Source of the DNA: an uncultured Silvanigrella sp.
GTDB lineage: Bacteria; Bdellovibrionota_B; Oligoflexia; Silvanigrellales; Silvanigrellaceae
Assembly (NCBI GenBank): GCA_903933385.1
Contig: CAIZJW010000129.1
Location: 22,207-86,206, forward strand
Reading direction: 5' to 3'
Length of the DNA stretch: 64,000 nucleotides
Shown here: positions 1 through 64,000 of the stretch, piece after piece
How positions within the stretch are numbered: position 1 is the first letter of the stretch
Layout of the letters: each line of letters opens with the position of its first letter
Program-made: the position numbers and the translations under genes
The notes under the pieces: generated by a model
Database searches by the model: none
What the model saw: the letters and a program-made list of their open reading frames with translations, nothing else
What the model was told of the DNA's origin: nothing

Positions 1-221
1 TTAATCTACCATTTTCTCCGCTTCTGGCTTTCTTAATCGCGTTGATTGTGGGTGCATCAGGACAAGTGGGCGACCTTGCCGAAAGTGCACTCAAACGAAC
101 AGCAAACGTCAAAGACAGCGGAAGTCTTCTCCCAGGTCACGGTGGAATGCTCGATCGAATTGATTCGCTGCTTTTTGGTGTACCGCTTGCTCATCTTTTG
201 TTTTTATCCCTTTATCGCTGA
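1..221 (+). CDS. cdsA: Phosphatidate cytidylyltransferase, C-terminal fragment (5' end lies outside the window)
   Basis: Frame 3 is open from the window edge to TGA at 219-221. It reads ...[45 protein letters not shown]..., the CdsA signature (GDLxES..KR..KDSG..PGHGG.LDR.DS). It is absent from the ORF track because there is no start codon in the window. Confidence 0.85.
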
Positions 222-234
222 GAGATTTTTCTTT

Positions 235-1101
235 TTAGGGAATAAAAATAACTGACCTAATATCATTGTAATTTTGCCGAAGCCTTTCAATAAAAAAGGC
301 CGTGTGGATTTTTCCACTTTCCAGAGTGTCGCAACCAAGACAACGCGCAAGCGGCACTGGACTCTGTAGACAAGCTCCATCAGACCTTTCGCAAGGCACA
401 ACATCGGGGAGAGTTGCAGCGGCAACTGCTTTAACGCTCGCTTCCTCATAACTAGACCAACTCCCTTTGTAGACGAGCAGCGAAAGTAAGGGAGTGGGAG
501 AGAAAATAACTTGACCCTTATCAATTTTAATAGACACATTTCTGTCCAATAGATTTTCAAAACGACCATTCAATCCGCAATCACTTGCCCAGTCCATCAA
601 AAGACTTCTGTTCGCGGTGGAGCTTTGATTCTGAGAATTCAGTGTTACGGCATCATCCGCCCTCTGATTCAGACAAACAAGAAAACTCTTCGCTTCGCAC
701 GATATAAGTTGCTGCTGGAAGCGAGAATCCATTGAACATTCAGCAAATCTCCAATGTTCGTTCATCAGACCACTGGGCACCCAATGAAGCTGCTTGGAAT
801 AATTTTTTTCTGAGCCAATAAAAAATCTTCCCGTGAAACCTCGATTGCTGAAGCCGTCGCCGACCGCACTCTTGACGGGATCACGAAATGAGAAACGCTG
901 AGCGAGTGCAGTTGCAATCTGATTTCGCAATTCTTGGGCTGATTTCTGCTCTGAATCAACGAGTGCAATTGACTCATCAAAGTTCAAAAAAAAATGCCAA
1001 GTAGATTTTATCTCATTTCCCTGCAAATCAATTGTCGCTGGACGGCATGCAGAAACAATAATTAGCGAAACAAAAACTAAAAATTTCAAAAGAAAACCCA
1101 T
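235..1101 (-). CDS. Putative secreted Cys-rich lipoprotein, function unknown (possible C-type-lectin-like segment)
   Basis: 288-aa ORF with ATG at 1101. The N-terminus MGFLLKFLVFVSLIIVSAC is a signal peptide plus lipobox. The segment FFIGS..HWVPSG..C..FLVC loosely resembles a C-type lectin fold. No family recognised with certainty. Confidence 0.55.
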   Translation of the reverse strand: MGFLLKFLVFVSLIIVSACRPATIDLQGNEIKSTWHFFLNFDESIALVDSEQKSAQELRNQIATALAQRFSFRDPVKSAVGDGFSNRGFTGRFFIGSEKNYSKQLHWVPSGLMNEHWRFAECSMDSRFQQQLISCEAKSFLVCLNQRADDAVTLNSQNQSSTANRSLLMDWASDCGLNGRFENLLDRNVSIKIDKGQVIFSPTPLLSLLVYKGSWSSYEEASVKAVAAATLPDVVPCERSDGACLQSPVPLARCLGCDTLESGKIHTAFFIERLRQNYNDIRSVIFIP

Positions 1102-1115
1102 AGCAGTTCAGGCTC

Positions 1116-1679
1116 TCAATATTGAAAATGGTAGTGCAGCGACAACTGAGTTGTCGCTGCACTGTAGTTTATTTTACTTGAGGGTAAGAAAACCCCGCCA
1201 AAACCCGTTTCAAAAGATGTTGAAATCTCACGCAGCAAAGAAACTTCCACTCCCAACCCAATTGCAGTCAGCAGGGATGTTTCGCTCTTAGTCGCATCCG
1301 ATTCTTTCACGCTTTGAACACCTGCTTGAAAAAATACATAAGGAAATGCCCGAGCCACTGGAGTGAACATCATGTGTTGCCATTTCGCCATAAGACCAGC
1401 AGATTCGGATTTCTCTTCCTTGTTAGCTGAAAGCTGCAATCCAACAGCGATAAATTCACCCTCACTCAACTCATTACGCACGCCAAAAGCGGGAGTTCCC
1501 CAAATGGAGCCACCATTGGGAAATCCTGCAGATATGGACCACGGACCTAATTGAGAATAACGGCTCGGGAGATTTGCAGAATCAGTTGCAGAGGGGGCTG
1601 CTTCCGCCTTGAACTGCAATGATTCAGCTAGAAAAAGACAAGGCAGACTCAACAACACGCTGCGACACAACTGATTCAC
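1116..1679 (-). CDS. Small outer-membrane beta-barrel-like protein
   Basis: 187-aa ORF with a GTG start. Signal peptide MNQLCRSVLLSLPCLFLAES..AEA. Alternating hydrophobic beta-strand pattern with Gly/aromatic-rich turns, and an aromatic C-terminal end (..LSLHYHFQY). The 5' end overlaps the upstream gene's 3' end by 56 nt. Confidence 0.55.
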   Translation of the reverse strand: MNQLCRSVLLSLPCLFLAESLQFKAEAAPSATDSANLPSRYSQLGPWSISAGFPNGGSIWGTPAFGVRNELSEGEFIAVGLQLSANKEEKSESAGLMAKWQHMMFTPVARAFPYVFFQAGVQSVKESDATKSETSLLTAIGLGVEVSLLREISTSFETGFGGVFLPSSKINYSAATTQLSLHYHFQY

Positions 1680-3045
1680 TTGCTACCTCATGAAGGGCAA
1701 GACTCTTATATGCATCGCAGAAGCGGAGAACCAGCTCGAGACTTTGAGCATAATTTAAACGCGGATCGCAGTACGACTGATAGTTAAGCGCGAGCTGGTT
1801 TTCCTTGACACCACTTTCTCCACCCACACACTCTGTCACGTCGTCAGCAGTCATCTCGAGATGTAATCCGCCCATCCATGAACCCAAATCATGGTGGACC
1901 TTCTGAGACACAAGAACCTCAGACATGATGCTATCAAAATATCTGGTTTTGAGACCGTCAGACATTCGGACAATATTTCCATGCATGGGATCACATGACC
2001 AGGTCACGTTCAAATCAGCATCCCTCACTGCATTCACGAGTGGCGGCAAAACATCTGCAACTTTTCCAGACCCAAGGCGCGTTATAAGCGTGACTCGTCC
2101 CCACTCATTGGTTGGATTCAGGGCCTGAATTAACGAGATAACTTCTCTTGGAGAGGTTGATGGCCCAATCTTCACGCCTAAAGGGTTGGCGATACCCCGC
2201 AAATATTCGACGTGAGCGCCATCGAGATGCTTCGTTCTCTCGCCCAGCCACAAAAAATGAGTCCCGAGGTTGAAGTAAGATTTATTTTCTTCGCTCCAAC
2301 GTGTCAGCGCAGACTCAAAAGGAAGAAGGAGTGCTTCGTGCGAAGTATAAACCGGATTCCGACTGAGAAATCCTGGCAAAGCGCCATCACTTCCCCAAGA
2401 AGATAGGAGCGCAACAGACTCTTCCATCCGAGATTTGATTTCATCAAAAACAGAAGAACTCCCATGCTCGCTGCTCAAAACCCATCGACGCAAGCGGGAA
2501 AGATCGGTGAGGCCACTCTCACCCAGTGCCCTCATCCAATTGAGGGTTGCGCAAGCACATTGGTAGGCGTCGAGCATTCGGTGCGGGTCGGGCCGTCGAG
2601 CCGCAGGAGAAAACTCAAATCCATTAATGATGTCTCCTCGATAACTCGGAAGCGCCTGCGAATCGCGTGTTTCGATATCATCGGAGCGTGGCTTACCAAA
2701 TTGTCCAGCAATACGCCCGATGGAAACGACGGGTTTGCGGAGTCCGTGAGTTGCCAACAAACTCAGCTGAAGAAGAATTTTCAATTTATCAGTGATGACT
2801 TCTGACTGGCAGTCAATGAACCTTTCGGCACATTCACCTGCCTGAACGATAAAGCGTCGTCCCTGACCAGCTTCTCCGATGAGATGTTTGAGTTTTAGGA
2901 TTTCAGACGGATGCACTAATGCAGGCCGCTGCTCAAGCTGCGCAACGACTCGTTCAAGTTCAAGTGGATTGGGGTACTGCGGCAACTGTTGCGCAACGCA
3001 ATTTTGCCAAGAGCGAGGACTCCATTTCGGTTGTATTCTAACCAC
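1624..3045 (-). CDS. 3-deoxy-7-phosphoheptulonate (DAHP) synthase, class II
   Basis: 473 aa. N-terminal KWSPRSWQ..QQLPQYPN..LE.V...L...PALVHPSEI..LK..IGEAGQGRRFIVQAGECAERF matches the class II (plant/actinobacterial type) DAHPS signature (..LLQGGDCAE.F). GTG start, so the start position is uncertain by a few codons. Confidence 0.85.
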   Translation of the reverse strand: MVRIQPKWSPRSWQNCVAQQLPQYPNPLELERVVAQLEQRPALVHPSEILKLKHLIGEAGQGRRFIVQAGECAERFIDCQSEVITDKLKILLQLSLLATHGLRKPVVSIGRIAGQFGKPRSDDIETRDSQALPSYRGDIINGFEFSPAARRPDPHRMLDAYQCACATLNWMRALGESGLTDLSRLRRWVLSSEHGSSSVFDEIKSRMEESVALLSSWGSDGALPGFLSRNPVYTSHEALLLPFESALTRWSEENKSYFNLGTHFLWLGERTKHLDGAHVEYLRGIANPLGVKIGPSTSPREVISLIQALNPTNEWGRVTLITRLGSGKVADVLPPLVNAVRDADLNVTWSCDPMHGNIVRMSDGLKTRYFDSIMSEVLVSQKVHHDLGSWMGGLHLEMTADDVTECVGGESGVKENQLALNYQSYCDPRLNYAQSLELVLRFCDAYKSLALHEVASESVVSQRVVESALSFSS

Positions 3046-3121
3046 TCAAAACCCCAACACTTTAATGCGCAAGCTCGAAACGAAGAGCCAAAGACGCACA
3101 ACAGCTGGCACGCTATCCGGG

Positions 3122-4222
3122 TCAACCGACCTTTGCAACAGTTCTTCGTGCGATTTCCGCCATGATAAGTGCGGGTATCCTGCCAAGAGGACTGACTATT
3201 TGAACCGCTCCAAGATCGATGGCCTCGCGAGGCATCCCGAAAACAACGCTTGTTTCCTCATCTTGAGCAATATTGTAACTCCCTGTCTGTCGCATTTTTA
3301 GCAGCCCATCTGCTCCGTCACGTCCCATGCCGGTCAAAATAACTCCAATTGCTCCAGGGCCGACGATGCGCGCAACAGACTCGAAGAGAGGATCAGCCGC
3401 AGGCCGTACGCCATGCAGAGCAGGCTCCTGATTGGTCCGAACCAGATAGCGTCCCGCAACCTTGCTCAAATACATATGAAAATTACCAGGGGCCAAAAGC
3501 GCAACACCCGCACTGAGTGGTTCACCGTCGACAGCCTCTCTGACAGGAAAGGCACACACCTGAGTCAAACTCTCTGCAAAATTCTTTGTGAAGAATGCAG
3601 GCATGTGCTGGACTATCAATGTTGGCGGTATATTTGCGGGCAATTGTGTGAGTAGGCTCCTCAGCGCCTCGGGTCCTCCGGTTGAGGCTGCGATGCAAAG
3701 AACAGTTCCATGCCCCCCCCCACTCGCTGGCCGAAACACATTTTCTTGTCCGGGACGAACATTTGCACTGACAACTTTAGATTGATTTCGGCTGACTATT
3801 TTTGCGGATGCGGCGGCACGAATTCGGTTCGACAACTCATCTGAGAGCAATCCCAAACCTCGGCTTACATCCAGATTTGACTTTGAGATGACGTCAACAG
3901 CGCCCATGGAGAGTGCTTTTTGGCTCAATTGCGAACCTTTTGGCGTAAGGCTGCTAATGATAATAGTTCGCGTTGGGAAATGCTGCATCACCTTTTCTAG
4001 AAAATTAAGTCCATCCATGCGGGGCATTTCGACATCAAGTGTCATGACATCGGGGTTGTGTCGCACCAAAAGCTCACGCGCTGCAAAAGCGTCTGAGGCA
4101 CTCCCAACAACTTCAATCAAGGGATCATGGGCGAGCAACTTTGTGATGAGAGTGCGAATCACAGGAGAGTCGTCTACTACAAGGACTTTAATTTTTTGAT
4201 GACTGCCAACCGTGCTTGTCAT
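3122..4222 (-). CDS. cheB: Chemotaxis response regulator protein-glutamate methylesterase CheB (REC + active esterase domain)
   Basis: REC domain (KVLVVDDSPVIR.., DVMTLDVEMPRMDG). The methylesterase catalytic triad motifs are intact: AASTGGPEAL (Ser), VQHMP (His), GMGRDG (Asp). The ATG overlaps the upstream stop (ATGA at 4219-4222). Confidence 0.9.
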   Translation of the reverse strand: MTSTVGSHQKIKVLVVDDSPVIRTLITKLLAHDPLIEVVGSASDAFAARELLVRHNPDVMTLDVEMPRMDGLNFLEKVMQHFPTRTIIISSLTPKGSQLSQKALSMGAVDVISKSNLDVSRGLGLLSDELSNRIRAAASAKIVSRNQSKVVSANVRPGQENVFRPASGGGHGTVLCIAASTGGPEALRSLLTQLPANIPPTLIVQHMPAFFTKNFAESLTQVCAFPVREAVDGEPLSAGVALLAPGNFHMYLSKVAGRYLVRTNQEPALHGVRPAADPLFESVARIVGPGAIGVILTGMGRDGADGLLKMRQTGSYNIAQDEETSVVFGMPREAIDLGAVQIVSPLGRIPALIMAEIARRTVAKVG

Positions 4223-5781
4223 ACTGCCGCCTTGCTTCTGAAGCGCATGAGAACAGTTGCCAACTCATCCGGATGGAGAACCTGATCTGCTGCACCAGCC
4301 GCAATTGCTGCCTGTGGGGCAAAGGCAAATACGCTCGATTCCGGATGTGCCACAATGGTCTGACATCCCTTTTCACGAAGCTGCAACAACCCCTGAACAC
4401 CATCGCTGCCAAGCCCACTCAATAAAATGCTCACTACCCCCTTAAGTTTGCCAGACGGAATAGCTTTAATTGCCGACTGAAAGAGGGCCTCTGCTGAAGG
4501 AATCTGCAAACAAATTGGAGCTCCCTCTTGCAATCTCATGACCGATTTTCCGGCTATATTTTCTAGGGTGAGATGTCTTTGTGGGGGAGCAAAATAAACC
4601 GTGCCAGCCAATGGAACAAGTCCATCAACAGCTACCTTCAACTGCAGACGGGTCAGCTTTTTCCACTTCTCAAGGTAAACATTCAGCAGCGATGAAATTG
4701 AACTCACAGAAACAATTACAGGTGGAGTGTCACTGGGAAGTGACTGAAGAAAGGCTTCAAGCTCATGGTGTGCACCACCATTGCCGCCAACCAAAACCAA
4801 ATTAATTCCCTCGGCGAACTCTCCAGAAGTTTGAATCGTTTTGCGCACCTCAACACGCGGTCGTCGAGGCGCCATTTTGACTCGCTCCAAAGAACTAGCT
4901 GCTGCGAGAACTTTCTGCACCAAACCTTCAGCAAAAAAACGCAATGAATTAGGATCGAATTGATCTGGCTTCTGGACAAACTCGAGAGCACCTAACTCAA
5001 GAGCTCGCAAAGCTGCATCGTCTTCTGGGTTTAAAGAAGAAACCATAATTGTCGGCAGGGGGAAATGTTGCATCAACTTTTCAAGAAATTTCACCCCCGA
5101 CATGCCAGGCATTTCAATATCCAGAAGCACTACGTCGGGTTTCTTCTCAACTATGACTTCCCGAGCTTCAAAAGCATCGCGTGCTACAGCAACAACCTCA
5201 ACCCGACCAGATTGATTGAGCACTCTGCTGAAAATGGAGCGCACAGCAGCGGAATCGTCGACAACCACAACTCGTGCAATGCGGCTAATAAGACTCACAT
5301 GACCGCCTGAGGTATCGATACGATTGCTGTTGTTCATCAGCTGATGCTTGACCGAAAAGTCGAAAGTGTTAAGGACGATTTTGCGCCCCACAGTTCCACC
5401 AAGGTCGTTCGCCAGAATTGGGATTTTTCTTTCTTTGAGCCAGTTCAATGCAAAATCGATGTTATGCTTGCCAATACTTTCACCGAGTCCGACGTTGTCG
5501 AGAACACGCGCCCCGCCATAAACTTTTGCTTGAATTCGTTCAAAACAAGCACCAACCTCAAGCATGTTTTCAAGCATTTGGGGAAGTGACACACTTGCAT
5601 AACGTAAGCTTCCAGCCATACTGCTGTCGCCTGGCCGTGGCAGCAGATAGTGATTCAAGGCGGCAATTCTTTTTGTTGGCTCGTACAGAGCCACTGCGAC
5701 ACAGGAACCCAATATTGTTGTCACAAGGGTGGGTTCGCGTGTCACGATAAATTGCCCTGGAAACAGATATTGGTTGTTCAT
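4219..5781 (-). CDS. Fusion protein: CheD chemoreceptor glutamine deamidase + REC receiver + degenerate CheB-like methylesterase domain
   Basis: aa 1-150 carry CheD motifs (TILGSCVAVALYEP, LNHYLLP). aa 168-290 form a REC domain (VVVVDDSAAVR, VVLLDIEMPGMSG, IMVSSL, FVQKP). aa 325-510 have a CheB-like fold, but GASTGG is replaced by GGNGGA, QHMP by VSVSS, and only GLGSDG is retained. Confidence 0.8.
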   Translation of the reverse strand: MNNQYLFPGQFIVTREPTLVTTILGSCVAVALYEPTKRIAALNHYLLPRPGDSSMAGSLRYASVSLPQMLENMLEVGACFERIQAKVYGGARVLDNVGLGESIGKHNIDFALNWLKERKIPILANDLGGTVGRKIVLNTFDFSVKHQLMNNSNRIDTSGGHVSLISRIARVVVVDDSAAVRSIFSRVLNQSGRVEVVAVARDAFEAREVIVEKKPDVVLLDIEMPGMSGVKFLEKLMQHFPLPTIMVSSLNPEDDAALRALELGALEFVQKPDQFDPNSLRFFAEGLVQKVLAAASSLERVKMAPRRPRVEVRKTIQTSGEFAEGINLVLVGGNGGAHHELEAFLQSLPSDTPPVIVSVSSISSLLNVYLEKWKKLTRLQLKVAVDGLVPLAGTVYFAPPQRHLTLENIAGKSVMRLQEGAPICLQIPSAEALFQSAIKAIPSGKLKGVVSILLSGLGSDGVQGLLQLREKGCQTIVAHPESSVFAFAPQAAIAAGAADQVLHPDELATVLMRFRSKAAV

Positions 5782-6252
5782 TCAAGCCACGCGCTTAATG
5801 TCCATCATCAAGATGGATTCTTGTTCAACAACACAGAGATGAGTGACAAGCAATTGTGCATCATTGAGTGCATGCAAATCGTTCGTCGGAAAATCCTGAA
5901 CATAAAGCATTTTTTCGACCCACAAACCGAATCGACGCCTTCCATCAAAAACAACGATAATACAACCTTGTCCCGACTCTGCTTCGCCCGCACTTCCTTT
6001 GCCGAGCAAACTCGCCAAATGATAGATTGTAAAAACAACCCCACGCAGATTGACGACTCCAAGGATATTTGGGCGATTCACAGGAAGAGGATTCCAGCGC
6101 CGAGATTCAAGAACCTCGACAACTTGACTCATTTGAATGCCAAACTTCTGTTCCCCAACCTGAACAAGCAAATAGCTCGAACGGGGACCTTTAATTCTCC
6201 GTTCCTCGAGTGCTTCCTGGAGGCCATTGATGATGTCTTCATTAAGCTGCAT
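5782..6252 (-). CDS. cheW: Chemotaxis coupling protein CheW
   Basis: CheW-domain signature ..KFGIQMSQVVEVLE...PLPVNRPNILGVVNLRGVVFTIYHLASLLG. I chose the start at ATG 6252, which is preceded by GGTGGGGG. The track's TTG at 6288 has no RBS. The stop abuts the next gene's ATG. Confidence 0.85.
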   Translation of the reverse strand: MQLNEDIINGLQEALEERRIKGPRSSYLLVQVGEQKFGIQMSQVVEVLESRRWNPLPVNRPNILGVVNLRGVVFTIYHLASLLGKGSAGEAESGQGCIIVVFDGRRRFGLWVEKMLYVQDFPTNDLHALNDAQLLVTHLCVVEQESILMMDIKRVA

Positions 6253-8428
6253 AAGCCGCCCCCACCAATGATTCTGCATCGAGAACAAATGCTACATGTT
6301 CAGAATCGAGTAAACTTGTCCCCTTGAAACCAAGGAGCCTTTCGACAACATTATCGAATGGACGAACGACTGCCTCAAGTTGATCGACAACTTTGTCAAC
6401 CACAAGTGCGAGTGAATGCCCTTTGTGAGTCACAATCAGCACAAGAGATTCCGGCGAGAAATCTATCTTTTCTTTGGTGCTACCCCTCAGGGGGATTTCG
6501 ATGAATGAACGGTAATCTCCGAGGGGAATTGTCATTCCATCGTGCTGGCAAGTCATCCGTCCGTCTACCTTGGACAAAATTAAGTCCTTGATAGGAGTGA
6601 TTTTTGAAATGCTCACAAGTGGCACAACGATCTGGTGTCCTCCACTCTCAGCGAGAAGGGTATTTTCAACGAGAACCGTCTTGGGCACGGGAATAACAAT
6701 CTTCAATCGGGTGCCCATTCCCAAAGTGGACTCGATGACACAGGTGCCTCCCAATTTGGAGACCTCTGTTCTTACAACATCCATGCCAACTCCACGCCCA
6801 GAAACATTCGTGACTTTTTCGGCCGTAGAAAAGCCGGGCAGGAAAATGAGCTCAATAGCCTCTTGGGCCGGCATCGCAAAAGCCATATCTTTTGTGATGA
6901 GACCCTTCTCAAGAGCTTTTCTCTTAATAAGATCTGGATCCATTCCAGAACCGTCGTCATCGATTGTGATGTGAACCTGTTCTCCTACCTGGCTCGAATG
7001 AATACGAATTACACCACTTTCAGGTTTATTTTTGGCAATTCTGATTTCTGGTGATTCGATCCCATGATCGACAGAGTTGCGAACAGCGTGCACAAGAGAA
7101 CTCGAAAGTGCCTTGGCAATGCTCTTGTCGACACCAAGTTCAGAGCCAGTCATTTCGAGGCGAACCTGCTTATGAAGATCCTGTGACGCCTGTCGAACAA
7201 TTCTTGGAAATTTCTGAAAGGCGACTTTAAGTTGAACCTTTCGAATCTCCATAATCTGACCCTGAATTTGCTCCGATATTTTATCAAGCGACTGGTTCAT
7301 CTCTTCAAGCCTTTGTTTCTGCTCGGAGGGTAAATCACATTTCAACACTTGCTTGATAGTTGCATGGTATGCATTTTTTAAAACAACCAATTCACCAGAC
7401 AATTCCATGAAAGAATTGAGTTTATCGATTGTAACAAGCAAGCCGTCCTCTTCGTCTTCAGAAGAAGCAGGATCACTTTTCAGTGGCTGTACCAAATTGC
7501 CAAGCTGCATTTCCGGTGAAGTGATTTTTGCATCAGCGATGGATGTAGGGTCGTTGACCCAAATAATACCATCGTCGTTTTTTTCGTCTTGAGGTTTGAT
7601 TGCTGCTGAACTCTGCGTCTCTGGAGTTGCCGGAAAATCGACCTGCCCCTCCGTCCATCGATTGAGAGCCTCAACGAATGGCTGAAGATTAACCGCCCTA
7701 TCTCGACTCGCTTCAAAATCAGAAACAAGACTCTTAATGACATCTGCGCCCTGTAAAAGCACATGGGTCAGCGCCTGGGAGGGTTTGAGGCGACCTTTTT
7801 TAATTGCCTGAAGAAGATTCTCATATGCGTGTGTCACCGTTGAAATCTTTTCCGCCCCCTGAAAAGCTCCTGCTGAACCTTTGAGCGTGTGAGCCTTTCT
7901 AAAGAGAACATCAACCACTTCGGGCTGGAGTGGAACTTCTTCTAATTTGAAAATAAACGAATCAAGGTCACGCAAAATGTCTGCGGCCTCATCGCAAAAT
8001 ATCTTGCGAACCACCAACATTTCTTCATTTTCTCTGCTAACTTCTGCTTTTCTCTCAGAAACAAAAATTTCTGCTTTTTCTCGAAGTCGAACGAGGTCCT
8101 GAGGCTTTTCGAGCAAATCGTCAATTCCTACCCGAAACCCATCGAGAACAGTTTGCTTGTCAGCGTACCCGGTCAAAACGACGAACTTAATTCTTGGTGA
8201 TTCCTGTTTCAGACGTCGACAAAATTCAATGCCATTCATTCCTGGCATACGATAATCACTAATCACTGCAAAACATGCATTTTCCCGAGAAAAAGCCAGT
8301 GCATCCTCTGCATTTCCGAGCGAATGAATAACGCAGTCCAATCCTTGCAGGCTCTCCACAATTGCTTCGCGCAAATCGGAATCGTCTTCGACAACGAGCA
8401 AAATTTCTTCGAGCTTCATGGTCGTCAT
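6242..8428 (-). CDS. cheA: Hybrid chemotaxis histidine kinase CheA with an N-terminal REC domain (REC-Hpt-dimerisation-HATPase-CheW-like)
   Basis: REC (LLVVEDDSD, VISDYRMPGMNG, VVLTGY, LLEKP). Hpt (AHTLKGSAGAF). Kinase N, G1 and G2 boxes (HAVRNSVDHGIE, DDGSGMD, GRGVGMDVV). C-terminal CheW-like domain. The ATG overlaps the cheR stop (ATGA). Confidence 0.9.
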   Translation of the reverse strand: MTTMKLEEILLVVEDDSDLREAIVESLQGLDCVIHSLGNAEDALAFSRENACFAVISDYRMPGMNGIEFCRRLKQESPRIKFVVLTGYADKQTVLDGFRVGIDDLLEKPQDLVRLREKAEIFVSERKAEVSRENEEMLVVRKIFCDEAADILRDLDSFIFKLEEVPLQPEVVDVLFRKAHTLKGSAGAFQGAEKISTVTHAYENLLQAIKKGRLKPSQALTHVLLQGADVIKSLVSDFEASRDRAVNLQPFVEALNRWTEGQVDFPATPETQSSAAIKPQDEKNDDGIIWVNDPTSIADAKITSPEMQLGNLVQPLKSDPASSEDEEDGLLVTIDKLNSFMELSGELVVLKNAYHATIKQVLKCDLPSEQKQRLEEMNQSLDKISEQIQGQIMEIRKVQLKVAFQKFPRIVRQASQDLHKQVRLEMTGSELGVDKSIAKALSSSLVHAVRNSVDHGIESPEIRIAKNKPESGVIRIHSSQVGEQVHITIDDDGSGMDPDLIKRKALEKGLITKDMAFAMPAQEAIELIFLPGFSTAEKVTNVSGRGVGMDVVRTEVSKLGGTCVIESTLGMGTRLKIVIPVPKTVLVENTLLAESGGHQIVVPLVSISKITPIKDLILSKVDGRMTCQHDGMTIPLGDYRSFIEIPLRGSTKEKIDFSPESLVLIVTHKGHSLALVVDKVVDQLEAVVRPFDNVVERLLGFKGTSLLDSEHVAFVLDAESLVGAAYAA

Positions 8429-9384
8429 GCCGCTTCCCCTTTCCGATTTGTATTCAAGCGTTCATAAACAGCTGGTGCTCTCGACTTTAGCCCCGGAGTC
8501 ACGCCAATAATTGTTTCACTGTGTCCAAGAAACAAAAGTCCGCCCAACCTAAGGCAGCCTTCAAGCTTGCGGATCGTGGATTGGATTTCTGGGCGATCGA
8601 AATAGATCATCACATTTCTGCAAAATATGACGTCAAACTTAGACTGAAAAGCATAGGACGTGGACATGAGATTGAATGGTGCGAAGGTGATAAGATCTCT
8701 CAATGATTTCCTGACTCTCACCAGGCCATCAGAATCGCCCACTCCTCTGTCGAAACAACTATTCTTAAGATTATCTGGCACAGATTCAATTGCTTCCTGC
8801 GGGTAAACCCCGCGCGCGGCTTTTTTTAGAACATCGGTGTCGATATCTGTCGCTAGTATTTTAAGATGCCATCCCTCATTCGCAGGAAAAATCGCACTCA
8901 AACTCATTGTGATTGAGTATGCTTCCTCACCAGTGCTGCAAGCTGCGCACCAAACTCTAATCTCGCGACTCTTCTTTTTATCTGGATGATTGACAACGTC
9001 GCGGATCGATTTTGCAAGAAAGTCGAAATGTTGTTTTTCGCGGAAAAAGTGAGTTGTGTTTGTCGTTATTGCATTTATAAAAAGATCTCGGACATCACGC
9101 CTGCCAGCAAGTAGAGCCGAGTGAAGTTCTGAATATGTAGAAAACCCAAGGGGATTCATAATCTTGCCGATTCGGCTGGCGAGAAGGGTCTGATTTTTTG
9201 CAGACAACGTCAGGTTAATGCCAGCTTCTCTCCGAAGGTATTCAGAGAGTTTTCTAAAGCCGGCAAGATCGCCTTCAAGTTGTTTAGGGCTTACATCACC
9301 CGAGTTCAAAGACACGCGAATCTCCTTTTCTCGCTCACGCGAGATGTATCGGCTGTTTACCGAAAAGAAGAGCGTCAGATTCAT
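8425..9384 (-). CDS. cheR: Chemotaxis protein methyltransferase CheR
   Basis: Motifs TNTTHFFRE, IRVWCAACSTGEEAYSI (SAM-binding) and FDVIFCRNVMIYFD. The longest ORF starts at GTG 9462. I prefer ATG 9384 (MNLTLF..), which leaves room for a divergent promoter. The start is uncertain. Confidence 0.85.
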   Translation of the reverse strand: MNLTLFFSVNSRYISREREKEIRVSLNSGDVSPKQLEGDLAGFRKLSEYLRREAGINLTLSAKNQTLLASRIGKIMNPLGFSTYSELHSALLAGRRDVRDLFINAITTNTTHFFREKQHFDFLAKSIRDVVNHPDKKKSREIRVWCAACSTGEEAYSITMSLSAIFPANEGWHLKILATDIDTDVLKKAARGVYPQEAIESVPDNLKNSCFDRGVGDSDGLVRVRKSLRDLITFAPFNLMSTSYAFQSKFDVIFCRNVMIYFDRPEIQSTIRKLEGCLRLGGLLFLGHSETIIGVTPGLKSRAPAVYERLNTNRKGEAA

Positions 9385-9407
9385 GACAGAGCGTCGGAAA
9401 CAAAACG

Positions 9408-9433
9408 GAAATTTTTCGCAAATCATCCGATAC
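9408..9433 (+). promoter_or_regulatory. Candidate sigma-28 (FliA)-type promoter for the divergent cheW
   Basis: GAAA-N15-CCGATAC on the + strand, 30 nt upstream of GTG 9463. This is a partial match to the TAAA-N15-GCCGATAA consensus. Weak, pattern-only call. Confidence 0.25.
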
Positions 9434-9462
9434 CCACTGTGACTCTGGAAGGGGGAATTCAC

Positions 9463-9948
9463 GTGGAACGTCCGATACGTAGAACTGCCGAGGAAGGTCG
9501 CTATCTGAGCTTTCAGTTAGCCAGTGAAACCTATGCAGTCCCCATTAAGTCTGTTTCGGAAATCATTGGGCTCAGTGATATCACCCACGTGCCAAACATG
9601 CCCGAATACATGAAGGGAATAATAAATCTGCGCGGTCGGGTGCTCCCAGTCATGGATCTGCGCAAGAAGTTTTCACTTCAAATTACAGAGTACAATCGTG
9701 AAACGTGCATCATAATTGTGGAGATTTGGTCTCGCAAAGTTGGATTGATTGTCGATACAGTTCGTGAGGTTCTCGATTTTCGCAACAACCAAATTGAAGC
9801 AGCACCTGACATAGGCGGTCAGACACACAATCAATGTTTGATTGGAATTGGTAAGCTCACGGATCGCGTTGTTATATTGGTTGAACCCAGTTTGATTCTT
9901 GGGCCGGAAGAACTCGCGGGGCACGCTGGCCTTGCATCCGTAGCGTAA
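9463..9948 (+). CDS. cheW: Chemotaxis coupling protein CheW (second copy, divergent from cheR)
   Basis: CheW domain: RYLSFQLASETYAVPIKSVSEIIGLSDITHVPNMPEYMKGIINLRGRVLPVMDLRKKF. Start set to in-frame GTG 9463, preceded by GGAAGGGGG at 9447-9455. The track's 9280 start would overlap cheR on the opposite strand. Confidence 0.8.
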   Translation: MERPIRRTAEEGRYLSFQLASETYAVPIKSVSEIIGLSDITHVPNMPEYMKGIINLRGRVLPVMDLRKKFSLQITEYNRETCIIIVEIWSRKVGLIVDTVREVLDFRNNQIEAAPDIGGQTHNQCLIGIGKLTDRVVILVEPSLILGPEELAGHAGLASVA

Positions 9949-10017
9949 TAATAACGTTTTCTCACGAAGAAGAAGCCAACCTAATCAAACGCAATCATGA
10001 TTCAACACATAAAGAAG

Positions 10018-10647
10018 CTAAAAACCAAATAAGCTCACGCCCATCCCAACGAACGCGGAAACATCCTGATTCCAGGCAACGTTACCATCGCTTCGAAAAG
10101 AGAATTTTCTGTAGGTTGCACCCACTTCGAAAATGAAGCCAGCTCTTGTCACAACCTGGATGCGACTTTGCGCAGGAAAGGCTGTGTACATTTGGTAGTT
10201 ATTGGCATTGTGTCGAAGGTAAATCGCTGAAATTCCTGCAGCAAAACAGGGTCGAATGTAAGCATAAGAGAAGAAACATGCGTCATAAAGAAACATTGGC
10301 TCGAGCAACTGATAAGGAGCCTTTGCAAGCAAAGGGAATTTCAAATTTTCTTTGCTGAGTGTATAAAAAGTTGAGTGACTCACGGAAATCACATTAGAAA
10401 CTTCAAGCCCTGCCCCCTCAGATTCACTTGCAAATGCCCTTGCAACGCTGAGAGTATAGGTTGGGTAGCGGACGTCACGGGAGAGATTTCCCTTGTTGAT
10501 AGACGTTCCACCTCGATTCACGATCGAGATTGCTCCCTTTTCTGCGCGCGCATAAGAGCTTATAAATAAGGAAAAAACGACCTTAACTGCCAACAACTTT
10601 GGCAGCTTTAGGTGTCCACTCAGCGCTGTGCGAATGTCTAAACGCAT
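10018..10647 (-). CDS. Outer-membrane beta-barrel-like protein, function unknown
   Basis: From ATG 10647 the N-terminus is MRLDIRTALSGHLKLPKLLAVKVVFSLFISSYARA (signal peptide). Amphipathic strand pattern, and the C-terminus ..GMGVSLFGF ends in Phe, as in an OMP beta-signal. Confidence 0.55.
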   Translation of the reverse strand: MRLDIRTALSGHLKLPKLLAVKVVFSLFISSYARAEKGAISIVNRGGTSINKGNLSRDVRYPTYTLSVARAFASESEGAGLEVSNVISVSHSTFYTLSKENLKFPLLAKAPYQLLEPMFLYDACFFSYAYIRPCFAAGISAIYLRHNANNYQMYTAFPAQSRIQVVTRAGFIFEVGATYRKFSFRSDGNVAWNQDVSAFVGMGVSLFGF

Positions 10648-10859
10648 CGTTTCTTTCGCCCTTTCTCCATTGTTTTCGGAGTTTTGCTTGGACATATTAA
10701 CCAGCGCCGTTCGAAATGATGGCTGCACTCGGCAATATTTAGCGACGTATTATCCACCTTAAACAAGGAAAACGCGCCGGAAATATGCCACCTGAGCGGT
10801 TAATGCATCAACTAGTTGGGCAGTTTTTCCGATGTAATTTCAGAAGGGTATCGGAGTCG

Positions 10860-13800
10860 ATGGTGATGGTTCAATCACGCCTTAAAATCGTTTGCGCACT
10901 TATGTTCGTCCTGCTTCTTGGGGCGTGCTTTCGTGCTGCGCCTCCGCTCGAAGATGATGAACCTGAATTTGCCACCGAGACCATAAGTTCAGATCCCGGA
11001 GCGCCGACACCGACACCCGTTGATGCGCCGAATGCTCCAAATAATTCGCCACTCATCATGCAGCTTTCTAACCTTACAATTGATGAACTCACTTCGTTTC
11101 CAGCAATGAGTTTTCGTATCTTTGATTTTGATGACGAAGTTATGTGTAAGAGCGTTGTTCCAGTGAGCGACAATTTATCGGCAATCATGACAACAAGCAC
11201 GGCGACACAAAATCAAACCTCCATGACTTATGGTGACATCACAATCACAGGTGGCGATACAACACGCTGCGGAATAGCGATCACGACGCGCTACGCCACC
11301 TTGAATCCAGTGAAAATAACGCTATTTCTGAGCGACCAAACGGGAACAAGTAAGTCTTATTTCAGCGTTCAGGTCACATCTACAAACGGCGCACCGAAGA
11401 TTGCCGCAGCCGGACAAGATTCAATTGGCGTCAATGAAGATCAAAGCCCCGGACAAAATATCCTGCTGCCGCAGTTCACAGATGACACTCCGCGCGGCTC
11501 TCCGGCTCAAATGAGTTTTCAGATCGTAAATCATCCATTGAAAGGCACCCTTGGAAACTGGCCTTCTGATCCGGGTGCCGGTGGAGTAAGTGTAAGTTAT
11601 CTGCCAGTTGCGAACGAAAATGGACAAGACACCTTCAGCTATAAAGTTTGTGACAACGACCCAGGAATTGTCAGATGTTCAGACGTGCAGACAATCGCTG
11701 TTTCCATATCTGCACAGAATGATGCTCCGTCGCTTGATCCAATATCCACCCAGAATACGACAGAAGCCGCGCCCGTTCTAGTGAACTTTATTGCGAGGGA
11801 TGTGGATGGTCCACTGCAATGCAACTCTACATATTTGAGCTATTCTTCGAGCGATCCCGTGTTGGTTCCAAATTCCGGAGCCGTGAGCTTTGGCGGGAGC
11901 TGGCCCAATTGCACGGCCACAATATCTCCAGCACTCAACAAAAGTGGTTTTTCGAATTTAACATTAACTCTTTCGGACGGAAGCTTAAGTGGCTCGCAAT
12001 CGTTTCAATTGAATGTCTCAGGAGTCAATCATGCCCCAACAATGGGCGCCATCAGTGCACAAAGCGTCACTGAAGACACACCATTTCAGGTGAACTTTAC
12101 AGTTGATGATCAGGATGGAACCTATATCTGCAATTCAACTTATTTGTCTTATTCTTCTGGAACGACGTCAAAGATTGCTTCTTCTGGGGCTGTTGCGTGG
12201 AGTGGAACTTGGCCCAATTGCACTGCGACGGTGTCTCCCCTGGCAAATCAAACCGGAAGTGTAAACTTAACTTTCACAGTGACAGACGTGGGCGGACTTT
12301 CTGCGTCTCGAACATTCGCAACAACCTTGAATAACGTTAACGACATCCCGTCGGGAGCGCTTACATGTGAAGGAAGTTCATCTGCCAACGTCATTCGCGC
12401 AGGCAAATCTGGTTCATGGAACATTTCGTGTAATGGTGTGACGGACGTCGATGGCGATACGTTGAGCTACATCATGGATTTCGACTCTTCATCGCATTTA
12501 TCAGGGGTTACGTGCGCTTCAAATCTTACAGCAAGCTCGGGAACATTCAGTGGAAGCTATGCAACTTCTCCCAACTACGGAACATGCAGGTATAAGATTA
12601 AGGCTTGCGATCCCAGCGGGGCGTGTACTCCAATGACGAGTTACTATGCTGAAATTACGCATTTCCAGCTCGCAATTTCTCCAGTCACTAAGCCCACACT
12701 GAGTGACAGTTGTGTGCTTTCAAGCAGTGCAACATTCTCTTTTTCGGGAAATATAAGCAATTTAAATTACAGCGCTCTAACAAATATGTCAGGCACCACA
12801 GCGCAAACCGGCGCAACCGTGACTTCACCTTTTATCTTTTCCAACATAGCTTCTCCGTCGTATCTAATTGCGACTCCTCCAGTCAAAGACTCAAGTCAAA
12901 CGTCTGCTTCTGCATCCTTTCAATTCACAGGTGGTTCTTTTCTTGCAGGAATCAGTGGCAATTCGAATATTTCAACAACTGCAACGCAATCATCGAGCTA
13001 TCTAGTGAATCGAGTTCTTGAACAAATTAAGCTCAGAACTCTCAGTGATTACTCGAATACTATTTCTGAAAACAGCGTGAACCTCGATGGCTACCAGCCC
13101 GGTTATGAAACGACCTCAAACGTTTGCCGCCAATGCACAACTGGAAATTTGGCATCACTTTCGGCCGCCAAAAATCATTCGTGTTTGATCGACGTCTCTA
13201 CCTTAAAATGCTGGGGCAACAACGCAAATTCGAAACTCGGAAACGGTAATACCACTCAGTACACATTTCCTCAGTCAATTACGATTTCTTCTTTCACACC
13301 TCTTCAGGTTGCTGCAGGCTCCGATTTCACCTGCGCCTTGGGAACAGTCTCTTCAAACAAGGAAATTCGCTGCGCTGGCAATAATTCGGTTGGACAATTG
13401 GGCCGTTCAACTGGTGCCACCAACACATATTCAACTACTATCAATTTCTCTGGTCGAACACCTGTGGCAGTGAGTGTATCAAAATTTGGGCAGTTCGGAT
13501 GCGCGATTTTGAACGACTCTGGAGCAGGGACTGCGGGACACGTTCATTGTTGGGGTGGCAATACGTCTGGGCAGCTCGGAAACGGATCAACAACAACTCC
13601 CGCGCCCACAGGGAGTGTTGCGACTGTTTCTTCGGGTGCATTTGTCGGCGGCAACAAAAATATTTTCGCACTTGGCGTTGGATATGAGCATGCGTGTGCC
13701 ATTCAGAATCAAAGCTCGAGTGTCAATGCGGTGTATTGCTGGGGCAATGGGAGCGAAGGAAAGTTAGGGAACAATTCATCTGGCAATAGCACAACTCCGG

Positions 13801-14420
13801 TGGCAGTCGAGAGTTCTCAATTGAGCACAAATGTTTTGCAAGTTGTGGCGGGATATTCCCACACGTGCGCTTTGCGTTCCGGTGGAGATGTTTACTGCTG
13901 GGGAGATAACTCATTGGGTCAGCTTGGCATTGGCTCAACGACCTCAAGCCAAGCCCCCGCTCAAGTGACCGGACTCCCATCACCCGCCGTTCAATTGACT
14001 GCAGGTTCTAATCACACCTGTGCGCTCTTGAACGACTATAGCGTGCATTGCTGGGGTTGGGGAACCTCGGGCCAACTTGGTGTGGGGAGTGTCACAGCAA
14101 CTGATGGATCAGCCGACGATTGCAACCCAGCCAGTGGTGCAGTGAATGTTATTTTCTGCAAAAAATCGCCAACAGGCATCACATTTCCTTCCACCGCGAC
14201 TGTGGTTTCCATTTCGGCCGGAGAGTTTCACACGTGTGCAATGAGCATTGAAGGCACAAGCTATTGCTGGGGCGACAACTCCTCTGGTCAACTTGGAACC
14301 TCCAGCAATCAACAAGTTTCAACACCCGCCTATATTTGTAGTAACTCAAGCAGATGCGCGAACACTCCAACTCTCACCACACCACGCCCCAAGATGTGCA
14401 GCAAATACGTTATCCCCTAA
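10860..14420 (+). CDS. Large surface lipoprotein: cadherin-like/Ig-like tandem modules followed by a 7-repeat RCC1 beta-propeller
   Basis: Signal peptide plus lipobox (..CALMFVLLLGAC) after ATG 10860/10866 (GGAG at 10853). Modules are bounded by NGAP/NDAP/NHAP/NDIP motifs. Seven RCC1-type repeats: CWGNNANSKLGNG, CAGNNSVGQLGRS, CWGGNTSGQLGNG, CWGNGSEGKLGNN, CWGDNSLGQLGIG, CWGWGTSGQLGVG, CWGDNSSGQLGTS (about 13170-14340). Confidence 0.8.
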   Translation: MVMVQSRLKIVCALMFVLLLGACFRAAPPLEDDEPEFATETISSDPGAPTPTPVDAPNAPNNSPLIMQLSNLTIDELTSFPAMSFRIFDFDDEVMCKSVVPVSDNLSAIMTTSTATQNQTSMTYGDITITGGDTTRCGIAITTRYATLNPVKITLFLSDQTGTSKSYFSVQVTSTNGAPKIAAAGQDSIGVNEDQSPGQNILLPQFTDDTPRGSPAQMSFQIVNHPLKGTLGNWPSDPGAGGVSVSYLPVANENGQDTFSYKVCDNDPGIVRCSDVQTIAVSISAQNDAPSLDPISTQNTTEAAPVLVNFIARDVDGPLQCNSTYLSYSSSDPVLVPNSGAVSFGGSWPNCTATISPALNKSGFSNLTLTLSDGSLSGSQSFQLNVSGVNHAPTMGAISAQSVTEDTPFQVNFTVDDQDGTYICNSTYLSYSSGTTSKIASSGAVAWSGTWPNCTATVSPLANQTGSVNLTFTVTDVGGLSASRTFATTLNNVNDIPSGALTCEGSSSANVIRAGKSGSWNISCNGVTDVDGDTLSYIMDFDSSSHLSGVTCASNLTASSGTFSGSYATSPNYGTCRYKIKACDPSGACTPMTSYYAEITHFQLAISPVTKPTLSDSCVLSSSATFSFSGNISNLNYSALTNMSGTTAQTGATVTSPFIFSNIASPSYLIATPPVKDSSQTSASASFQFTGGSFLAGISGNSNISTTATQSSSYLVNRVLEQIKLRTLSDYSNTISENSVNLDGYQPGYETTSNVCRQCTTGNLASLSAAKNHSCLIDVSTLKCWGNNANSKLGNGNTTQYTFPQSITISSFTPLQVAAGSDFTCALGTVSSNKEIRCAGNNSVGQLGRSTGATNTYSTTINFSGRTPVAVSVSKFGQFGCAILNDSGAGTAGHVHCWGGNTSGQLGNGSTTTPAPTGSVATVSSGAFVGGNKNIFALGVGYEHACAIQNQSSSVNAVYCWGNGSEGKLGNNSSGNSTTPVAVESSQLSTNVLQVVAGYSHTCALRSGGDVYCWGDNSLGQLGIGSTTSSQAPAQVTGLPSPAVQLTAGSNHTCALLNDYSVHCWGWGTSGQLGVGSVTATDGSADDCNPASGAVNVIFCKKSPTGITFPSTATVVSISAGEFHTCAMSIEGTSYCWGDNSSGQLGTSSNQQVSTPAYICSNSSRCANTPTLTTPRPKMCSKYVIP
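11718..12338 (+). repeat. Two tandem in-frame modules of about 310 bp (103-104 aa) inside the large lipoprotein gene
   Basis: Module 1 (11718-12026): NDAPSLDPISTQNTTEAAPVLVNFIARDVDGPLQCNSTYLSYSSSDP..SWPNCTATISP... Module 2 (12027-12338): NHAPTMGAISAQSVTEDTPFQVNFTVDDQDGTYICNSTYLSYSSGTT..TWPNCTATVSP... The similarity is clear at both protein and DNA level. Confidence 0.85.
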
Positions 14421-14496
14421 TTTTCGCAATCCGCTCGACTTTGCCCAGCGTATAAAAAAAGCTAAAGTGATTGCTCAGAATTGGAGACTTTCACTC

Positions 14497-15591
14497 ATGC
14501 TGCACAAGTTCGAATGGCGCAAACCCGACGGCCGCTCGTGGATTCAATACAGCCGCACGCCCTTCCCAGAGAACTTCACCCCAATAGCACCCGGACTCGT
14601 GCGCCCAGAGACATGGACCCCGCCACATTTGCGCTGGAATGCAATGCGCGGGGAATATGTGAGCATCTCTGCAAGCCGCCAAGACAGACCCTTTTTGCCA
14701 CCGCGCGAGTACTGTCCATTGTGTCCTTCAACACCTCTCCCCGATGGCTCTCGCCTTGATACAGAGGTTCCGCAAAGTAACGCTTTGTATGAGTGGGCTG
14801 TATTTGAAAATATGTTTCCTGGTCTTTCGCCAGCCGGCGAGCCCCCTACAGGCAAGTGTGAAGTTATTCTGTATTCACCTCGCCACGACTCAACTCTGGC
14901 AAGAGAGCCACTCTCACAAATTGAAGGGCTGGTTCAGGTTTGGCAAGACCGTTGTAAACACATAGCTCTTGATCCAAATATTGAATTTATCTTTCCGTTC
15001 GAAAACAAGGGCACGGAAATTGGTGTCACTCTGCATCACCCGCACGGGCAAATTTATGCGTTCAACCATCTTCCGCCGTTTATAAAAGCGGAACACACCA
15101 TGGCAGCGGAACATTTTCAAAAGACGGCCGAATGTCTCATTTGTTCCATGACTCGAGAAGAACTCACAGAAAAAAAACGGATTGTCTTTGAAGGCAAAGA
15201 GATTGTCGCATTCATTCCTTTTGCCGCGCGCTATCCTTACGAGATTCATATCACAACACGCACCCACAGGCCTCTTATTCAGCAACTGACGGCTTCTGAA
15301 AGTTGCGAACTGGCTGTTGCCCTCAAAACTATTCTCATGAAGTACGATGCTCTGTTCGGATTTCCGATGCCCTATATCCTGGCGCACCATCAAGCTGCCG
15401 CCCATGATGTCGATTGCCCCCACTACCACTGGCACATCGAAATCTATCCCCCTTACAGAACCGCACAGAAACTGAAATATTTGGCTGGAGTTGAGAGCGG
15501 AACGGGGTTCTTTATCAACGACACTTTTCCAGAAGAGAAGGCTGCCGAATTGAGAAAAATTGAAGTCGACATAGGCTCATTTACCCACTGA
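14497..15591 (+). CDS. galT: Galactose-1-phosphate uridylyltransferase
   Basis: Active-site HPHGQIYAF and the zinc motif YCPLCPS. Start moved to ATG 14497 (GGAG at 14483). The track's 14248 start overlaps the preceding gene. Confidence 0.9.
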   Translation: MLHKFEWRKPDGRSWIQYSRTPFPENFTPIAPGLVRPETWTPPHLRWNAMRGEYVSISASRQDRPFLPPREYCPLCPSTPLPDGSRLDTEVPQSNALYEWAVFENMFPGLSPAGEPPTGKCEVILYSPRHDSTLAREPLSQIEGLVQVWQDRCKHIALDPNIEFIFPFENKGTEIGVTLHHPHGQIYAFNHLPPFIKAEHTMAAEHFQKTAECLICSMTREELTEKKRIVFEGKEIVAFIPFAARYPYEIHITTRTHRPLIQQLTASESCELAVALKTILMKYDALFGFPMPYILAHHQAAAHDVDCPHYHWHIEIYPPYRTAQKLKYLAGVESGTGFFINDTFPEEKAAELRKIEVDIGSFTH

Positions 15592-15621
15592 ATCAGAACC
15601 CAAGACAAAGGATTGTCTCAG

Positions 15622-17010
15622 ATGCAAATCTCAAGCGGCGTTCATCCATTACCAAGCGATCCTGGCTCAACTTTGCAAAAACTAGTGAGTTTCACACCGG
15701 GCCGGGTCAACCTTATTGGTGAGCATACCGACTACAACGGCGGGATGGTCATGCCTGCGGCATTAGATCTTGGTCTGCGCTGCGAAATGAAGGTTCTTAA
15801 TTCATCTGAGGGCATGATTTTTTGTGCCTCGCGCACCTCGAACGAAACTCTTGAAATCTCGGCGGCAGAAACTTCAGAGCTTGCCAATATCGCCTTGAAA
15901 TCAGGATTGGAGAAAAGCGAAACGATCCCCCTTCAAGGTGTCAGCAAAGGGCACTGGACACGATACGTTATTGGCTGCTTTGCTCTTTACGAAGCGGCTC
16001 TTCTTGGCAGGCAGATTTCAAAAATGCCATGGTCTGAAAAAACTCTCAGCCTAATCCTGGAATCAACCCTCCCACAGGGCGCAGGCCTGAGCAGCTCGGC
16101 AGCGCTTTGTATTTCACTCCTAGGTCAACTCAATTTTTTAAGTGGCGCCCCCCTTGATGCTGGGACACTGGCACGTTTGGCAATGCTTGTAGAACATCGC
16201 TTTGCTGGCACTCACTGTGGACTCATGGATCAGCTTGCAGTTTTATGCTCTCGTGCTGATCACTACACCCGAATCGATTTTTTGGAGTTTCCGGTTTCCA
16301 AGAGCTTCCATATTTCATACGCAAAGGCGCATGAAGCGTTTCACAATCACGCGCTTGTTATTTTCAAAACTGGAGTCAGCCACTCACTTGCAGAAAGCGC
16401 TTACAACGAACGTCGGGCATCATGCGAAGCTGCTCTGCAGGAAATGAACAAAGCACTCGGCCTCGGCGCCCACTCTCTAGGCGAACTTGCGCGATTGCCT
16501 CGTTTTAAAGGAATTCCCTCAAACAGCGAATATTTGAACCTGGTTGAATCTCTGCTTTCAGGTCATCGCGAGCACAAAATTCTTGCGCGCCGCGCAACTC
16601 ATGCAATGCTCGAAAATGCTCGCGTTGTTGATGCCGCAAAGGCGCTTTCGGCTGGCGATCTTAATTCTCTCAATCGAGTGATGCGCGAGAGTCATTACTC
16701 ACTCGACAGCCTTTATGAGGTGAGTTGCCCCGAACTCAATTTAGCTTGTCAGAGCATGGAGAGTGTTGTTCGCGACCTTTGCTTATCTCATTCCACATTA
16801 GGCGACACAGCGCTCATTGGCCCGCGCATGACTGGAGGAGGCTTTGGTGGCAGCACAGTGCAGCTCGTGCATCGAAATCTTTGCGATGGGCTGCTTGAAC
16901 GATTCTCGGACACGGCGAATCCCTACACCAAATCGACCGGCATACTGCCAGAAATCTTCATCACTCGCCCATGCTCTGGCTTCGCAGCGGGTCTTGAAAA
17001 CATCGAGTGA
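15622..17010 (+). CDS. galK: Galactokinase (longer than the E. coli enzyme)
   Basis: GHMP kinase/galactokinase signatures GRVNLIGEHTDYNGG, PQGAGLSSSAA and TGGGFGGS. Start at ATG 15622, preceded by AAAGGA. Confidence 0.9.
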   Translation: MQISSGVHPLPSDPGSTLQKLVSFTPGRVNLIGEHTDYNGGMVMPAALDLGLRCEMKVLNSSEGMIFCASRTSNETLEISAAETSELANIALKSGLEKSETIPLQGVSKGHWTRYVIGCFALYEAALLGRQISKMPWSEKTLSLILESTLPQGAGLSSSAALCISLLGQLNFLSGAPLDAGTLARLAMLVEHRFAGTHCGLMDQLAVLCSRADHYTRIDFLEFPVSKSFHISYAKAHEAFHNHALVIFKTGVSHSLAESAYNERRASCEAALQEMNKALGLGAHSLGELARLPRFKGIPSNSEYLNLVESLLSGHREHKILARRATHAMLENARVVDAAKALSAGDLNSLNRVMRESHYSLDSLYEVSCPELNLACQSMESVVRDLCLSHSTLGDTALIGPRMTGGGFGGSTVQLVHRNLCDGLLERFSDTANPYTKSTGILPEIFITRPCSGFAAGLENIE

Positions 17011-17027
17011 CAACGAAAGGTATAAAA

Positions 17028-19193
17028 ATGATCAGCACAAAACAAAATTTGTATAAACTCGGCGCTGCCTACTATCCCGACTACATCTCGAGCGAGAAAA
17101 CACTCACCAGACGAGTTGAAACTGGAAAAATTGAATTTCTCAGCAACAAAGAAAGACTCGTTGAAGATTTCAAAAGAATGGTTAAGCAGGGAATTCATAC
17201 AATTCGAATGGGTGAATTCAGTTGGGCCAGCGTTGAGCCAACCCCCGGGCAATGGAAGCCCGAAGTATTCTCGGATGCTCTCGACCTTGCGCACAAACAC
17301 AATATTGAAGTCATTTTCTGCACACCCACGGCCACTCCTCCAAAATGGCTGATTGATGCGCACCCTGACATTTTACCCATCACTCGCACCGGACAAACAA
17401 TCCCATTCGGTTCGCGGCGCCACTATGACTTCCATCACCCCGAGTTCCAGAAAGAAAGCCGTCGCATCACCGAGCTCTTTGCAAAAACATTTGGTTCACA
17501 TCCTGCCTTAAAGGCGTGGCAAACTGATAACGAATTTGGCTGTCACAATTCGGTTTTTTTATTCACGAAAAACGCGAAGATTGCTTTTAGAAAGTGGTTG
17601 GAAAGAAAATTTAAAGGCGAAATCGAAGCTCTGAATGAAAATTGGTTCACATGCTTCTGGTCACAACACTATCGCAGCTTCGAAGAAATTGAATTGCCAA
17701 TGGCATCCTGGGCCGATCAGAACCCGCACCTTGAACTCGACTTCCGCCGTTTCAGTAATGAAGCGCTTTGCGAGTTCCAGAGAGAACAAATAAATATAAT
17801 CCGCAAACACAGCCCCGAGCGACCTATCACTCATAATCTAATGACACTCTTCACTGATCTTTGCCCGTGGATGGCGGCAAAAGACCTCGACACTGTTGGG
17901 TTCGATCATTATCAGATGGAGTCGGATCCTCATCCCATGACTTCCGCATGGCAATTCGCTCTCATGCGATCCGCTCTTCAAAAGCATTTTATTATCTTGG
18001 AACAACAACCTCTGCAGGTGAACTGGCAAGCCACCAACAGACGTTTTTCATTCGATTGGCTTCTACTTTGGGGTATGCAATCTGCATTTCAAGGTGCAGC
18101 TGGAATGCTGTATTTCAGCTGGCAGCGCATGCCAGGTGGATGTGAGCAATACCATGATGGCGTTGTTCCCCATGACGTGCGCATTGAACAGTCCCAACAG
18201 GAAAAGCTTATTGCTGCGAAAAACGTAATTTTTGCCAAGCTCAAAGATGAGTTTCAATTCTCCAGTGAAATCCCATTGCCAGCGCGAGACGTTTTGTGTC
18301 TACATGATTCAGAAAGCCTCTGGAGTCATGAAATAACATCTCAGAGCGTTACTTATTCAACCCGCAAGCAAATCGATCACATCACGCAGTTCTGTGCTCA
18401 AAATGCCTGGGGACTCTGGTTTACACCTGCCCTTGAGGCTGAGAAAGATCGAATTCATTCCTATAAACTCATCATCCTTCCTGGACATGCATTTGAACTC
18501 ACTGACCAAGAGCGCAATTTACTTAAAAAGTTTCGCAGTCAGGGCGGACGCGTTCTTTCGCTTCCAAGAACGGGCTATAAACTTCGAAACAACAAATTGA
18601 GCCCGCTGCCAGCAGTCTTTTATTCCGCTGACGATTTTTACCTTGACGATTATGGAGCACTTCTTGAGAGCGAAAGTGAAGTGTGTGACCTCACCGATTC
18701 ATCACTGGGAGCCTGCATCGAGGGGCACCTTTGGTCGGAGAAGATTAAAGTTCTCAATGCAAATTGGAAAACTGAAGCAACATTCTCATCCAAATCAATC
18801 TTTGCGGGTGCCCCAGCCGTCCTTAAACTCAAGGAGGACAGCACACATGGTCCCCACGTTCATTTAGCGACCTGCCCAGTACCCAAAAAGGAAACCCTGT
18901 CAGCACTGCGCAAAATCCTTGAAATGCCTGCAACAGCAAAGGCCAATTCTGCCGACCTGCAACTCCAAATTCTCAGTGACAACGAAAGGAAATTTTTGTC
19001 GGGAGTCCACTTTGGACAACACACCACGTCAATCAATCTTCAACGTCAACAGCGAGTTCTCAAATCTCTGATAATCAGACTCGATCGAAACCTCGAGGCG
19101 AACATTGAACCGCTCTTGGTTGATGAAAATAATGTTCTCGCAATTCCAGGGCGCACGGCCGTGTTCATAGAACTTGCCAATGAAGGCACATAG
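17028..19193 (+). CDS. Beta-galactosidase, glycoside hydrolase family 42 type, cytoplasmic
   Basis: GAAYYPDY..HTIRMGEFSWASVEPTPGQW, acid/base motif WQTDNEFG and nucleophile motif ILEQQP..VNW, as in GH42 enzymes. No signal peptide. Start at ATG 17028 after AAAGG. Confidence 0.8.
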   Translation: MISTKQNLYKLGAAYYPDYISSEKTLTRRVETGKIEFLSNKERLVEDFKRMVKQGIHTIRMGEFSWASVEPTPGQWKPEVFSDALDLAHKHNIEVIFCTPTATPPKWLIDAHPDILPITRTGQTIPFGSRRHYDFHHPEFQKESRRITELFAKTFGSHPALKAWQTDNEFGCHNSVFLFTKNAKIAFRKWLERKFKGEIEALNENWFTCFWSQHYRSFEEIELPMASWADQNPHLELDFRRFSNEALCEFQREQINIIRKHSPERPITHNLMTLFTDLCPWMAAKDLDTVGFDHYQMESDPHPMTSAWQFALMRSALQKHFIILEQQPLQVNWQATNRRFSFDWLLLWGMQSAFQGAAGMLYFSWQRMPGGCEQYHDGVVPHDVRIEQSQQEKLIAAKNVIFAKLKDEFQFSSEIPLPARDVLCLHDSESLWSHEITSQSVTYSTRKQIDHITQFCAQNAWGLWFTPALEAEKDRIHSYKLIILPGHAFELTDQERNLLKKFRSQGGRVLSLPRTGYKLRNNKLSPLPAVFYSADDFYLDDYGALLESESEVCDLTDSSLGACIEGHLWSEKIKVLNANWKTEATFSSKSIFAGAPAVLKLKEDSTHGPHVHLATCPVPKKETLSALRKILEMPATAKANSADLQLQILSDNERKFLSGVHFGQHTTSINLQRQQRVLKSLIIRLDRNLEANIEPLLVDENNVLAIPGRTAVFIELANEGT

Positions 19194-19335
19194 GATGTGC
19201 AAAAAAATCGGTTAAAATAACATTATGAAAAAAATTAAACCATTGATTATATTATATTTTTATTAGAAAATTAAAGGTGCACAAAAAACCTCCGATATAT
19301 CTATTAACGCCACCAAGGCGTTCTAGGAGGTCACT

Positions 19336-20382
19336 ATGAAAAAGCACCTACAGCTCCTTATCCTTTCCGCACCTCTCGCCAGTCTCGCTGCTTGTGGGAC
19401 GAATCAGACACTAGAGCAAGCCCTGAATGATCAGGAAAACTCACTGATGTCACAAGCCGCGCTTTCAGAAGAGCCAGAAGAACTCGTGGCTGATCAGATT
19501 GAAGATCTCTCTGGAGCACTCTCTTTGGAGGATGAAGGCTCTGGAGGTTTCGCTTCTTCACTTGGTCTGACGCAAAATAAGGAATCTTCAAGCGAAAAGT
19601 CATGCTCCACGATCTCTGGAATTCTCACCTACAAAAAATCTAGCTCACGGGAAAAAGAGATTGATAAGAGCGTGCGAAAAGGCCGAGTTGAGCGCTTCCA
19701 TTCACGTGAGAGCTCCTTTGAGCGGATCTATTTTCCAGCTCAAGGAAACGAGCTTGCCATGGAGTGCAATTCATCCAGCGGACCTGTCAGATTAATAAAG
19801 GAGAAGCTATCCGCAGTTCAGGGAACTAAGATTGAAGCAAAATTCCAATCCAAGAAGGAGTCTTCTTTAAAGCTCGATGGAGCGGTGAAAGTTTCACGAA
19901 GCGTTAAAACTGAAGGTTTGCGGACAATTGAATTTACTGCAGCCTCTGAAAGTGGTGATGTAATCGTGCTAGGAAAAACAATCACAATCAACTCTTCTTC
20001 AGAGGTCAGTAAAATTGAAAAAGGTTTGCCAAATGAAGAAAAGAATAGCTACGCAACGATCAAAGAGGCCCCTCTCATTGTGGAGGTAGCCCGCACTGCA
20101 AAGGATGGCAAACTCATTCACAAACTCATCAAATCTGGACACGTCCAGATCGTCAGAGGCGAAGACAGAAAAATAGACATTGTTTATGAACAAGTGAAGT
20201 TTTCAGCCCAATGCAAGCCAGTCAGCGGAAGGCTCTTAGTGAGTAGGGTTGATCCCGCTGATGCGACAGCAGTCAGCTTGAGCATCAGCTTCAAAGATGG
20301 CGAGGCTTTTGTATCGCGCAATGGCAGCGGAGAGAAGAAAATGGATTCACTCAACCTAAGGTTAGAGGACTGCCGAAAATAA
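19336..20382 (+). CDS. Lipoprotein, function unknown
   Basis: Strong RBS AGGAGG at 19325-19330. MKKHLQLLILSAPLASLAAC is a signal peptide plus lipobox. Acidic Ser/Glu-rich linker followed by a beta-rich body. No recognisable family. Confidence 0.7.
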   Translation: MKKHLQLLILSAPLASLAACGTNQTLEQALNDQENSLMSQAALSEEPEELVADQIEDLSGALSLEDEGSGGFASSLGLTQNKESSSEKSCSTISGILTYKKSSSREKEIDKSVRKGRVERFHSRESSFERIYFPAQGNELAMECNSSSGPVRLIKEKLSAVQGTKIEAKFQSKKESSLKLDGAVKVSRSVKTEGLRTIEFTAASESGDVIVLGKTITINSSSEVSKIEKGLPNEEKNSYATIKEAPLIVEVARTAKDGKLIHKLIKSGHVQIVRGEDRKIDIVYEQVKFSAQCKPVSGRLLVSRVDPADATAVSLSISFKDGEAFVSRNGSGEKKMDSLNLRLEDCRK

Positions 20383-20414
20383 TCAGCAGATCACCACTTT
20401 CCCCTCCCCGCTTC

Positions 20415-20446
20415 GAGTGTGACTAGAATGGTCACACTCTTTTTTT
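20415..20446 (+). terminator. Rho-independent terminator downstream of the 19336-20382 lipoprotein gene
   Basis: Perfect 9-bp stem GAGTGTGAC / GTCACACTC with a 7-nt loop, followed by a T7 run (20440-20446). Confidence 0.8.
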
Positions 20447-20448
20447 AC

Positions 20449-21597
20449 TCAGTTTGCTTTCGAGGGATTAGCGCTCAAACGCTCAAGCTCAACTGCAATT
20501 GCGCTTGAGAGATTCGCCGGCGAGCCAACTTTTCTGTTGTTCACAAAGAAAGTGGGCGTTGCGCTCACTCCAGCGGCTGTCAGTTTTGCATTTGCTGATT
20601 CAATCGCTTTTTTGGACTCCTCTGAGGCGAGGCAGGTCTCAAAAACCTTCACATCAATACCCGAATCTTGGGCTGCCTTAAGTGCAGTGTCAGCGTAGGC
20701 TTTTTCGGTGTTAGGCGAAATTGGATTGGCAGCTTCAAGCGGAACAGCAAACGCCTTCTCATGAAATTTCCAGAACTGCTCATTTCCTTGCTTGCCAGCG
20801 CACCAGGCTCCACGTGCGAGTGCACCACTCAGACCGGTTGGCCGCAAGGCGAAATTAGCCTGGACGAATTTAATTTTACTTCCGTATTCTTTAACGAGCT
20901 TTTCAGTGCTCTCAACGGCATCCCGACAGTGGGTGCAAAGATAATCGGATGCTTCAACAACAACAACCTTAGCTGTTTCGGATCCTTTGAAAGGAAGACC
21001 AGCTAAATCGAGATTCACAAGCGGCGCCACGGGGGCTTTCATGAGAATCTTAAGGCGACCTTTTTCTTCAAACTTAGCTACTTCTTGGCGAACCTGCTCG
21101 CCCATTTGTTGACCTTGCATAAATTGCTCAAGCTGCGGCCGCACCTGCTCGAAAGTGGTTCCTGGCGGTAGGCTTTTCTTATTTTCTTCAAAAAAAGCCT
21201 TCATGTCGGCTTCAGTGACCTTCTTCGGTTCCATCAAAGTCTTCAGGTCAGGAAGTTCCTTTCCAGAACCGACGTCAATTTTTTTATCTTTTGCTAGGGC
21301 AAAACGCAGGGCTACTTCTTTAACGAGATTTGCTGAGGCATCGTGCAACTGACTCTGCATTTGAAAGAGCTGATCTTGCATTTCTGTTGAAAGATCTTCT
21401 CTCGTGTATTGTTTTCCATCAACCTCAAACAACGCCGCAGTCTGGCTGGTAGCACCATCGACCGAGCAGGATCCTGAACTCGCCGAAGTTGTCCGGCTTG
21501 CGTTATTCTTAAGAACGGTTGAAGTCACAGCAACCCCAACAGCAGCCCCGAGACACACGCCACCCAACAGAACTCCAACGACCTTAGCATTCGACAT
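20449..21597 (-). CDS. DsbA-family thiol:disulfide oxidoreductase with an N-terminal membrane anchor and a helical extension
   Basis: N-terminal TM segment (VVGVLLGGVCLGAAVGVAV). Thioredoxin-fold domain with a CxxC motif (EASDYLCTHCRDAV) and C-terminal ..ATPTFFVNNRKV, typical of DsbA-like proteins. Confidence 0.75.
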   Translation of the reverse strand: MSNAKVVGVLLGGVCLGAAVGVAVTSTVLKNNASRTTSASSGSCSVDGATSQTAALFEVDGKQYTREDLSTEMQDQLFQMQSQLHDASANLVKEVALRFALAKDKKIDVGSGKELPDLKTLMEPKKVTEADMKAFFEENKKSLPPGTTFEQVRPQLEQFMQGQQMGEQVRQEVAKFEEKGRLKILMKAPVAPLVNLDLAGLPFKGSETAKVVVVEASDYLCTHCRDAVESTEKLVKEYGSKIKFVQANFALRPTGLSGALARGAWCAGKQGNEQFWKFHEKAFAVPLEAANPISPNTEKAYADTALKAAQDSGIDVKVFETCLASEESKKAIESANAKLTAAGVSATPTFFVNNRKVGSPANLSSAIAVELERLSANPSKAN

Positions 21598-21618
21598 AAA
21601 AACCCTTTCTTGGTTTCT

Positions 21619-22152
21619 TTATTCATTCACCTGAATATCCGAGTCATCAGACACTGCGGAATGCAAGGTGAGAATCATTGCAGGATTTAGCTCCAAAACT
21701 GTTTGAGCAATATTATAGGGTAGAATCACAAATTCATCTACCTGCTCATACACGCGACCAATTGCCATTCTTCCCCTCGCTAACATCTCACGTTGCCAAG
21801 GAGTGACCTGGACCTTACGAACGAAACGATTGCTCTCAAGGAAGTAATAGTTATCGCGTGCCGCTCTCTCATTGACTGCATTTGATTTCATCAACTGCAC
21901 GCAGCGCAGCATGCCTTCACGCTCGAGACGCTTCTGCTCTCGCTGCAGATTCAACTCAAAGTCAGCTTTTTGCTTCGCAGCGCGTTCCTCTTCGAGCCGA
22001 CGTAGCTCTTCGTCGCGTTGGGCTTCCAGCTCTTTGGCAACAACTTTACTCTTCTTAGCTTGATGCTCTTGAAACTTGGTTTGAGTATCAGCCTGCTTTG
22101 CTTGCTTCTTGGATACCAATCCAGCTTTCAAAAGTTGATCACGAAGACTCAT
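21619..22152 (-). CDS. DUF2058 (YaiL-like) protein
   Basis: From ATG 22152 (RBS GGAGGG) the protein starts MSLRDQLLKAGLVSKKQAKQA.., then a Lys/Glu/Arg-rich helical middle. This matches the E. coli YaiL-type N-terminus (..LQEQLLKAGLV..) from memory. Confidence 0.65.
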   Translation of the reverse strand: MSLRDQLLKAGLVSKKQAKQADTQTKFQEHQAKKSKVVAKELEAQRDEELRRLEEERAAKQKADFELNLQREQKRLEREGMLRCVQLMKSNAVNERAARDNYYFLESNRFVRKVQVTPWQREMLARGRMAIGRVYEQVDEFVILPYNIAQTVLELNPAMILTLHSAVSDDSDIQVNE

Positions 22153-22365
22153 GAGGCACCCTCCGACAACCCTTTTGGGTGTTCGGTTAAACCACAAATG
22201 CGCAAATACGAATAGACTCCACGTGTGGTGCTTCTCAATCATCCCAGACGCTACATATAGGGCGCACTCGGTGATTCATTGAAAATCCAAATCCTGCCTG
22301 AATTAAAAAAATAAACACTGTATTTCTAGAATCTTACAAGAGTGAAATGAAGTAAAAAAAATCAC

Positions 22366-22388
22366 TTATCCACATCTTTCGTGGATAA
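22366..22388. promoter_or_regulatory. Inverted pair of DnaA-box-like 9-mers
   Basis: TTATCCACA at 22366-22374 is a perfect consensus DnaA box. CGTGGATAA at 22380-22388 equals TTATCCACG on the other strand (8/9). Together they form the palindrome TTATCCAC-N7-GTGGATAA. Weaker TTATCC-type sites are at 22409-22417 and about 22430. An AT-rich tract lies immediately upstream (22295-22365). Confidence 0.45.
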
Positions 22389-22523
22389 CCTGTCAAGGTT
22401 CAACCGCTTTATCCTTGCTATCCCAGCGTCTATCCGTTTTGCCTGCTAAAGTTGCACGGCATTTTGATTTAAAAACGGATATTATGAGAGGAGACCTAAT
22501 GCGACACACTGAACGAGGGAGTC

Positions 22524-23036
22524 ATGACTCACCCGAGCACATTAAAGTACGACAATCTTCAAATCAGAATTGAAGGCCAAGCACCTGAAACACTCCATGT
22601 TTGGTTCGACGGCGAGATTCATGAAAATTTCAAATCACAGTTAATTGCACTTCCCTCAGCTCATTCTTATGTATTCAACTTATCAGGCCTGCGTTCGATA
22701 AATTCTTTGGGCATAAGAGAGTGGTCACACTTTTTGCTTTCATTAACGCAAAAATCACATGTGACGTTGGAAGAGTGTTCAGTCGTTTTCATTGATCAGG
22801 CAAACATTGTTCCCCAAATAATTGCAAATTCAAAGGTAATTTCATTTTTTGCACCGTATTATTGCCCACAATGCAATATCGAACTGAACTGTAAGCTCTC
22901 GATTGCCAATCATCGTAAAAAGCTTTCAGAAAGACGAGCCCCACAGATCATTCACAGCTGTGGTGCGGAGTTGCAATTCGATGCGCTCGAGGAAAGCTAT
23001 TTTTTCAATATCGACAAACTCGTGGGCGAAAAATGA
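22524..23036 (+). CDS. Hypothetical protein, STAS-like N-terminal part plus Cys/His C-terminal motif
   Basis: 170 aa. FNLSGLRSINSLGIREWSHFL resembles the STAS/anti-sigma-antagonist core. The C-terminal YYCPQCN...HSCG could be a small zinc ribbon. The stop overlaps the next ATG (ATGA). Function not established. Confidence 0.45.
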   Translation: MTHPSTLKYDNLQIRIEGQAPETLHVWFDGEIHENFKSQLIALPSAHSYVFNLSGLRSINSLGIREWSHFLLSLTQKSHVTLEECSVVFIDQANIVPQIIANSKVISFFAPYYCPQCNIELNCKLSIANHRKKLSERRAPQIIHSCGAELQFDALEESYFFNIDKLVGEK

Positions 23037-23878
23037 AATCCACCGAACAAAAAATTTATGGCCGCAATGCTTGTCTATCATTTGCAAAATCGTCGCCTAA
23101 AACCGTTATCCGGGCCTACTGCACAGAAGAGAATCGCGGCCGATTGGGCTCTCTGTTAAAATTTCTTGCCTCACAAAAACGCGCCTATCATATCGTTTCG
23201 AGCGATGACTTGAATAAGATATGCGAATCTGAGCACCATGAAGGCGTCTGTTTGCTTGTTGAAAGAATGCAGCCAGGCGATGAAACACAACTTCTGAAAG
23301 ATATACAGGCAGAACCGAAAATCGGCTCAAATTTGCTGCTTTGTCTCGATGGAATCACCAACCCACATAATTTAGGCGCCATTACGAGAACCGCGGCTCA
23401 CTTTGGAATCAAGAAGATATTCTTGTGCAACATTCCGGTTGAATCGCAAAAATCATTGGTCTCTGGGGCGTTTCATAGAACTGCGGAGGGTGGAGCAGTC
23501 CATGTGGAACTCTATTGCAGCGCAGAGGGAAAATCAGCGCTTGAAGCTTTAAAAAAACAACATGGCTGGAATGTTTTTGCCACTTCTAGTTACGGCCGCA
23601 GCCAATCGCTGCACAAAATCTCATTCCCTCAAAAATTAATCTTGGTGATGGGTTCAGAATCCCAAGGCGTCAGTGATTCTATTTTACAAATTGCAGACTC
23701 AAAGGTTTGCATAAACGGCACTGGCCACGTTGAGAGCCTCAACGTGGCCAGTGCGACTGCCATTCTTCTGAACGAATATGCAAGGCAGAAAGAGAATTAT
23801 CGTTCGGCTGTGTCTCGACCAACAGCCATTCCAACACGCGCTGTGCGCGCCGAAGGAAGAAACCGCAAAGGATCTTGA
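23033..23878 (+). CDS. TrmH/SpoU-family RNA 2'-O-methyltransferase (RlmB-like)
   Basis: SpoU motifs LCLDGITNPHNLGAITRTAAHFG, LVMGSESQGVS and INGTGHVESLNVASATAILLNEY. Confidence 0.8.
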   Translation: MKSTEQKIYGRNACLSFAKSSPKTVIRAYCTEENRGRLGSLLKFLASQKRAYHIVSSDDLNKICESEHHEGVCLLVERMQPGDETQLLKDIQAEPKIGSNLLLCLDGITNPHNLGAITRTAAHFGIKKIFLCNIPVESQKSLVSGAFHRTAEGGAVHVELYCSAEGKSALEALKKQHGWNVFATSSYGRSQSLHKISFPQKLILVMGSESQGVSDSILQIADSKVCINGTGHVESLNVASATAILLNEYARQKENYRSAVSRPTAIPTRAVRAEGRNRKGS

Positions 23879-24555
23879 GGGACACCCCCAGCGACGCGTG
23901 TTTCAAAGTGGAGATGATAACCGGTGGCCCGACCACTCCGGCCCACATAACCAAGTAGTTCGCCAGCTCTCACGAATTGTCCTTCGCGGACAGCCAAACG
24001 AAGCATGTGCGCATAGAGAGTTTGAGTGTCGTGGTCGTGCCCAACAATGGCGACAACCCCGTAAGCTCTTTTTCTCTTCGCCAATAAAACCTGCCCATCT
24101 GCCGCGGCTATAATTGGATCACCCTTGAGTCCCTTGATGTCGACACCCGCGTGAAGGCGGCCACGTCTCATTCCAAACGGGCTCGTTACGTTTCCATCCA
24201 GCGGCCAGCTTAGGTCGACGGGAAAGAGCTTGGAGGTCATCATTTCCGACGCTTGCCCACCAGTGCTGAGCTCGATGGAGACATCAGCCTCTTCAGAAGC
24301 AGACTCTATCATTGGTCCGTCGGTGACGTCCTGGCCATTGGCTTTCTCGGCAGCAGCCTGATCATCGAAACCAAAAAAACGACTTTCAACTTGCCGCTGT
24401 CGCGACAAGAATACCGGATCGAGTTGCACCACCTCTGAAGATTCCGCGATTGAACCACGCAGAAAAAGCTCAGAAGTTTCGCGTTTTGCGATGCAGCCGA
24501 CGGAGGCCAAAACGGCCACGGTCGAAACACATCTACTCACACGAGACAAAAACAT
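23797..24555 (-). CDS. M23-family metallopeptidase (lipoprotein)
   Basis: Signal peptide plus lipobox (..VAVLASVGC). M23 motifs HAGVDI (HxxxD) and GYHLHFE (HxH). The 3' end overlaps the convergent TrmH-family gene by 82 nt. Confidence 0.85.
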   Translation of the reverse strand: MFLSRVSRCVSTVAVLASVGCIAKRETSELFLRGSIAESSEVVQLDPVFLSRQRQVESRFFGFDDQAAAEKANGQDVTDGPMIESASEEADVSIELSTGGQASEMMTSKLFPVDLSWPLDGNVTSPFGMRRGRLHAGVDIKGLKGDPIIAAADGQVLLAKRKRAYGVVAIVGHDHDTQTLYAHMLRLAVREGQFVRAGELLGYVGRSGRATGYHLHFETRVAGGVPQDPLRFLPSARTARVGMAVGRDTAER

Positions 24556-24868
24556 TTCATTCTCCCGTCATATAGACAGCTGGCGTTCAAACCACACAAT
24601 TTCAGCAACTGCTTCAATCTCGCGGTTATTGGTGGCTCGGTTGAAACCGACACACACTTGAACGACTGCCGTCAAATTCGGAACAAGCAATTAAAGAAGC
24701 CAATGCAGCGCTCTTTTGGTTGCTCAGTCAGTCCTAAAACCCTAGAACGATTCGCTGGCTGTTGCAACCCACGGAATGGACTGAAATTTTAGTCGGTTAT
24801 AGATTTTTGGCGGTTTGGATAGTTTTTTCCCATGATGTCAAGCTGCAGTTTTAGCTTAAAAATGCAGC

Positions 24869-26845
24869 TTAAGTACTTGGGGTAAAGACAAAAGGATAGC
24901 TCACCTTCACTTCGCCCCCGCCTCTTGGAAGTGGGAATTGCCATCGTCTGATCTCTTGAGTGATGCAATACTCCGTAGGTCCGTCGCCCAAATCGGAATT
25001 TTGAATCGCCGAGCTAGAAACTCTGCCTGCAGGCGTAATAGTAAAGCGAGTCATGACTCGTCCAGCCAAACCTCGCTTGGTCTGCAAATTACGCTCATAG
25101 CAAGCTTTAATTTTTGCGAGATTAGCCCTGATAACAGCTTCGATTTCTTCGCGACTCAAGCTTCCTTCTAGAACACTGTCTCCTGCAGGGGCGCTCACCG
25201 AACCTACTTTAATTTTGCCACCCCCTCCGCTGTCACGGCGTCCGCCCGCACCACTGCCACCGCCGCCGAATCCACCGGCACCCAGCCCCTTCAGGGCATC
25301 GCCAGGACCTCCTGAAGAAATTGAGTTACCTTCGCCAATTCCTCCAAGTCCCATACTTCCCCTTTTTCCACTTCCACTGCCAGCGCCAAGCCCACCACCA
25401 TTGGCTTTGACACCAATTGCAATTTTGCCTGCCCCTTCAGCATTAATTGTCTTACCGATATCACTGCCAAGAGCATCCAAATTCAAGCCACCTAGTTCAT
25501 CCTTCTTGCCGCCCTCAACTCCCATCATGCTGGCCTTGTCATTCCCTTGCCTCTGACCAGCGAAAGCCCCAGAAGTTCCTCCTTTGGCTCCTCCACCATT
25601 GCCTGCGTTGGCGTTATTTTTCGGACCCAAAAAAGGATCCTTCGTATTCTTTTTCTCACCCGTCACAGGCCCTTTGTTTTTTGCTGGCGACTCGGGCTTT
25701 GGGTCGGGGCGTTTGATAGGCGTATTCACGACCGGTCGAGGAGTTGTTGCAGCACGCGGGGGTTGCGTGGGCTGTGGCTTTGGCTCCGGAGGCTTTTTAC
25801 TCGGAGCGGGTGTTTTGATGGCAACCGTTGGCTTAGGTGCAGGAGCTTCAGGTTTTTCAGTTGGCTTGGGAGTGGGTGTGCTCACGGTAAAAACGTTTGT
25901 CCATGCATCATCGTTGACTTCCTCTGCTGGAACGTAGTTCGCATTGGCAATTCCCAAAAGCAGAGAAAGCACAGCGTAAAGGACAGAAGCATAGGCAAAT
26001 ATAACTGGCTTACCATCAACATCATCGATCTTGCGCAAAACTGGATTGGGCAACGATACCCGCGTCATGAAGTAGCTCAGCGTGCCGTGCTGAATAAGGG
26101 CCATGTCATTGGCGGAGAGCTGAACCTCCGCGGGTCCTTTGACCTGTTCAAAGCGAGCCCCTCGTCGCACTCGTGCTCGCATTTCATCATTCAGATAGAC
26201 TACGGCCTTAGAACCTCGAACATCGGCAATTTTCAAATTTCGAGTATTTGCTTTCGGTCCAACGCCAATCAAGTCGCCATCGGCCTCATTTCCGATGATA
26301 ACTTTATTGCTACGAACTTCGTCTTCCGTTGAAAGCTGCTCGCCGCCATAATGGCGCACATCCAGAATACTCTGGTCCCAGAACGCCACCACTTCCAGTG
26401 TGCTTCCTGTGCGACGATCCTTCTCTGCAGTGAATAGAAGTCTTGAGTTAGCAATCCTAGGAACGGACGATTTATTTTGTTCGGCCTTTGCATCGGGTCC
26501 TGTTGCGGATTCTTTCCCGGACACCTGTCCTGTGGCAGCATCCGCTGCTTCCCGAACGCTGATAACAATATCACCAATGACAATTTCATCACCGACGCTA
26601 ATGTTGGTGGATACGTCAATGCGCTTGCCGTTCACCTTCACACCAATCTCACTCGCCATGTCGATGACTGATGCGAGTCCAGTCTCGGGATCCATTTCGA
26701 TCATGGCGTGAATTGGGTCGACGTTTGCACCGGGAATCACAAAATGATTGGTTGTGAGACGACCGACGATGACCTGTCCCGACTCAAGCACAAATGAGTC
26801 GGGGTATCCAGGAGACACCTTGTTCGCGACAAGAAAAAGAGCCAT
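24869..26845 (-). CDS. FHA-domain / TM / Pro-rich / Gly-rich / TonB-C-like protein (GltG/PglI-like)
   Basis: aa 24-95 form an FHA domain (VIVGRL..NHFVI..VDPIHAMIE...DMASEIGVKVNGKRI). TM helix at aa 281-302. PxP/KP-rich spacer at aa 322-392, Gly-rich region at aa 410-545. The C-terminal about 100 aa (LSREEIEAVIRANLAKIKACYERNL...VKVSYPFVF) resembles the AgmX/PglI-type TonB-C-like domain. Confidence 0.7.
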   Translation of the reverse strand: MALFLVANKVSPGYPDSFVLESGQVIVGRLTTNHFVIPGANVDPIHAMIEMDPETGLASVIDMASEIGVKVNGKRIDVSTNISVGDEIVIGDIVISVREAADAATGQVSGKESATGPDAKAEQNKSSVPRIANSRLLFTAEKDRRTGSTLEVVAFWDQSILDVRHYGGEQLSTEDEVRSNKVIIGNEADGDLIGVGPKANTRNLKIADVRGSKAVVYLNDEMRARVRRGARFEQVKGPAEVQLSANDMALIQHGTLSYFMTRVSLPNPVLRKIDDVDGKPVIFAYASVLYAVLSLLLGIANANYVPAEEVNDDAWTNVFTVSTPTPKPTEKPEAPAPKPTVAIKTPAPSKKPPEPKPQPTQPPRAATTPRPVVNTPIKRPDPKPESPAKNKGPVTGEKKNTKDPFLGPKNNANAGNGGGAKGGTSGAFAGQRQGNDKASMMGVEGGKKDELGGLNLDALGSDIGKTINAEGAGKIAIGVKANGGGLGAGSGSGKRGSMGLGGIGEGNSISSGGPGDALKGLGAGGFGGGGSGAGGRRDSGGGGKIKVGSVSAPAGDSVLEGSLSREEIEAVIRANLAKIKACYERNLQTKRGLAGRVMTRFTITPAGRVSSSAIQNSDLGDGPTEYCITQEIRRWQFPLPRGGGEVKVSYPFVFTPST

Positions 26846-26861
26846 ATCTCAGTTCCCTTCG

Positions 26862-27974
26862 TCAGTTCTGTCCGGCGTTACCGCCACCTTGACCAGTTCC
26901 AGAATTTGCTTCGCCCACGCCCGGTTTCGCTTTGTTCGCTTCTTCTGCTTCCTGCGTCTCAAGCTTGCTCAACAGATTGCGAACTTTGCTATCAACATCG
27001 AGAAGTGAGCCAGGCATAGAATTATACTTTTCAAGAGTTGCAATCGCACTTTTGCGCTTCGAAGGAACTTCTGACATTGCCAGAGCGGCGTTCCACAATG
27101 CTCTCTTGTCGTTGGGGCGAGAACGAACAACGGCGTTCAAATATTCAAGAGCCTCGTCGGGCTTTCCCGCCTGCCGATAGGCAATCCCAAGCGCGGCCTT
27201 TACGTTGATGTTGCCGCTCGCAGAGTCTTTGAGCTTGTTTAATTGAATCAACGCACCTTCGTGATCTCCAGCCTTCAACGCGAAAAAAGAAAGAGTCAGG
27301 ATTGCTGGCTCATACGAAAGCTTTGCAGCTTCGCGAAATGTTGCCATTGCAAGAACAACCTTTTTTTGCATGTAAAACATCAGACCACGCGCATGCAGCA
27401 CAGCAGCATTGACCTTACTCTTACCTTTTCCAACCGCTTCAGCCGAGTCAAGGAGATATTGAGCCATCCCGTAATCATTTCTTAACAAGGCGGTGTATGA
27501 GCATTCCAAAAGAATCCAGGGGTCTCTCGAAGAGGCTGTAGATCCACGTTTTTCTAAGACGGATAAAAAATCGCGACTATTTCCATAAAGCCTGCGAAAG
27601 ACTAAGTAGGAAATTAAGGCGCCGCCATCATCATTTCGTTCGCGATATGCCTGCTCCATATCACGCAATACATCTTCGAGCTTAGGCTGAGGTATTTGCC
27701 CTGCGAAAGTGTCTTCGTTGGACAAAGTTGTTGTTGCATATTCAACACTCGATTGTGGCGAAGGTGAATTTTTAACAACAGGAGCGGAACTACTCTTTTC
27801 TCCAGTCGCCGCACCCTTCGACTTCGCGCTGCGCGACTTTGATGAATTCTCATCAGGCTGAGCTGATTCAGCAGATTCTTGTGAAACTGCTGATTCGGTT
27901 GATTTGCATCCCGAAAAAACTCCAGTGGCAAAGACAGAAGTTAAAATCAAAAGAGTTGAATAAAAATATCTCAT
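26862..27974 (-). CDS. TPR-repeat lipoprotein (GltE-like candidate)
   Basis: From ATG 27974 (RBS GAGGGG): MRYFYSTLLILTSVFATGVFSGC, a signal peptide plus lipobox. Ser-rich linker followed by TPR repeats (e.g. ALGIAYRQAGKPDEALEYLNAVVRSRPND). Confidence 0.7.
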   Translation of the reverse strand: MRYFYSTLLILTSVFATGVFSGCKSTESAVSQESAESAQPDENSSKSRSAKSKGAATGEKSSSAPVVKNSPSPQSSVEYATTTLSNEDTFAGQIPQPKLEDVLRDMEQAYRERNDDGGALISYLVFRRLYGNSRDFLSVLEKRGSTASSRDPWILLECSYTALLRNDYGMAQYLLDSAEAVGKGKSKVNAAVLHARGLMFYMQKKVVLAMATFREAAKLSYEPAILTLSFFALKAGDHEGALIQLNKLKDSASGNINVKAALGIAYRQAGKPDEALEYLNAVVRSRPNDKRALWNAALAMSEVPSKRKSAIATLEKYNSMPGSLLDVDSKVRNLLSKLETQEAEEANKAKPGVGEANSGTGQGGGNAGQN

Positions 27975-27976
27975 TA

Positions 27977-30900
27977 TCAACCCCTCGGTTCTAGTGCTGA
28001 TTTAATCTTCGAAGAATCTAAAATCTCTGTCCCAACAAAAATAACTGTCGGGACCCATTCTTCAGATTTGCGGTATTTTGCTGGCTCCAGCCGCGCCAAA
28101 GAATTTAGAACCTTTTGTCCATACTCTGTATAAATATTGAATTTAGAGATGATTTCGCCAGAGCTCGAATAATAATCTTTCGCTTTCTTCTGAAGCTGAA
28201 CTCCAAGACCAGCAAGAGTAGCCTTGACCTTCTGCCAACCTTCCCCAGAAATCCCAGGAGGCTGAGGAGGATTCAATAATTCAGCAGCGACAAGTTCATG
28301 AGCATACCCCACGACGTACAGACTCGCTACCGACCATTCAGCATCACCGATATTCTGAGCCACAGAGGTAAACTTATCTGTGAGCTTCTTAAGTTCAGCA
28401 TTACGCTTCATGATATTCTGTTGAAACTCAGCGCCACTTTTTCCGCCAGTGAGAACCTCTCTGCGGAATTTGTCGAGCGCCGGAAATTCTTGCGCAAATC
28501 GGAGTGCGCCAATGTATGACAACGCTGGCCCGCTTATCGACTTCTTATTACTTTCATAAATTTTGAGAATCTGTTGCTGCGCGTTGCTCACTTTTGCTGA
28601 ATTGCCCGCACGTTTTGCAGCTTCCTCTATCCGATGCCAAATCTCAATTTTTTCTGAAGGATTAGTGGCCAAACGTAGCATATCTTTTTCTGCAAATGTC
28701 CAGAACTCCTGATAGCGTCCTGCTCGTTCGAGGACACCGCCCATCGATTCCGCAGCCGCACCAGCGGCAGAACCGCCCGCCGCAATAACCTTCGGACAGA
28801 CCTCGCGCGCTCGTTCCGCCTGCGATAGCGCTTCGTAGTACGCACAGGCTCCAGCCAGCAACTTTGGTGCCTTGGGAGAATTTGGAAAGCGAGAGAGATA
28901 CATTCTCACGTAATTGACGGCGGTTTGCAGCTGAATGCGCCCCGAAGACATGTCAATAATTTCCAGCATGGAATCACCAATGAGTTCGCTCTTTGGATAG
29001 TCAGAGATGACACGCTGATAGGATTGCACAGACTTGTCGAGACGATTAGCGCGCTTGTAGTTGACACCTGCATTGAACCACGCAGCATCAGCCTTCGAAT
29101 AGGATTTATCGGCAGCGAGCCGTTCGAATTCTTGGGCAGCTTGCTCATGCTTTCCGCTTGTTTCGAGATCTTTAAGCTCATCGAATCGGTTCGCGCGTTT
29201 AATCTCTCCAAGCCGCTTACCAATATCACCCGACGCAAGTTCGGGAATTGCGAGCAGTGAATTTGTCGTTTCCGAAAGTTTCTTTTTGTCATTTCTAGCG
29301 AGAAGCAAGAGAAATTCTGCGGCAGGTGCCCCTTCCTTTTTTCCAGCCCGTTCCTTTGCAAGAACTGTGAGTCGCTTCTCGGCTTGCGCCGTGTTGTTGG
29401 TTTTTAGAAAAATCTCTGCTGTATCAATCTGACAATCGAGTGCGCCTGACTTCTTCGGGAAGTAGCCTATATACGCATCACAGACATTCACATAATCCTG
29501 AAGATCTTTGCTCAACGGGCGTGGCGATAAATCAGCCTTGAACTGCTGACTGCGAAAAGCTGCCATGTCTTTTTGAATGATAAAATAGGACGACGTCCGC
29601 TGATATTCAAATGCCTTCTCAAAACGCTGCGGGTCGGACGAACGTAGTTCTTTATTGGCCGTGAAAGATGCAAACGTTTTCTCGGCATCCCTGAATTGAT
29701 CGCGCGTATATTGCAACTCGCCCAGCAGAAATCGGACCTCTGCAGCCTCTTTTCGATTCGGAAAAGTCGCAAGATAGATCTTGTAACCTTTTATAGCCTG
29801 TTCGATGTAATATGCACTTTTATCTTTTTGTCCCTGAAAGTGCATTTTTTTTGCATAGGTAATACTAACATTATGAATCTTTTCTTGTGTGTCTTTGAAT
29901 TCAGGAGATTTTGAATTGGCTTTTGTCCACGTAGATTCCGGACCAAAGCTTTTATTGAGCTCCATGACTTCTTTCCAAAGAAGACTTTTGTCATTCTTCA
30001 GATTTGCGGTATCAACGATCTGAATTTGAAGATCTGCCGATCGGAAGTCGTTGGGTTTCATCGCAATGTAGCTTTTTAGAACGCGAACACTCTCATCGTA
30101 TTCGCCTTTGTCTTGAAGAAGGTTTGAGAGCTTATTGAAAAGATCTCCCATATTCTTATCGTTGGCGTTCTTGCTAGTAAATGACATCGCTGCATCCACT
30201 TGCTTGAGTTCAACGAACGCAAGAAGCATGTCGCGCACGGCCTCGTCTTTGAGTCGTACTCTAATTCCTTTTCCAAGACTGCTTGAGGAATTTGATAGAT
30301 TAACCACAAGCTTCCACTTGTCGAGAGCCTTTTCGAACTGCTGGAGATTGAAAAGACACCACGCGATCTTGAATTCCGCCCAAGGACGAATGGGTGCACG
30401 AGTGAAGCGAACCACTTCATTGAACGAGGTCATAGCTTTTTGAAAGTCTAGCTTGCTAAAGAAATATTCTCCCAAAGCGTAATGAGCATCAGCAACACGC
30501 TTACTGTTCGGAAAATTCTTAACCACTCGACTGTAGTATTGGGCAGCTTCTTTTGTTTTTCCAAGCTGATCGAAGGCGTACGCTAATTGAAACGTAACCT
30601 CATCAATACCGCGTCCTTCCGGATATTCGGTAATGTACTGCTGACATCGCTGAATAACCTTACTTGTCCACAATACGTTGCTTTTCATGTTCATTTTGGG
30701 CTCGACTCCACGTCGACCACCCTCATCCCACTTATTCCAAGCCTCATCGTAGCTTCTTGATTCATTGAAGAACGTGAGAAGCGCCTTTTGATGCAAGCTT
30801 TCAATCAAACGACGCATAATTTCAGGACGCTGTTCAGACTTCCTAGGCAATTTGCCAACAAGCGGCTCCATGTACCGTATTTCATTATCAAGTGCTGAGC

Positions 30901-31165
30901 CAAGACTCCTCTCAACGGCTGCAGTTTCAAAGTCACTTCGTGAAAGCCCGCCGCCCTTTGCTTCGCGCTTTTCCCGTTCTGACTTTCCTTGCTTCCGCTT
31001 CCTTTCGACCTCGTTGTCGGTGCGCTCTTTTACGTTAATTTGCTGCGGTGCTGTATTGACTTTACTTTGGGCTGCGCCCCCCAACGAACTTGGTCCGGCA
31101 GCTTCTGCGAACTGCACAGAGACAACCATCAGAGCTATTGAGCTAAGACCAAACAAGGTTTTCAT
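27977..31165 (-). CDS. Large periplasmic TPR-repeat protein, 1062 aa (GltD/AgmU-like candidate)
   Basis: Signal peptide MKTLFGLSSIALMVVSVQFAEA. Many TPR/YbgF-like repeats along the whole length (e.g. AAQYYSRVVKNFPNSKRVADAHYALGEYF). The ATG overlaps the upstream stop (ATGA at 31162-31165). Confidence 0.7.
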   Translation of the reverse strand: MKTLFGLSSIALMVVSVQFAEAAGPSSLGGAAQSKVNTAPQQINVKERTDNEVERKRKQGKSEREKREAKGGGLSRSDFETAAVERSLGSALDNEIRYMEPLVGKLPRKSEQRPEIMRRLIESLHQKALLTFFNESRSYDEAWNKWDEGGRRGVEPKMNMKSNVLWTSKVIQRCQQYITEYPEGRGIDEVTFQLAYAFDQLGKTKEAAQYYSRVVKNFPNSKRVADAHYALGEYFFSKLDFQKAMTSFNEVVRFTRAPIRPWAEFKIAWCLFNLQQFEKALDKWKLVVNLSNSSSSLGKGIRVRLKDEAVRDMLLAFVELKQVDAAMSFTSKNANDKNMGDLFNKLSNLLQDKGEYDESVRVLKSYIAMKPNDFRSADLQIQIVDTANLKNDKSLLWKEVMELNKSFGPESTWTKANSKSPEFKDTQEKIHNVSITYAKKMHFQGQKDKSAYYIEQAIKGYKIYLATFPNRKEAAEVRFLLGELQYTRDQFRDAEKTFASFTANKELRSSDPQRFEKAFEYQRTSSYFIIQKDMAAFRSQQFKADLSPRPLSKDLQDYVNVCDAYIGYFPKKSGALDCQIDTAEIFLKTNNTAQAEKRLTVLAKERAGKKEGAPAAEFLLLLARNDKKKLSETTNSLLAIPELASGDIGKRLGEIKRANRFDELKDLETSGKHEQAAQEFERLAADKSYSKADAAWFNAGVNYKRANRLDKSVQSYQRVISDYPKSELIGDSMLEIIDMSSGRIQLQTAVNYVRMYLSRFPNSPKAPKLLAGACAYYEALSQAERAREVCPKVIAAGGSAAGAAAESMGGVLERAGRYQEFWTFAEKDMLRLATNPSEKIEIWHRIEEAAKRAGNSAKVSNAQQQILKIYESNKKSISGPALSYIGALRFAQEFPALDKFRREVLTGGKSGAEFQQNIMKRNAELKKLTDKFTSVAQNIGDAEWSVASLYVVGYAHELVAAELLNPPQPPGISGEGWQKVKATLAGLGVQLQKKAKDYYSSSGEIISKFNIYTEYGQKVLNSLARLEPAKYRKSEEWVPTVIFVGTEILDSSKIKSALEPRG

Positions 31166-32739
31166 TTCGCTTTGCCCTTATTTACACTGCCGCCGCACTT
31201 TGAATCGATATTGTAAACATATGCGCCCAACTCATCTTCCCAATATTCACCCTCAAAGGGCCAATATTCGAGTTGTTCTTTGATATTGAGCGGACGCATC
31301 CCTTCGCCCCATTCCGTTTTGTCAGCACCAATTGGTTCCCCTTGGTATTCGGTACGGATGGAGTCTGTTATGCCTCCGAGCAATTCAAGATTGATAAGTC
31401 GGGTTTGGTTACTGAGATCTTGCAAGTATCGAAAAAGCTGAACGGACTGATCGAAAACTTGTTGCCCAGTTCGTTCAGCCGTTGCAACGCGCAAATCCTC
31501 ATAAACTTTCTTCAAAACCTCTGCCAAACCATCAAATCGCGCTCCACGCGTGCGGAGAAGTCCTTTTTCACGATCCAGACCTCGAACAACAAGCTGCCCT
31601 TCCTTGAATCCTTCGGAGCGACTCACTGAATCAACTATGTCAACGGCAGCCGTGAATTCACGAAGCACCTTCGTGTTGCGATATCGAGTCACAACATCAT
31701 AAAAGTCAGAATATTTTTGATTGTATGTTTTAAGAAGCTGATTAAGGTCAGAAAATTTTGTGCGGTATCTATCCTGAAAACGCTTGAGAGAATCCTTTGC
31801 GTTCTCGTAGCGGCACAATCGCAAATATGTAATCGCAGAAAGAATATAGCTTTCTGGATAGAAGCGATTTTGGAAAAAGGGCGATGTAATGGTGTGAAGA
31901 TTCCCAAGGGTATTGTTGTGCCTTTGAATCATAAAGAAACCCCAGCCGCCTTCGAGAAGGGTTTGTAGCCAGAGATCAGAATCGCGTGGAATCTTCGAAT
32001 AGTTATCAAATGCAGCTCGATACTCTTTGCGCTCGTAGTGTGCACGCGCAAGGTTCATTGTCGCGAGCTGTTTGATATTGTCATTCGTCGCTCTTGCTTG
32101 TGAGCGCTTAAATGCATCAATTGCAGATTCTGGATTTTTTACAACTGAGTATATGATTCCGAGATAAAATTGTGCCAACGAAAAATAAGGACTGTTGCTG
32201 GGGACTCGATCAAAATCAGCTCTCGCTCTAATTAGATTGCTCGGGTTTGTTGGATTGCTATCAAATGACTCAAGGCCTTTGTGATAGAAATAGAAGCCTT
32301 GTGCTGCAGGCGGAATTGCCAAGGGATCGAGCTTAGCTTGAAAAAGACCCGCGATATTTGCTCGGCCGAGAGGAATTCTCGCATTTATATCACTCAGCGC
32401 CTCTAGCGCGGGGCGAAACAGATCGTTTCTCGAGCCCTGCTGGACGAGACGGCCGTAGAAATATGAAGCCCCGTAAGGAAAGCCAGCTCCTTTGAGCGAC
32501 TGTGCCAATCCAAATTCTGCTTGAGCTTTGGTGTCACCGCTTGATGAGTTCATAACTTGGTAGAAGAGACGCGATGAGTTCGCGTAGTCGCCAGCTCTGA
32601 AAAATCGTTTTGCATCATCAATGGGGCCTGCAAAAGCTGAATTCGAGCATGCGAGACAAAGCAAAGCTCCCAGCGCAGCCAGAGAACCGCTGGGCTTCTT
32701 GTAATTCATCTTTGATTTGAGTCGTTGCACGCTCATCAT
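31162..32739 (-). CDS. TPR-like lipoprotein (GltC-like candidate)
   Basis: Signal peptide plus lipobox ..SLAALGALLCLAC. TPR-like helical repeats (e.g. LARAHYERKEYRAAFDNYSKIP). The start is ambiguous: TTG 32754, ATG 32739/32736 or ATG 32709. Confidence 0.6.
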   Translation of the reverse strand: MMSVQRLKSKMNYKKPSGSLAALGALLCLACSNSAFAGPIDDAKRFFRAGDYANSSRLFYQVMNSSSGDTKAQAEFGLAQSLKGAGFPYGASYFYGRLVQQGSRNDLFRPALEALSDINARIPLGRANIAGLFQAKLDPLAIPPAAQGFYFYHKGLESFDSNPTNPSNLIRARADFDRVPSNSPYFSLAQFYLGIIYSVVKNPESAIDAFKRSQARATNDNIKQLATMNLARAHYERKEYRAAFDNYSKIPRDSDLWLQTLLEGGWGFFMIQRHNNTLGNLHTITSPFFQNRFYPESYILSAITYLRLCRYENAKDSLKRFQDRYRTKFSDLNQLLKTYNQKYSDFYDVVTRYRNTKVLREFTAAVDIVDSVSRSEGFKEGQLVVRGLDREKGLLRTRGARFDGLAEVLKKVYEDLRVATAERTGQQVFDQSVQLFRYLQDLSNQTRLINLELLGGITDSIRTEYQGEPIGADKTEWGEGMRPLNIKEQLEYWPFEGEYWEDELGAYVYNIDSKCGGSVNKGKAK

Positions 32740-32750
32740 AGATCTCTCAT

Positions 32751-33443
32751 TCAAAAATAATACCCTGCCCCAAATGATAGAGTCACACTCTGGTTCATTC
32801 CCTGTTCAATTCCGGGAATGAAAAAGAGACGCAATCCCCAGTTCAATGCTGAGTTCTTGCTTAAAAAATAACGCTGCCCCGTGCCCACATTAAATTGCGC
32901 AGGACTATAGGCTTTTGGCTGAATGACAACCTCATTCTGGGCAATGGGTTTACACCCTTGCTTTCGATTCTTCATACCAGCAACACCGCCACCGCCGCTC
33001 AGAAACCAATCAAAATAAATAACCTCGCCGTTGCTCAGCTGATACTTTCCGTAGATAGGCGTCAGATTTATTCCGCCCCCCGCAAGCATGCCAATTTCAT
33101 CGACAACGGGTTCAATATTGAATTTGCTTCCCAACTCAGTGCAGTCGGATTTGTTGATCGTTATTCCTGCTGCTCCTTCGCCAAAAACTTCGAGCCATTC
33201 CGTGAGATGCAAACCTGCTTTTGCAGAAGGCAGATAGGTGTATGTAAACGAACTGTTCATAACAGCTGAAACGTTTGCACCAATCTCAAATCGAATTGAC
33301 TTTTGAAAGTATTTGGGGCGAATGACGCGAATCTCAAAATTGCCAAATTGATTTTTCTTTTGATCCTCTGCTGCAGCCGCAACAGATGGTGCAAGCAACA
33401 AAAGTGGCTGAAGAATTAAAAATATTTTGAGAATATTTCTCAT
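32751..33443 (-). CDS. Small outer-membrane beta-barrel protein (GltA/GltB-like candidate)
   Basis: Signal peptide MRNILKIFLILQPLLLLAPSVAAAA. Beta-strand pattern with GGGG turns. The C-terminus ..TLSFGAGYYF ends in an aromatic residue. Its ATG abuts the upstream stop. Confidence 0.65.
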   Translation of the reverse strand: MRNILKIFLILQPLLLLAPSVAAAAEDQKKNQFGNFEIRVIRPKYFQKSIRFEIGANVSAVMNSSFTYTYLPSAKAGLHLTEWLEVFGEGAAGITINKSDCTELGSKFNIEPVVDEIGMLAGGGINLTPIYGKYQLSNGEVIYFDWFLSGGGGVAGMKNRKQGCKPIAQNEVVIQPKAYSPAQFNVGTGQRYFLSKNSALNWGLRLFFIPGIEQGMNQSVTLSFGAGYYF

Positions 33444-33962
33444 TCAGTTCACATCCCTCTTTTGAACTGCAAATTTCCAAGAAATAAACTCAGCCTGCTG
33501 AGCAGAGGCAAGAACTCTCTTTATGATTCGATATGGAATTGTTTTGTCAGACTGCATAACCAGCGTGGAAACATCAGAATTACTGAGGCCCAGATTTTTC
33601 TGACGATTCTTGAGAGTTTCGTTTTGGGCTTTTAACTTCTTGAATTCATCGTAGGCTTTACGAATTGCACCCTGGCCATCTTTTTTATATGCTTCTACCA
33701 CATCCTGTGAATTTGGCGTGAGAGGTATGACCACTCCACCCTGGAGCACAATTTCATTTTTTGTGATGGCAACTGAGGCCGCAGAATCGAGACTCACTTT
33801 AATCGAAGACATAGGTAATTCTAGATTTGCCGAAACTTCGGCACTTTCGCCGCTGACAGAAAAATTCATAAGAAGAAAAACGATCAAAATGCTGAAAACA
33901 TCGAGCATCGGGTAAAGGTTCAAAGAAAAGGATTCTTTACCACCAACATCTACGCCAGCCAT
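33444..33962 (-). CDS. ExbD/TolR-family proton-channel subunit (AglQ/AglS-like)
   Basis: N-terminal TM segment with the conserved Asp (LYPMLDVFSILIVFLL) and a periplasmic ExbD-like domain. RBS GAGGT. Confidence 0.85.
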   Translation of the reverse strand: MAGVDVGGKESFSLNLYPMLDVFSILIVFLLMNFSVSGESAEVSANLELPMSSIKVSLDSAASVAITKNEIVLQGGVVIPLTPNSQDVVEAYKKDGQGAIRKAYDEFKKLKAQNETLKNRQKNLGLSNSDVSTLVMQSDKTIPYRIIKRVLASAQQAEFISWKFAVQKRDVN

Positions 33963-33969
33963 GATTACC

Positions 33970-34530
33970 TCAATCTGCGAAAATCACGTTGCCAAGAACG
34001 ACTTTGGTCACCAGATTCGAAGGGTCTACGCCCACAGGCATTTTGTAGTCAGCGGGAAATGGAATGGGAGCTCGACCCGGTTTCAATTCCCGAACCGTGT
34101 CAAGAACCATCACAAGACTCTCATACGAAACTTCTGCTTGCGTAAACACGGTAACCTTGTCGAATTTCGGATTCTCTTTGCGAATGTCATAAATTTTTGC
34201 CTGAATTTTATCCAGGCCTTCTTCGGTGAGCGGCACCTCAATCTCATCTTTGATGGCCGAACTCGCAGTTGTTGCCTGCTGATATTTGACCGTCTTTGAA
34301 TCGATTGTGATGTTCACAGTCTTTTCCGGAGTTTTATCTAACTCTTCCTGCTTGGGAGGAGGCTGGCTCGACAAAAAAGGTACTTCAATTCGGGTTTCGC
34401 CGGTCGCTGAAAATACCGAGGTAGCGAGCAGAAAAATGATGAGCACAGAAAACAAATCAAGCATGGGCGTAACGTTTACGTCAAACGCGGTTGCGACCTG
34501 CTTTCTTTTTTTGAGCTTAAATCCGCTCAT
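33970..34530 (-). CDS. ExbD/TolR-family proton-channel subunit (second paralogue)
   Basis: TM segment with the conserved Asp (VTPMLDLFSVLIIFLL) and an ExbD-like periplasmic domain. RBS GGGAAGGA. Confidence 0.85.
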   Translation of the reverse strand: MSGFKLKKRKQVATAFDVNVTPMLDLFSVLIIFLLATSVFSATGETRIEVPFLSSQPPPKQEELDKTPEKTVNITIDSKTVKYQQATTASSAIKDEIEVPLTEEGLDKIQAKIYDIRKENPKFDKVTVFTQAEVSYESLVMVLDTVRELKPGRAPIPFPADYKMPVGVDPSNLVTKVVLGNVIFAD

Positions 34531-34553
34531 TTCCTTCCCTTTCGGTGAAGCAA

Positions 34554-35213
34554 TTATTCACCTGAAGATTTCGAAGCAAGATTAGTTCTTCGCATCTGAA
34601 GAAGTTCAATTAATTTTGCTGCAAATTCATCTGTGGTTTCTGTGGTTTGATTTGCCTTGAAGGTAAGTACTCCATGAACAACCATCGCCACGAGGGCAGT
34701 GCCCAATCCAAAGCCTGTTGCATAAAGGGCATGGGAGATACCTTCGGCAAGTTTAGTTTGCTTCGCAGCACCAGTCAGAGTTGCAACTGCACTGAAGGAA
34801 GTGATGAGTCCGGCAATTGTCCCAAGCAAACCAAGCAATGTTGTAATGTTGGCAAGCGTTCCAAAATAAGAAAGATAACGATTCACCAACGGAAGACGCT
34901 CGAGAGTGGAAGACTCAATTGCGTTTTGGGTTTCTTCGGCTGTACGACTTGCGCTTTGCAAGCCCTTCTTCCACACCCGTGGAAGAATTTGCTTCGCCGG
35001 CTGACGCTCACAGAGACGAATCGCGCTTTCGATTTGATTGTTTGCGACCTGTTTATATATTTCAGACCACATTCCTCTTGCATTTTGCGTGTCATAAACG
35101 AAATAGAGAAGCCAGCCTCTCCACAACGCCAGTGCAGCGACACAAATGAAAAAGAACAGGATCACATACATGATCCATCCACCAAACATAAACGCCCTTT
35201 GAATAAACTCCAT
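34554..35213 (-). CDS. MotA/TolQ/ExbB-family proton channel (AglR-like)
   Basis: Three TM segments. Family motifs GTLANITTLLGLLGTIAGLITSF and ISHALYATGFGLGTALVAMVVHG. Confidence 0.85.
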   Translation of the reverse strand: MEFIQRAFMFGGWIMYVILFFFICVAALALWRGWLLYFVYDTQNARGMWSEIYKQVANNQIESAIRLCERQPAKQILPRVWKKGLQSASRTAEETQNAIESSTLERLPLVNRYLSYFGTLANITTLLGLLGTIAGLITSFSAVATLTGAAKQTKLAEGISHALYATGFGLGTALVAMVVHGVLTFKANQTTETTDEFAAKLIELLQMRRTNLASKSSGE

Positions 35214-35297
35214 TCGAAGCCCCCCGGTCTCAGAGACGATTTCGTTTAAAAGTTTAGGGATGTTGGACGCTGTGAGTCAATGTTACTTAATTGGCCG

Positions 35298-35888
35298 TCA
35301 AAAATCAGTCCACAGTTTCAACTTATCGTAAACAGAACCTAAATCAGTTTCAGTCGGTAGTTCGAGCTTAAGTAACAACTGACCCTCTCGCGATAGGAGC
35401 CAGCAACTCGGCAGTTTTGGATTTTTTAGCTGATCGACAAATTCGGTTTGTGCTAATCCAAAAAGATATCGTGGCTTGCGCTTTTCGGCCCAGTTTTTCA
35501 GGTTCTCAGGAGTATCATGTGAGAATGCTGCAACCGCACCAATTCTGCGTTCGACAAAAAAGGAATGGTTCTTTTCAAAATAGTCATGAACCTGATCACT
35601 TTGTTTATTCCAGGTTCCTACAAGGCACACTAATGACAATCGAAAGGTGCGCGGCTCAAAGCTCACGCTGCGAGCTTGATTAGGCGGAAGAAGGTAAAGA
35701 GGCGGCAGTGACAGCCTTCTCTCATAGGGTGAGGGGTCTGGAGTAGGTTTGCTGCCCGCTGGCACAGCGCCTGAGTTTGCTGCCACTGCAATTTGTGAGC
35801 AGCAAAGAGCCATGGTCAGAATGCCGCTTGTCAAATTTAAGCCCCTGCACCCCAACAACGCCCATTCATCACGCACTTCTTGTTTCAT
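35298..35888 (-). CDS. Secreted thioredoxin-fold (TlpA/redoxin-like) protein lacking the CxxC motif
   Basis: Start at ATG 35888, behind a strong RBS AAGGAGG (35895-35901). Signal-like N-terminus. The position of the usual FWATWCGPC motif reads LVGTWNKQSD, with no Cys. Fold assignment is tentative. Confidence 0.5.
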   Translation of the reverse strand: MKQEVRDEWALLGCRGLNLTSGILTMALCCSQIAVAANSGAVPAGSKPTPDPSPYERRLSLPPLYLLPPNQARSVSFEPRTFRLSLVCLVGTWNKQSDQVHDYFEKNHSFFVERRIGAVAAFSHDTPENLKNWAEKRKPRYLFGLAQTEFVDQLKNPKLPSCWLLSREGQLLLKLELPTETDLGSVYDKLKLWTDF

Positions 35889-35960
35889 TTGGCTGCCTCC
35901 TTGCATTTGAGGTGACTCCTCGCGCGGACTCGGTATTATTATGTATCGAACATCTGCAGA

Positions 35961-37259
35961 ATGAACGAGGGGCCCTTGGAATACGTTGACACCTCACCAA
36001 AACCCGACACACATGCCGAACACCTGAGCAACAAGCGTTCGGCTGAAAACGTCTGGGCTATGCCCTGGCAGGAACTCGCAGTTGTACTCGGCCACCAGAA
36101 TATTCTAACTCACCGCAACATGAATGTCGCACACCGCGAGCGTTCTGCAGAATTTCTTCGCCATTGTGGTTTTGATTTAACCCGATTTGAACATCGCAAA
36201 CAGGTTGAGCAATTCTTCGGTGAAGCACTTTTTTTCATTCGGCACACTCTCCTCTCAGCTGATGAACGAGAGAGTTATCCCGTACCAAGTGATCTTCTTC
36301 AACTCGACGACCCACGTCGCCTCATGGTGTTTGCGAGTCAACGTGTTCCAAGACGGCGCTATCTTCGATTATGGTCATGCTCGCTTCTTAAAGTTATGAA
36401 CGCAATATCTCATCTTGAATTTAATGGTAAATTTAGAGAACTCGATGCAGCGCGTGAACAAATTTTCGGACGGATTCGTTCGATCGTGAGCCACGATGCG
36501 GGTCGGGGTTGGACTGCGCGTTCACAGAATCTTGAAGTGAACTTAGACCATCTCGAGTGGAAGGAAGCCAAAACCAGACACAGTGTGCTTCTAAAGCTTC
36601 TTCACAAGCCCGAAGCCATGGCGGAGGAGGTTTTCGATTACTTGGGTGTCAGATTCATCGTTTCAGAAACACAAGACATCGCCAAACTCCTGCGCGTGTT
36701 GATGGAAACCGACATTATCATTCCCCATCAGGTTTTGAATCTGCGTTCACGCAACGCACTCATCAATTTATCCGGTGCACAACGACAGTTGTCGCTCGCC
36801 TATGACCTACTGCAAACCGGCACAGCAACACCGGAAGAGTTCATCGACATGTGTAACAAGGTCGATTGGGACCTTTTTCAAGGGGAGTCCAAAAGGGGCT
36901 CGAGGCAAAACGTACATTCCAGTTCAAAATACAAATCTATCCAATTGACTGTTCGACACCTGGTTCGCACTCCGAATCCAGCTTTTTTAGTCCTCAGCTC
37001 ATTGGCTGGTCAATTGCGTCACGCGCGCGGACTTGAGCCCGAAGATGATCCCCTTCTTATGGGGCTCATTCCCGAGGAGAATGCGCGCTTTTTTCCCTTG
37101 GAAATACAGATTTTTGACCGTCGGAGCCATGAAGTTGCGCAATTTGGCCCAGCCTCCCATGAACAATACAAATCGAACCAACTACAGACGGTTCGAAAGA
37201 AGGTCCTTGGAAGCTTGCTTCACTTTGATGAGACACGCTTGCAGACTCAGGATTTTTGA
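35961..37259 (+). CDS. RelA/SpoT-domain (nucleotidyltransferase, alarmone-synthetase-like) protein, stand-alone
   Basis: 432 aa. Synthetase-domain-like motifs in order: DYLGVRFIV (compare DxxGxRxI), YKSIQLTVRH (compare GYxSxHxxV), LEIQIFDRRSHEVAQFGPASHEQYK (compare EIQIRT..H.WAE..H..YK). I recognise no HD hydrolase, TGS or ACT domains. Confidence 0.6.
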   Translation: MNEGPLEYVDTSPKPDTHAEHLSNKRSAENVWAMPWQELAVVLGHQNILTHRNMNVAHRERSAEFLRHCGFDLTRFEHRKQVEQFFGEALFFIRHTLLSADERESYPVPSDLLQLDDPRRLMVFASQRVPRRRYLRLWSCSLLKVMNAISHLEFNGKFRELDAAREQIFGRIRSIVSHDAGRGWTARSQNLEVNLDHLEWKEAKTRHSVLLKLLHKPEAMAEEVFDYLGVRFIVSETQDIAKLLRVLMETDIIIPHQVLNLRSRNALINLSGAQRQLSLAYDLLQTGTATPEEFIDMCNKVDWDLFQGESKRGSRQNVHSSSKYKSIQLTVRHLVRTPNPAFLVLSSLAGQLRHARGLEPEDDPLLMGLIPEENARFFPLEIQIFDRRSHEVAQFGPASHEQYKSNQLQTVRKKVLGSLLHFDETRLQTQDF

Positions 37260-37307
37260 ACGATTCGTTTAAACGATCTTTATTTAAGACTCTTAGAAAG
37301 GTTTACA

Positions 37308-40300
37308 ATGGATGGTCTCGATCAATGGCTTGACGTTGCGGGCCTGATGCCGCCCCTTCCTGCAGATGTCTCTCAAAAACTATTTGCGAAAACCGGTGGT
37401 GATACTTCGGGTTCTCATACATTCATTCCCAACCTTCTCACCGAGACCGACTTCTACACCCACGTGCTCCCGCAATTGCAGCGCAATGTTTCACCCGACG
37501 TCATCAAGTTTATCGTCACCCGTATTTCCAAAACTTTCATGCTGCGCAAAAAACTCTCTGAACTGCGTCCGCGCATTGAGGCCATTGTCGGCGAAGGTAA
37601 TTTCTCAGCCTTGTGGCTTGATCGTGAAGCTTTTTCGGCAGACAGTATGGAACATCGTGCCCTAATCACGGAAGCTGTTATTCATGTTTATTCAGCCCCA
37701 GCCCTCCAGAAACTCGTAAAATTATTTTACACTCACAAAGTGCCCATGATCCCCTACGGCGAGGGTGGCGGATATAATATGGGAGTGACTCCCATGGCTC
37801 CTGCCGTAACAGTGAGTTTGCGAGGCATCGATCACATCTCAGAGATCCGCCCAAGCCGGCGTTGCAACGGCAACTTCGAAGTCACTGTTGGGGCAGGTGT
37901 TCCTTTCAAAGACCTCGTTAATTATCTCAGTAAACGCGGTTATGTGCTTCGCTGTGATCCAAATACTCCGCGGGCTGCAACAGGTGGCATTGCGGCAACG
38001 GGTAGCAACGGAGGACGTAAGGCCTACGAGGTTATTATTCATGGACGGGCCGTCACGTCTCGCGGAGCTGCGACCTGTTTTGCACCGCATGAACGTGAGA
38101 GCAAAGATATTGAGAATGAGCCATTCCTTATGGCGCGTAAGTTTTTCAGCATTCACGACACAGCCCAGTTCGACCGCGACTTAAAAATAATTGCAAAGCG
38201 CGAGCTGAAAGCAGTTTGCGAACCTTCGCCAACGGACGTGAACGTGCCCCTCCACGGCATGAAGGCGCACGCGAACATGTTGGCACAAAGAGCTCAACGA
38301 ACAGAGCAACCAGAAAACTATCTCAACACTGACACGATGGCTGATGCACCCAAGCTACCCTTGTCAGCATTCGTCGGGGCTGAGGGAACAACAGGGTTCA
38401 TTTACGAGGTCACATTCGAAATTGAAAAGCCCCGTCAATACTTGATGGGCGCACGCTGGCATTTTAAATCAATTGAAGCAGCCACTCGAGTCACACGTGC
38501 GATAAAATCGCTGCCACAGCGCGATCATCCTGAGTATTTCGAAATTATAACGGGACACAGTATTCGCCGTTTTCTCATTCAGGATTTTCCGAACGTTTTC
38601 TCCGCTCAAGACGAAGCTGTGATTATTATGTCTGTCGAGGAGCAAGACGCCACCACTTGTCGCGCTCGTATGCAGCGCTGTGAAGCTACAGCCTACATTG
38701 CACTCGCAGATGCAGGTCTCACCCCAACGGAAGAAATTAGAAACGTTGAAAAAACGGATGTTCTCGACAACAAAAATGGTCTTCACGAATTTGAGGTCAT
38801 GAAACGCCCACGCGAAGAGCTTCCCAAAAAACTTCGCACAAAATGCAAAACCGACATGGAGATTCGTAGCGAATATCTCCCCGAAGTCCTTAAAATTGTC
38901 GAACGCAGCAAACCAGCCAGACTCGCTGAGCAAAAACAAGATGTCATGTTTGGGCACCTTACCCCTAGACACACTGCAATCATCCATTGGAACATCGGTG
39001 GCTTCGATCTTTACGATGAAGAGCAGGCTTCCCTGGCGTGGGATTATCTCGAACGGGTTATTGATGAGGCGCAAAATCTTGCACCCGCAAATGACCCGCA
39101 CGGCAGTGCGCGATTCACAGGCGAACACGGCGTGGCAGGCAAAGCAGCATTTCTATGGCTCAACCACATCCCGAAAGATGACTTCGAACGAATGTGTCGG
39201 GTGAAAGACATTCTCGACCCAGATGATCTTTTTAACCCCGAAACCCTATTCCTGAGAACAAGCCTCTCACGCTCTCTGCGAGCCCGCCTTTTGAATATCA
39301 GTTCAAAGCAAATTCAAGAGTCCCTCAAATCTGGCAGCAATCTGGTCGATGAGTCAGTTCTGGAAGCAGAAAAACTCGCTATCAGCGAAGGCCAGAAATG
39401 CACCCGCTGCAACAGTTGCAAGGTTTGTCCGGTTATCGATGCCGAGCATCAACTTGAAAGCAAGGGGCAGCGTCGAAGCAAGAGCTCGACGCTGCCTAGT
39501 AAACGTAACTTTCTTATGTTCATGGAACGAATAGCAGTTTTGCGCGCCTCTGCGCGAGCAACACACAACACAGGACAATTCGAGAGAATAGTCACCGCAA
39601 CAAATGAGATGCTTGCAGAAAGCGCTTCTCTGCTAAAAAAATGCTTCTACTGCCGACGCTGCGACAAAGCTTGTCCGGTTGAGATAGATGTCCATCCGCT
39701 CATGCGCGCTTATCACACCATGGGCAAGCTCCCTCCAATGGGCTCTCGTCTTTGGGGATTCCTTTATGAGCGCCTTATGGGAGACGACTTCTTCAAATCA
39801 ATTACATACCGCCTGATCGCATTTTTCATCCAAATGAGTATGCCTTTACTGAATATATTTCGGAGGATGAAATCCATCCCCGATTGGCTTAAAACGTACA
39901 CGGTGCCACCAACACTTTCCCTCACCCACTACGAACCCAATGCTCACGGACACAAAGTTCGCTCTGCAGATAACTTCGTTCTTGTAAAATCAGATCCGGG
40001 TTCTGGAGTTGCTGCACACGACACAATTTCCCCGAATACAATCTATATTCGATATCGCGGTTGTATGGACACGTTTGGCTTACCGCAGGCCACAACGGCA
40101 GTGGATACCTATTTCAAATCAGTGCTAGGAGTTCGAATTGTCGACCTAGAAAAAAAGATGTGTTGCGGGTTTCCATTTGAGGCAGAAGGTTTGCACGAAC
40201 GGGCCAAACAAGCACATATGGCATCACTCGTTGAAATAGCAAAATGTATTCACAGACTCGTGGAGGAATGGAGAGCATCATCGCCACATGGGCAACCGAA

Positions 40301-40931
40301 GTTTGTAATGTTCTCCAATTGTCCAACGTGCTGCGAAGCTATTCGCGATTTCAAGGAATTGCTCAAACAACCAGAGAAACTGGATTTCCTTAAAGCCAAA
40401 GCATCACTTCCGAGCACTTTCGATCTCACTCATCTCAATTATGACGTTCAAGACACAGCCGAAATTGCGATGGATTTAATGAAGAAAACTTCAGGGGAAA
40501 AATCTGCGCAAACAAAGCTTCCACGACCGACGGAGAAAATCGATAAAACTGTTGGCCTCAAAGTTCCTTGTCACAACACCAAGCAAGCAACTTCAGCCCA
40601 GATGGCACTCCTAAAGATGTATTATTCGGGAGTGGAAGCCTACGACAATTGTTGCGGATTATCCGGAACTGCAAGGCTTAAAAATCCTCGCATTGGAACG
40701 CAAATTGCAGAAAATCTCTTCGATCAAATCCGAGCTGCCCCAGCAAGCGTGGTAGTGAGCGGTTGTCCTAGTTGTCGTGATGGAGTGAAAATCCAACAAG
40801 GCATCTTGCAATCACGCAAAGATAGAGTGGCTGAATTCGAAATCTCAGGAATTTTTCAGCAGATTGTTGCTGACACAAAGCTTGCAGAACTGAACGCTGC
40901 AAAAGCTCAAGGCACTCTCAACGATGCATAA
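37308..40931 (+). CDS. FAD-linked oxidase fused to 4Fe-4S and CCG (heterodisulfide-reductase/GlcF-like) domains, YdiJ-like, 1207 aa
   Basis: RBS GAAAGG. FAD-binding PCMH-type region (PMIPYGEGGGYNMG). Two ferredoxin-type Cys clusters (CTRCNSCKVCPV, CFYCRRCDKACPV). Two CCG motifs (CCGFP, CCGLSG). Architecture as in E. coli YdiJ or a GlcD+GlcF fusion. Confidence 0.75.
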   Translation: MDGLDQWLDVAGLMPPLPADVSQKLFAKTGGDTSGSHTFIPNLLTETDFYTHVLPQLQRNVSPDVIKFIVTRISKTFMLRKKLSELRPRIEAIVGEGNFSALWLDREAFSADSMEHRALITEAVIHVYSAPALQKLVKLFYTHKVPMIPYGEGGGYNMGVTPMAPAVTVSLRGIDHISEIRPSRRCNGNFEVTVGAGVPFKDLVNYLSKRGYVLRCDPNTPRAATGGIAATGSNGGRKAYEVIIHGRAVTSRGAATCFAPHERESKDIENEPFLMARKFFSIHDTAQFDRDLKIIAKRELKAVCEPSPTDVNVPLHGMKAHANMLAQRAQRTEQPENYLNTDTMADAPKLPLSAFVGAEGTTGFIYEVTFEIEKPRQYLMGARWHFKSIEAATRVTRAIKSLPQRDHPEYFEIITGHSIRRFLIQDFPNVFSAQDEAVIIMSVEEQDATTCRARMQRCEATAYIALADAGLTPTEEIRNVEKTDVLDNKNGLHEFEVMKRPREELPKKLRTKCKTDMEIRSEYLPEVLKIVERSKPARLAEQKQDVMFGHLTPRHTAIIHWNIGGFDLYDEEQASLAWDYLERVIDEAQNLAPANDPHGSARFTGEHGVAGKAAFLWLNHIPKDDFERMCRVKDILDPDDLFNPETLFLRTSLSRSLRARLLNISSKQIQESLKSGSNLVDESVLEAEKLAISEGQKCTRCNSCKVCPVIDAEHQLESKGQRRSKSSTLPSKRNFLMFMERIAVLRASARATHNTGQFERIVTATNEMLAESASLLKKCFYCRRCDKACPVEIDVHPLMRAYHTMGKLPPMGSRLWGFLYERLMGDDFFKSITYRLIAFFIQMSMPLLNIFRRMKSIPDWLKTYTVPPTLSLTHYEPNAHGHKVRSADNFVLVKSDPGSGVAAHDTISPNTIYIRYRGCMDTFGLPQATTAVDTYFKSVLGVRIVDLEKKMCCGFPFEAEGLHERAKQAHMASLVEIAKCIHRLVEEWRASSPHGQPKFVMFSNCPTCCEAIRDFKELLKQPEKLDFLKAKASLPSTFDLTHLNYDVQDTAEIAMDLMKKTSGEKSAQTKLPRPTEKIDKTVGLKVPCHNTKQATSAQMALLKMYYSGVEAYDNCCGLSGTARLKNPRIGTQIAENLFDQIRAAPASVVVSGCPSCRDGVKIQQGILQSRKDRVAEFEISGIFQQIVADTKLAELNAAKAQGTLNDA

Positions 40932-41829
40932 AATCAATGAGCTCATGTTGGTCTCCGGCAGTTCTTCTCTTTGTGTTGCACCATCAACTGGCAAGCTCAC
41001 GCGTCTGATGCATGAAAACAAAAACCTCTTTGTCGAACCTCTCGCGCATGAGTGGGAACAGGCTCTCAGCGACGAAGACAGGGTGTTGTTTCAAAGCTTG
41101 GATGCGTGGGGTGGCGATGAATGCTTCCCAACTGTCGGGGGTTCAGAACTGTGGGCACTGCGTGATCACGGTGTCGTATGGGGAAAGGCTCCTTCCCTGA
41201 ATTTTGCACACGACAATCAGTGCACCACCGGATGGCAATGGAATTCGACTCATTTTAAAAGGACAATAAAGAGTGTGGGCGAGAATATCGCCCCCCCACG
41301 CCTCGGCGCCTTTTCAATCCATGTGAATTTCAGCGAGCTGTTTCCTCTGAATACTTTTCATCCTGAAATTCATTCTGGAATTCATGCAAAAAGTATTTAT
41401 GCATCGCACGCTCTTTTTGCTGCCGAGCCTGGTGACTTTGTTGAATGGGGAGTCATTCCTCTTCATTCCAATGTCGATTCGGTGCTGGCTGGAGAGTTTT
41501 CTCGCCAGGTCCTCGCTGTGCGAAAGTTTGCTGAAGATAAAGCACCAGTGGCCTCGAAATTTTATATCGAAACCCCTCCTGGGCAGCTTTTCTTTACATC
41601 TCTTGTCCGAAAAGAACTTGGACTCCGAATAGACGTGGTCCAGAGCGACACACTCCCATGGGTGGGTATTTGGTGGTGTCACAACGGCTGGGGCGACGGT
41701 CGACCTCATTCTACCGTGGGCATAGAGCCAACCAACATTCCGAGCGATGGGCCCATTTTGAACCTGGAATCAACCAGAACGAGTGCTTCAGTTTCAGGCC
41801 AAATCGCTTGGATCATCTCCAAGATCTGA
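40924..41829 (+). CDS. Hypothetical protein, possibly galactose-mutarotase-like fold
   Basis: 301 aa. The ATG overlaps the upstream gene's end by 8 nt. Beta-rich sequence with WGGDECFPTVG and HSTVGIEPTN motifs reminiscent of aldose-1-epimerase-superfamily proteins. Weak assignment. Confidence 0.35.
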   Translation: MHKINELMLVSGSSSLCVAPSTGKLTRLMHENKNLFVEPLAHEWEQALSDEDRVLFQSLDAWGGDECFPTVGGSELWALRDHGVVWGKAPSLNFAHDNQCTTGWQWNSTHFKRTIKSVGENIAPPRLGAFSIHVNFSELFPLNTFHPEIHSGIHAKSIYASHALFAAEPGDFVEWGVIPLHSNVDSVLAGEFSRQVLAVRKFAEDKAPVASKFYIETPPGQLFFTSLVRKELGLRIDVVQSDTLPWVGIWWCHNGWGDGRPHSTVGIEPTNIPSDGPILNLESTRTSASVSGQIAWIISKI

Positions 41830-41862
41830 AAAATACGACCCTATTTTTTATCTAGCCTGCCC

Positions 41863-41895
41863 CCTTGACGTTATCCTCAGCCGCCTTAACTTTAC
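41863..41895 (+). promoter_or_regulatory. Candidate heat-shock (sigma-32-like) or sigma-70 promoter upstream of htpG
   Basis: CCCCCTTGAC at 41861-41870 matches the sigma-32 -35 core CCCTTGAA. The downstream CCTTAACTT is only a partial match to CCCCATNTA. The alternative sigma-70 reading is TTGACG-N16-TAACTT. Pattern only. Confidence 0.3.
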
Positions 41896-41921
41896 GGCGA
41901 TTTCAACGTCCGGAGGCATTC

Positions 41922-43790
41922 ATGTCACAAGAAGTCCATTCCTTTCAGGCAGAGACCCAACAACTTCTCAATCTGATGATCCACTCTCTTTATTCTAACA
42001 AAGAGATATTTTTGCGAGAGTTAATATCCAACGCATCAGATGCCATCGATAAAGTGCGCTTTGAGGAAATCACAAAGTCCAACCTTCTCTCTGCAGAAGG
42101 TGAAGCTGGAATTCGGCTCACTGTTGTGCCCGAGAGCCGCCGCCTCATTGTTGAAGATACCGGCATTGGCATGACTCGCGACGAATTGATTGCAAACTTG
42201 GGCACTATCGCCAACTCTGGGACAAAAAAATTCCTCGAGAAGCTCAATGAAAACGATAAAAAAGATGCGCAGCTCATTGGACAATTTGGGGTTGGATTTT
42301 ACGCTGCTTTCATGGTTGCAGAGCACATTGTTGTGGAAACCCGTTCTGCCTCAGGCGACCAAGCTTGGGTATGGGAAAGCTCGGGGAATGGCACATACAC
42401 TCTCAACCAAGGAAGCAAATCTGCGCGTGGGACAAGGGTCGAACTGACTCTCAAGGAAGAAGAAAAAGAGTTTCTTGAAGAGTGGCGCCTGAAAAGCATC
42501 GTTCGCAAGTATTCCGACTATGTCACCTACCCCATTCTCTGGCTCGACAAAGACAACAAAGAAGAGCGCCTCAACAAATCAACGCCAGTGTGGGCTCGCT
42601 CTAAAAAAGACAACAAGCCTGAAGACTACCAGGAGCTCTACAAGCAATTGAGTGGCGACTGGCAGGAGCCGCTTTTTTGGGAACACATGAGCGTTGAGGG
42701 GCTCCTCCCGTTTCAATCTGTTGTTTATGTGCCCTCGGCAGTGCCATTCGACCTCTATCAACGCGATTCACACGGCCTTCACCTTTATGTGAAGCGCGTC
42801 AGCATCTCAGATAAATGCAAAGAACTGATTCCCGAATACCTGCGTTTTGTCAGCGGAGTTGTTGAAACAGACGAACTTCCTTTGAACGTATCTCGAGAAA
42901 TTCTTCAACAGAACACGAAATTGCCTGCTATCCGTAAACAGATTGTGAAGAAAATTCTCTCCTCCTTGCAGAATATCGCGAAAAACGAACCTGAGAAGTA
43001 CACTGGCTTTTACGAAAACTTCGGCGCGGTTCTGAAAGAGGGTTTCCATTTTGACCGTGACAACCACGAAGCACTTGCAGAACTAGCGCGCTTCAGATCA
43101 ACGACTACGGGTCGTGACGGGTGGATCTCACTCAACGATTATTGGAAACGCAAAGCTGATGGACAAAAAGATATTTATTTCCTGAGCGGCCCCTCTTACG
43201 ATGCCGTTTCAGCAAGTCCGCATCTTGAAGCACTCACAACTCGAGGAATTGAAGTTATTCTCCTGACAGACCCCATCGATGAGTGGTTTGTGATGGATTA
43301 TCCAAAGCATGGTGAAGCTCAACTCAAATCAATCTCTAAAGGTGATCTGGATCTCTCGGGCGTGGGCAAAGAGCCCGAAAAGAAACAAAATGAAGAAGAA
43401 ATCGCCCCTGAGCAGATCGCTCCTTTACTTGAAATATTTCGCAGAAAATGTGGCGAAACGCTGAAAGACGTGAAAATTTCAAAAAGATTGGTCGACAGTC
43501 CATGCTGCCTCATTGCAGATGAATTTGGGCTCAGTGCCCAGATGGAGCGAATGATGAAAGCATCAAACAAGGAATTCACAGGCTCAAAGCGCATTCTTGA
43601 GGTGAATCCGTCGCATCCAATCATTCGCTCCTTGGTCACGAAGGCTCAATCGAATCCGGCTGATGTCGCGATCGAAGAGTGGGTCGATGTTTTGTATGAT
43701 ACAGCTCTTCTCGCCGAGGGATCGCCGGTGCGAAACCCAGGAGCTTTTGCGAAAAAGCTTACAAAAATGCTCGAAACTCAAAAAGCCTGA
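41922..43790 (+). CDS. htpG: Molecular chaperone HtpG (Hsp90)
   Basis: From ATG 41922 (RBS GGAGG at 41912): MSQEVHSFQAETQQLLNLMIHSLYSNKEIFLRELISNASDAIDK.., then IGQFGVGFYA. Full-length Hsp90 architecture. Confidence 0.95.
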   Translation: MSQEVHSFQAETQQLLNLMIHSLYSNKEIFLRELISNASDAIDKVRFEEITKSNLLSAEGEAGIRLTVVPESRRLIVEDTGIGMTRDELIANLGTIANSGTKKFLEKLNENDKKDAQLIGQFGVGFYAAFMVAEHIVVETRSASGDQAWVWESSGNGTYTLNQGSKSARGTRVELTLKEEEKEFLEEWRLKSIVRKYSDYVTYPILWLDKDNKEERLNKSTPVWARSKKDNKPEDYQELYKQLSGDWQEPLFWEHMSVEGLLPFQSVVYVPSAVPFDLYQRDSHGLHLYVKRVSISDKCKELIPEYLRFVSGVVETDELPLNVSREILQQNTKLPAIRKQIVKKILSSLQNIAKNEPEKYTGFYENFGAVLKEGFHFDRDNHEALAELARFRSTTTGRDGWISLNDYWKRKADGQKDIYFLSGPSYDAVSASPHLEALTTRGIEVILLTDPIDEWFVMDYPKHGEAQLKSISKGDLDLSGVGKEPEKKQNEEEIAPEQIAPLLEIFRRKCGETLKDVKISKRLVDSPCCLIADEFGLSAQMERMMKASNKEFTGSKRILEVNPSHPIIRSLVTKAQSNPADVAIEEWVDVLYDTALLAEGSPVRNPGAFAKKLTKMLETQKA

Positions 43791-43812
43791 GGTTTTCCTC
43801 AGGCTTTTTTTT
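43785..43812. terminator. Bidirectional rho-independent terminator between convergent htpG and the QNP-repeat lipoprotein gene
   Basis: Stem GCCTGAGG / CCTCAGGC with loop TTTT, followed by T8 (43805-43812) on the + strand. It is preceded by A5 (43780-43784), which gives a U-run for the - strand. The stem overlaps the htpG stop codon. Confidence 0.85.
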
Positions 43813-43842
43813 CTCAATAAAACATAAACTAAGGCTGTTACC

Positions 43843-44886
43843 TTACTGTTGTGATGCTCCACTCGGATTGCGTGGCACCAGCACAGGTGCTTGCTGCACC
43901 GGAGTGCTGCCGCTTGGCTGCTGCAGCGTTGGGTTCTGTTGAACGGGCGATTGCAACACGGGATTCTGGGATGCTGGGTTTTGCCCCGATGGATTCTGAA
44001 TCACCGGATTTTGGGTTGTAGGATTCGACCCAGGAGATGTGCAGATTGGGTTTTGACCTGTTGGGTTCTGCGCCGATGGATTGCAGCTTCCTGGTAATGG
44101 AAGTGATCCAGGGAGTCCACCTGGTGTCTTTCCGGCCTTGGAACTCACTGGTACGCCCACTCCACACAATCCAGGCATCAAATACACACGTGGATAAAAA
44201 CCACTCTCGAGGTCGACCTGGTCTGATGAGCTCCGATCGAGCCCCTCATTCACAACCCGTTGAACATCGACAATCACACCCACAGTGACATCATGTGAGC
44301 GCACTTCATAGTAGGGCACTCCATTGAAACCCGAGCCTGATTCATTGAAGACGCGATAAATCGCACGTCCACTGGGTAGCGAATTGTAGCACCGCTTCTT
44401 GAAGCGAGGACTGCTGGGCGGAATTTGAAAGACATCGACCACAGACGACTGCCCTTCCATTCTCGGCGTGCCAGGTGAGCTTGAGCCAGGCGTGGAATCA
44501 AATTTTCTGCGCACAACAGCTCTCATGTCATAGTTGGCCGGATCAATATAGCTGTTCTGGCATGTGTCGAGGTGCGGGAATGGAGCAGGGCTGTTGTTGA
44601 AACTCGGATCCCGCGCACCATCGATTGGTCTGCGGGCAACTTCATCGGGGGCCATGCCCGCTGCACAGCCTCGATTGAAAACATAAAAACTCGTATCATT
44701 CAGCTTGCCTACAAGGTCAGGCGACATGCTATTGCGGTGATGGGAGAGAAGCTCTTCTACAAAGCCATTCCCGGCGCCACCAACACCCTGCGAGGCGCTT
44801 TCATTAAAGCGACGGGGCTGACAGGCCACAACCACGAAAGAAGCAAACAGGGCCAGGCCGAGTGATGGACGATGGAACATTGCCAT
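43843..44886 (-). CDS. Lipoprotein with a C-terminal Gln/Asn/Pro (QNP) repeat tail, function unknown
   Basis: RBS GGAGGG. MAMFHRPSLGLALFASFVVVAC is a signal peptide plus lipobox. The C-terminal about 85 aa reads NPSAQNPTGQNP..NPTTQNPVIQNPSGQNPASQNPVLQSPVQQNPTLQQP... Confidence 0.65.
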   Translation of the reverse strand: MAMFHRPSLGLALFASFVVVACQPRRFNESASQGVGGAGNGFVEELLSHHRNSMSPDLVGKLNDTSFYVFNRGCAAGMAPDEVARRPIDGARDPSFNNSPAPFPHLDTCQNSYIDPANYDMRAVVRRKFDSTPGSSSPGTPRMEGQSSVVDVFQIPPSSPRFKKRCYNSLPSGRAIYRVFNESGSGFNGVPYYEVRSHDVTVGVIVDVQRVVNEGLDRSSSDQVDLESGFYPRVYLMPGLCGVGVPVSSKAGKTPGGLPGSLPLPGSCNPSAQNPTGQNPICTSPGSNPTTQNPVIQNPSGQNPASQNPVLQSPVQQNPTLQQPSGSTPVQQAPVLVPRNPSGASQQ

Positions 44887-45044
44887 TTGAGATCCCTCCG
44901 TATGCCGCGAACCTGAGACGAAGCGCTCTGCTTGTTTGGTGCTTTGCTAGACACAACCGGCAGTTTGCTTTTAATCCGCGCATGTTCAACGGGGTTTCGG
45001 AACTTAGAATGAAAACTTGAGCAAATTTTGCAGCGTGGAAGAAA

Positions 45045-45368
45045 TCAGCAAAGCCCATCGAGAAATTTAAGCCATGAACGGAATTCTGCTGACGTCTTAA
45101 AAACAGGCTTTCGGCCCATAGGGAGGCCCTGGGAAAAGAAATAGAGAGCTGGAAGCTGCTCCGCAGGGAATTTGCTCTGAAGCTCGGGCTCGAGTGTGAC
45201 GTCCACCCGAAAAACATGAAGTGAAGAATCCTTCATCTCTCCGAGAATGGCTGAAAAGTTCCTACAACTTTGGAGAGAAGGATCGTGAAAACAGACTACC
45301 GCATGACCTGTTTCTGGATTCTTGCTCTGCTCCATCGCATCTGCCAAATCAACGTCCTCAATTTTCAT
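45045..45368 (-). CDS. Small thioredoxin-like protein with an SxxC motif instead of CxxC
   Basis: 107 aa, RBS GGAGA. AVVCFHDPSLQSCRNF..VFRVDV..EPELQSKF..LPALYFFSQG aligns by eye to the thioredoxin pattern (FWAxWCGPC...kvdvd....PTl.lF.nG). Only the second Cys is retained. Confidence 0.5.
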   Translation of the reverse strand: MKIEDVDLADAMEQSKNPETGHAVVCFHDPSLQSCRNFSAILGEMKDSSLHVFRVDVTLEPELQSKFPAEQLPALYFFSQGLPMGRKPVFKTSAEFRSWLKFLDGLC

Positions 45369-45397
45369 GCCCTAATTCTCCGAGCCCAAAGAAATGT

Positions 45398-47122
45398 CTA
45401 AAATGACTGCTCAACAAAAATTGATGTCTGAAACCCATTGAGTGTTGCAAGAGTCTGAAAGCTTCTAGCTGCGTCGTTGTTGACAAATCTTCGACCGAGA
45501 GACGAAAAAAGAGAACCCGCCCCAAAGCGCAAACCAGGAGGACGCTCTGTTCTGCCCGGTGAAGAAAGTCGGTTCAAAATCCATGCAATCTCGAGGCCAG
45601 TGCGGCTTGAGGTTGATTTCGCAGTCGCTCCGAAATCAAAGGTCGATGACGCAATCGCTTCGATATTTGATGAGAGAGGCAAAGTTGCAGCAATTAAAAC
45701 TCCCAAGCCCATCTCCCGACTGCGAATGCTTAAGTTTTCCTGAGGCAGGCCTCCTGCAGTTCTGAAATCACCGTCACTGGTCACAAATCCAACTCTCGGC
45801 CCGCCACTCACTTCCAGAGCTGGCACTATTCCAAGCTGAAATGACCGATAAAATTTTCCAGTGAGCCAAATATCGATCTCCTGCAATTTAACGCTAGAAG
45901 AACTATTTGATGGACCAGAGTTGTCTTTTTCTTCAACCTGAGTGCCAAGTTGATATTGAGAGCCGAGCAGCGAGGACGAAAGCAGTCCCCCATAACTTGA
46001 GTTGAGCCGCAGGGCCAGACTCGCATTCGCACCATATCCAGACTTGAGGGAAAGCACTGGAATCCCGATGCTCCCATCGGCACGAACAATTAAATCTACA
46101 TAAGGACGACTCTTTAATTTTTCAACGACGAGTTTAGCCTTATCTTTCTCAAATTTGAGTTGATCGACTTGAAAAAGTGTTGTGAGAGCTACGAAAGCGC
46201 TCTCAATATTTCGCGTGAATTCATCATTCCTTGCGCCACGACCATCTTTACTTATGATCCACACCGTTCCAGTTTGGGTCATTGTCCTGTAGATGGCGTC
46301 TTTCATCGAGAGCTCTTTGAGCCTAAATCGATTTTCGTACGGATCATATCGAACATCTGCATACAGAACATTCGCAGGGGGTGCGGGATAGGTCACTTCA
46401 ATCGTGTTGGTTTCGTTGTAGCCTTCGATACGTAGGCTATCAAATCTGATCAGATTCTTAGTGACCATAGAATAAAAAGGAAGTTGATCGAGAAGAGATG
46501 CAACCACCAGGCGGACAAAGGCACGATGTCTCACGAAGCGCACCTTAAAGTCTGACCATGGAAAAACCTTGCGAGCCTCACACTTTTGAGATGGCACTGC
46601 CTCTGAGACATCACCCTCTCGCCGTGCTCCGGTTTTAAATCGACAAATACTCGTCTGAATCACTTCACGTTCATCAATGACGAGCTTTTCTACCGTCACG
46701 GTCCACAGATCAAAAACTTCACTCCCCTTAAACTTCTCAGCAACGGCGGGGTTGCGAATACTGCAGCTCACATCCGATGCAATTCCGAATCCCCAAGGAC
46801 CCTTGTCTTTCAAAAAGGCATCCTGCCAAACTTTGCAGAATGTAACTAATTGCTCAGTTCTCTGCTTTTCTGTCTTGGCATCGAATAGAGCTGAGTCGAA
46901 GACAATTCTAAATCTCAATGAATCGAGACGCAGGAATGCATCATTTGAAATCCCGGCTGCACCAGGACTCTGCTGCACTTTAGGTTGAACCTTCGGGGCT
47001 GCGGGGGGCGTGGCAGCGGAGGACGCAGGGGATGCGGGGGATTGTGCGAACGAAGCCAGGGGAACCCAGACAAGAAACAAAGTAACAGCTGCCGAGACGA
47101 AAAAACGACACCATCCCCTCAT
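45398..47122 (-). CDS. Large outer-membrane protein candidate (N-terminal globular part + C-terminal beta-barrel-like region), function unknown
   Basis: From ATG 47122: MRGWCRFFVSAAVTLFLVWVPLASFAQSP (signal peptide), then a Pro/Ala-rich linker. The C-terminal third has alternating strand patterns and ends ..TSIFVEQSF (terminal Phe). Confidence 0.55.
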   Translation of the reverse strand: MRGWCRFFVSAAVTLFLVWVPLASFAQSPASPASSAATPPAAPKVQPKVQQSPGAAGISNDAFLRLDSLRFRIVFDSALFDAKTEKQRTEQLVTFCKVWQDAFLKDKGPWGFGIASDVSCSIRNPAVAEKFKGSEVFDLWTVTVEKLVIDEREVIQTSICRFKTGARREGDVSEAVPSQKCEARKVFPWSDFKVRFVRHRAFVRLVVASLLDQLPFYSMVTKNLIRFDSLRIEGYNETNTIEVTYPAPPANVLYADVRYDPYENRFRLKELSMKDAIYRTMTQTGTVWIISKDGRGARNDEFTRNIESAFVALTTLFQVDQLKFEKDKAKLVVEKLKSRPYVDLIVRADGSIGIPVLSLKSGYGANASLALRLNSSYGGLLSSSLLGSQYQLGTQVEEKDNSGPSNSSSSVKLQEIDIWLTGKFYRSFQLGIVPALEVSGGPRVGFVTSDGDFRTAGGLPQENLSIRSREMGLGVLIAATLPLSSNIEAIASSTFDFGATAKSTSSRTGLEIAWILNRLSSPGRTERPPGLRFGAGSLFSSLGRRFVNNDAARSFQTLATLNGFQTSIFVEQSF

Positions 47123-47219
47123 CGCAGAACGAAGGGCGCTTGTGGTAAGATCACCGAGATATTTGGAACAACAGATATACATTGATGGAATGATAAAGAA
47201 GCAGATTTGGGGAAACAAG

Positions 47220-48122
47220 ATGGCGCCTCAACGGAATTTGTCGCTCTTGGTAGGCGCTCTATTCTCGAGCTATCTGTTTTCGATCCTGCTCACCGCACAA
47301 GAGGCCCATGCCAGCAGCTGTCCGCGAAAGGCTCCTTTTGTGTTCCGCGAGGGTGACACCCTCTCAGAAGTGCTTTGGTTCCTGGGAACCGAACCAGTTT
47401 ATGGAAAACGGGGCTGGATTGAAAAAACATTTGACTTGAATCCAGCACTGGAAAAATTCCGCGGAAAACAAATTCCACCCGGTACGAAAGTTTGGATCCC
47501 CATCAAACTTTGTCCACTCAAAGGTGGATGGACAATCGAAAGTGGCGAACTCATCGCTCCATATCATCACCCAACTCGAGAAAAATCAGTCACACAACCA
47601 GACAATGACCTGTCGAAAACAAGAATTAAAGAACCAATTTCCAAACCAAGAGCCCTGCCTGCAGTTAAATCTACAGCAACCCCCATGGCAGTTCAGACTG
47701 TGAAGCCAGCACCAACACCAACACCAACACCAACACCAACACCAACACCAACACCAACACCAACACCAACACCGACACCGACACCAACACCGACACCGAC
47801 ACCGAAGCCAACGCCTGAGGCGACTGTACCTCCAATCATCGCACCGTCACCATTAGCTACTCCAGCGAGACCTGCTCGAACTCCACAGGCAACACCATTC
47901 ACCCAAACTCCAATTCCCTCTCCTGCAGCAGCTCCCCAGGGGGCCTCACCTATGATCGTCAAAACTCCCCCTCCGAAACCGCCCGCCAAAACAAAAATCG
48001 AACCAATTCAGAAGCTCCGCTTGGACATAAAAAACTCAAAAGAGACTTTTGAAAAAGTTAAAGAGGATGAGGGTAGTTTTCTAAATAATCTGAAAAAAGA
48101 CGAAGATTTCATTATTGAATAG
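47220..48122 (+). CDS. Secreted LysM-like protein with a (Thr-Pro)n and Pro-rich linker
   Basis: From ATG 47220: MAPQRNLSLLVGALFSSYLFSILLTAQEAHA (signal peptide). FVFREGDTLSEVLWFLG...IPPGTKVWIP resembles a LysM motif. Then (TP)15, a Pro-rich region and a Lys/Glu-rich C-terminus. Confidence 0.6.
   Translation: MAPQRNLSLLVGALFSSYLFSILLTAQEAHASSCPRKAPFVFREGDTLSEVLWFLGTEPVYGKRGWIEKTFDLNPALEKFRGKQIPPGTKVWIPIKLCPLKGGWTIESGELIAPYHHPTREKSVTQPDNDLSKTRIKEPISKPRALPAVKSTATPMAVQTVKPAPTPTPTPTPTPTPTPTPTPTPTPTPTPTPTPKPTPEATVPPIIAPSPLATPARPARTPQATPFTQTPIPSPAAAPQGASPMIVKTPPPKPPAKTKIEPIQKLRLDIKNSKETFEKVKEDEGSFLNNLKKDEDFIIE
47715..47804 (+). repeat. Hexanucleotide microsatellite (ACACCR)15 encoding (Thr-Pro)15
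   Basis: Nine perfect ACACCA units (47715-47768), followed by six ACACCG/ACACCA units up to 47804, in frame within the LysM-like gene. Confidence 0.95.
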
Positions 48123-48195
48123 AAATAAGTTGCCCAAAGGGCTCGATATTCGGCGAAAATAAAACCGTCACAATCTACCAAGATTATTAACGTCT

Positions 48196-49569
48196 CTATC
48201 GAAATTTAAATCCAATCTGTATTAAATGCTCCACAAACCCCGGTGCAGTTTTCTTCATGCAACCCGGTTCGAGGATGCTGACTTGCGGAGCACACGCTGC
48301 GAGCACAATTCCAGCGAGCGCGAAGCGGTGATCATTGTGCGTTGGCCAATCCCCACGCAGCGACGCTGCATCGCACCCAGCAGGAACGACGAAACCATCA
48401 ATATTCTCCTGCACAGCAACACCAAGAGCGCGCACATTCGCGCAAAAAGATGCAATGCGATCGGATTCGTGATTTCGAATGTGTGCAACTCCAGAGACGC
48501 GCACACCTCGACCTGTGCACAGCGACATCACGCCAGCGGTCAGCGCTTGATCGCTGCAAGCTGACATATCGAGATTCAAAATTGTAGGGCTAGAAGTATC
48601 GATTAGATTTGGCGAGCGAGAAACAAAGCATTCATTTTCATTCCAGTGCAGCAAAAATCCGAATCTCTGTAAGAGACTCATGAATTGAAAATCAGGCTGA
48701 AGAGTTGCGCTACCAAGATTTTCAATTTTTAACTCGGCCCCAAGCACACATGCGAGTGCTGCAAAGTAACAAGCTGTCGAGGCATCAGCCTCAATCGTAT
48801 AACTAGGCAAAGCATCCCATGCACCGGGCAAAATTGAAAACTCATGCAGCTCGGCGTCATGCACAACCTGCGCCCCAAATTCTTTGAGCATCGCGAGAGT
48901 GATTCGCACGTAATCGGGTTGCACCAAATGATTGACTCGTGAAATGCGGCAGGCCTGCCGTGAGCCTGCCGCAGCAAGAAGAAGCCCACTCACGAACTGA
49001 CCCGACTGTGATCCATCAATGCGCGCATGGCCTTGCAACTCGTTCGGTTGCAAATGCAACGGCAAGTGATCGGCTTCAAGGTGCGCACCGAGTGCACGTA
49101 ATGCATGAATTAGTGGCGTGAGAGGGCGTTTTTTGAGCTGCGCATCGGCATCGATAAAAAATGAATTTAGGGAAGAGTCAGGGAAAAGCGTTTTCCAGTT
49201 CAGCAGGAGAGCTGGCAGAAAGCGTGCCAATGTTCCCGCTTGTCCTAAGTGGAGTGAAGCATTTTTTTTCTCACTTCGCTCCGGTATTTCAATGAGAACC
49301 CGCTCGGGTAACTGAGAAACATCGAGGCGAAAACCCAACTCTTCCAGGGCCTGAAATCCCCACCAGGTATCGTCGGCCAAAAGGGGTGAAAGAAGCTCAA
49401 TTGGGCGCCCCGCGAGTCCCGCAAGAACAAGTGCTCTGTTTGTGACGCTTTTGGAACCAGGAACACGCAACTTCCAATTGCGACTTTCGCAACCCGTAAC
49501 GTGCAAACTCTGCTCGAGATGAGGCAAAAGAGATGGCTCAAAAAGTTTCTTTTGAGTGGCGAGGGTCAC
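48196..49569 (-). CDS. aroA: 3-phosphoshikimate 1-carboxyvinyltransferase (EPSP synthase)
   Basis: KLRVPGSKSVTNRALVLAGLA, LGQAGTLARFL and other EPSPS motifs. The GTG start overlaps the scoB stop (GTGA). Confidence 0.9.
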   Translation of the reverse strand: MTLATQKKLFEPSLLPHLEQSLHVTGCESRNWKLRVPGSKSVTNRALVLAGLAGRPIELLSPLLADDTWWGFQALEELGFRLDVSQLPERVLIEIPERSEKKNASLHLGQAGTLARFLPALLLNWKTLFPDSSLNSFFIDADAQLKKRPLTPLIHALRALGAHLEADHLPLHLQPNELQGHARIDGSQSGQFVSGLLLAAAGSRQACRISRVNHLVQPDYVRITLAMLKEFGAQVVHDAELHEFSILPGAWDALPSYTIEADASTACYFAALACVLGAELKIENLGSATLQPDFQFMSLLQRFGFLLHWNENECFVSRSPNLIDTSSPTILNLDMSACSDQALTAGVMSLCTGRGVRVSGVAHIRNHESDRIASFCANVRALGVAVQENIDGFVVPAGCDAASLRGDWPTHNDHRFALAGIVLAACAPQVSILEPGCMKKTAPGFVEHLIQIGFKFR

Positions 49570-50234
49570 GGATTAAGAACCCTAATCCCTTCGGGAGACT
49601 TCAATAAATGCGCCTCAGTTGAGGCCTGCAATTGCTCGAAACTGAGTCCCGCAATGATTTCGGTCACAACGAGTCCTTCGGCAGTCACAGTCATTGCAGC
49701 CCGATCTGAAATTATTTTTTTAACACATTTCTTCCCAGTGAGAGGAAGTTTACAATGCTTCAAAATCTTCGGACTTCCATCGGGTGCACAGTGTTGCATA
49801 ACAACCACAACGTTCGGTGAACCAGCCACCAGGTCCATTGCACCACCCATACCCTTCACCATCTTTCCTGGAATCATCCAGTTAGCAATGTCGCCTTGTT
49901 CAGAGACTTCCATCGCACCTAAAATGGTGAGGTCAATATGCCCACCTCGGATCATGGCGAAGGAATCGGCTGAAGAAAACACCGCAGCGCCCGGCAATAA
50001 AGTGACCGTTTGTTTGCCAGCATTGATGAGATCGGCTCGCTCGTACCCAGCTTCTGGGAATGGCCCCATCCCTAGAATTCCATTCTCTGACTGAAGAGTG
50101 ATGTTCATCTCGGCCGTGATTTCATTTGCAACCAGAGTCGGAATTCCAATTCCAAGATTCACATACATCCCAGGCCGGAGTTCAGCTGCTGCACGTTTTG
50201 CGAGTTGTTCACGAGATAAAAGCTTAAAGCTCAT
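49566..50234 (-). CDS. scoB: 3-oxoacid CoA-transferase, subunit B
   Basis: Family I CoA-transferase beta subunit with the catalytic-Glu motif LQSENGILGMGP. Confidence 0.9.
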   Translation of the reverse strand: MSFKLLSREQLAKRAAAELRPGMYVNLGIGIPTLVANEITAEMNITLQSENGILGMGPFPEAGYERADLINAGKQTVTLLPGAAVFSSADSFAMIRGGHIDLTILGAMEVSEQGDIANWMIPGKMVKGMGGAMDLVAGSPNVVVVMQHCAPDGSPKILKHCKLPLTGKKCVKKIISDRAAMTVTAEGLVVTEIIAGLSFEQLQASTEAHLLKSPEGIRVLNP

Positions 50235-50252
50235 GGCTGTTCTCTTTCCGAA

Positions 50253-50966
50253 TCAGACGCGCGCTTGGACGGTGCGCTGTTCAATGCGTTTCTCGTAGCT
50301 GCGCCCGAGCAGCAGACGCTTCACATAAACTGCAGGAGTGTGAATGGCGAGTGGACTCATTTCGCCCTCACCCACTAGCTCCTCTACTTCCGCGATTGTG
50401 ACTTTGGCTGCAGTTGCCATCATGGGATTAAAGTTCATTGCAGTCATGTTGAACTGCAAATTACCATGAGGATCTGCACGCCAGGCCTTAATAAGGGCAA
50501 AGTCTGCCTTCAGAGCTCTTTCGAGCACATACTCACGACCATCAAAAATTTTTATTTCTTTACCTTCAGCCACAAGTGTCCCAACACCAGTGGGAGTGTA
50601 AAAAGCTGGGATACCAGCTCCGCCCGCGCGTATACGCTCGGCCAAATTCCCCTGCGGAGTCAGTTCAACTTCCAGAGATCCAGAAAGAAATTGCTGTTCG
50701 AAAATTTTATTTTCGCCCACGTAACTCGAAATCATCTTTTTGATTTGGCCAGTTTGTAGAAGCTTGCCGAGGCCAAAATCATCGACCCCTGCATTATTGG
50801 AAATGCATGTGAGATTCTTGACCCCTTTGACACGCAGAGCTTCGATTAAGTGTTCGGGAATACCGCACAAGCCAAAACCACCTACCATGAGAATGGCGCC
50901 ATCCTGAATGTCAGCAATGGCTTCAAGAGCTGAATCGATCAGTTTGGATCGGGGAGACACATTCAT
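50253..50966 (-). CDS. scoA: 3-oxoacid CoA-transferase, subunit A
   Basis: Typical alpha-subunit sequence ([20 protein letters not shown]..., [32 protein letters not shown]). Confidence 0.9.
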
Positions 50967-52282
50967 TACGCCAAAACCTCACGCAGACGTTGTCCATTTT
51001 TCTTTAGAAAAATTCTAATTCCACCTGAAGCAAAGCCTAAAAAGGCTCCTAAAAAGGCCCCCAGTACAAGTGCAATTTTGCGTTTACTCACAGGCTCTTC
51101 GAGCGAGAGTGTCGCTCCCGATGCACTTGAAGGCACTAGAATTGGGAGCACGGGCATCGACATCCCGGAACGAACTTCTCCGCGCAGAGAGCTGCGACGC
51201 TGCGTGCCTAAACTCGACATCCGATTAGCTTCGCGACGCGCAGCAGGCACCAATTGAAAAATATCGTCACGCACTTGCAATGCCCGCGTGACAGTATCAT
51301 TGGCATCTTCTGCTTTCATTCGCCCCTCGGCGAGTAACACTGCTGTCATGCGTTGAATTCGCTCAAATTGCCCCTGCACGGCAATCTGTTCGTGGTAATC
51401 ACTCGTCATGAGAGCCTGCGCAGGGGCCTCTGCCCCGGCGGGTATATTGACCTGAAGCGATTTAAGGTCAGAATCACCAGAGCCTACAAAAGTGTTAAAA
51501 TCTGTGAGGCCGCGCCCTAATTTACTGCAGAGATACTCAATCTTTAGAAGCTCTTGCCGAGCTTTAATCAATTGTTCACGCAATTCTGTGCTTTCTTCGA
51601 GCGCAGCTGATTGAACAGAAGCTCCCCCGGGAGCGTTGGCATTGGTTGGTTTAGAGGGAGCGTCTTTGTCGACATCAGCCGCGCCAGCCGTGGTGTTGAA
51701 TGCCATTTGAATCGCTGAAGCGAAGAGTTCGCCCGAACGTTGGGTGAGTCCTTGCACGGGAAGCTGAACGTCCAAGATAAAATCTCTCGGGCTTGCCGAT
51801 TCTCTCAACCGCAAAGGAGACTTCTCTGGTTTGTCAGCCAGCGCCTGATTTGCCGCAAGAACTTCATCACCCAGATTCACTTCTTTCAGAGTACGAGCAA
51901 GCTCGGGCGACTGATTAAAAACGGATCGCCATACAAGGCGCGCATTGTCGGAGACATTCAGTGCATTGTTGAAAGACTCAACAAGCTTCTTTGGTTCGGC
52001 TACACCAATCTCATTTTTATCTAGAACAAGAGGAATCTGGGTGCGGTAGGTTACGGGCAACACCTTAAAGCCAACAATTCCACCTGCAACAATTCCAAGC
52101 ACTGCGCCGAGAATAATTTCAATTTTTATTTTCCAGAAGAAGCCGAGCAATTCAACCAAATCAATTTCGTCGGATGGCTGATTTTGAACGTAGGCGTATG
52201 AACCAGCCGCGATAGGCCCTGCTGATGTCTTTAGAGAAACCGCACTGTTGGCGACGTCATTTGGAGGCTGAGTTTGCGACAT
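50966..52282 (-). CDS. Wzz/GumC-like polysaccharide chain-length determinant protein
   Basis: Wzz N-terminal motif [34 protein letters not shown], a long coiled periplasmic region, and a C-terminal TM segment ([20 protein letters not shown]). Start at ATG 52282 (RBS GAGGT). Confidence 0.7.
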
Positions 52283-52297
52283 GATGACCTCATTCAA

Positions 52298-52786
52298 TCA
52301 ACCTGGAAAGGGGGACAGCAGTCCCATCTCATAGCAGAAATCTTTCACAATCGGCAATTTCCAAGACACAAAGTGCGCAAGTAGAACTTCAAGCTCAACA
52401 AGTTCAACTTTGCTGAACTCTCCCTCCGAGCGAGCGAGATCGACACTCCCAAGCGTGGGAAGTTCAACAAGGAACCACATTTGCTCTTGCCCAATATTTG
52501 TGCGTTCCGGATGAGCCCTGAGAACCTCCGCCGGGAAATAATAACGTCTCCAGCAACGCGATTGTGCAACAACTGTGACCAGATCTGGCGCAACTCCCAA
52601 CTCTTCAGAGAGTTCCCTTAAGAGAGCGGCACGAACATCCTTGTCATGAGACTCAACACCACCTTGAACTGTTTGCCACACGCCCTGTGGGTGACTTCGT
52701 TCGCAGCGCAGATATTTATCGCCGACCCTAATTAAGGCAGCAACATTGGCGCGAAATCTCGGTTTCATGAGATCTTCATCTTTCAT
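52298..52786 (-). CDS. NUDIX hydrolase (RppH-like)
   Basis: Nudix box GGVESHDKDVRAALLRELSEELGV, preceded by WQTVQGG as in RppH-type enzymes. Confidence 0.75.
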   Translation of the reverse strand: MKDEDLMKPRFRANVAALIRVGDKYLRCERSHPQGVWQTVQGGVESHDKDVRAALLRELSEELGVAPDLVTVVAQSRCWRRYYFPAEVLRAHPERTNIGQEQMWFLVELPTLGSVDLARSEGEFSKVELVELEVLLAHFVSWKLPIVKDFCYEMGLLSPFPG

Positions 52787-54116
52787 TGTTCACCTGACTT
52801 CTGAATTGAAAAAGCTCGGCCAGCGACTCGCATTTGAGGTCACCGCTTTCGGGAATGAATTTTACCTCGAGACATAAAACAAAAAGCCGCCCGGATCGCA
52901 TTAGCTCCCTGAACTCTGGAGTTTCCCACCAGCGGCAGAGATCCTTGAGCGTTGTGACAACAGAATGTTGCGAACGGATGACACGGCGCGCAGCGGAATT
53001 AAGTTCGCCGTGATCAGCAAGAAAAGCGCTTCCCACAACAACAGGTCTGTGTTGGGGGGATTCAAAAATCGAATGAAAAGATTGAGCGAATCGCTCTGGC
53101 CTGGCAATTCCGCAGAGCAAACTCGCCTGTGCGGGAAACTCCTCTGGACCAATACTCTCGAGGGAGAAGCCAGGTGCCGGTTCGTTCGGCAAAACTCGCG
53201 CAAGCCATGTTTCTTCAAGGGCAACAAAACGAAAATCAGTCTCAAGAGCACTTGCTGGGCTTTCAGAGGGAAGAGGTTCGCCCGCAATGGGTGCTCTGGG
53301 ACATTGAAATATGCGCTCACGGGCACGAGTCACAAAATTCAGGAACTCATTTTTTTCAGAAATAGATTTTACTCTAGACCACACAATGACGTCGGCACGC
53401 GGCAGCGAAAGCGCCCAGGGACGCGCGCGTGGCGAGCCCATTCTGTAAGGCCCAAAAGGTAAACAAAACTGGGGAGCTTCAACAACCGAGTGAGGATCCC
53501 AAACAACGATATCGCGATGAACAGGCAAAGCGGTCTGTTGCAATCCATCATCGACTATCACCAGCATTTGGCGAGAACTTTCGACGCCACGCTGAGATTT
53601 CAAAGCGCTTCTTCTTTGCAAAATTCCTGCAAGCAACTCGGCTCTGTGACTCCCCTCGGCAAACCAGAGTGATGCATCGGAAGGAAGATTCTGCTGCAAT
53701 TGCAAAACATGTTCGAGAGATTCATCACTCAGAGAGGCCCATGACTGCGAAGTCATGGGTTCGGAATGTCTCGAAAAGTGAAGAATAGGCGCCATCAATC
53801 CAGCATCTTTACCCACACCCCGTGTGAGAACGGCCACATCAAAACCGTCATTGAGGGCCCATCGAGCCAATGCTCGGACCACCGGACTTTTGCCCGTGCC
53901 ACCGACTGATACATTGCCTACCGATACTATCCAGGGCTCATCTCCCACCGGAGACTTCGCCCTCATCCGAAGGCGAGCCCGCCTCGCTGCAAGAACAGAC
54001 CACACCAAGCTCAATGGAAGAAATAGAATGAAACTGAGAACTGCAAACCAGACCGCTCGACGCGGCATCTGACGTTCCAACTGTCCTCGTAGATATTCAC
54101 TCCAAGCCAAATTCAT
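52776..54116 (-). CDS. lpxK: Tetraacyldisaccharide 4'-kinase
   Basis: P-loop VSVGNVSVGGTGKSPVV and C-terminal ..DHGE..TTLKDLCR. motifs typical of LpxK. The ATG overlaps the msbA stop (ATGA). Confidence 0.85.
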   Translation of the reverse strand: MNLAWSEYLRGQLERQMPRRAVWFAVLSFILFLPLSLVWSVLAARRARLRMRAKSPVGDEPWIVSVGNVSVGGTGKSPVVRALARWALNDGFDVAVLTRGVGKDAGLMAPILHFSRHSEPMTSQSWASLSDESLEHVLQLQQNLPSDASLWFAEGSHRAELLAGILQRRSALKSQRGVESSRQMLVIVDDGLQQTALPVHRDIVVWDPHSVVEAPQFCLPFGPYRMGSPRARPWALSLPRADVIVWSRVKSISEKNEFLNFVTRARERIFQCPRAPIAGEPLPSESPASALETDFRFVALEETWLARVLPNEPAPGFSLESIGPEEFPAQASLLCGIARPERFAQSFHSIFESPQHRPVVVGSAFLADHGELNSAARRVIRSQHSVVTTLKDLCRWWETPEFRELMRSGRLFVLCLEVKFIPESGDLKCESLAELFQFRSQVNNER

Positions 54117-56014
54117 GAACGCAGTGTTCCCAATTGTCGTGACGAAAAATTTGCTTCATTGAGCTCTGCGCAAAAGCGCAGCACATCGTCGTGCACGCCC
54201 GTGAAAACGAGGCGACCTTGGGAAAAAACATGCGCCACATCGAAATGAGAGAGATCATTATAGTCATGTGTGACAGCAATCACTGTCCGCGCGCAACCAG
54301 GCTGTTTTTGCCATCTCCAAACGGCTGCCCAAAATGCAGCAGCCGAACCCGCGTCGAGATTCGCGGTGGGTTCATCGAGAAGAAGTATAGACCGGTCAGC
54401 AAAAAGAAGGCGAGCCAACGCAACACGCGCTCGCTCGCCGCCCGACAAACCTTCACCCATAAAACCAACTTTTTTGTTCAGAAAGAGCTCTGCCCCGGCC
54501 TCAGTGTGCGCAAGCATAAGTGTCAAAACCAAATCGACAGCTCTACCCCTTGCCCTTTGCAGTTCAAATTTGTTCAAATTCCTGCTGGGATAAATAATGT
54601 TTTCAAGAATAGTCCCCTGAAAAACATATGGGGTTTGTGTTGCGAGTACTGTTTTCGAGATTCCGGAAATGTGTCCTTCGTCAGGAGGCAAAAGACCCGC
54701 CAACAAACGCAGCAGAGTGGATTTCCCTGCCCCACTTTCACCGACAAGAGCAACACGCGAGCCTTCCTTGAATTCGATAGAACAAGCTTCAATAATTTTA
54801 CGTCCATCGAGAGCATCATACGAAACTTTCTGCAAGAGTATTGCAGTCCCTGCGCGCAAACTCCGATTCTCGGCAGCCGGGTCGACGAGCTGCACAGAGG
54901 AATGAACAAGATTCCATTCGTCGGCAAGGCGCTTCCAAACTGCTTTGAGCTCTGCCATTTGTGACACAAATCCCGAAACATTTTTCAGCGGTCTGAAAGA
55001 CAGTGCCGCCAAAACAAAGACAGTTGAATAAGAAGCAACATCAACTTCTGAGGAAAAACTGAGCCGCCACTGAAGCGCTGCCGCAAGCACAACAATTGCC
55101 AGCACCTCCATGGCCGGACGAAATCCGGTACGTAACAAGAATGTTTTGCGCACAAATTGATAATATCCCTCGGAGAGAGATTGAAGATCGTGTTGCTCTC
55201 GCGCCTGTGCACCCATGCCATAAATAGCCTGCAAACCAGAACGCATTTGCATGCCACGCGTTGCCATCTCAACCTGTCTGCGCGCAGACTCGCGAGTGAA
55301 AAACTCTAGTCGTCTGGCAACTGCTCTCAAAACAAAAAAGAACAGAACGAAAATCGCCACCAAAAATAAGAAAAAATTTGAAGCAACATACAACATTGCG
55401 ACTGCAGTGCCGATCACAACCAACCCGTCGCGCAGTGCACCAATAGTGCCTTTGCTGACAAGGGCCTGCATCAACGTTGTGTCAAGCAAGATTCTATTAG
55501 TTATTTCATCAGGATTTCGAGTGTCGAGAATGCGACCAGATGTTCGGAGATAAGAATCAAGAAAGGTAGAACGCAAAGCATGTGCAACACGATGACCAGC
55601 ACGTTCAAGCAAATAATTGCTTCCAAAACTCGTCAACATTCTACAAAAACCAGCTAAAACCAGCAGAGCAGGAACCAGAGTCATCAACTCTGCACGAGAA
55701 AAACGAGCGAAATCGGGCAACACATCAGCAATCGATTTGGGTATAATGCGCTGCAGATTCGATTCACCAGGGGCTGAAAAGATGAGCTGAAGGAGTGCAC
55801 CTGAAACAAAACCAAGGGCAACCTCGCAAGCTGCATGCAGTGGACTTATCAACAGCCCGAAAACAATATCCCAACGTGAGGCACGCCAGATAATTGAACG
55901 AAGTGGGTGTTGAAGTAGCGCAGAACTCTTTGAGGGCACAGCTGCCAGATCTGAATTTTTAGGTTCGCCGATGACTTGGCTATTTCCCGCAGAGTTCACT
56001 GAGGCAACCCCCAC
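54113..56014 (-). CDS. msbA: Lipid A export ABC transporter, fused permease/ATPase (MsbA-like)
   Basis: Six-TM ABC exporter domain plus an NBD: Walker A GESGAGKST, signature LSGGERARVALAR, Walker B ILLLDEPT. GTG start; an alternative GTG at 55999 overlaps the lpxB stop. Confidence 0.8.
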   Translation of the reverse strand: MGVASVNSAGNSQVIGEPKNSDLAAVPSKSSALLQHPLRSIIWRASRWDIVFGLLISPLHAACEVALGFVSGALLQLIFSAPGESNLQRIIPKSIADVLPDFARFSRAELMTLVPALLVLAGFCRMLTSFGSNYLLERAGHRVAHALRSTFLDSYLRTSGRILDTRNPDEITNRILLDTTLMQALVSKGTIGALRDGLVVIGTAVAMLYVASNFFLFLVAIFVLFFFVLRAVARRLEFFTRESARRQVEMATRGMQMRSGLQAIYGMGAQAREQHDLQSLSEGYYQFVRKTFLLRTGFRPAMEVLAIVVLAAALQWRLSFSSEVDVASYSTVFVLAALSFRPLKNVSGFVSQMAELKAVWKRLADEWNLVHSSVQLVDPAAENRSLRAGTAILLQKVSYDALDGRKIIEACSIEFKEGSRVALVGESGAGKSTLLRLLAGLLPPDEGHISGISKTVLATQTPYVFQGTILENIIYPSRNLNKFELQRARGRAVDLVLTLMLAHTEAGAELFLNKKVGFMGEGLSGGERARVALARLLFADRSILLLDEPTANLDAGSAAAFWAAVWRWQKQPGCARTVIAVTHDYNDLSHFDVAHVFSQGRLVFTGVHDDVLRFCAELNEANFSSRQLGTLRS

Positions 56015-57282
56015 TCGTGATCTTCTCTCAACAAGTCACTCGCTGCTTTGAAGTGAAATCTGCGAGCAGAGTCAGTGGGAAGCTGCTTGTAACAATCGAG
56101 TATTGCACGTGCTGCGTTGCGCGCACTATCCAGCGGAAATGCTTTCTTCAAAGACGAAAGTGCGCTTTTCATGGCCAGCTCTTCATGCTCAGAATTGAGA
56201 ATGGAAAGCGCATGAGCAGAAAGTTTTTCCGGTGAGGCGTCGTTCTGTAAAAACTCAGGAACAATCTCTCTATTTGCACACAAATTAACCAAACTTATAT
56301 AAGGCAGAGATACAATTCTCTTGGCAATCTCATATGTCATCCAATGCATCTTATAAACAACCGACATGGGTATTTCCAGTAACGCAGTTTCAAGAGCTGC
56401 AGTGCCTGAACACACCCATGCATATTTGCAATCCTTCAAGACGGACATTAAATTCGCATCACTTTTCAGTTCAATATCAACTCTCATTTGCTGCGCATTT
56501 TCTTCCGCAAGTGCAGAACTGAGAAGTGTTTCAAGACGCGAACGGGACACCGTGTTTGCAATTGGGACAATTGCTTTCAATTCGCCTTTATATTCTTTGC
56601 GGGTGCGCACGAACGACTTAATCAGTGTCGGGAAAACTCTTTCGATTTCAGCGCTGCGACTTCCTGGAACAATTCCCACTTGGGTCACACCATGGAGCGC
56701 TGTTCTCTCAGACGCGCTCGTTTTCAAAAATTTAACAATTTCATCATTGAGCGGATTCCCGACGAAGCGGGCATTCACGCCGGCTCTTTTTAAAAGCTTT
56801 TCTTCAAAGGGCAGAATACAAGTCACAAGATATGTGTTGTCGCGCAACCGCGCAGCTCTTGCAGCCCCGTGTGCCCAAACTTTTGGAGGAATATGATAAA
56901 CGACACACGATCCCAAATGAAATGCATCTTCCATGAGACGCATATTCAGACCAGGATAATCTATTAGAATGGTGATCTGAGGCCGACGTAAACTCAAAGC
57001 TGACTGCAACCGGTGAGCAGCATCTGAGATTCTCGGATACACTGAAAGCACCTCGGCAAAGCCCATTGCACTCAACTCTTCGATGTGGACGAGAGTCTCG
57101 AGTCCGGCTGCCATCATCAACTTTCCACCACTGCCCCAGGCGTGCATCCGCAAACCTGCACTTGCGAATTCGTCACGCAATGCATGAATGAGCAGAGCAC
57201 CTTGCGCATCTCCGCTTGCTTCACCTGCAATCAAACAAACTGATATTTCCCGTTGTTCAGATGGTGGCTGAGATATCGTCAT
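55996..57282 (-). CDS. lpxB: Lipid-A-disaccharide synthase
   Basis: N-terminal ISVCLIAGEASGDAQGALLIHAL and overall LpxB-like sequence. Start at ATG 57282, behind RBS AGGAGG. Overlaps the lpxA 3' end by 26 nt. Confidence 0.85.
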   Translation of the reverse strand: MTISQPPSEQREISVCLIAGEASGDAQGALLIHALRDEFASAGLRMHAWGSGGKLMMAAGLETLVHIEELSAMGFAEVLSVYPRISDAAHRLQSALSLRRPQITILIDYPGLNMRLMEDAFHLGSCVVYHIPPKVWAHGAARAARLRDNTYLVTCILPFEEKLLKRAGVNARFVGNPLNDEIVKFLKTSASERTALHGVTQVGIVPGSRSAEIERVFPTLIKSFVRTRKEYKGELKAIVPIANTVSRSRLETLLSSALAEENAQQMRVDIELKSDANLMSVLKDCKYAWVCSGTAALETALLEIPMSVVYKMHWMTYEIAKRIVSLPYISLVNLCANREIVPEFLQNDASPEKLSAHALSILNSEHEELAMKSALSSLKKAFPLDSARNAARAILDCYKQLPTDSARRFHFKAASDLLREDHEWGLPQ

Positions 57283-58120
57283 GGTTGCCTCCTGCGGCCG
57301 GCCGAACAACACCTCGACGCGCAGCCCGGATAAAATCCATCATCCGGTTGGCATGGGGGTTTTCCAACAGGCCCTTGCTCCGGCAAACATCAATGGTTTC
57401 TTCTACAGTCGGCAAGGGTGACAGGAAGAATTGTTTGTAAACGGATTTCAATGCGGCCAAGTCAGAAGCCGTGAGGCCTTTTCTCTTCATGCCGATGACA
57501 TTCATTCCTCTCAGAGTTGCACGATCTCCCTGCGCAACACAGAAATTTGGAACATCTTGAACAACAACCGAACCTGCACCAACCATTGCCATGTCACCAA
57601 TGCGACAGAACTGATGGATACCTGAAATACCGCCGATCACTACACCGTTGTGAATTTCCACATGACCAGAAAGTTGAACCGAATTGGCAAAAATATTGTC
57701 GTTTCCGATAATGCAGTCGTGGGCAACATGAGTATAAGCCATAAAGAGATTGTTACTTCCCACCACCGTTTTGCCACCACCTTGAATTGTTCCAGGCTGC
57801 AACGTTGCACACTCGCGAATTTTGTTGCGATCACCAATAAGAAGAAGAGTGGGTTCGCCTTTGTATTTAAGATCTTGCGGCACCGTTCCCACACTTGCGA
57901 AAGGGAAAATCTCATTCCCCTCTCCCAATGTAGTGTGACCGTCGACGACTGCATGCGAAATCAAACGAGTGCCACGACCAATTTTTACATTGGCTCCTAC
58001 AGTGCAAAATGGACCGACAACGACGTCTGAATCGAGCTCTGCTCCAGGATAAACAATTGCTGTTGGATGAATGGTGACGTTGTGACTCACGGCGCTGTTT
58101 CCTCGTGAACTGGGAGGCAT
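57257..58120 (-). CDS. lpxA: Acyl-ACP--UDP-N-acetylglucosamine O-acyltransferase
   Basis: Left-handed beta-helix hexapeptide repeats (IHPTAIVYPGAELDSDVVVGPFCTVGANVKIG..) plus the LpxA C-terminal helical domain. Start at ATG 58120 (the track's TTG is at 58126). Confidence 0.9.
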   Translation of the reverse strand: MPPSSRGNSAVSHNVTIHPTAIVYPGAELDSDVVVGPFCTVGANVKIGRGTRLISHAVVDGHTTLGEGNEIFPFASVGTVPQDLKYKGEPTLLLIGDRNKIRECATLQPGTIQGGGKTVVGSNNLFMAYTHVAHDCIIGNDNIFANSVQLSGHVEIHNGVVIGGISGIHQFCRIGDMAMVGAGSVVVQDVPNFCVAQGDRATLRGMNVIGMKRKGLTASDLAALKSVYKQFFLSPLPTVEETIDVCRSKGLLENPHANRMMDFIRAARRGVVRPAAGGNHDDISATI

Positions 58121-58143
58121 TTTCAAAATTATGCTTTCAACAC

Positions 58144-58614
58144 TCAGGTGCGCGGAGCCTTGGCAAGAACCGCAGAAAACTTCGCTTCTGCGACCACTTC
58201 ACCATCCACTTTTGCAGAACCTGTGAACCAAACGAACGGTCCGCGGTGACGTTCGTATTTGGCATAGTAATGAATAACATCTCCGGGAACGACGGGGCGA
58301 CGGAATTTCACTTCGTCGACTCCTGTGAGCATGCATTTTTTTTCAACCTGAATCGCTTCGCGCTCGAAGTTTGCAAAGCACATAGCCGCCGCAGTTTGTG
58401 CTAGTCCCTCGATCAAATAAACACCAGGAACAATAGGCTGTCCGGGGAAATGACCCGCGAGATAAGGTTCTCCTGCGGTCACACATTTTACGGCGTGCAC
58501 CTCGAGAGTCTCGAAATCGATGGTCATGACTTTATCCACCAACAACATTGGTGGACGGTGTGGCAATAAATCACAAACTTTTTGATAGTCGAACAGCGGC
58601 TTTACAGCTTCCAT
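58144..58614 (-). CDS. fabZ: 3-hydroxyacyl-ACP dehydratase FabZ
   Basis: LLPHRPPMLLVDKV and HFPGQPIVPGVYLIEGLAQ motifs. Start at ATG 58614, behind RBS GGGAG. The longer track ORF would overlap lpxD. Confidence 0.9.
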   Translation of the reverse strand: MEAVKPLFDYQKVCDLLPHRPPMLLVDKVMTIDFETLEVHAVKCVTAGEPYLAGHFPGQPIVPGVYLIEGLAQTAAAMCFANFEREAIQVEKKCMLTGVDEVKFRRPVVPGDVIHYYAKYERHRGPFVWFTGSAKVDGEVVAEAKFSAVLAKAPRT

Positions 58615-58639
58615 TTGCAACGAACTCCCAGATATTGCT

Positions 58640-59716
58640 TCAGTTCTCTTCTGATTTGATAGTTTCACGACGGCTTGCTTTGGCTTCTTTGTATTCCTTG
58701 ACAATTCGCACAAGACTCGCGTCGAAAGAAAGTTGTTCCCGATTTGGACGCGCTGGAAAGCCCGAATATACGCCAGGTTCTTGCAAGCTTTTCGTCACTC
58801 CTGCTTTAGCTAGGATTGTCATGTTGTCAGCGATTTTAATATGCCCGACCACTCCAACCTGACCAGCCAAAGTAACTCGATTTCCTATGTGCGAAGAACC
58901 ACCGACAGCCGTTCCTGCTGCCAAAAAGCAAGCTTTCCCAACGACTGCGTTGTGTCCAATTTGAACCAGTGAATCTATTTTAGTTTGCTCACCAACGATT
59001 GTATCGAGCATAGCGCCACGATCGACAGATGCATTGCTACCCACTTCAACGTCGTTCCCGAGGGCAACACCGCCCACCTGGGGAATTTTGACATTCTCAG
59101 CGCCGTCGGGAGCGAACCCAAAACCATCACCGCCAATCACCGCCCCGGGGTTCAGTATGCAGCGATCGCCCAATCTGCATCCTTCGCGAACAACTGCATT
59201 AGGGTGAACAAGGCAATCGTCACCCAAAACAGCCGCTGCGCCGATAAAACTTCCCGGATAAAGAACAGTGCGAGCCCCAATCCGAGCGCCCGGACCTACA
59301 TAGACAAATGGAAACACGCTTGCGGTTTCGTCGATGACTGCAGTGATGTCAATGTAAGCTTGAGGAGACACACCATGTGTTGCATGCGCAGGTTCGAAAA
59401 AAAACTGCGAAACTCTGGCAAACGTTGCATAAGGATTGCGGCAAACCAAAATAATGGAAGAAAAAGCGTTGTTGCTAGATTGCCGACTTTCAGTCAGCAA
59501 CTGCTTGGCCTCGTTTGCTCCACAGAGAACGACTCCCGCACGCGTGACGAGAGCCTCTGCCAGGTAACGCGGATTGTTGAAGAACGTAATTTGTGTCGAG
59601 GTCGCTGCCGCGAGGGTTGAAATTCCCGTGAAAAGAGCGGGATTGTCTGCCCCAGAATGCTCGTGAATGACGCAGCCAAACCTCTCGACGATTTCGGCGA
59701 GAGTGAGGCTTTTCAT
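58640..59716 (-). CDS. lpxD: UDP-3-O-acylglucosamine N-acyltransferase
   Basis: LpxD N-terminal domain (MKSLTLAEIVERFG..) followed by long hexapeptide-repeat LbH and C-terminal helical regions. The ATG overlaps the skp stop (ATGA). Confidence 0.9.
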   Translation of the reverse strand: MKSLTLAEIVERFGCVIHEHSGADNPALFTGISTLAAATSTQITFFNNPRYLAEALVTRAGVVLCGANEAKQLLTESRQSSNNAFSSIILVCRNPYATFARVSQFFFEPAHATHGVSPQAYIDITAVIDETASVFPFVYVGPGARIGARTVLYPGSFIGAAAVLGDDCLVHPNAVVREGCRLGDRCILNPGAVIGGDGFGFAPDGAENVKIPQVGGVALGNDVEVGSNASVDRGAMLDTIVGEQTKIDSLVQIGHNAVVGKACFLAAGTAVGGSSHIGNRVTLAGQVGVVGHIKIADNMTILAKAGVTKSLQEPGVYSGFPARPNREQLSFDASLVRIVKEYKEAKASRRETIKSEEN

Positions 59717-60300
59717 TTTTTGACCTTGTGCCGCTGGTTATACAAACCAACGATATCAGCTGTAATATCTGAGCCACGCGCCACGTAAAGCACTGCTCCC
59801 GCGCCTTTTTCAAATACTAAGTCAAAATTGTTCTTTTTGGCATACTCTTCAACGAGAGCAGACAAATTCTGGAAGATTTTCTGGGTTTCTTGCATTTCCT
59901 TCTGACGAACTTCCTGCTCGAGCGCCATCTGAGAACGCTGGAATGCCATCAGCTTTGTTTGCAAGTCACGAGTTTTTGCAGCTTTTTCATCTTCCGAAAG
60001 CACACCACGCTTTGCTTCGAAATCATCTTCAATCTTTTTCAATTCTGACTGCTGAGACAGAAGCTCCTTCTTGCGGGAGTCAAGCTCCTTTTCAATTTTG
60101 GCTTTGGCAGACTTACCTTCTTCTGTTTGCAAAATGGCAACCTGAAAATCGATTAAAGCGACCCGCGTAGCATTGACGCCAGGTTTAGCAACCTGAGGAG
60201 CAGCCGATGCAGACTGTTGGCTCGCAATAAGTGTGGCCGAGGCAACGGCCAAACCCAGGCTCAGCTTTGTAAAATTGCTAAAAAACGCGCGTACCAACAT
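59713..60300 (-). CDS. skp: Periplasmic chaperone Skp (OmpH family)
   Basis: From ATG 60300 (RBS GGAGG): MLVRAFFSNFTKLSLGLAVASATLIASQQSASA signal peptide, then a Lys/Glu-rich coiled-coil OmpH pattern. Located between bamA and lpxD, as is usual. Confidence 0.85.
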   Translation of the reverse strand: MLVRAFFSNFTKLSLGLAVASATLIASQQSASAAPQVAKPGVNATRVALIDFQVAILQTEEGKSAKAKIEKELDSRKKELLSQQSELKKIEDDFEAKRGVLSEDEKAAKTRDLQTKLMAFQRSQMALEQEVRQKEMQETQKIFQNLSALVEEYAKKNNFDLVFEKGAGAVLYVARGSDITADIVGLYNQRHKVKK

Positions 60301-60334
60301 GATGACCTCCAAAAAACCGAATTCCCGCTAAGCG

Positions 60335-62749
60335 TTATCGTGTCAAGCTCGAGACATTATCATTACCCACGGAAAAGATGAACTCTTGCTCACCCAATCG
60401 ACCCTTCTCCAGCGGCCAAGCCCATTCGAACCGAAATGGCGCGATTGGGGTTTGCCAGCGTAAACCAAAACCAACATCGTGCTTGAAATTTTCGATTTTG
60501 AGGGTTTCATTTTCATCGAGAACTGTTCCCGACTCCCAAAAACCAACGAGACGCAGATTGGCCTCTGGAATCAGAGGAACAAAGTATTCTCCCGCGCCAT
60601 AAATGCGCCGATTGCCACCAGCAATAATGCGGTCAACAGATTGAGCAAAGGGCCCATTCACGACTTCAATTCTCGGACCAATGACCTTCTCATCTTGGAA
60701 GTAGGCCTTCATATTATAGAGGGTTCCCAAATTGAGGCGTTCCCAATAGGGAATTGATTTGCCGGAAATCGGATAAACCATTGTGGGTTCGAGAACGAAA
60801 CGGAAGTTGGTTTTGAAGTCGTCACCAATGAGCAGCGGAACATAGTAATTGACGGCAAATTCAGCCAAACCAAATTGATTAGTGCCGGCAATACCCTGAA
60901 CTGCAAAAGCATTTGTCGCCGAAATTGAGAATCCGCTTGTGGGCATAAGGTAGTTGTCTGTTTTGTCGAAACTGAGAGATTGACTCAGTTTTTCAGTTGT
61001 CCCTTGCTTGGTGAACAAGCGGCCGATAGGCGTAATGTTGTTGCGGGTCACTTTTTCAAGCGAGTAACCACCACTCACCCGCAAATCTTCGAGCAGCTCG
61101 CGACCAACACTCAAGCCGCCGCGAACCGTTTTCGAAAATCGCTCTGGCTCAAATGCAATAGGCCGAGTGAGTTCGTAGTCGAAACTCCCAAAACCAGTCA
61201 CGCTCCAAGGGCCATCGTTCCAACTCGGCTCTGTTAGACTTAAGTTCAGACTGTAACTGCCGGTTGGAGAATAATTTGCAGACAATCCGGCGTTCCAACC
61301 CTTACCAAGCAAGTTGGCCTCAGAATACGACCCTTGAGCAAAGAAATTAATGGATCGTGTGTCAGAGGATGGAGATGCACCAAACGATGCACTGAGCGTC
61401 CCTGTTGATTTTTCTTTTACCTTGATGCGCAGGTCCATTCGGTTACTGCGAATATCTGGCTCACGGAGTATCTGAACTTCCTGGAAATAACCAAGCCGTT
61501 CAACCGCAGCCTTGCTCTTTTCTAGGCGAGTGGCATGAAACAACTCACCTTCTGCAACTTTGATATTTCTACGAATGACGTTGTCGCGAGTTTTCGCATT
61601 ACCTTCAACAATAATGCTCCGGAAATAAACTTTTTCACCCTTCGTGATAGAAAATTCTATGTCGATCTTTTTTGTTTCACGGTTGGCAAATGTTTTTGGA
61701 AGAACATCAACAAATGCATAGCCATGATCGCCATAGAGATCTGTCATCATTCGCATGTCATTTTGAAACTGCGAAATTCGAAACCACTTTCCGGTTTTCA
61801 TAGACAACTTTTCAACGAGATTGGCCTCACTATAAATTTTTTCGCCACGCTCATTTAATAAGATGTCGCCCGAAACTTTTATTTCACCAACCTGAAAGCG
61901 TTCACCTTCTTCAATATTAAAACTCACATCAACGGTTTGGCGGCCCACATCGAGGCGTGACTGAGGCGCCGAAACATTAGCCTCAGCAAATCCGTTGTCG
62001 CGATACATGTATGAGAGAAATTCTTTGTCACGATTTACAAATTCATCTTTAAAGGCACCACCGCTTGTGAGCCAAGACGACCATCGTTTCTCTCTCGTCG
62101 CCATGCTCGTTTTCAATTCAGTATCGCCAAAATAACCATTTCCAATCAGATTTACATGTGAAACCCAAACAGGATTATTTTCTATAACTTGGAAGGTGAG
62201 GATCACTTCCGTGGAATCGACAGCAGACTCCACAGTGTGGGTAGCCCTCGCCAGATAATAACCTTTCTCAACGTACATTTGCTCAATCATGCGCAAATCG
62301 GAAGTAATTTTGCGCTCGTCTAAAATCGTGTATTTTTTGACCGTGAGTTTATCAGAAAGTGTTGACGAAGAAATTGCCTCGAAACCCACAAAGCGGATTT
62401 CTTTTACGCTCGGCTTTTCATCAACCACAACGATCAACACGATGCCATTAGGCTGGGTTTGAGCATCGATGCGAACGTCTCGAAAATAGCCACTGTTGAA
62501 AATACTGCGAACATCCTCACTAATTTCCGCTGGGGCTAGCTCAGAACCTACTTTCGTATCCATGAGGCCAAGAATGGCGTCGGCCTGAACGGCCTTGCTT
62601 CCTTGAACCTTGATCTCAACAATCTTAATTGCACTGCCCGAATCCGAGGCAAGCGCATCAGTTCGACGCGCGAGCAACAGCGCGCAAAGGACAGTCAAAC
62701 ACGTCAGAATCAATAAGGCGGGCCTGGAGCGCCAAAACCTTTTGGACAT
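60335..62749 (-). CDS. bamA: Outer-membrane protein assembly factor BamA
   Basis: Signal peptide from ATG 62749 (MSKRFWRSRPALLILTCLTVLCALLLA). POTRA-type repeats (IKIVEIKVQGSKAV.., VKEIRFVGFEAIS.., VSHVNLIGNGYF.., VGEIKVSGD.., FRSIIVEGNAKTRD) and a C-terminal Omp85 barrel. Confidence 0.9.
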   Translation of the reverse strand: MSKRFWRSRPALLILTCLTVLCALLLARRTDALASDSGSAIKIVEIKVQGSKAVQADAILGLMDTKVGSELAPAEISEDVRSIFNSGYFRDVRIDAQTQPNGIVLIVVVDEKPSVKEIRFVGFEAISSSTLSDKLTVKKYTILDERKITSDLRMIEQMYVEKGYYLARATHTVESAVDSTEVILTFQVIENNPVWVSHVNLIGNGYFGDTELKTSMATREKRWSSWLTSGGAFKDEFVNRDKEFLSYMYRDNGFAEANVSAPQSRLDVGRQTVDVSFNIEEGERFQVGEIKVSGDILLNERGEKIYSEANLVEKLSMKTGKWFRISQFQNDMRMMTDLYGDHGYAFVDVLPKTFANRETKKIDIEFSITKGEKVYFRSIIVEGNAKTRDNVIRRNIKVAEGELFHATRLEKSKAAVERLGYFQEVQILREPDIRSNRMDLRIKVKEKSTGTLSASFGASPSSDTRSINFFAQGSYSEANLLGKGWNAGLSANYSPTGSYSLNLSLTEPSWNDGPWSVTGFGSFDYELTRPIAFEPERFSKTVRGGLSVGRELLEDLRVSGGYSLEKVTRNNITPIGRLFTKQGTTEKLSQSLSFDKTDNYLMPTSGFSISATNAFAVQGIAGTNQFGLAEFAVNYYVPLLIGDDFKTNFRFVLEPTMVYPISGKSIPYWERLNLGTLYNMKAYFQDEKVIGPRIEVVNGPFAQSVDRIIAGGNRRIYGAGEYFVPLIPEANLRLVGFWESGTVLDENETLKIENFKHDVGFGLRWQTPIAPFRFEWAWPLEKGRLGEQEFIFSVGNDNVSSLTR

Positions 62750-62832
62750 AAATCGAATACCCTTCTCTGAGATGGCAAGCGCGCCGAATATTTCCCATCG
62801 AGGGAAAATTTGCAAATTTACAGGGAGCTTAT

Positions 62833-63585
62833 TCACACATCAGTGTCGGCAATGATCCGACCATCTCGCATTTCAATGCGCCGCGGCAGGGAATGGGCAA
62901 AATCCTGATTGTGCGTGACTACCATCAAGGTCGTTTTGAGATCGCGATTTATTTCCGCAAAAAGAGAGTGGATGTTTGCAGCATTGCGACTGTCCAAATT
63001 TCCAGAAGGTTCATCGGCGAGCAGTAAAACAGGCTCATTGATGAGTGCCCTTGCAATGGCGACACGCTGCTGTTCTCCCCCACTTAATTGGCCAGGGTAG
63101 TGGTCTTTGCGCTTGCCCAAGCCCACCCTTTCTAGCAGAGACTGCGCGCGACGATACACCTCTGCCGTGTCACGACCCGCGATAAGTCCAGGCATGATTA
63201 CGTTTTCCAGAGCACTAAACTCAGGCAATAAATTATTGTGTTGAAATACAAAACCAACGTGTCGGTTGCGGAAATGACTCACCTGCAGATCAGATCCCCC
63301 AAACGGATCCAGGCCCCCGACTCTCACGTCCCCAGATGTTGGGGAATCAAGTGCACCAACAATATGCAACAATGTACTCTTTCCTGACCCGCTCTCACCA
63401 ACGATTGCTACACATTCGCCGCGCCGAATTGCAAAACTAACCCCCGAGAGAGCGTCCAGAGTAATCTCTCCCATCTCATAGATTTTGCACAAATTTTTCA
63501 CTTCCACTGCCAATTGATTCTGCGACGTCGAAGTGACCAAAGGAATCTCCTGCACAACTCGTTCATTTTCATTCGTTGTCAGCAT
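62833..63585 (-). CDS. lolD: Lipoprotein-releasing system ATP-binding protein LolD
   Basis: Walker A GESGSGKSTLLHIVG, signature LSGGEQQRVAIARAL, Walker B LLLADEPSGNLD. Adjacent to a LolC/E-type permease gene. Confidence 0.85.
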   Translation of the reverse strand: MLTTNENERVVQEIPLVTSTSQNQLAVEVKNLCKIYEMGEITLDALSGVSFAIRRGECVAIVGESGSGKSTLLHIVGALDSPTSGDVRVGGLDPFGGSDLQVSHFRNRHVGFVFQHNNLLPEFSALENVIMPGLIAGRDTAEVYRRAQSLLERVGLGKRKDHYPGQLSGGEQQRVAIARALINEPVLLLADEPSGNLDSRNAANIHSLFAEINRDLKTTLMVVTHNQDFAHSLPRRIEMRDGRIIADTDV

Positions 63586-63611
63586 TCAAAAAAACCTTTC
63601 TTGGCGATGAT

Positions 63612-64000
63612 TCAAACGGCACGATCGGAAAGAGTCTCTACAGGGTCAATACGCATGACTTCCACCGCAGGCCAGATTGCCGCAATGATAGACAAAACAA
63701 GACTTCCGATACTGACGCCAAGCAGATCTGGCCAAGAGACAAGAACTGGCAGGCCATGCCCCGGATAAGCGTCTTCAATAACAGACAACGGAATGCGTGA
63801 AACAATCTGCAATAAAATGAGACCAGATCCAAGACCCAGCAACACGCCGACAATCCCGATGCTGCCACCCTTGCATAGGTACAGCAAACCAAGATCAATG
63901 CGCCGCAAGCCAATGGATCGCAGGATGGCCATTTCTCTTGCTTTTCGGCGAACAGCAAGAACGAGGGTAATTGTTATGCTGAAACAGCCTACGAGGATGA
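63612..64000 (-). CDS. LolC/LolE-type (FtsX-domain) lipoprotein-release permease, C-terminal part (5' end outside the window)
   Basis: The frame is open from the window edge to TGA at 63612-63614. It reads ..RRKAREMAILRSIGLRRIDLGLLYLCKGGSIGIVGVLLG.., typical of the FtsX/LolCE C-terminal TM bundle. Confidence 0.8.
   Translation of the reverse strand, partial: ILVGCFSITITLVLAVRRKAREMAILRSIGLRRIDLGLLYLCKGGSIGIVGVLLGLGSGLILLQIVSRIPLSVIEDAYPGHGLPVLVSWPDLLGVSIGSLVLSIIAAIWPAVEVMRIDPVETLSDRAV

Follow-up and report, generated by a model that had tools for sequence, protein, structure and literature searches.

A conserved CheD-receiver-CheB fusion of Bdellovibrionota chemosensory operons with a predicted non-catalytic CheB-like domain

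The fusion gene and the closest described systems

The adaptation of chemotaxis receptors is explained by the CheR/CheB pair and, in some lineages, by CheD together with CheC. CheD deamidates glutamines of chemoreceptors and, in some species, also acts as a glutamate methylesterase; the Thermotoga maritima enzyme (2F9Z), the catalytic residues of which are Cys27, His44 and Thr21, also demethylates. CheB (1A2O, 6YMZ, 1CHD) consists of a receiver (REC) domain, a flexible linker and the CheB fold, with the catalytic triad Ser164, His190 and Asp286 in the numbering of Salmonella typhimurium. In Bacillus subtilis, CheD activates the receptors, and CheC competes for CheD in a CheY-P-dependent manner. 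In many Proteobacteria, Bacteroidota, Nitrospirota and Acidobacteriota, cheD and cheB, in this order, are two genes in different reading frames and CheB is active, whereas the protein described here is a single polypeptide in which a CheD domain precedes a receiver and a CheB-like domain that is predicted to be inactive.

The fusion is encoded in a chemosensory operon within a 64,000-nucleotide stretch of DNA from an uncultured Silvanigrella sp. (hereafter, the window; Table 1). An earlier note, made from the nucleotide sequence alone, described the 520-amino-acid open reading frame as a CheD-REC-CheB fusion, and this three-domain anatomy is borne out by the Pfam matches, all of which exceed the gathering scores: CheD at residues 46-144 (E = 5.7e-21, 75.1 bits, cut-off 25), Response_reg at residues 171-273 (E = 4.5e-23, 82 bits) and CheB_methylest at residues 329-510 (E = 4.5e-32, 111.6 bits, cut-off 24). 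Residues 169-514 align to the entire CheB profile, with REC, linker and CheB fold in the same order as in CheB and with the triad Asp and the fold-defining Gly and Pro-Ser motifs retained. The differences from CheB are the added N-terminal CheD, the clade-conserved replacements of Ser by Asn and of His by Ser, the relaxation of further active-site residues and scores below the NCBIfam cut-offs for full-length CheB (PRK00742/PRK12555; 230.2 bits against 293 and 224.3 against 342). The N-terminal part has the full CheD fold with Thr, Cys and His at the catalytic positions but, unlike the T. maritima protein, is not free: it is joined to the receiver and the CheB-like domain and comes without a CheC partner. 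The likeness to the CheC-CheD-CheY-P system of B. subtilis, in which the activity or availability of CheD is likewise tied to a phosphorylated receiver, is a functional analogy only: the fusion has no CheC homologue and the coupling would be intramolecular.

Table 1. Coordinates of the operon genes and of the domains and key residues of the fusion in the window
Feature	Position	Strand	Basis
Canonical CheB, REC plus methylesterase with intact Ser/His/Asp	3122..4222	-	Pfam, NCBIfam, motifs
CheD-REC-pseudoCheB fusion gene, 520 aa plus TGA stop (4219-4221)	4219..5781	-	ORF list; ATG start; three Pfam domains
CheB-like domain lacking catalytic Ser/His, residues 326-520	4222..4806	-	Pfam PF01339; alignments to 1a2o, 6ymz; Foldseek
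Asp460, retained triad Asp	4402-4404	-	GLGSDG, residues 456-461, under Asp of GMGxDG
Ser360, at catalytic His position	4702-4704	-	IVSVSSISS, residues 356-364, under His of QHMP
Asn334, at catalytic Ser position	4780-4782	-	GGNGGA, residues 332-337, under Ser of GASTGG
Linker 2, residues 291-325, variable	4807..4911	-	pLDDT <50 at 306-319 (predicted disordered); dN/dS 0.18
REC domain, residues 169-290	4912..5277	-	Pfam PF00072
K271, REC conserved Lys	4969-4971	-	Alignment
S248, REC conserved Ser/Thr	5038-5040	-	Alignment
D221, predicted phospho-acceptor	5119-5121	-	Within VVLLDIEMPG
D175 and D176, REC acidic pair	5254-5259	-	Alignment
Linker 1, residues 151-168, low conservation	5278..5331	-	19-37% identity to homologues; pLDDT falls to ~60
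CheD domain, residues 1-150	5332..5781	-	Pfam PF03975; alignment to 2f9z_C; Foldseek
His44, predicted CheD catalytic	5650-5652	-	Within NHYLLP
Cys27, predicted CheD catalytic	5701-5703	-	Within TILGSCVAV
Thr22, predicted CheD catalytic	5716-5718	-	Within TILGSCVAV
CheW	5782..6288	-	Pfam PF01584; conserved upstream neighbour in relatives
CheA with extra N-terminal REC (REC-Hpt-dimerisation-HATPase-CheW)	6242..8428	-	Pfam
CheR methyltransferase, encoded first in the operon	8425..9462	-	Pfam PF01739 and PF03705
Second CheW, divergently transcribed	9280..9948	+	Pfam PF01584, 127 bits

Adjacent separate cheD and cheB genes, which are common in many other phyla, are the likely raw material of the fusion, and it is conceivable in principle that a frameshift or a misassembly had joined two such genes by chance, or that the frame belongs to a decaying pseudogene. 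The probability of such an artefact is negligible: the frame of 520 codons is unbroken in nine related loci from independent assemblies (L001-L009), the architecture is shared by at least 692 protein clusters from Silvanigrellaceae, Oligoflexus and Bdellovibrio, among them proteins from complete Bdellovibrio genomes, and dN/dS is about 0.03-0.04 across all three domains. Both the artefact, which the earlier note had named as a refuting condition, and the pseudogene were ruled out on these grounds.

Catalytic residues of the three domains

Thr22, Cys27 and His44 of the fusion align with their counterparts in T. maritima CheD (chain 2f9z_C) and are conserved in 119-120 of 120 homologues, the sole exception being one gapped row. 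In a Foldseek comparison, the predicted model of the CheD domain matches the same 154-residue chain with an rmsd of 2.1 A over 150 aligned columns. Against the NCBIfam CheD equivalogs, the fusion reaches at best 119 bits (cut-off 223) and falls below the cut-off of every one of them. With an intact catalytic triad, this part of the fusion is apparently an active receptor deamidase. The receiver is the best-conserved domain by per-domain identity to the homologues; D175, D221, S248 and K271 are present in all 120 of them and D176 in 118. The claim of the earlier note that the CheD and REC residues are preserved is upheld.

The CheB-like domain presents a different picture, in that two of the three catalytic residues of the methylesterase are lost. 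The register of the substitutions is the same in the HMMER alignments to the CheB structures 1a2o and 6ymz and in a MAFFT alignment that includes the CheB encoded downstream, and the triad loss is also seen in the comparison with 113 active CheBs. Loss of Ser and His with retention of Asp had been read from the letters previously, and only the His motif needs a small adjustment: it was given as VSVSS, whereas the equivalent residues are SVSSI (358-362), in which Ser360 takes the place of the His. A displaced Ser or His that would restore the triad was also sought, and this candidate was rejected because none of the three independent alignments offers one.

Among the 120 homologues, Asn334 and Asp460 are invariant and Ser360 is found in 113; in more distant representatives, position 360 is occupied by Ser, Thr, Ala, Gly or Pro. 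Relaxed within the dead-domain clade are, among others, the Thr and Gly of GASTGG, the Gln and Pro of QHMP, the Val and Asp of PSVD and the Gly and Met of FGMP. Besides Ser to Asn, conserved replacements are limited to a Phe for the Met of GMGxDG and a Phe for one Val, and Asp351 is the single newly conserved residue. Because the CheB-specific residues are relaxed and few new ones are conserved, loss of catalysis is favoured over the emergence of a new active site. The invariance of Asn334 and Asp460 and the prevalence of Ser at position 360 could be taken to mean that the domain still is an enzyme, using Asn334, Ser360 and Asp460 as a different set of residues or acting on another substrate. 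This appears very unlikely: a position that varies among distant representatives cannot be the essential nucleophile, most other active-site residues of CheB are relaxed with only one new conserved residue, and we know of no hydrolase chemistry in which Asn serves as the nucleophile. With both Ser and His replaced, methylesterase catalysis is, as judged from the alignments, lost in this domain. The strict invariance of Asn334 exceeds what a dead site needs and may be a structural feature (a strained turn) or the mark of a binding function.

The domain that is predicted to have lost its activity is nevertheless kept as a fold. Its predicted model matches 1chd with an rmsd of 1.9 A and a target-normalised TM score of 0.87 in Foldseek. 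The AF2 model of the whole fusion has a pLDDT of 86.9 and a pTM of 0.82, and the modelled pair of REC and CheB-like domains reaches target-normalised TM scores of 0.79-0.85 against full-length CheB (6ymz and 1a2o), so that, in the model, the pair resembles full-length, unphosphorylated CheB. Among the Silvanigrellaceae loci, a single pair (L005/L006) was usable for dN/dS, synonymous sites being saturated in the others; the ratio amounts to 0.034 in the dead domain, 0.039 in CheD, 0.043 in REC and 0.18 in the linker. Purifying selection acts on the dead domain, which is not decaying. Its identity to the homologues is on a par with that of the CheD domain, and between genomes the fusion is 73, 65 and 63% identical, compared with 67, 57 and 52% for the adjacent canonical CheB.

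Genomic context, distribution and ancestry

In the operon of the window, the stop codon of cheW directly abuts the ATG of the fusion, and the ATG of the downstream cheB overlaps the TGA of the fusion (ATGA at 4219-4222). As the earlier note had it, this cheB is canonical and intact, with AASTGG at residue 178, QHMP at residue 205 and GMGRDG at residue 298, and NCBIfam scores of 399.1 bits against a cut-off of 293 and, for a second model, 338.8 against 342. The CheA encoded upstream is the presumed kinase for the receiver of the fusion. The listed GTG probably lies upstream of the true start of cheR; in tblastn, most matches to relatives begin at residue 2-62. The second, divergently transcribed cheW is kept in the loci of the Silvanigrellaceae type that reach that far (L001-L006, L008 and L009). 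No chemoreceptor gene or cheY was found near the operon among the 27 open reading frames of the window that were scanned, and no Pfam match to CheC or CheX was found in the fusion, in the window operon or in two other loci (L013 and L014); CheX occurs only near a fusion of the intact type described below (L097).

The core cheA-cheW-fusion is conserved in Silvanigrellaceae, Oligoflexus and Bdellovibrio; in three orders, the fusion directly follows cheA-cheW. In Bdellovibrio, the fusion is the sole response regulator of a three-gene cheA-cheW-fusion unit. The downstream cheB is more variable: in relatives it is full-length, receiver-less or absent, and it is missing next to the fusion in L005, L006 and the Bdellovibrio locus L013. 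With some close relatives having only a receiver-less cheB next to the fusion, or none, there is no fixed division of labour between the fusion and CheB.

By the spread of its homologues, the dead-domain fusion is a standard gene of the phylum Bdellovibrionota. The orthologue in Bdellovibrio bacteriovorus HD100 is CAE78548.1 (Q6MQ99), and the gene is annotated as 'cheB' or 'probable CheD'; very probably, the labels 'CheB' and 'glutamate methylesterase' are wrong for hundreds of database entries. Of the 80 loci to which the scan for the architecture outside Bdellovibrionota was limited, most belong to other phyla, and in these cheD and cheB are separate genes. The dead-domain clade is monophyletic in a neighbor-joining tree of the REC and CheB region (bootstrap 100/100), and on this tree the loss of Ser and His has a single origin.

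The same phylum harbours a second set of CheD-REC-CheB fusions, which retain the Ser/His/Asp triad, so the architecture itself is not new. These proteins (Bacteriovoracia, Oligoflexia and metagenome-assembled genomes of Bdellovibrionales) have the same domain order and about 500-550 amino acids, are 28-34% identical to the protein of the window and keep the motifs GASTGG, QH(I/M)P and GMGxDG. In the two operons examined, they follow cheR and there is no separate cheB, whereas a separate CheB frequently goes along with the dead-domain type. In the neighbor-joining tree, a distance tree in which the deep placement of the dead-domain clade relative to the intact fusions is weak, the intact fusions are not its sister group; unfused active CheBs are nearer to it, which hints that the two kinds of fusion arose independently. 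The suggestion in the earlier note that this architecture had escaped description has to be divided accordingly: the architecture is common in Bdellovibrionota, HD100 included, and recurs in the intact fusions, but our literature search found no paper on CheD-CheB fusions, dead or intact, or on a pseudo-CheB, with a passing mention in Wuichet and Zhulin (2010) being possible. Undescribed so far, it appears, are the conservation of the catalytic loss and whatever function the fusion has.

Possible roles of the fusion

The explanation that we favour, with moderate confidence, is that the fusion is a response regulator phosphorylated by CheA, with CheD as its enzymatic output and the CheB-like domain as a non-catalytic regulatory or docking partner. 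Under this scenario, it would be the dedicated response regulator of a chemosensory module that is linked to cheA and cheW and typical of Bdellovibrionota; the upstream CheA would phosphorylate the receiver, and the N-terminal CheD would be the sole enzymatic output. The CheB-like domain would hydrolyse nothing; it would be a non-catalytic partner that selection retains as a fold. As long as the protein is unphosphorylated, this domain would pack on the receiver as in CheB, and phosphorylation would open the pair and thereby either uncover a surface for docking to receptors, by which CheD reaches the methylation helices, or free CheD from steric inhibition. Methylesterase activity would be the task of a separate CheB, the gene of which is adjacent or lies elsewhere. 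In this scheme, we infer the phosphotransfer from CheA, the action of CheD on receptors, the direction of the regulation and the docking or autoinhibition by the dead domain. A narrower proposal, which we consider tentative and of low probability, is that the CheB-like domain is a non-catalytic reader of receptor modification sites, recognising the docking surface of CheB or glutamyl residues in amidated or methylated form without cleavage and passing the sites in a phosphorylation-dependent manner to the fused CheD, which would perform the chemistry. If so, the adaptation machinery of chemotaxis would have its first pseudoenzyme, and the fusion would be a hard-wired single-protein alternative to the CheB and CheC/CheD branches of adaptation.

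Two further explanations concern a predominantly non-enzymatic role. In one, which we regard as rather unlikely, the fusion is a feedback module, a one-polypeptide analogue of the CheC/CheD/CheY-P adaptation loop of Bacillus: CheD would mainly bind receptors and raise CheA activity, deamidation being secondary, and phosphorylation of the receiver would detach CheD from the receptors, the CheB-like domain serving as its intramolecular seat. The covalent link between CheD and a receiver encoded directly after cheA-cheW, the absence of cheC and cheX from the operons scanned, the preservation of the dead domain as a fold with relaxed catalytic-pocket residues and the B. subtilis precedent are all compatible with such a loop. 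However, the CheB-like domain has no homology to CheC and its binding of CheD is purely hypothetical; the invariant Thr, Cys and His of CheD fit an enzyme, although B. subtilis CheD retains them too. The results fit both this loop and the favoured scheme. The other explanation makes the fusion an antagonist or decoy, the dead domain binding to methylation sites, or to the site at which CheB docks, and shielding them from the real CheB while the receiver acts as a phosphate sink that competes with CheB and CheY for the phosphoryl groups of CheA; the methylation level would be tuned negatively and CheD would be accessory. A dead paralogue that is translationally coupled to an active CheB, has an intact receiver and is under purifying selection in its dead domain would fit such a role, and there is a precedent in the Pil-Chp system, where response regulators act antagonistically on receptor methylation (PMC12129077). 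We nonetheless consider this improbable: the fusion is strongly constrained even though L005, L006 and L013 lack an adjacent CheB, the relaxation of many substrate-pocket residues fits poorly with a site-specific decoy, and the invariance of the CheD triad would be left unexplained.

Besides CheR/CheB and CheD with CheC, a whole predatory phylum keeps a third arrangement, in which an intact CheD is wired to a receiver and to a CheB domain whose catalytic residues were lost once and which has been preserved since. The fusion is a natural test of the control of CheD by a receiver and of the non-hydrolytic role of the CheB fold, and the question is directly testable because the genetically tractable predator B. 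bacteriovorus HD100 has an orthologue. The suggestion made from the letters alone, namely CheA-controlled CheD activity with the dead domain in a docking or autoinhibitory role, is plausible and fits the synteny, the purifying selection and the CheB-like modelled pair. In a proteome study (PMC12546842), a 'probable CheD', Bd2829, is reported as raised in the attack phase; it is a candidate for a match to CAE78548.1 (Q6MQ99).

Domain architecture and catalytic residues

The gene that the earlier note had read as one ORF joining CheD, receiver and CheB-like parts does encode a single protein with three Pfam domains, and the motifs quoted there all lie where they had been placed.

Positions of the fusion, its domains, the surrounding operon and the genes found 3' of the fusion (L numbers denote homologous loci from other genomes)
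Feature	Position	Strand	Details
Fusion	4219..5781	-	single ORF, 520-aa protein
CheD domain	residues 46-144		Pfam, E 5.7e-21, well above gathering score
Response_reg domain	residues 171-273		Pfam, E 4.5e-23, well above gathering score
CheB_methylest domain	residues 329-510		Pfam, E 4.5e-32, well above gathering score
cheR, operon member	8425-9462	-	Pfam
REC-cheA, operon member	6242-8428	-	Pfam
cheW, operon member	5782-6288	-	Pfam
Canonical cheB, 3' of fusion	3122-4222	-	Pfam
Second cheW, divergent from operon	9280-9948	+	Pfam
Full CheB 3' of fusion	window, L001, L007, L009
Receiver-less CheB 3' of fusion	L002:7827-8453, L003:9560-10186, L004:9560-10186		208 aa, AASTGG and QHMP intact, ATGA-coupled
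No cheB 3' of fusion	L005, L006 (downstream of 9563)

In a HMMER alignment, T22, C27 and H44 of the CheD domain sit on the Thr, Cys and His of T. maritima CheD (2f9z_C), in agreement with the claim that the Cys and His are preserved, and the receiver is complete, as had been stated (D175, D176, D221, S248 and K271). The CheB register was derived from HMMER alignments to the CheB proteins of S. typhimurium (1a2o) and P. atrosepticum (6ymz) and, on a second basis, from a MAFFT alignment that included the downstream CheB; the two agree. GGNGGA aligns under GASTGG, which places Asn334 at the catalytic Ser position, SVSSI aligns under VQHMP, which places Ser360 at the His position, and GLGSDG aligns under GMGxDG, so that Asp460 is retained. 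The proposed loss of Ser and His with retention of Asp alone is thus borne out, and this CheB fold cannot use the Ser/His/Asp mechanism. The CheD domain and the receiver, to judge by their residues, both appear competent.

An AF2 model of the fusion, built from a 74-sequence alignment (mean pLDDT 86.9, pTM 0.82), is disordered only at residues 96-98 and 306-319. Foldseek matched it to full-length CheB over ~355 columns (target-normalised TM 0.84-0.85 for 6ymz and 0.79 for 1a2o), as well as to the CheB catalytic domain alone (1chd, rmsd 1.9 A), CheD (2f9z_C, rmsd 2.1 A) and the CheB receiver (3t8y, 2.0-2.4 A). Given the full-length matches, the model packs the CheB-like domain against the receiver roughly as in unphosphorylated CheB.

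The downstream CheB, correctly recognized earlier as intact and translationally coupled, possesses all its own residues (AASTGG, QHMP, GMGRDG), its ATG overlaps the fusion TGA in ATGA at 4219-4222, and it passes the NCBIfam PRK00742 CheB cut-off (399 vs 293 bits). The fusion falls below this cut-off (230 vs 293 bits) and below those of the CheD equivalogs (119 vs 223 bits). Its layout and probably its switching resemble those of CheB, but the defining catalytic residues and the curated family score differ, whereas its CheD part has the fold and residues of CheD and departs from the stand-alone equivalogs in score, so that the annotation 'CheB / glutamate methylesterase' is very probably misleading.

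Distribution, origin and selection

A homologue search over 5.8 billion proteins (E <= 1e-5) yielded at least 692 clusters, and every one of the best 120 has the same three Pfam domains and ~520 aa; among these, homologues from Silvanigrellaceae, evidently the group from which the window derives, are 63-73% identical to the fusion and those from Bdellovibrio species, Pseudobdellovibrionaceae and Oligoflexus 42-47%. The uninterrupted 520-codon frame is identical in nine related loci from independent assemblies, which, together with the homologous clusters, rules out an assembly or frameshift artefact, a reading to which we assign a negligible probability. The B. bacteriovorus HD100 orthologue, CAE78548.1 / Q6MQ99, is annotated as 'cheB, glutamate methylesterase' and, in UniRef, as 'Probable chemoreceptor glutamine deamidase CheD'. 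The architecture, suspected at first to be undescribed, is common within one phylum and already in databases, where it is uncharacterised; that suspicion holds insofar as full-text literature searches, one key classification paper aside, turned up nothing on CheD fused to CheB or on a CheB without catalytic activity. The conserved pseudo-methylesterase appears to be the new element, directly testable in a tractable organism. In a B. bacteriovorus proteome study (PMC12546842), a 'probable CheD', Bd2829, is reported to rise in attack phase; this tag was not matched to CAE78548.1 / Q6MQ99.

Conservation in the 120 homologues is complete for H44, D175, D221, S248, K271, Asn334 and Asp460, and nearly so for T22 and C27 (119 each, with one gapped row), D176 (118) and Ser360 (113). 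An exhaustive second search over 1.84 billion 50%-identity representatives, with the best matches classified by residues, recovered 22 full-length representatives in which Asn replaces the catalytic Ser and the His position holds Ser, Thr, Ala, Gly or Pro, along with a few shorter, possibly truncated sequences. The Asn-bearing representatives form one clade (neighbor-joining bootstrap 100/100, REC and CheB columns); the inactivation had a single ancient origin. One member of this dead-domain clade, P0138 (511 aa), has lost the CheD His and the receiver Asp residues and Lys and carries Asp instead of Asn at position 334, and looks like a fully non-catalytic derivative with key residues lost in all three domains.

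Compared with 113 active CheB domains, the dead-domain clade is relaxed at many conserved, CheB-specific residues around the pocket, among them positions in GASTGG (Thr, Gly), QHMP (Gln, Pro), PSVD (Val, Asp), DGA (Ala) and FGMP (Gly, Met), and shares the fold-defining G336, P353, P428-S429, S436, G458, D460 and G461. Beyond Ser to Asn, there are only two conserved replacements (Met to Phe in GMGxDG and a single change of Val to Phe), and Asp351 alone is newly conserved. This pattern points to loss of catalysis with retention of the fold and no new active site. The invariant Asn334 may, with Asp460, stabilise the strained turn that normally bears the nucleophile, or it may contact a substrate side chain.

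Synonymous sites are saturated in most locus pairs; in the one informative pair, L005/L006, dN/dS is 0.039 for CheD, 0.043 for REC and 0.034 for the CheB-like domain, against 0.18 for the inter-domain linker. The per-domain identities in close and distant homologues, respectively, agree with this (CheD, 0.66 and 0.44; REC, 0.81 and 0.60; CheB-like, 0.62 and 0.40; linker 1, 0.37 and 0.19; linker 2, 0.34 and 0.23). Across the same pairs of genomes, the fusion is better conserved (73, 65 and 63%) than the adjacent canonical CheB (67, 57 and 52%). Purifying selection is strong on all three domains, and the dead site is conserved rather than drifting.

About 49 further representatives, 28-34% identical to the window protein, have the same domain order and keep GASTGG, QH(I/M)P and GMGxDG; the few that are named come from Bacteriovoracia, Oligoflexia and Bdellovibrionales MAGs. 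These intact fusions (L096:7001-8617, L097:7001-8551, proteins P0143-P0255) are a second, large and likewise uncharacterised set. In the two operons examined (cheA-cheR-fusion-cheW and cheA-cheW-MCP-cheR-fusion), they follow cheR without a separate cheB. Outside Bdellovibrionota, among the matches listed for the profile, cheD and cheB are separate adjacent genes (Pseudoalteromonas, Limnobacter, Pseudomonas, Nitrospira, Rhizobium, Acidobacteriota, Bacteroidota and others), and a fusion had its evident starting material in this widespread pair. In the neighbor-joining tree, unfused active CheBs lie closer to the dead-domain clade than the intact fusions do; this hints, if only weakly for a distance tree at such depth, that the fusion arose twice. 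Proteins of ~485 aa in Bdellovibrio, Bacteriovorax and an unclassified proteobacterial MAG (L051:508-1986, L052:6915-8366, L054:4400-5866) combine a ~150-aa N-terminal region without the CheD Cys and His motifs with REC and an intact CheB; they may represent the converse, with CheD degenerate and CheB live, or contain an unrelated domain.

Operon context and possible function

On the minus strand, the order is cheR, REC-cheA, cheW, fusion and canonical cheB, followed by a class II DAHP synthase (Pfam); the fusion ATG directly adjoins the cheW stop. Among the 27 window ORFs scanned, neither cheY nor a chemoreceptor gene turned up in the vicinity of the operon. The fusion has no CheC or CheX partner, Pfam having shown neither in the fusion itself, in the window operon or in loci L013 and L014. 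Across the loci compared, cheA-cheW-fusion is the invariant core, the position behind cheA-cheW being fixed. The B. bacteriovorus unit (L013) consists of these three genes alone, with the fusion as its sole response regulator; in Oligoflexus (L014), REC-cheA, cheW and fusion precede a convergent cheB-cheR pair and a dCache chemoreceptor accompanied by cheW. The Silvanigrellaceae-type loci keep the window gene order with a variable gene 3' of the fusion. Given that this gene varies or is missing, canonical cheB is not an obligatory partner, and the fusion is the constant. L002-L004 show a curious pairing of a receiver-less, presumably unregulated CheB with a receiver-bearing dead one. The window CheA has an additional N-terminal receiver (REC-Hpt-dimerisation-HATPase-CheW), also present in Oligoflexus L014 and absent from Bdellovibrio L013.

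In CheB, phosphorylation changes the packing of the receiver against the catalytic domain (1A2O and later work). By the scenario that we favor with moderate confidence, the operon's CheA would phosphorylate D221, the receiver/CheB-like pair would repack as in CheB, and the altered packing would gate CheD, whether because the CheB-like domain then presents a surface for receptor docking or because a steric block is lifted. The earlier proposal of phosphorylation-controlled CheD with a docking or autoinhibitory dead domain is plausible and partly supported. A non-enzymatic CheD feedback loop, by analogy with Bacillus CheC/CheD/CheY-P, seems unlikely. Somewhat less probable still is a decoy or phosphate sink antagonising the real CheB, a gene that is missing next to the fusion in L005 and L006. 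That the C-terminal domain, with its relaxed pocket, has kept or gained catalysis is highly improbable.

Other observations in the window

At their longest, the cheR ORF and that of the divergent cheW share ~180 bases, probably an ORF-calling effect; given that relatives' matches mostly begin well inside both ORFs, the true starts are probably further downstream. A 1211-aa protein (10785-14420, +) contains long Ser/Thr-rich repeats with paired Cys, followed in its C-terminal third by repeated C/YxWGxNxxGQLG motifs that, by eye, suggest an RCC1-like beta-propeller. A galactose utilisation cluster (14248-19193, +) encodes galactose-1-phosphate uridylyltransferase, galactokinase and a GH42 beta-galactosidase (Pfam), and a gene run at 24869-32754 (-) encodes an FHA-domain protein and then three TPR-rich proteins, one of 1062 aa.

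Follow-up and report, generated by a model that had tools for sequence, protein, structure and literature searches.

The window, a 64,000-nucleotide stretch of DNA from an uncultured Silvanigrellales bacterium, very likely carries one operon that encodes an Agl/Glt-type trans-envelope machine. The identity and order of its components can be read from the locus, as can the conservation of the operon and the predicted compartments of the products. The gene set is the published core complex (AglRQS plus GltC, D, E and G; Luciano 2011) with one added barrel, and the operon is a compact addition to a class already described and does not found a new one. The earlier note on this DNA saw a possible reduced or divergent variant; GltF, H, I, J and K are indeed absent, while the novelty of such a reduction falls away, the set being the published one plus a barrel.

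All eight minus-strand open reading frames of that note are present (Table 1), in the order R-Q-S-B-C-D-E-G with the motor genes at the 5' end. The intergenic gaps in transcription order are 23, 7, 0, −4, −4, −4, and 16 nt, negative values being overlaps. The ATGA overlap at 31162-31165 and the stop/start abutment at 33443/33444 were read correctly. The abutment proposed at 27974/27977 exists when ATG 27974 is taken as the start of the GltE-like gene (370 aa), which is the choice of metagenome gene callers, and is replaced by a 4-nt overlap if the upstream TTG 27980 is used. Promoter-like sites in the region are not enriched over shuffles, so only the position of the sigma-70-like candidate is suggestive. 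The 202-aa upstream ORF has neither a Pfam nor an NCBIfam match, is kept at the same position only in Silvanigrellales loci (L001, L003, and L006), and is probably a lineage-specific neighbour, not a machine part.

Table 1. Features of the operon and of its upstream flank, in positions of the window.
Feature	Position	Strand	Basis
Eight-gene operon	35213→24869	minus	ORF coordinates, all eight genes co-directional
AglR-like MotA/TolQ/ExbB-family proton channel, 219 aa, 3 TM segments	34554..35213	minus	PF01618, 83 bits
AglQ-position ExbD/TolR paralogue, 186 aa, TM Asp25	33970..34530	minus	PF02472, 58 bits
AglS-position ExbD/TolR paralogue, 172 aa, TM Asp21	33444..33962	minus	PF02472, 47 bits
GltA/B-type outer-membrane beta-barrel, 230 aa	32751..33443	minus	TIGR04565 OMP_myx_plus
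GltC homologue, 530 aa (TTG start) or 525 aa (start at ATG 32739)	31162..32754	minus	NF033756 gliding_GltC
Periplasmic TPR protein in the GltD(AgmU) position, 1,062 aa with signal peptide	27977..31165	minus	TIGR02795
GltE(AglT)-like TPR lipoprotein, 372 aa (TTG start) or 370 aa (start at ATG 27974)	26862..27980	minus	NF033758
GltG homologue, 658 aa	24869..26845	minus	NF033760 gliding_GltG
Sigma-70-like promoter candidate TTGACT-18-TAAACT	35251..35280	minus	Consensus scan; in 84-nt gap upstream of first gene
Secreted or membrane-anchored ORF, 202 aa	35298..35906	minus	Directly upstream of operon

The word motor is justified. The MotA_ExbB and the two ExbD calls are sound, and the membrane aspartate noted in both TolR-like proteins is confirmed, with D25 and D21 aligning with E. 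coli TolR D23 and ExbD D25. The channel has three hydrophobic segments and keeps TolQ T145 and T178. Its His161 replaces TolQ E173, the conserved TM3 Glu of TolQ/ExbB, which counts against the preferred reading. In a motor tree with a single E. coli TolQ and a single E. coli ExbB as references, and without M. xanthus AglR, the channel groups with glt-linked motors, and the E. coli proteins fall outside with 100% bootstrap. Distant members of this clade adjoin two ExbD paralogues and giant TPR proteins, and have no TolB, Pal, or TonB-dependent receptor beside them. In every Oligoflexia locus, and also in the Bdellovibrionales locus L040, the first TolR-like gene has the AglQ-position protein as its best match. 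The AglS-position protein is consistent in position across loci, and the insertion that follows its TM segment is also present in the second TolR-like gene of L040.

Curated models derived from Myxococcus match four of the five non-motor proteins, namely GltC (164 bits, E 7e-48), GltE (35 bits, E 6e-9), GltG (147 bits, E 9e-43), and the OMP_myx_plus barrel. The first three lie under the NCBIfam equivalog cutoffs of 450, 225, and 650 bits and are, judged by these scores, family-level homologues and not demonstrated iso-functional orthologues. The barrel scores 62.6 bits against a cutoff of 60. It has a signal peptide and a C-terminal Phe, and its AF2 model (pLDDT 88.5) is an 8-stranded OmpA-like barrel over residues ~50-230 with Foldseek matches to OprF, OmpA, Ail, and OmpX, all confirming the outer-membrane barrel proposed earlier. 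An invariant unstructured motif, EIRVIRPKYFxK, occupies residues ~37-48 of its N-terminus. The OMP_myx_plus domain also occurs in the barrels preceding gltC in loci of Myxococcota, Bdellovibrio, and Oligoflexales.

The three TPR assignments hold as well. The GltC homologue is a TPR solenoid with a long helical hairpin (AF2 pLDDT 88.3), a conserved C-terminal motif E[YWF]WxDE[LI]GxY, and the invariant residues R237, C314, E503, W505, D507, and C520; its family comprises 1,188 representatives at 50% identity (E <= 1e-10). It had been described as a lipoprotein. This is not borne out: a canonical lipobox is absent, its relatives have ordinary signal-peptidase I sites of the A-x-A type and lack a conserved Cys, and by these features it is a predicted secreted periplasmic protein. 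Among the 530-aa and 372-aa proteins only the GltE-like one is a lipoprotein, with the lipobox FSGC at Cys25, a Cys conserved in all lineages; its gene keeps its position between the D and G genes. The 1,062-aa protein has CpoB/YbgF-type TPRs in four stretches (TIGR02795, 102 bits), and a profile of this type also marks the product of the gene next to gltC on its 3' side in loci of Myxococcota and Bdellovibrio. It aligns with the post-gltC proteins of Bdellovibrionales and Myxococcota clusters over 970-1,014 residues at 21-22% identity.

These repeats are one of the features shared with a divergent Tol-Pal-like system for outer-membrane integrity or constriction, in which GltG would take the part of TolA and the CpoB-like TPR protein that of CpoB. 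The best curated model of the channel is also TolQ, at 63 bits, and a gene for an M23 peptidase follows downstream in the same orientation. However, the TolQ score is far under its equivalog cutoff of 221 bits, the TolR cutoff is also missed widely, a second TolR paralogue is present where Tol-Pal has a single TolR, and the M23 gene is separated from the operon by 313 nt. TolB, Pal, and TonB-dependent receptors are absent among the ORFs of at least 150 aa scanned in the 64-kb window and from the annotation of the matching contigs, as the earlier note had found nearby. The presence of Glt-specific families (GltC, the GltG tail, and OMP_myx_plus), the place of E. coli TolQ outside the motor clade, and the curated tol-pal loci reported for Oligoflexia (PMC12204202) likewise make such a system very unlikely.

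The GltG homologue comprises a cytoplasmic FHA domain (residues 25-91; PF00498, 39 bits), a TM helix at ~283-303, a Pro-rich and then Gly-rich linker, and an AgmX/PglI TonB-C-like domain at 563-654 (NF033768, 104.7 bits, cutoff 40), so that the FHA and TonB-C-like parts described before are both recovered. The phosphothreonine-binding Ser-Arg pair of the FHA domain is replaced, which counts against the preferred reading. The tail is borderline for TonB_C (22.9 bits, cutoff 24.6) and TIGR01352 (26.9 vs 27.1), as might be expected of an ExbBD-TonB-type energiser of outer-membrane nutrient uptake. This is the least probable reading, given the lack of a TonB-dependent receptor in the window, an ExbB equivalog score of 35 bits against a cutoff of 206, an 8-stranded OmpA-like barrel in place of a 22-stranded plugged transporter, and a TM helix without the His of the TonB SHLS motif. 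The Agl/Glt interpretation is supported over Ton and Tol-Pal in the profile searches and in the phylogeny alike.

A mechanism for the Agl/Glt-type machine may be drawn from homology with TolQR/ExbBD and with M. xanthus Agl-Glt. The TolQ-like protein and the two TolR-like paralogues, which keep both TM Asp and both TM Thr, would form a proton-conducting inner-membrane motor acting on the single-pass GltG-like protein. The Pro/Gly-rich linker of GltG would span the periplasm, its AgmX/PglI domain would contact the outer-membrane module, and its FHA domain would be the sole cytoplasmic module. The periplasmic scaffold would consist of the soluble GltD-like protein, the GltE-like lipoprotein, and the GltC-like protein, soluble and outer-membrane associated. 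The 8-stranded barrel would be the outer-membrane anchor, and if GltG pulls on a TonB-box-like handle, the likeliest candidate is the invariant N-terminal peptide of this barrel.

Nine other species-level Silvanigrellales/Oligoflexales genomes carry the eight genes in the identical order (22-71% amino-acid identity), and the arrangement is not due to chance. Homology over the full length, together with synteny, also links the D protein to the gene next after gltC in other phyla. The output of the machine would, as a tentative reading, most likely be surface-associated movement or adhesion of gliding type. Luciano 2011 singled out the closest described cluster, Bd0828-0838, as the foremost candidate for gliding in Bdellovibrio, which does glide, and the operon has no flanking genes for cargo, polysaccharide synthesis, or export. 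Both points speak against another quite possible output, in which the same complex would spend the PMF on something located at the outer membrane or cell surface, by moving, exposing, or assembling it. This could be a polymer on the surface, of which the Nfs spore-coat system of Myxococcus is an example, or an adhesin or other surface protein that attaches the cell to prey or host. That output accords with the core complex in many non-gliding bacteria, where its function is unknown, and with Nfs as a non-motility derivative (Luciano 2011). The argument of the same paper that the core complex would probably not suffice for motility on its own counts against gliding. Bdellovibrio has four such operons with differing regulation, and prey attachment is impaired in a transposon mutant of Bd0838 (aglS; PMC6561027), a phenotype that favours both the Agl/Glt reading and a non-motility output. 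Soft-agar motility by flagella and pili is reported for cultured Silvanigrellaceae and gliding is not, which also counts against gliding. The window has none of the Group A genes that M. xanthus needs for gliding. GltF, H, I, J, and K are all essential for that gliding, and their absence, with that of a second barrel, a CglB-type VWA adhesin, and MglA/AglZ, counts against the preferred reading.

Compared with Tol-Pal (TolQRA-TolB-Pal-CpoB) and Ton (ExbBD-TonB), the operon has the same motor superfamily, CpoB-type TPRs, and the same logic, in which a proton channel of the inner membrane is coupled to a Pro-rich transducer that spans the periplasm and bears a TonB-C-like head. In contrast, it has two TolR/ExbD paralogues, an FHA domain on the transducer, three large TPR proteins, and a small OmpA-like barrel, lacks TolB, Pal, and a TonB-dependent receptor, and stays under the equivalog cutoffs. 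The Group B core complex of Gammaproteobacteria, Geobacter, and Fibrobacter is likewise a single locus with the same seven families (aglRQS and gltC, D, E, G) and one extra gene. That gene reportedly has no homologue in Myxococcales/Bdellovibrionales, whereas the eighth gene of the window encodes an OMP_myx_plus barrel of the Myxococcota/Bdellovibrionota glt type.

Myxococcus xanthus Agl-Glt (AglRQS and GltA-K) is spread over the clusters M1, G1, and G2, whereas the window has AglR/AglQ/AglS, the GltC/D/E/G homologues, and a GltA/B-type barrel in one operon. The two share the FHA-TM-linker-AgmX/PglI-tail architecture of GltG, a GltE that is a lipoprotein, and a secreted GltC, and the unstructured N-terminal extension described for GltA and GltB is present in the window barrel. 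GltA and GltB stabilise each other. The window differs in lacking GltF/H/I/J/K, the second barrel, CglB, AglZ, and MglA, in scores under the equivalog cutoffs, and in shorter proteins (GltC 530 vs 673 aa, AglR 219 vs 245 aa). An AglR-GltG interaction and a TonB-like model are described for M. xanthus (PMC3169522; PMC9946355).

The closest described system is the 'expanded core' agl/glt cluster Bd0828-Bd0838 of Bdellovibrio bacteriovorus HD100 (Luciano et al. 2011; Lambert et al. 2010). A Bdellovibrionales MAG locus with its layout, L040, is homologous to the operon gene for gene except for GltE, for which no counterpart scored there. Bdellovibrio has two barrels and the window one, the motor genes of the former are at the 3' end (B-B-C-D-E-G-R-Q-S) instead of the 5' end, amino-acid identity is only 21-29%, and the window host is a non-BALO Silvanigrellales lineage, unlike Bdellovibrio. 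Both belong to Bdellovibrionota and have the same protein set, closely matched in length, with sizes (Luciano 2011 Table S3 vs window) of 240/266 vs 230 aa for the barrels, 529 vs 530 for GltC, 1066 vs 1062 for GltD (Bd0832), 281 vs 372 for GltE, which is longer in the window, 707 vs 658 for GltG, 221 vs 219 for AglR, and 158/196 vs 186/172 for the TolR-like proteins. The locus can with good confidence be regarded as the Silvanigrellales/Oligoflexales counterpart of Bd0828-0838 and of the Myxococcus AglRQS and GltA/B-C-D-E-G set.

The eight-gene operon very probably encodes an Agl/Glt-type machine, as the earlier note had proposed, and this interpretation is supported by Glt-family matches, synteny, and the motor tree. 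All eight minus-strand ORFs of that proposal were found at exactly the coordinates assigned to them (35213 to 24869). In transcription order they encode an AglR-like channel (R, 219 aa), two ExbD/TolR paralogues (Q and S, 186 and 172 aa), an outer-membrane barrel (230 aa), a GltC-like protein (C, 530 aa), the GltD-position protein (D, 1,062 aa), a GltE-like protein (E, 372 aa), and a GltG-like protein (G, 658 aa). The junction gaps in the same order are 23, 7, 0, −4, −4, −4, and 16 nt. Later ATG starts were picked by metagenome gene callers for C (525 aa) and E (370 aa), and these leave the overall picture unaltered. In the profile-HMM comparison, GltC, GltE, GltG, AgmX/PglI, and OMP_myx_plus models were matched, and the TolQ, TolR, ExbB, and ExbD cutoffs were missed.

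The operon has chromosomal housekeeping neighbours, namely lipid A synthesis, bamA, skp, msbA, aroA, htpG, and galactose genes and a che cluster, and the GC content is even throughout the region. The standard outer-membrane biogenesis block confirms a diderm chromosomal context. Upstream of the operon lies an 84-nt gap with one sigma-70-like site inside, and the last operon gene is 313 nt from the downstream M23 peptidase gene. Promoter and terminator scans of the region gave no enrichment over shuffles for either, and the one promoter-like site is suggestive by position only. Rfam and tRNA scans of the window gave no matches. The 202-aa ORF next to the operon has no Pfam or NCBIfam match and is kept at this position in Silvanigrellales loci only. 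The 1,211-aa protein with Big_9 and cadherin-like domains is a possible surface or adhesion protein. The 1,207-aa fusion resembles a GlcD-GlcF-type oxidoreductase joined in a single polypeptide. An M23 peptidase is also encoded at 13969-15000 of L088, a microbial-mat metagenome contig, a few kilobases downstream of a distantly related R-Q-Q cluster. Its recurrence near both clusters may be coincidence.

Features of the window in the surroundings of the operon
Feature	Position	Strand	Setting
Chemosensory cluster	235-9462	-	~15 kb from operon
CheB	3122-4222	-	chemosensory cluster
CheD-CheB fusion	4219-5781	-	chemosensory cluster
CheA with N-terminal receiver domain	6242-8428	-	chemosensory cluster
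CheR	8425-9462	-	chemosensory cluster
1,211-aa protein: Big_9 and cadherin-like domains, C-terminal RCC1-repeat propeller	10785-14420	+	
M23 peptidase gene	23797-24555	-	3' of operon
202-aa ORF, one hydrophobic N-terminal segment	35298-35906	-	directly upstream of operon, same strand
Atypical 432-aa RelA_SpoT-domain protein	35961-37259		just upstream of 1,207-aa fusion gene
1,207-aa fusion: FAD_binding_4 / FAD-oxidase_C, 4Fe-4S dicluster, and CCG domains	37308-40931	+	
Outer-membrane biogenesis block: bamA, skp, lpxD, fabZ, lpxA, lpxB, msbA-like ABC exporter, lpxK	52776-62836	-	

The channel, product of the first operon gene, matches PF01618 at 83 bits and has three hydrophobic segments. It retains the two TM threonines of TolQ/ExbB. 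The two TolR-like proteins match PF02472 at 58 and 47 bits and have one TM helix each, in which D25 (Q) and D21 (S) align with TolR D23 and ExbD D25. A Tol-Pal-like system is highly improbable: the NCBIfam TolQ model gives the channel 63 bits against a cutoff of 221, the TolR equivalog gives the two TolR-like proteins 31 and 21 bits against 127, and neither TolB nor Pal is encoded in the window. A Ton-like system (ExbB-ExbD-TonB) has a still smaller probability. The channel reaches 35 bits against the ExbB cutoff of 206, and the ExbD equivalogs give at most 30 bits against cutoffs of 123-216. The window encodes no TonB-dependent receptor, the barrel is 8-stranded, and the TM helix of the GltG-like protein, in which a Tyr is conserved, is without the His of the TonB/TolA SHLS motif. 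The earlier note had set both systems aside on the grounds that no TonB-dependent receptor, TolB, or Pal lay nearby, and the missed equivalog cutoffs agree with it.

The channel tree is a neighbour-joining tree of 207 columns and 100 bootstraps, built without M. xanthus AglR and with E. coli TolQ and ExbB as its two canonical references. In this tree, the channel falls in an Oligoflexia clade with 90% bootstrap. A group with 100% support encloses this clade together with the glt-linked channels of Myxococcota and Bdellovibrionales, and leaves out E. coli TolQ and ExbB. The same group also includes proteins from other phyla. In their gene contexts, a single channel gene stands with two ExbD paralogues and giant TPR proteins, and neither TolB nor Pal nor a TonB-dependent receptor is encoded. 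This combination is a hallmark of the system class. In PDB sequence searches, the channel matched TolQ/ExbB only, and the GltG-like protein gave weak FHA and TonB matches; no Agl/Glt structure is known.

At the conserved TM3 Glu position (TolQ E173, ExbB E176), the channel has His161. The Glu is retained in Oligoflexales, and more distant members of the Agl-type clade have V, L, M, I, N, Q, or K. The possibility that His161 marks a dead motor was rejected because the His is fixed in 44/44 Silvanigrellales-clade homologues and the position varies across the Agl-type clade. His161 is a lineage trait, at a position that varies, and not a defect.

The GltG-like protein matches NF033760 (GltG) with an E-value of 9e-43. 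It comprises a cytoplasmic FHA domain (PF00498, 39 bits), one TM helix (~283-303), a Pro-rich and then a Gly-rich linker, and a C-terminal domain. The last 92 residues match the AgmX/PglI C-terminal domain NF033768 at 104.7 bits (cutoff 40), and Pfam TonB_C is near threshold. In the FHA domain (~25-91), the phosphothreonine-binding Ser-Arg of S-R-x-H is replaced, with [E/D]-P-I-H in all Oligoflexia homologues and VDPIHAM in the window protein. S-R-x-H is retained by some Myxococcota and Bdellovibrio homologues.

Pfam detects TPRs in three operon proteins, and signal peptides are present in the GltC-like protein, the GltD-like protein, and the barrel. The GltC-like protein matches NF033756 (E 7e-48) over residues 184-520. 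The family has a near-invariant C-terminal signature, YWPFxGE[YWF]WxDE[LI]GxY...C, which the window protein shares, and C314 and C520 of the window protein are family-invariant cysteines that could form a disulfide. The AF2 model (pLDDT 88.3, pTM 0.84) consists of a TPR solenoid (44–345), a long helical hairpin (381–471), and then the conserved C-terminal motif region. Foldseek with this model returned only generic TPR superhelices, nothing solved resembling the C-terminal module, and thus gave no functional clue to that module. Both the 530-aa and the 372-aa proteins had been described as TPR lipoproteins. The description is not supported for the 530-aa protein, since a canonical lipobox is missing from it and ordinary A-x-A cleavage sites are seen in its relatives. 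It does hold for the 372-aa GltE (AglT)-like protein, which has the lipobox FSGC with a Cys kept in every lineage examined. The match of the latter to NF033758 is weak (E 6e-9, 35 bits), its slot between D and G is conserved across loci, and it is the most diverged component of the operon.

The 1,062-aa GltD-position protein matches CpoB/YbgF-type TPR models only. GltD (AgmU) is a periplasmic TPR protein of about 1,000-1,200 aa whose gene neighbours gltC/gltE. In a Myxococcota and a Bdellovibrio locus, the products of the gene that directly follows gltC likewise match only YbgF-type TPR models, which indicates that NCBIfam has no GltD model. The 1,062-aa protein aligns with D-position proteins over 970-1,014 residues at 21-22% identity, occupies the identical position, and is close in size to Bd0832. 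Curated models for GltA, GltB, and GltD were sought in NCBIfam and none was apparent, the Myxococcota and Bdellovibrio proteins in these slots matching OMP_myx_plus or YbgF-type TPR models only. Both assignments, barrel and GltD, are accordingly based on homology combined with synteny.

The 230-aa protein contains an OMP_myx_plus barrel domain above cutoff. Its AF2 model (40 homologues, pLDDT 88.5) has a small barrel at residues ~50–230 that resembles the 8-stranded OprF-N, OmpA, Ail, and OmpX, and this fold agrees with the weak OmpA-like match reported for M. xanthus GltA. Conservation along the protein peaks at EIRVIRPKYFxK, located between the signal peptide and the barrel. The fuller motif (residues ~36-48) is F-x-x-[YFV]-E-[IV]-R-V-I-R-P-[KR]-Y-F-x-K, in which V40, I41, and K48 do not vary and R42, K44, and F46 reach 90% conservation or more. 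Barrels of Bdellovibrionales and Myxococcota glt clusters show the motif in the form V-[VI]-Q-x-[KR]-x-F-x-K. AF2 leaves the peptide unstructured, at low confidence. A study of M. xanthus describes unstructured N-terminal extensions in GltA and GltB and a potential TonB box in GltB, on which GltG and GltJ are proposed to pull (Islam et al. 2023, PMC9946355). By analogy, the N-terminal peptide is a candidate TonB-box-like handle for the C-terminal domain of the GltG-like protein.

Beyond the components, their compartments, the operon conservation, and the family relationships, which are established, a mechanism can be proposed. A TolQR-like proton-driven motor would act on the GltG-like transducer, and the transducer would reach through the TPR scaffold to the outer-membrane barrel. 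A further proposal is that the Oligoflexia eight-gene operon is a self-sufficient minimal Agl/Glt machine. Made up of a motor, a TonB-like transducer, three TPR scaffolds, and just one barrel, it would need neither another barrel nor GltF/H/I/J/K, and the EIRVIRPKYFxK peptide would transmit the force as a TonB-box analogue. This proposal is rather unlikely.

Proteins identical to those of the window occur on several metagenome contigs, and the nearest named relatives are Silvanigrellaceae/Silvanigrellales MAGs (class Oligoflexia, phylum Bdellovibrionota). The GltC-like family has 1,188 representatives at 50% identity (E ≤ 1e-10), and a scan of species-representative genomes with the most conserved GltC motif gave at least 579 loci. 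In the best 80 of these, all from MAGs, ORFs were classified against the window proteins. Among these 80, the order R-Q-S-barrel-C-D-E-G is found in nine Silvanigrellales, Oligoflexales, or Oligoflexus genomes, and further partial contigs agree with it. Permuted relatives occur elsewhere in the same set: Bdellovibrionales and Myxococcota loci have the layout (barrel)(barrel)-C-D-(E)-gap-G, with the motor genes after G or kilobases off. The order of the two TolR-like paralogues is constant across all Oligoflexia loci and the Bdellovibrionales MAG locus L040 of this set. Identity to the window proteins ranges from 71% (channel, Silvanigrella sp.) down to ~21–29% (Bdellovibrionales). Literature searches found no account of glt/agl clusters or gliding in Silvanigrellales/Oligoflexales.

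Three other loci have different arrangements. Distant channel relatives are encoded in L088 (1-12123) and in a Cloacimonetes MAG (L089, 2253-12328), which share a conserved layout of their own. It opens with two giant TPR proteins (~700-950 and 1,330-1,440 aa) plus one or two small ORFs, and continues with the channel, a pair of ExbD paralogues, and a 443-479-aa protein that carries no annotation. Such loci point to core-complex-like systems far beyond Proteobacteria. An Oligoflexia MAG (L087, 6863-18675) carries a second agl/glt-like set with the order R-Q-Q, then 163 aa, 1,150 aa (TPR), 117, 555, 258, and 688+ aa. Lying 1.3 kb upstream, on the other strand, is a gene for a protein with GYF_2 and PilZ domains. 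The GYF domain is a feature of M. xanthus GltJ.

If the operon encodes an Agl/Glt-type machine, its relation to Bd0828–0838 and the Myxococcus machine argues for a gliding-type output, for which the chances are nearly even. An output other than motility is also a substantial possibility, if short of even. The window lacks GltF, H, I, J, and K as well as a second barrel, an adhesin, and cytoplasmic regulators, and in the published view the core is not enough by itself for motility (Luciano et al. 2011, PMC3169522). Silvanigrellaceae have not been reported to glide, and the soft-agar motility of isolates related to this uncultured organism is attributed to flagella and pili. The earlier note had recognised no counterparts of GltF/H/I/J/K, and neither GltF nor the Group A proteins GltH, I, J, and K were found among the window ORFs. 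The 16-nt gap between E and G leaves no slot for GltF. MglA, AglZ, the MreB link, and the CglB adhesin are likewise not found within the 64-kb window.

The single-barrel compact operon, conserved in Silvanigrellales and Oligoflexales, could guide structural work and reconstitution by setting out a minimal set of components. The barrel's invariant N-terminal peptide and the GltG C-terminal domain are suggested as a coupling element that is specific and testable. If the operon were a self-sufficient minimal machine, it would be the simplest natural version, tractable for reconstitution and structure determination, and the ancestral function of the widespread "core complex" could emerge. The range of Agl/Glt-type systems is also extended to a non-predatory, partly cultivable branch of Bdellovibrionota, in which Silvanigrella and Fluviispira are possible subjects for genetics.

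The "core complex" was described as aglR, Q, S with gltC, D, E, G, present as a single locus in several phyla, and B. bacteriovorus has four "expanded" sets (Luciano et al. 2011, PMC3169522). Components of the AglR, AglQ/AglS, GltG, GltC, GltD, and GltE types are all present in the operon. The NCBIfam gliding equivalog cutoffs are missed by GltC (164 vs 450 bits), GltE (35 vs 225), and GltG (147 vs 650), and a Myxococcota MAG cluster also falls under them (239, 138, and 359 bits). Since no Glt equivalog cutoff is reached, the operon proteins are family-level homologues. The criterion for a "potential glider" comprises AglRQS with GltD, E, F, G, C, A, and B (Luciano et al. 2011, PMC3169522). 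The M. xanthus gliding machine has two co-dependent barrels, GltA and GltB, whereas the window has one OMP_myx_plus barrel. Among the best 80 of at least 579 loci, all Oligoflexia loci share this single barrel, and Myxococcota loci have two, as does B. bacteriovorus with Bd0828/0829.

The closest likeness is to Bd0828–0838, which comprises two barrels (240 and 266 aa), GltC (529), GltD (1066), GltE (281), GltG (707), AglR (221), AglQ (158), and AglS (196) and was named the best candidate for the Bdellovibrio gliding apparatus (Luciano et al. 2011, Table S3, PMC3169522). A transposon insertion in Bd0838 causes a prey-attachment defect (PMC6561027), and in a 2026 review the gliding machinery of Bdellovibrionota still counts as unidentified (PMC13104615). 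The window has the same protein set at almost equal sizes, but Bd0828–0838 has one extra barrel and its motor genes are at the opposite end; this comparison is based on Table S3 and on the MAG locus L040, which shares the Bd0828–0838 layout. The layout of the locus is permuted and slightly reduced relative to the class described in 2011, which is now seen in Silvanigrellales/Oligoflexales as well. The general picture set out in 2011 is unchanged, and the layout is no surprise to a specialist. The value of the locus lies in its compact single-barrel composition and its clear candidate coupling peptide.
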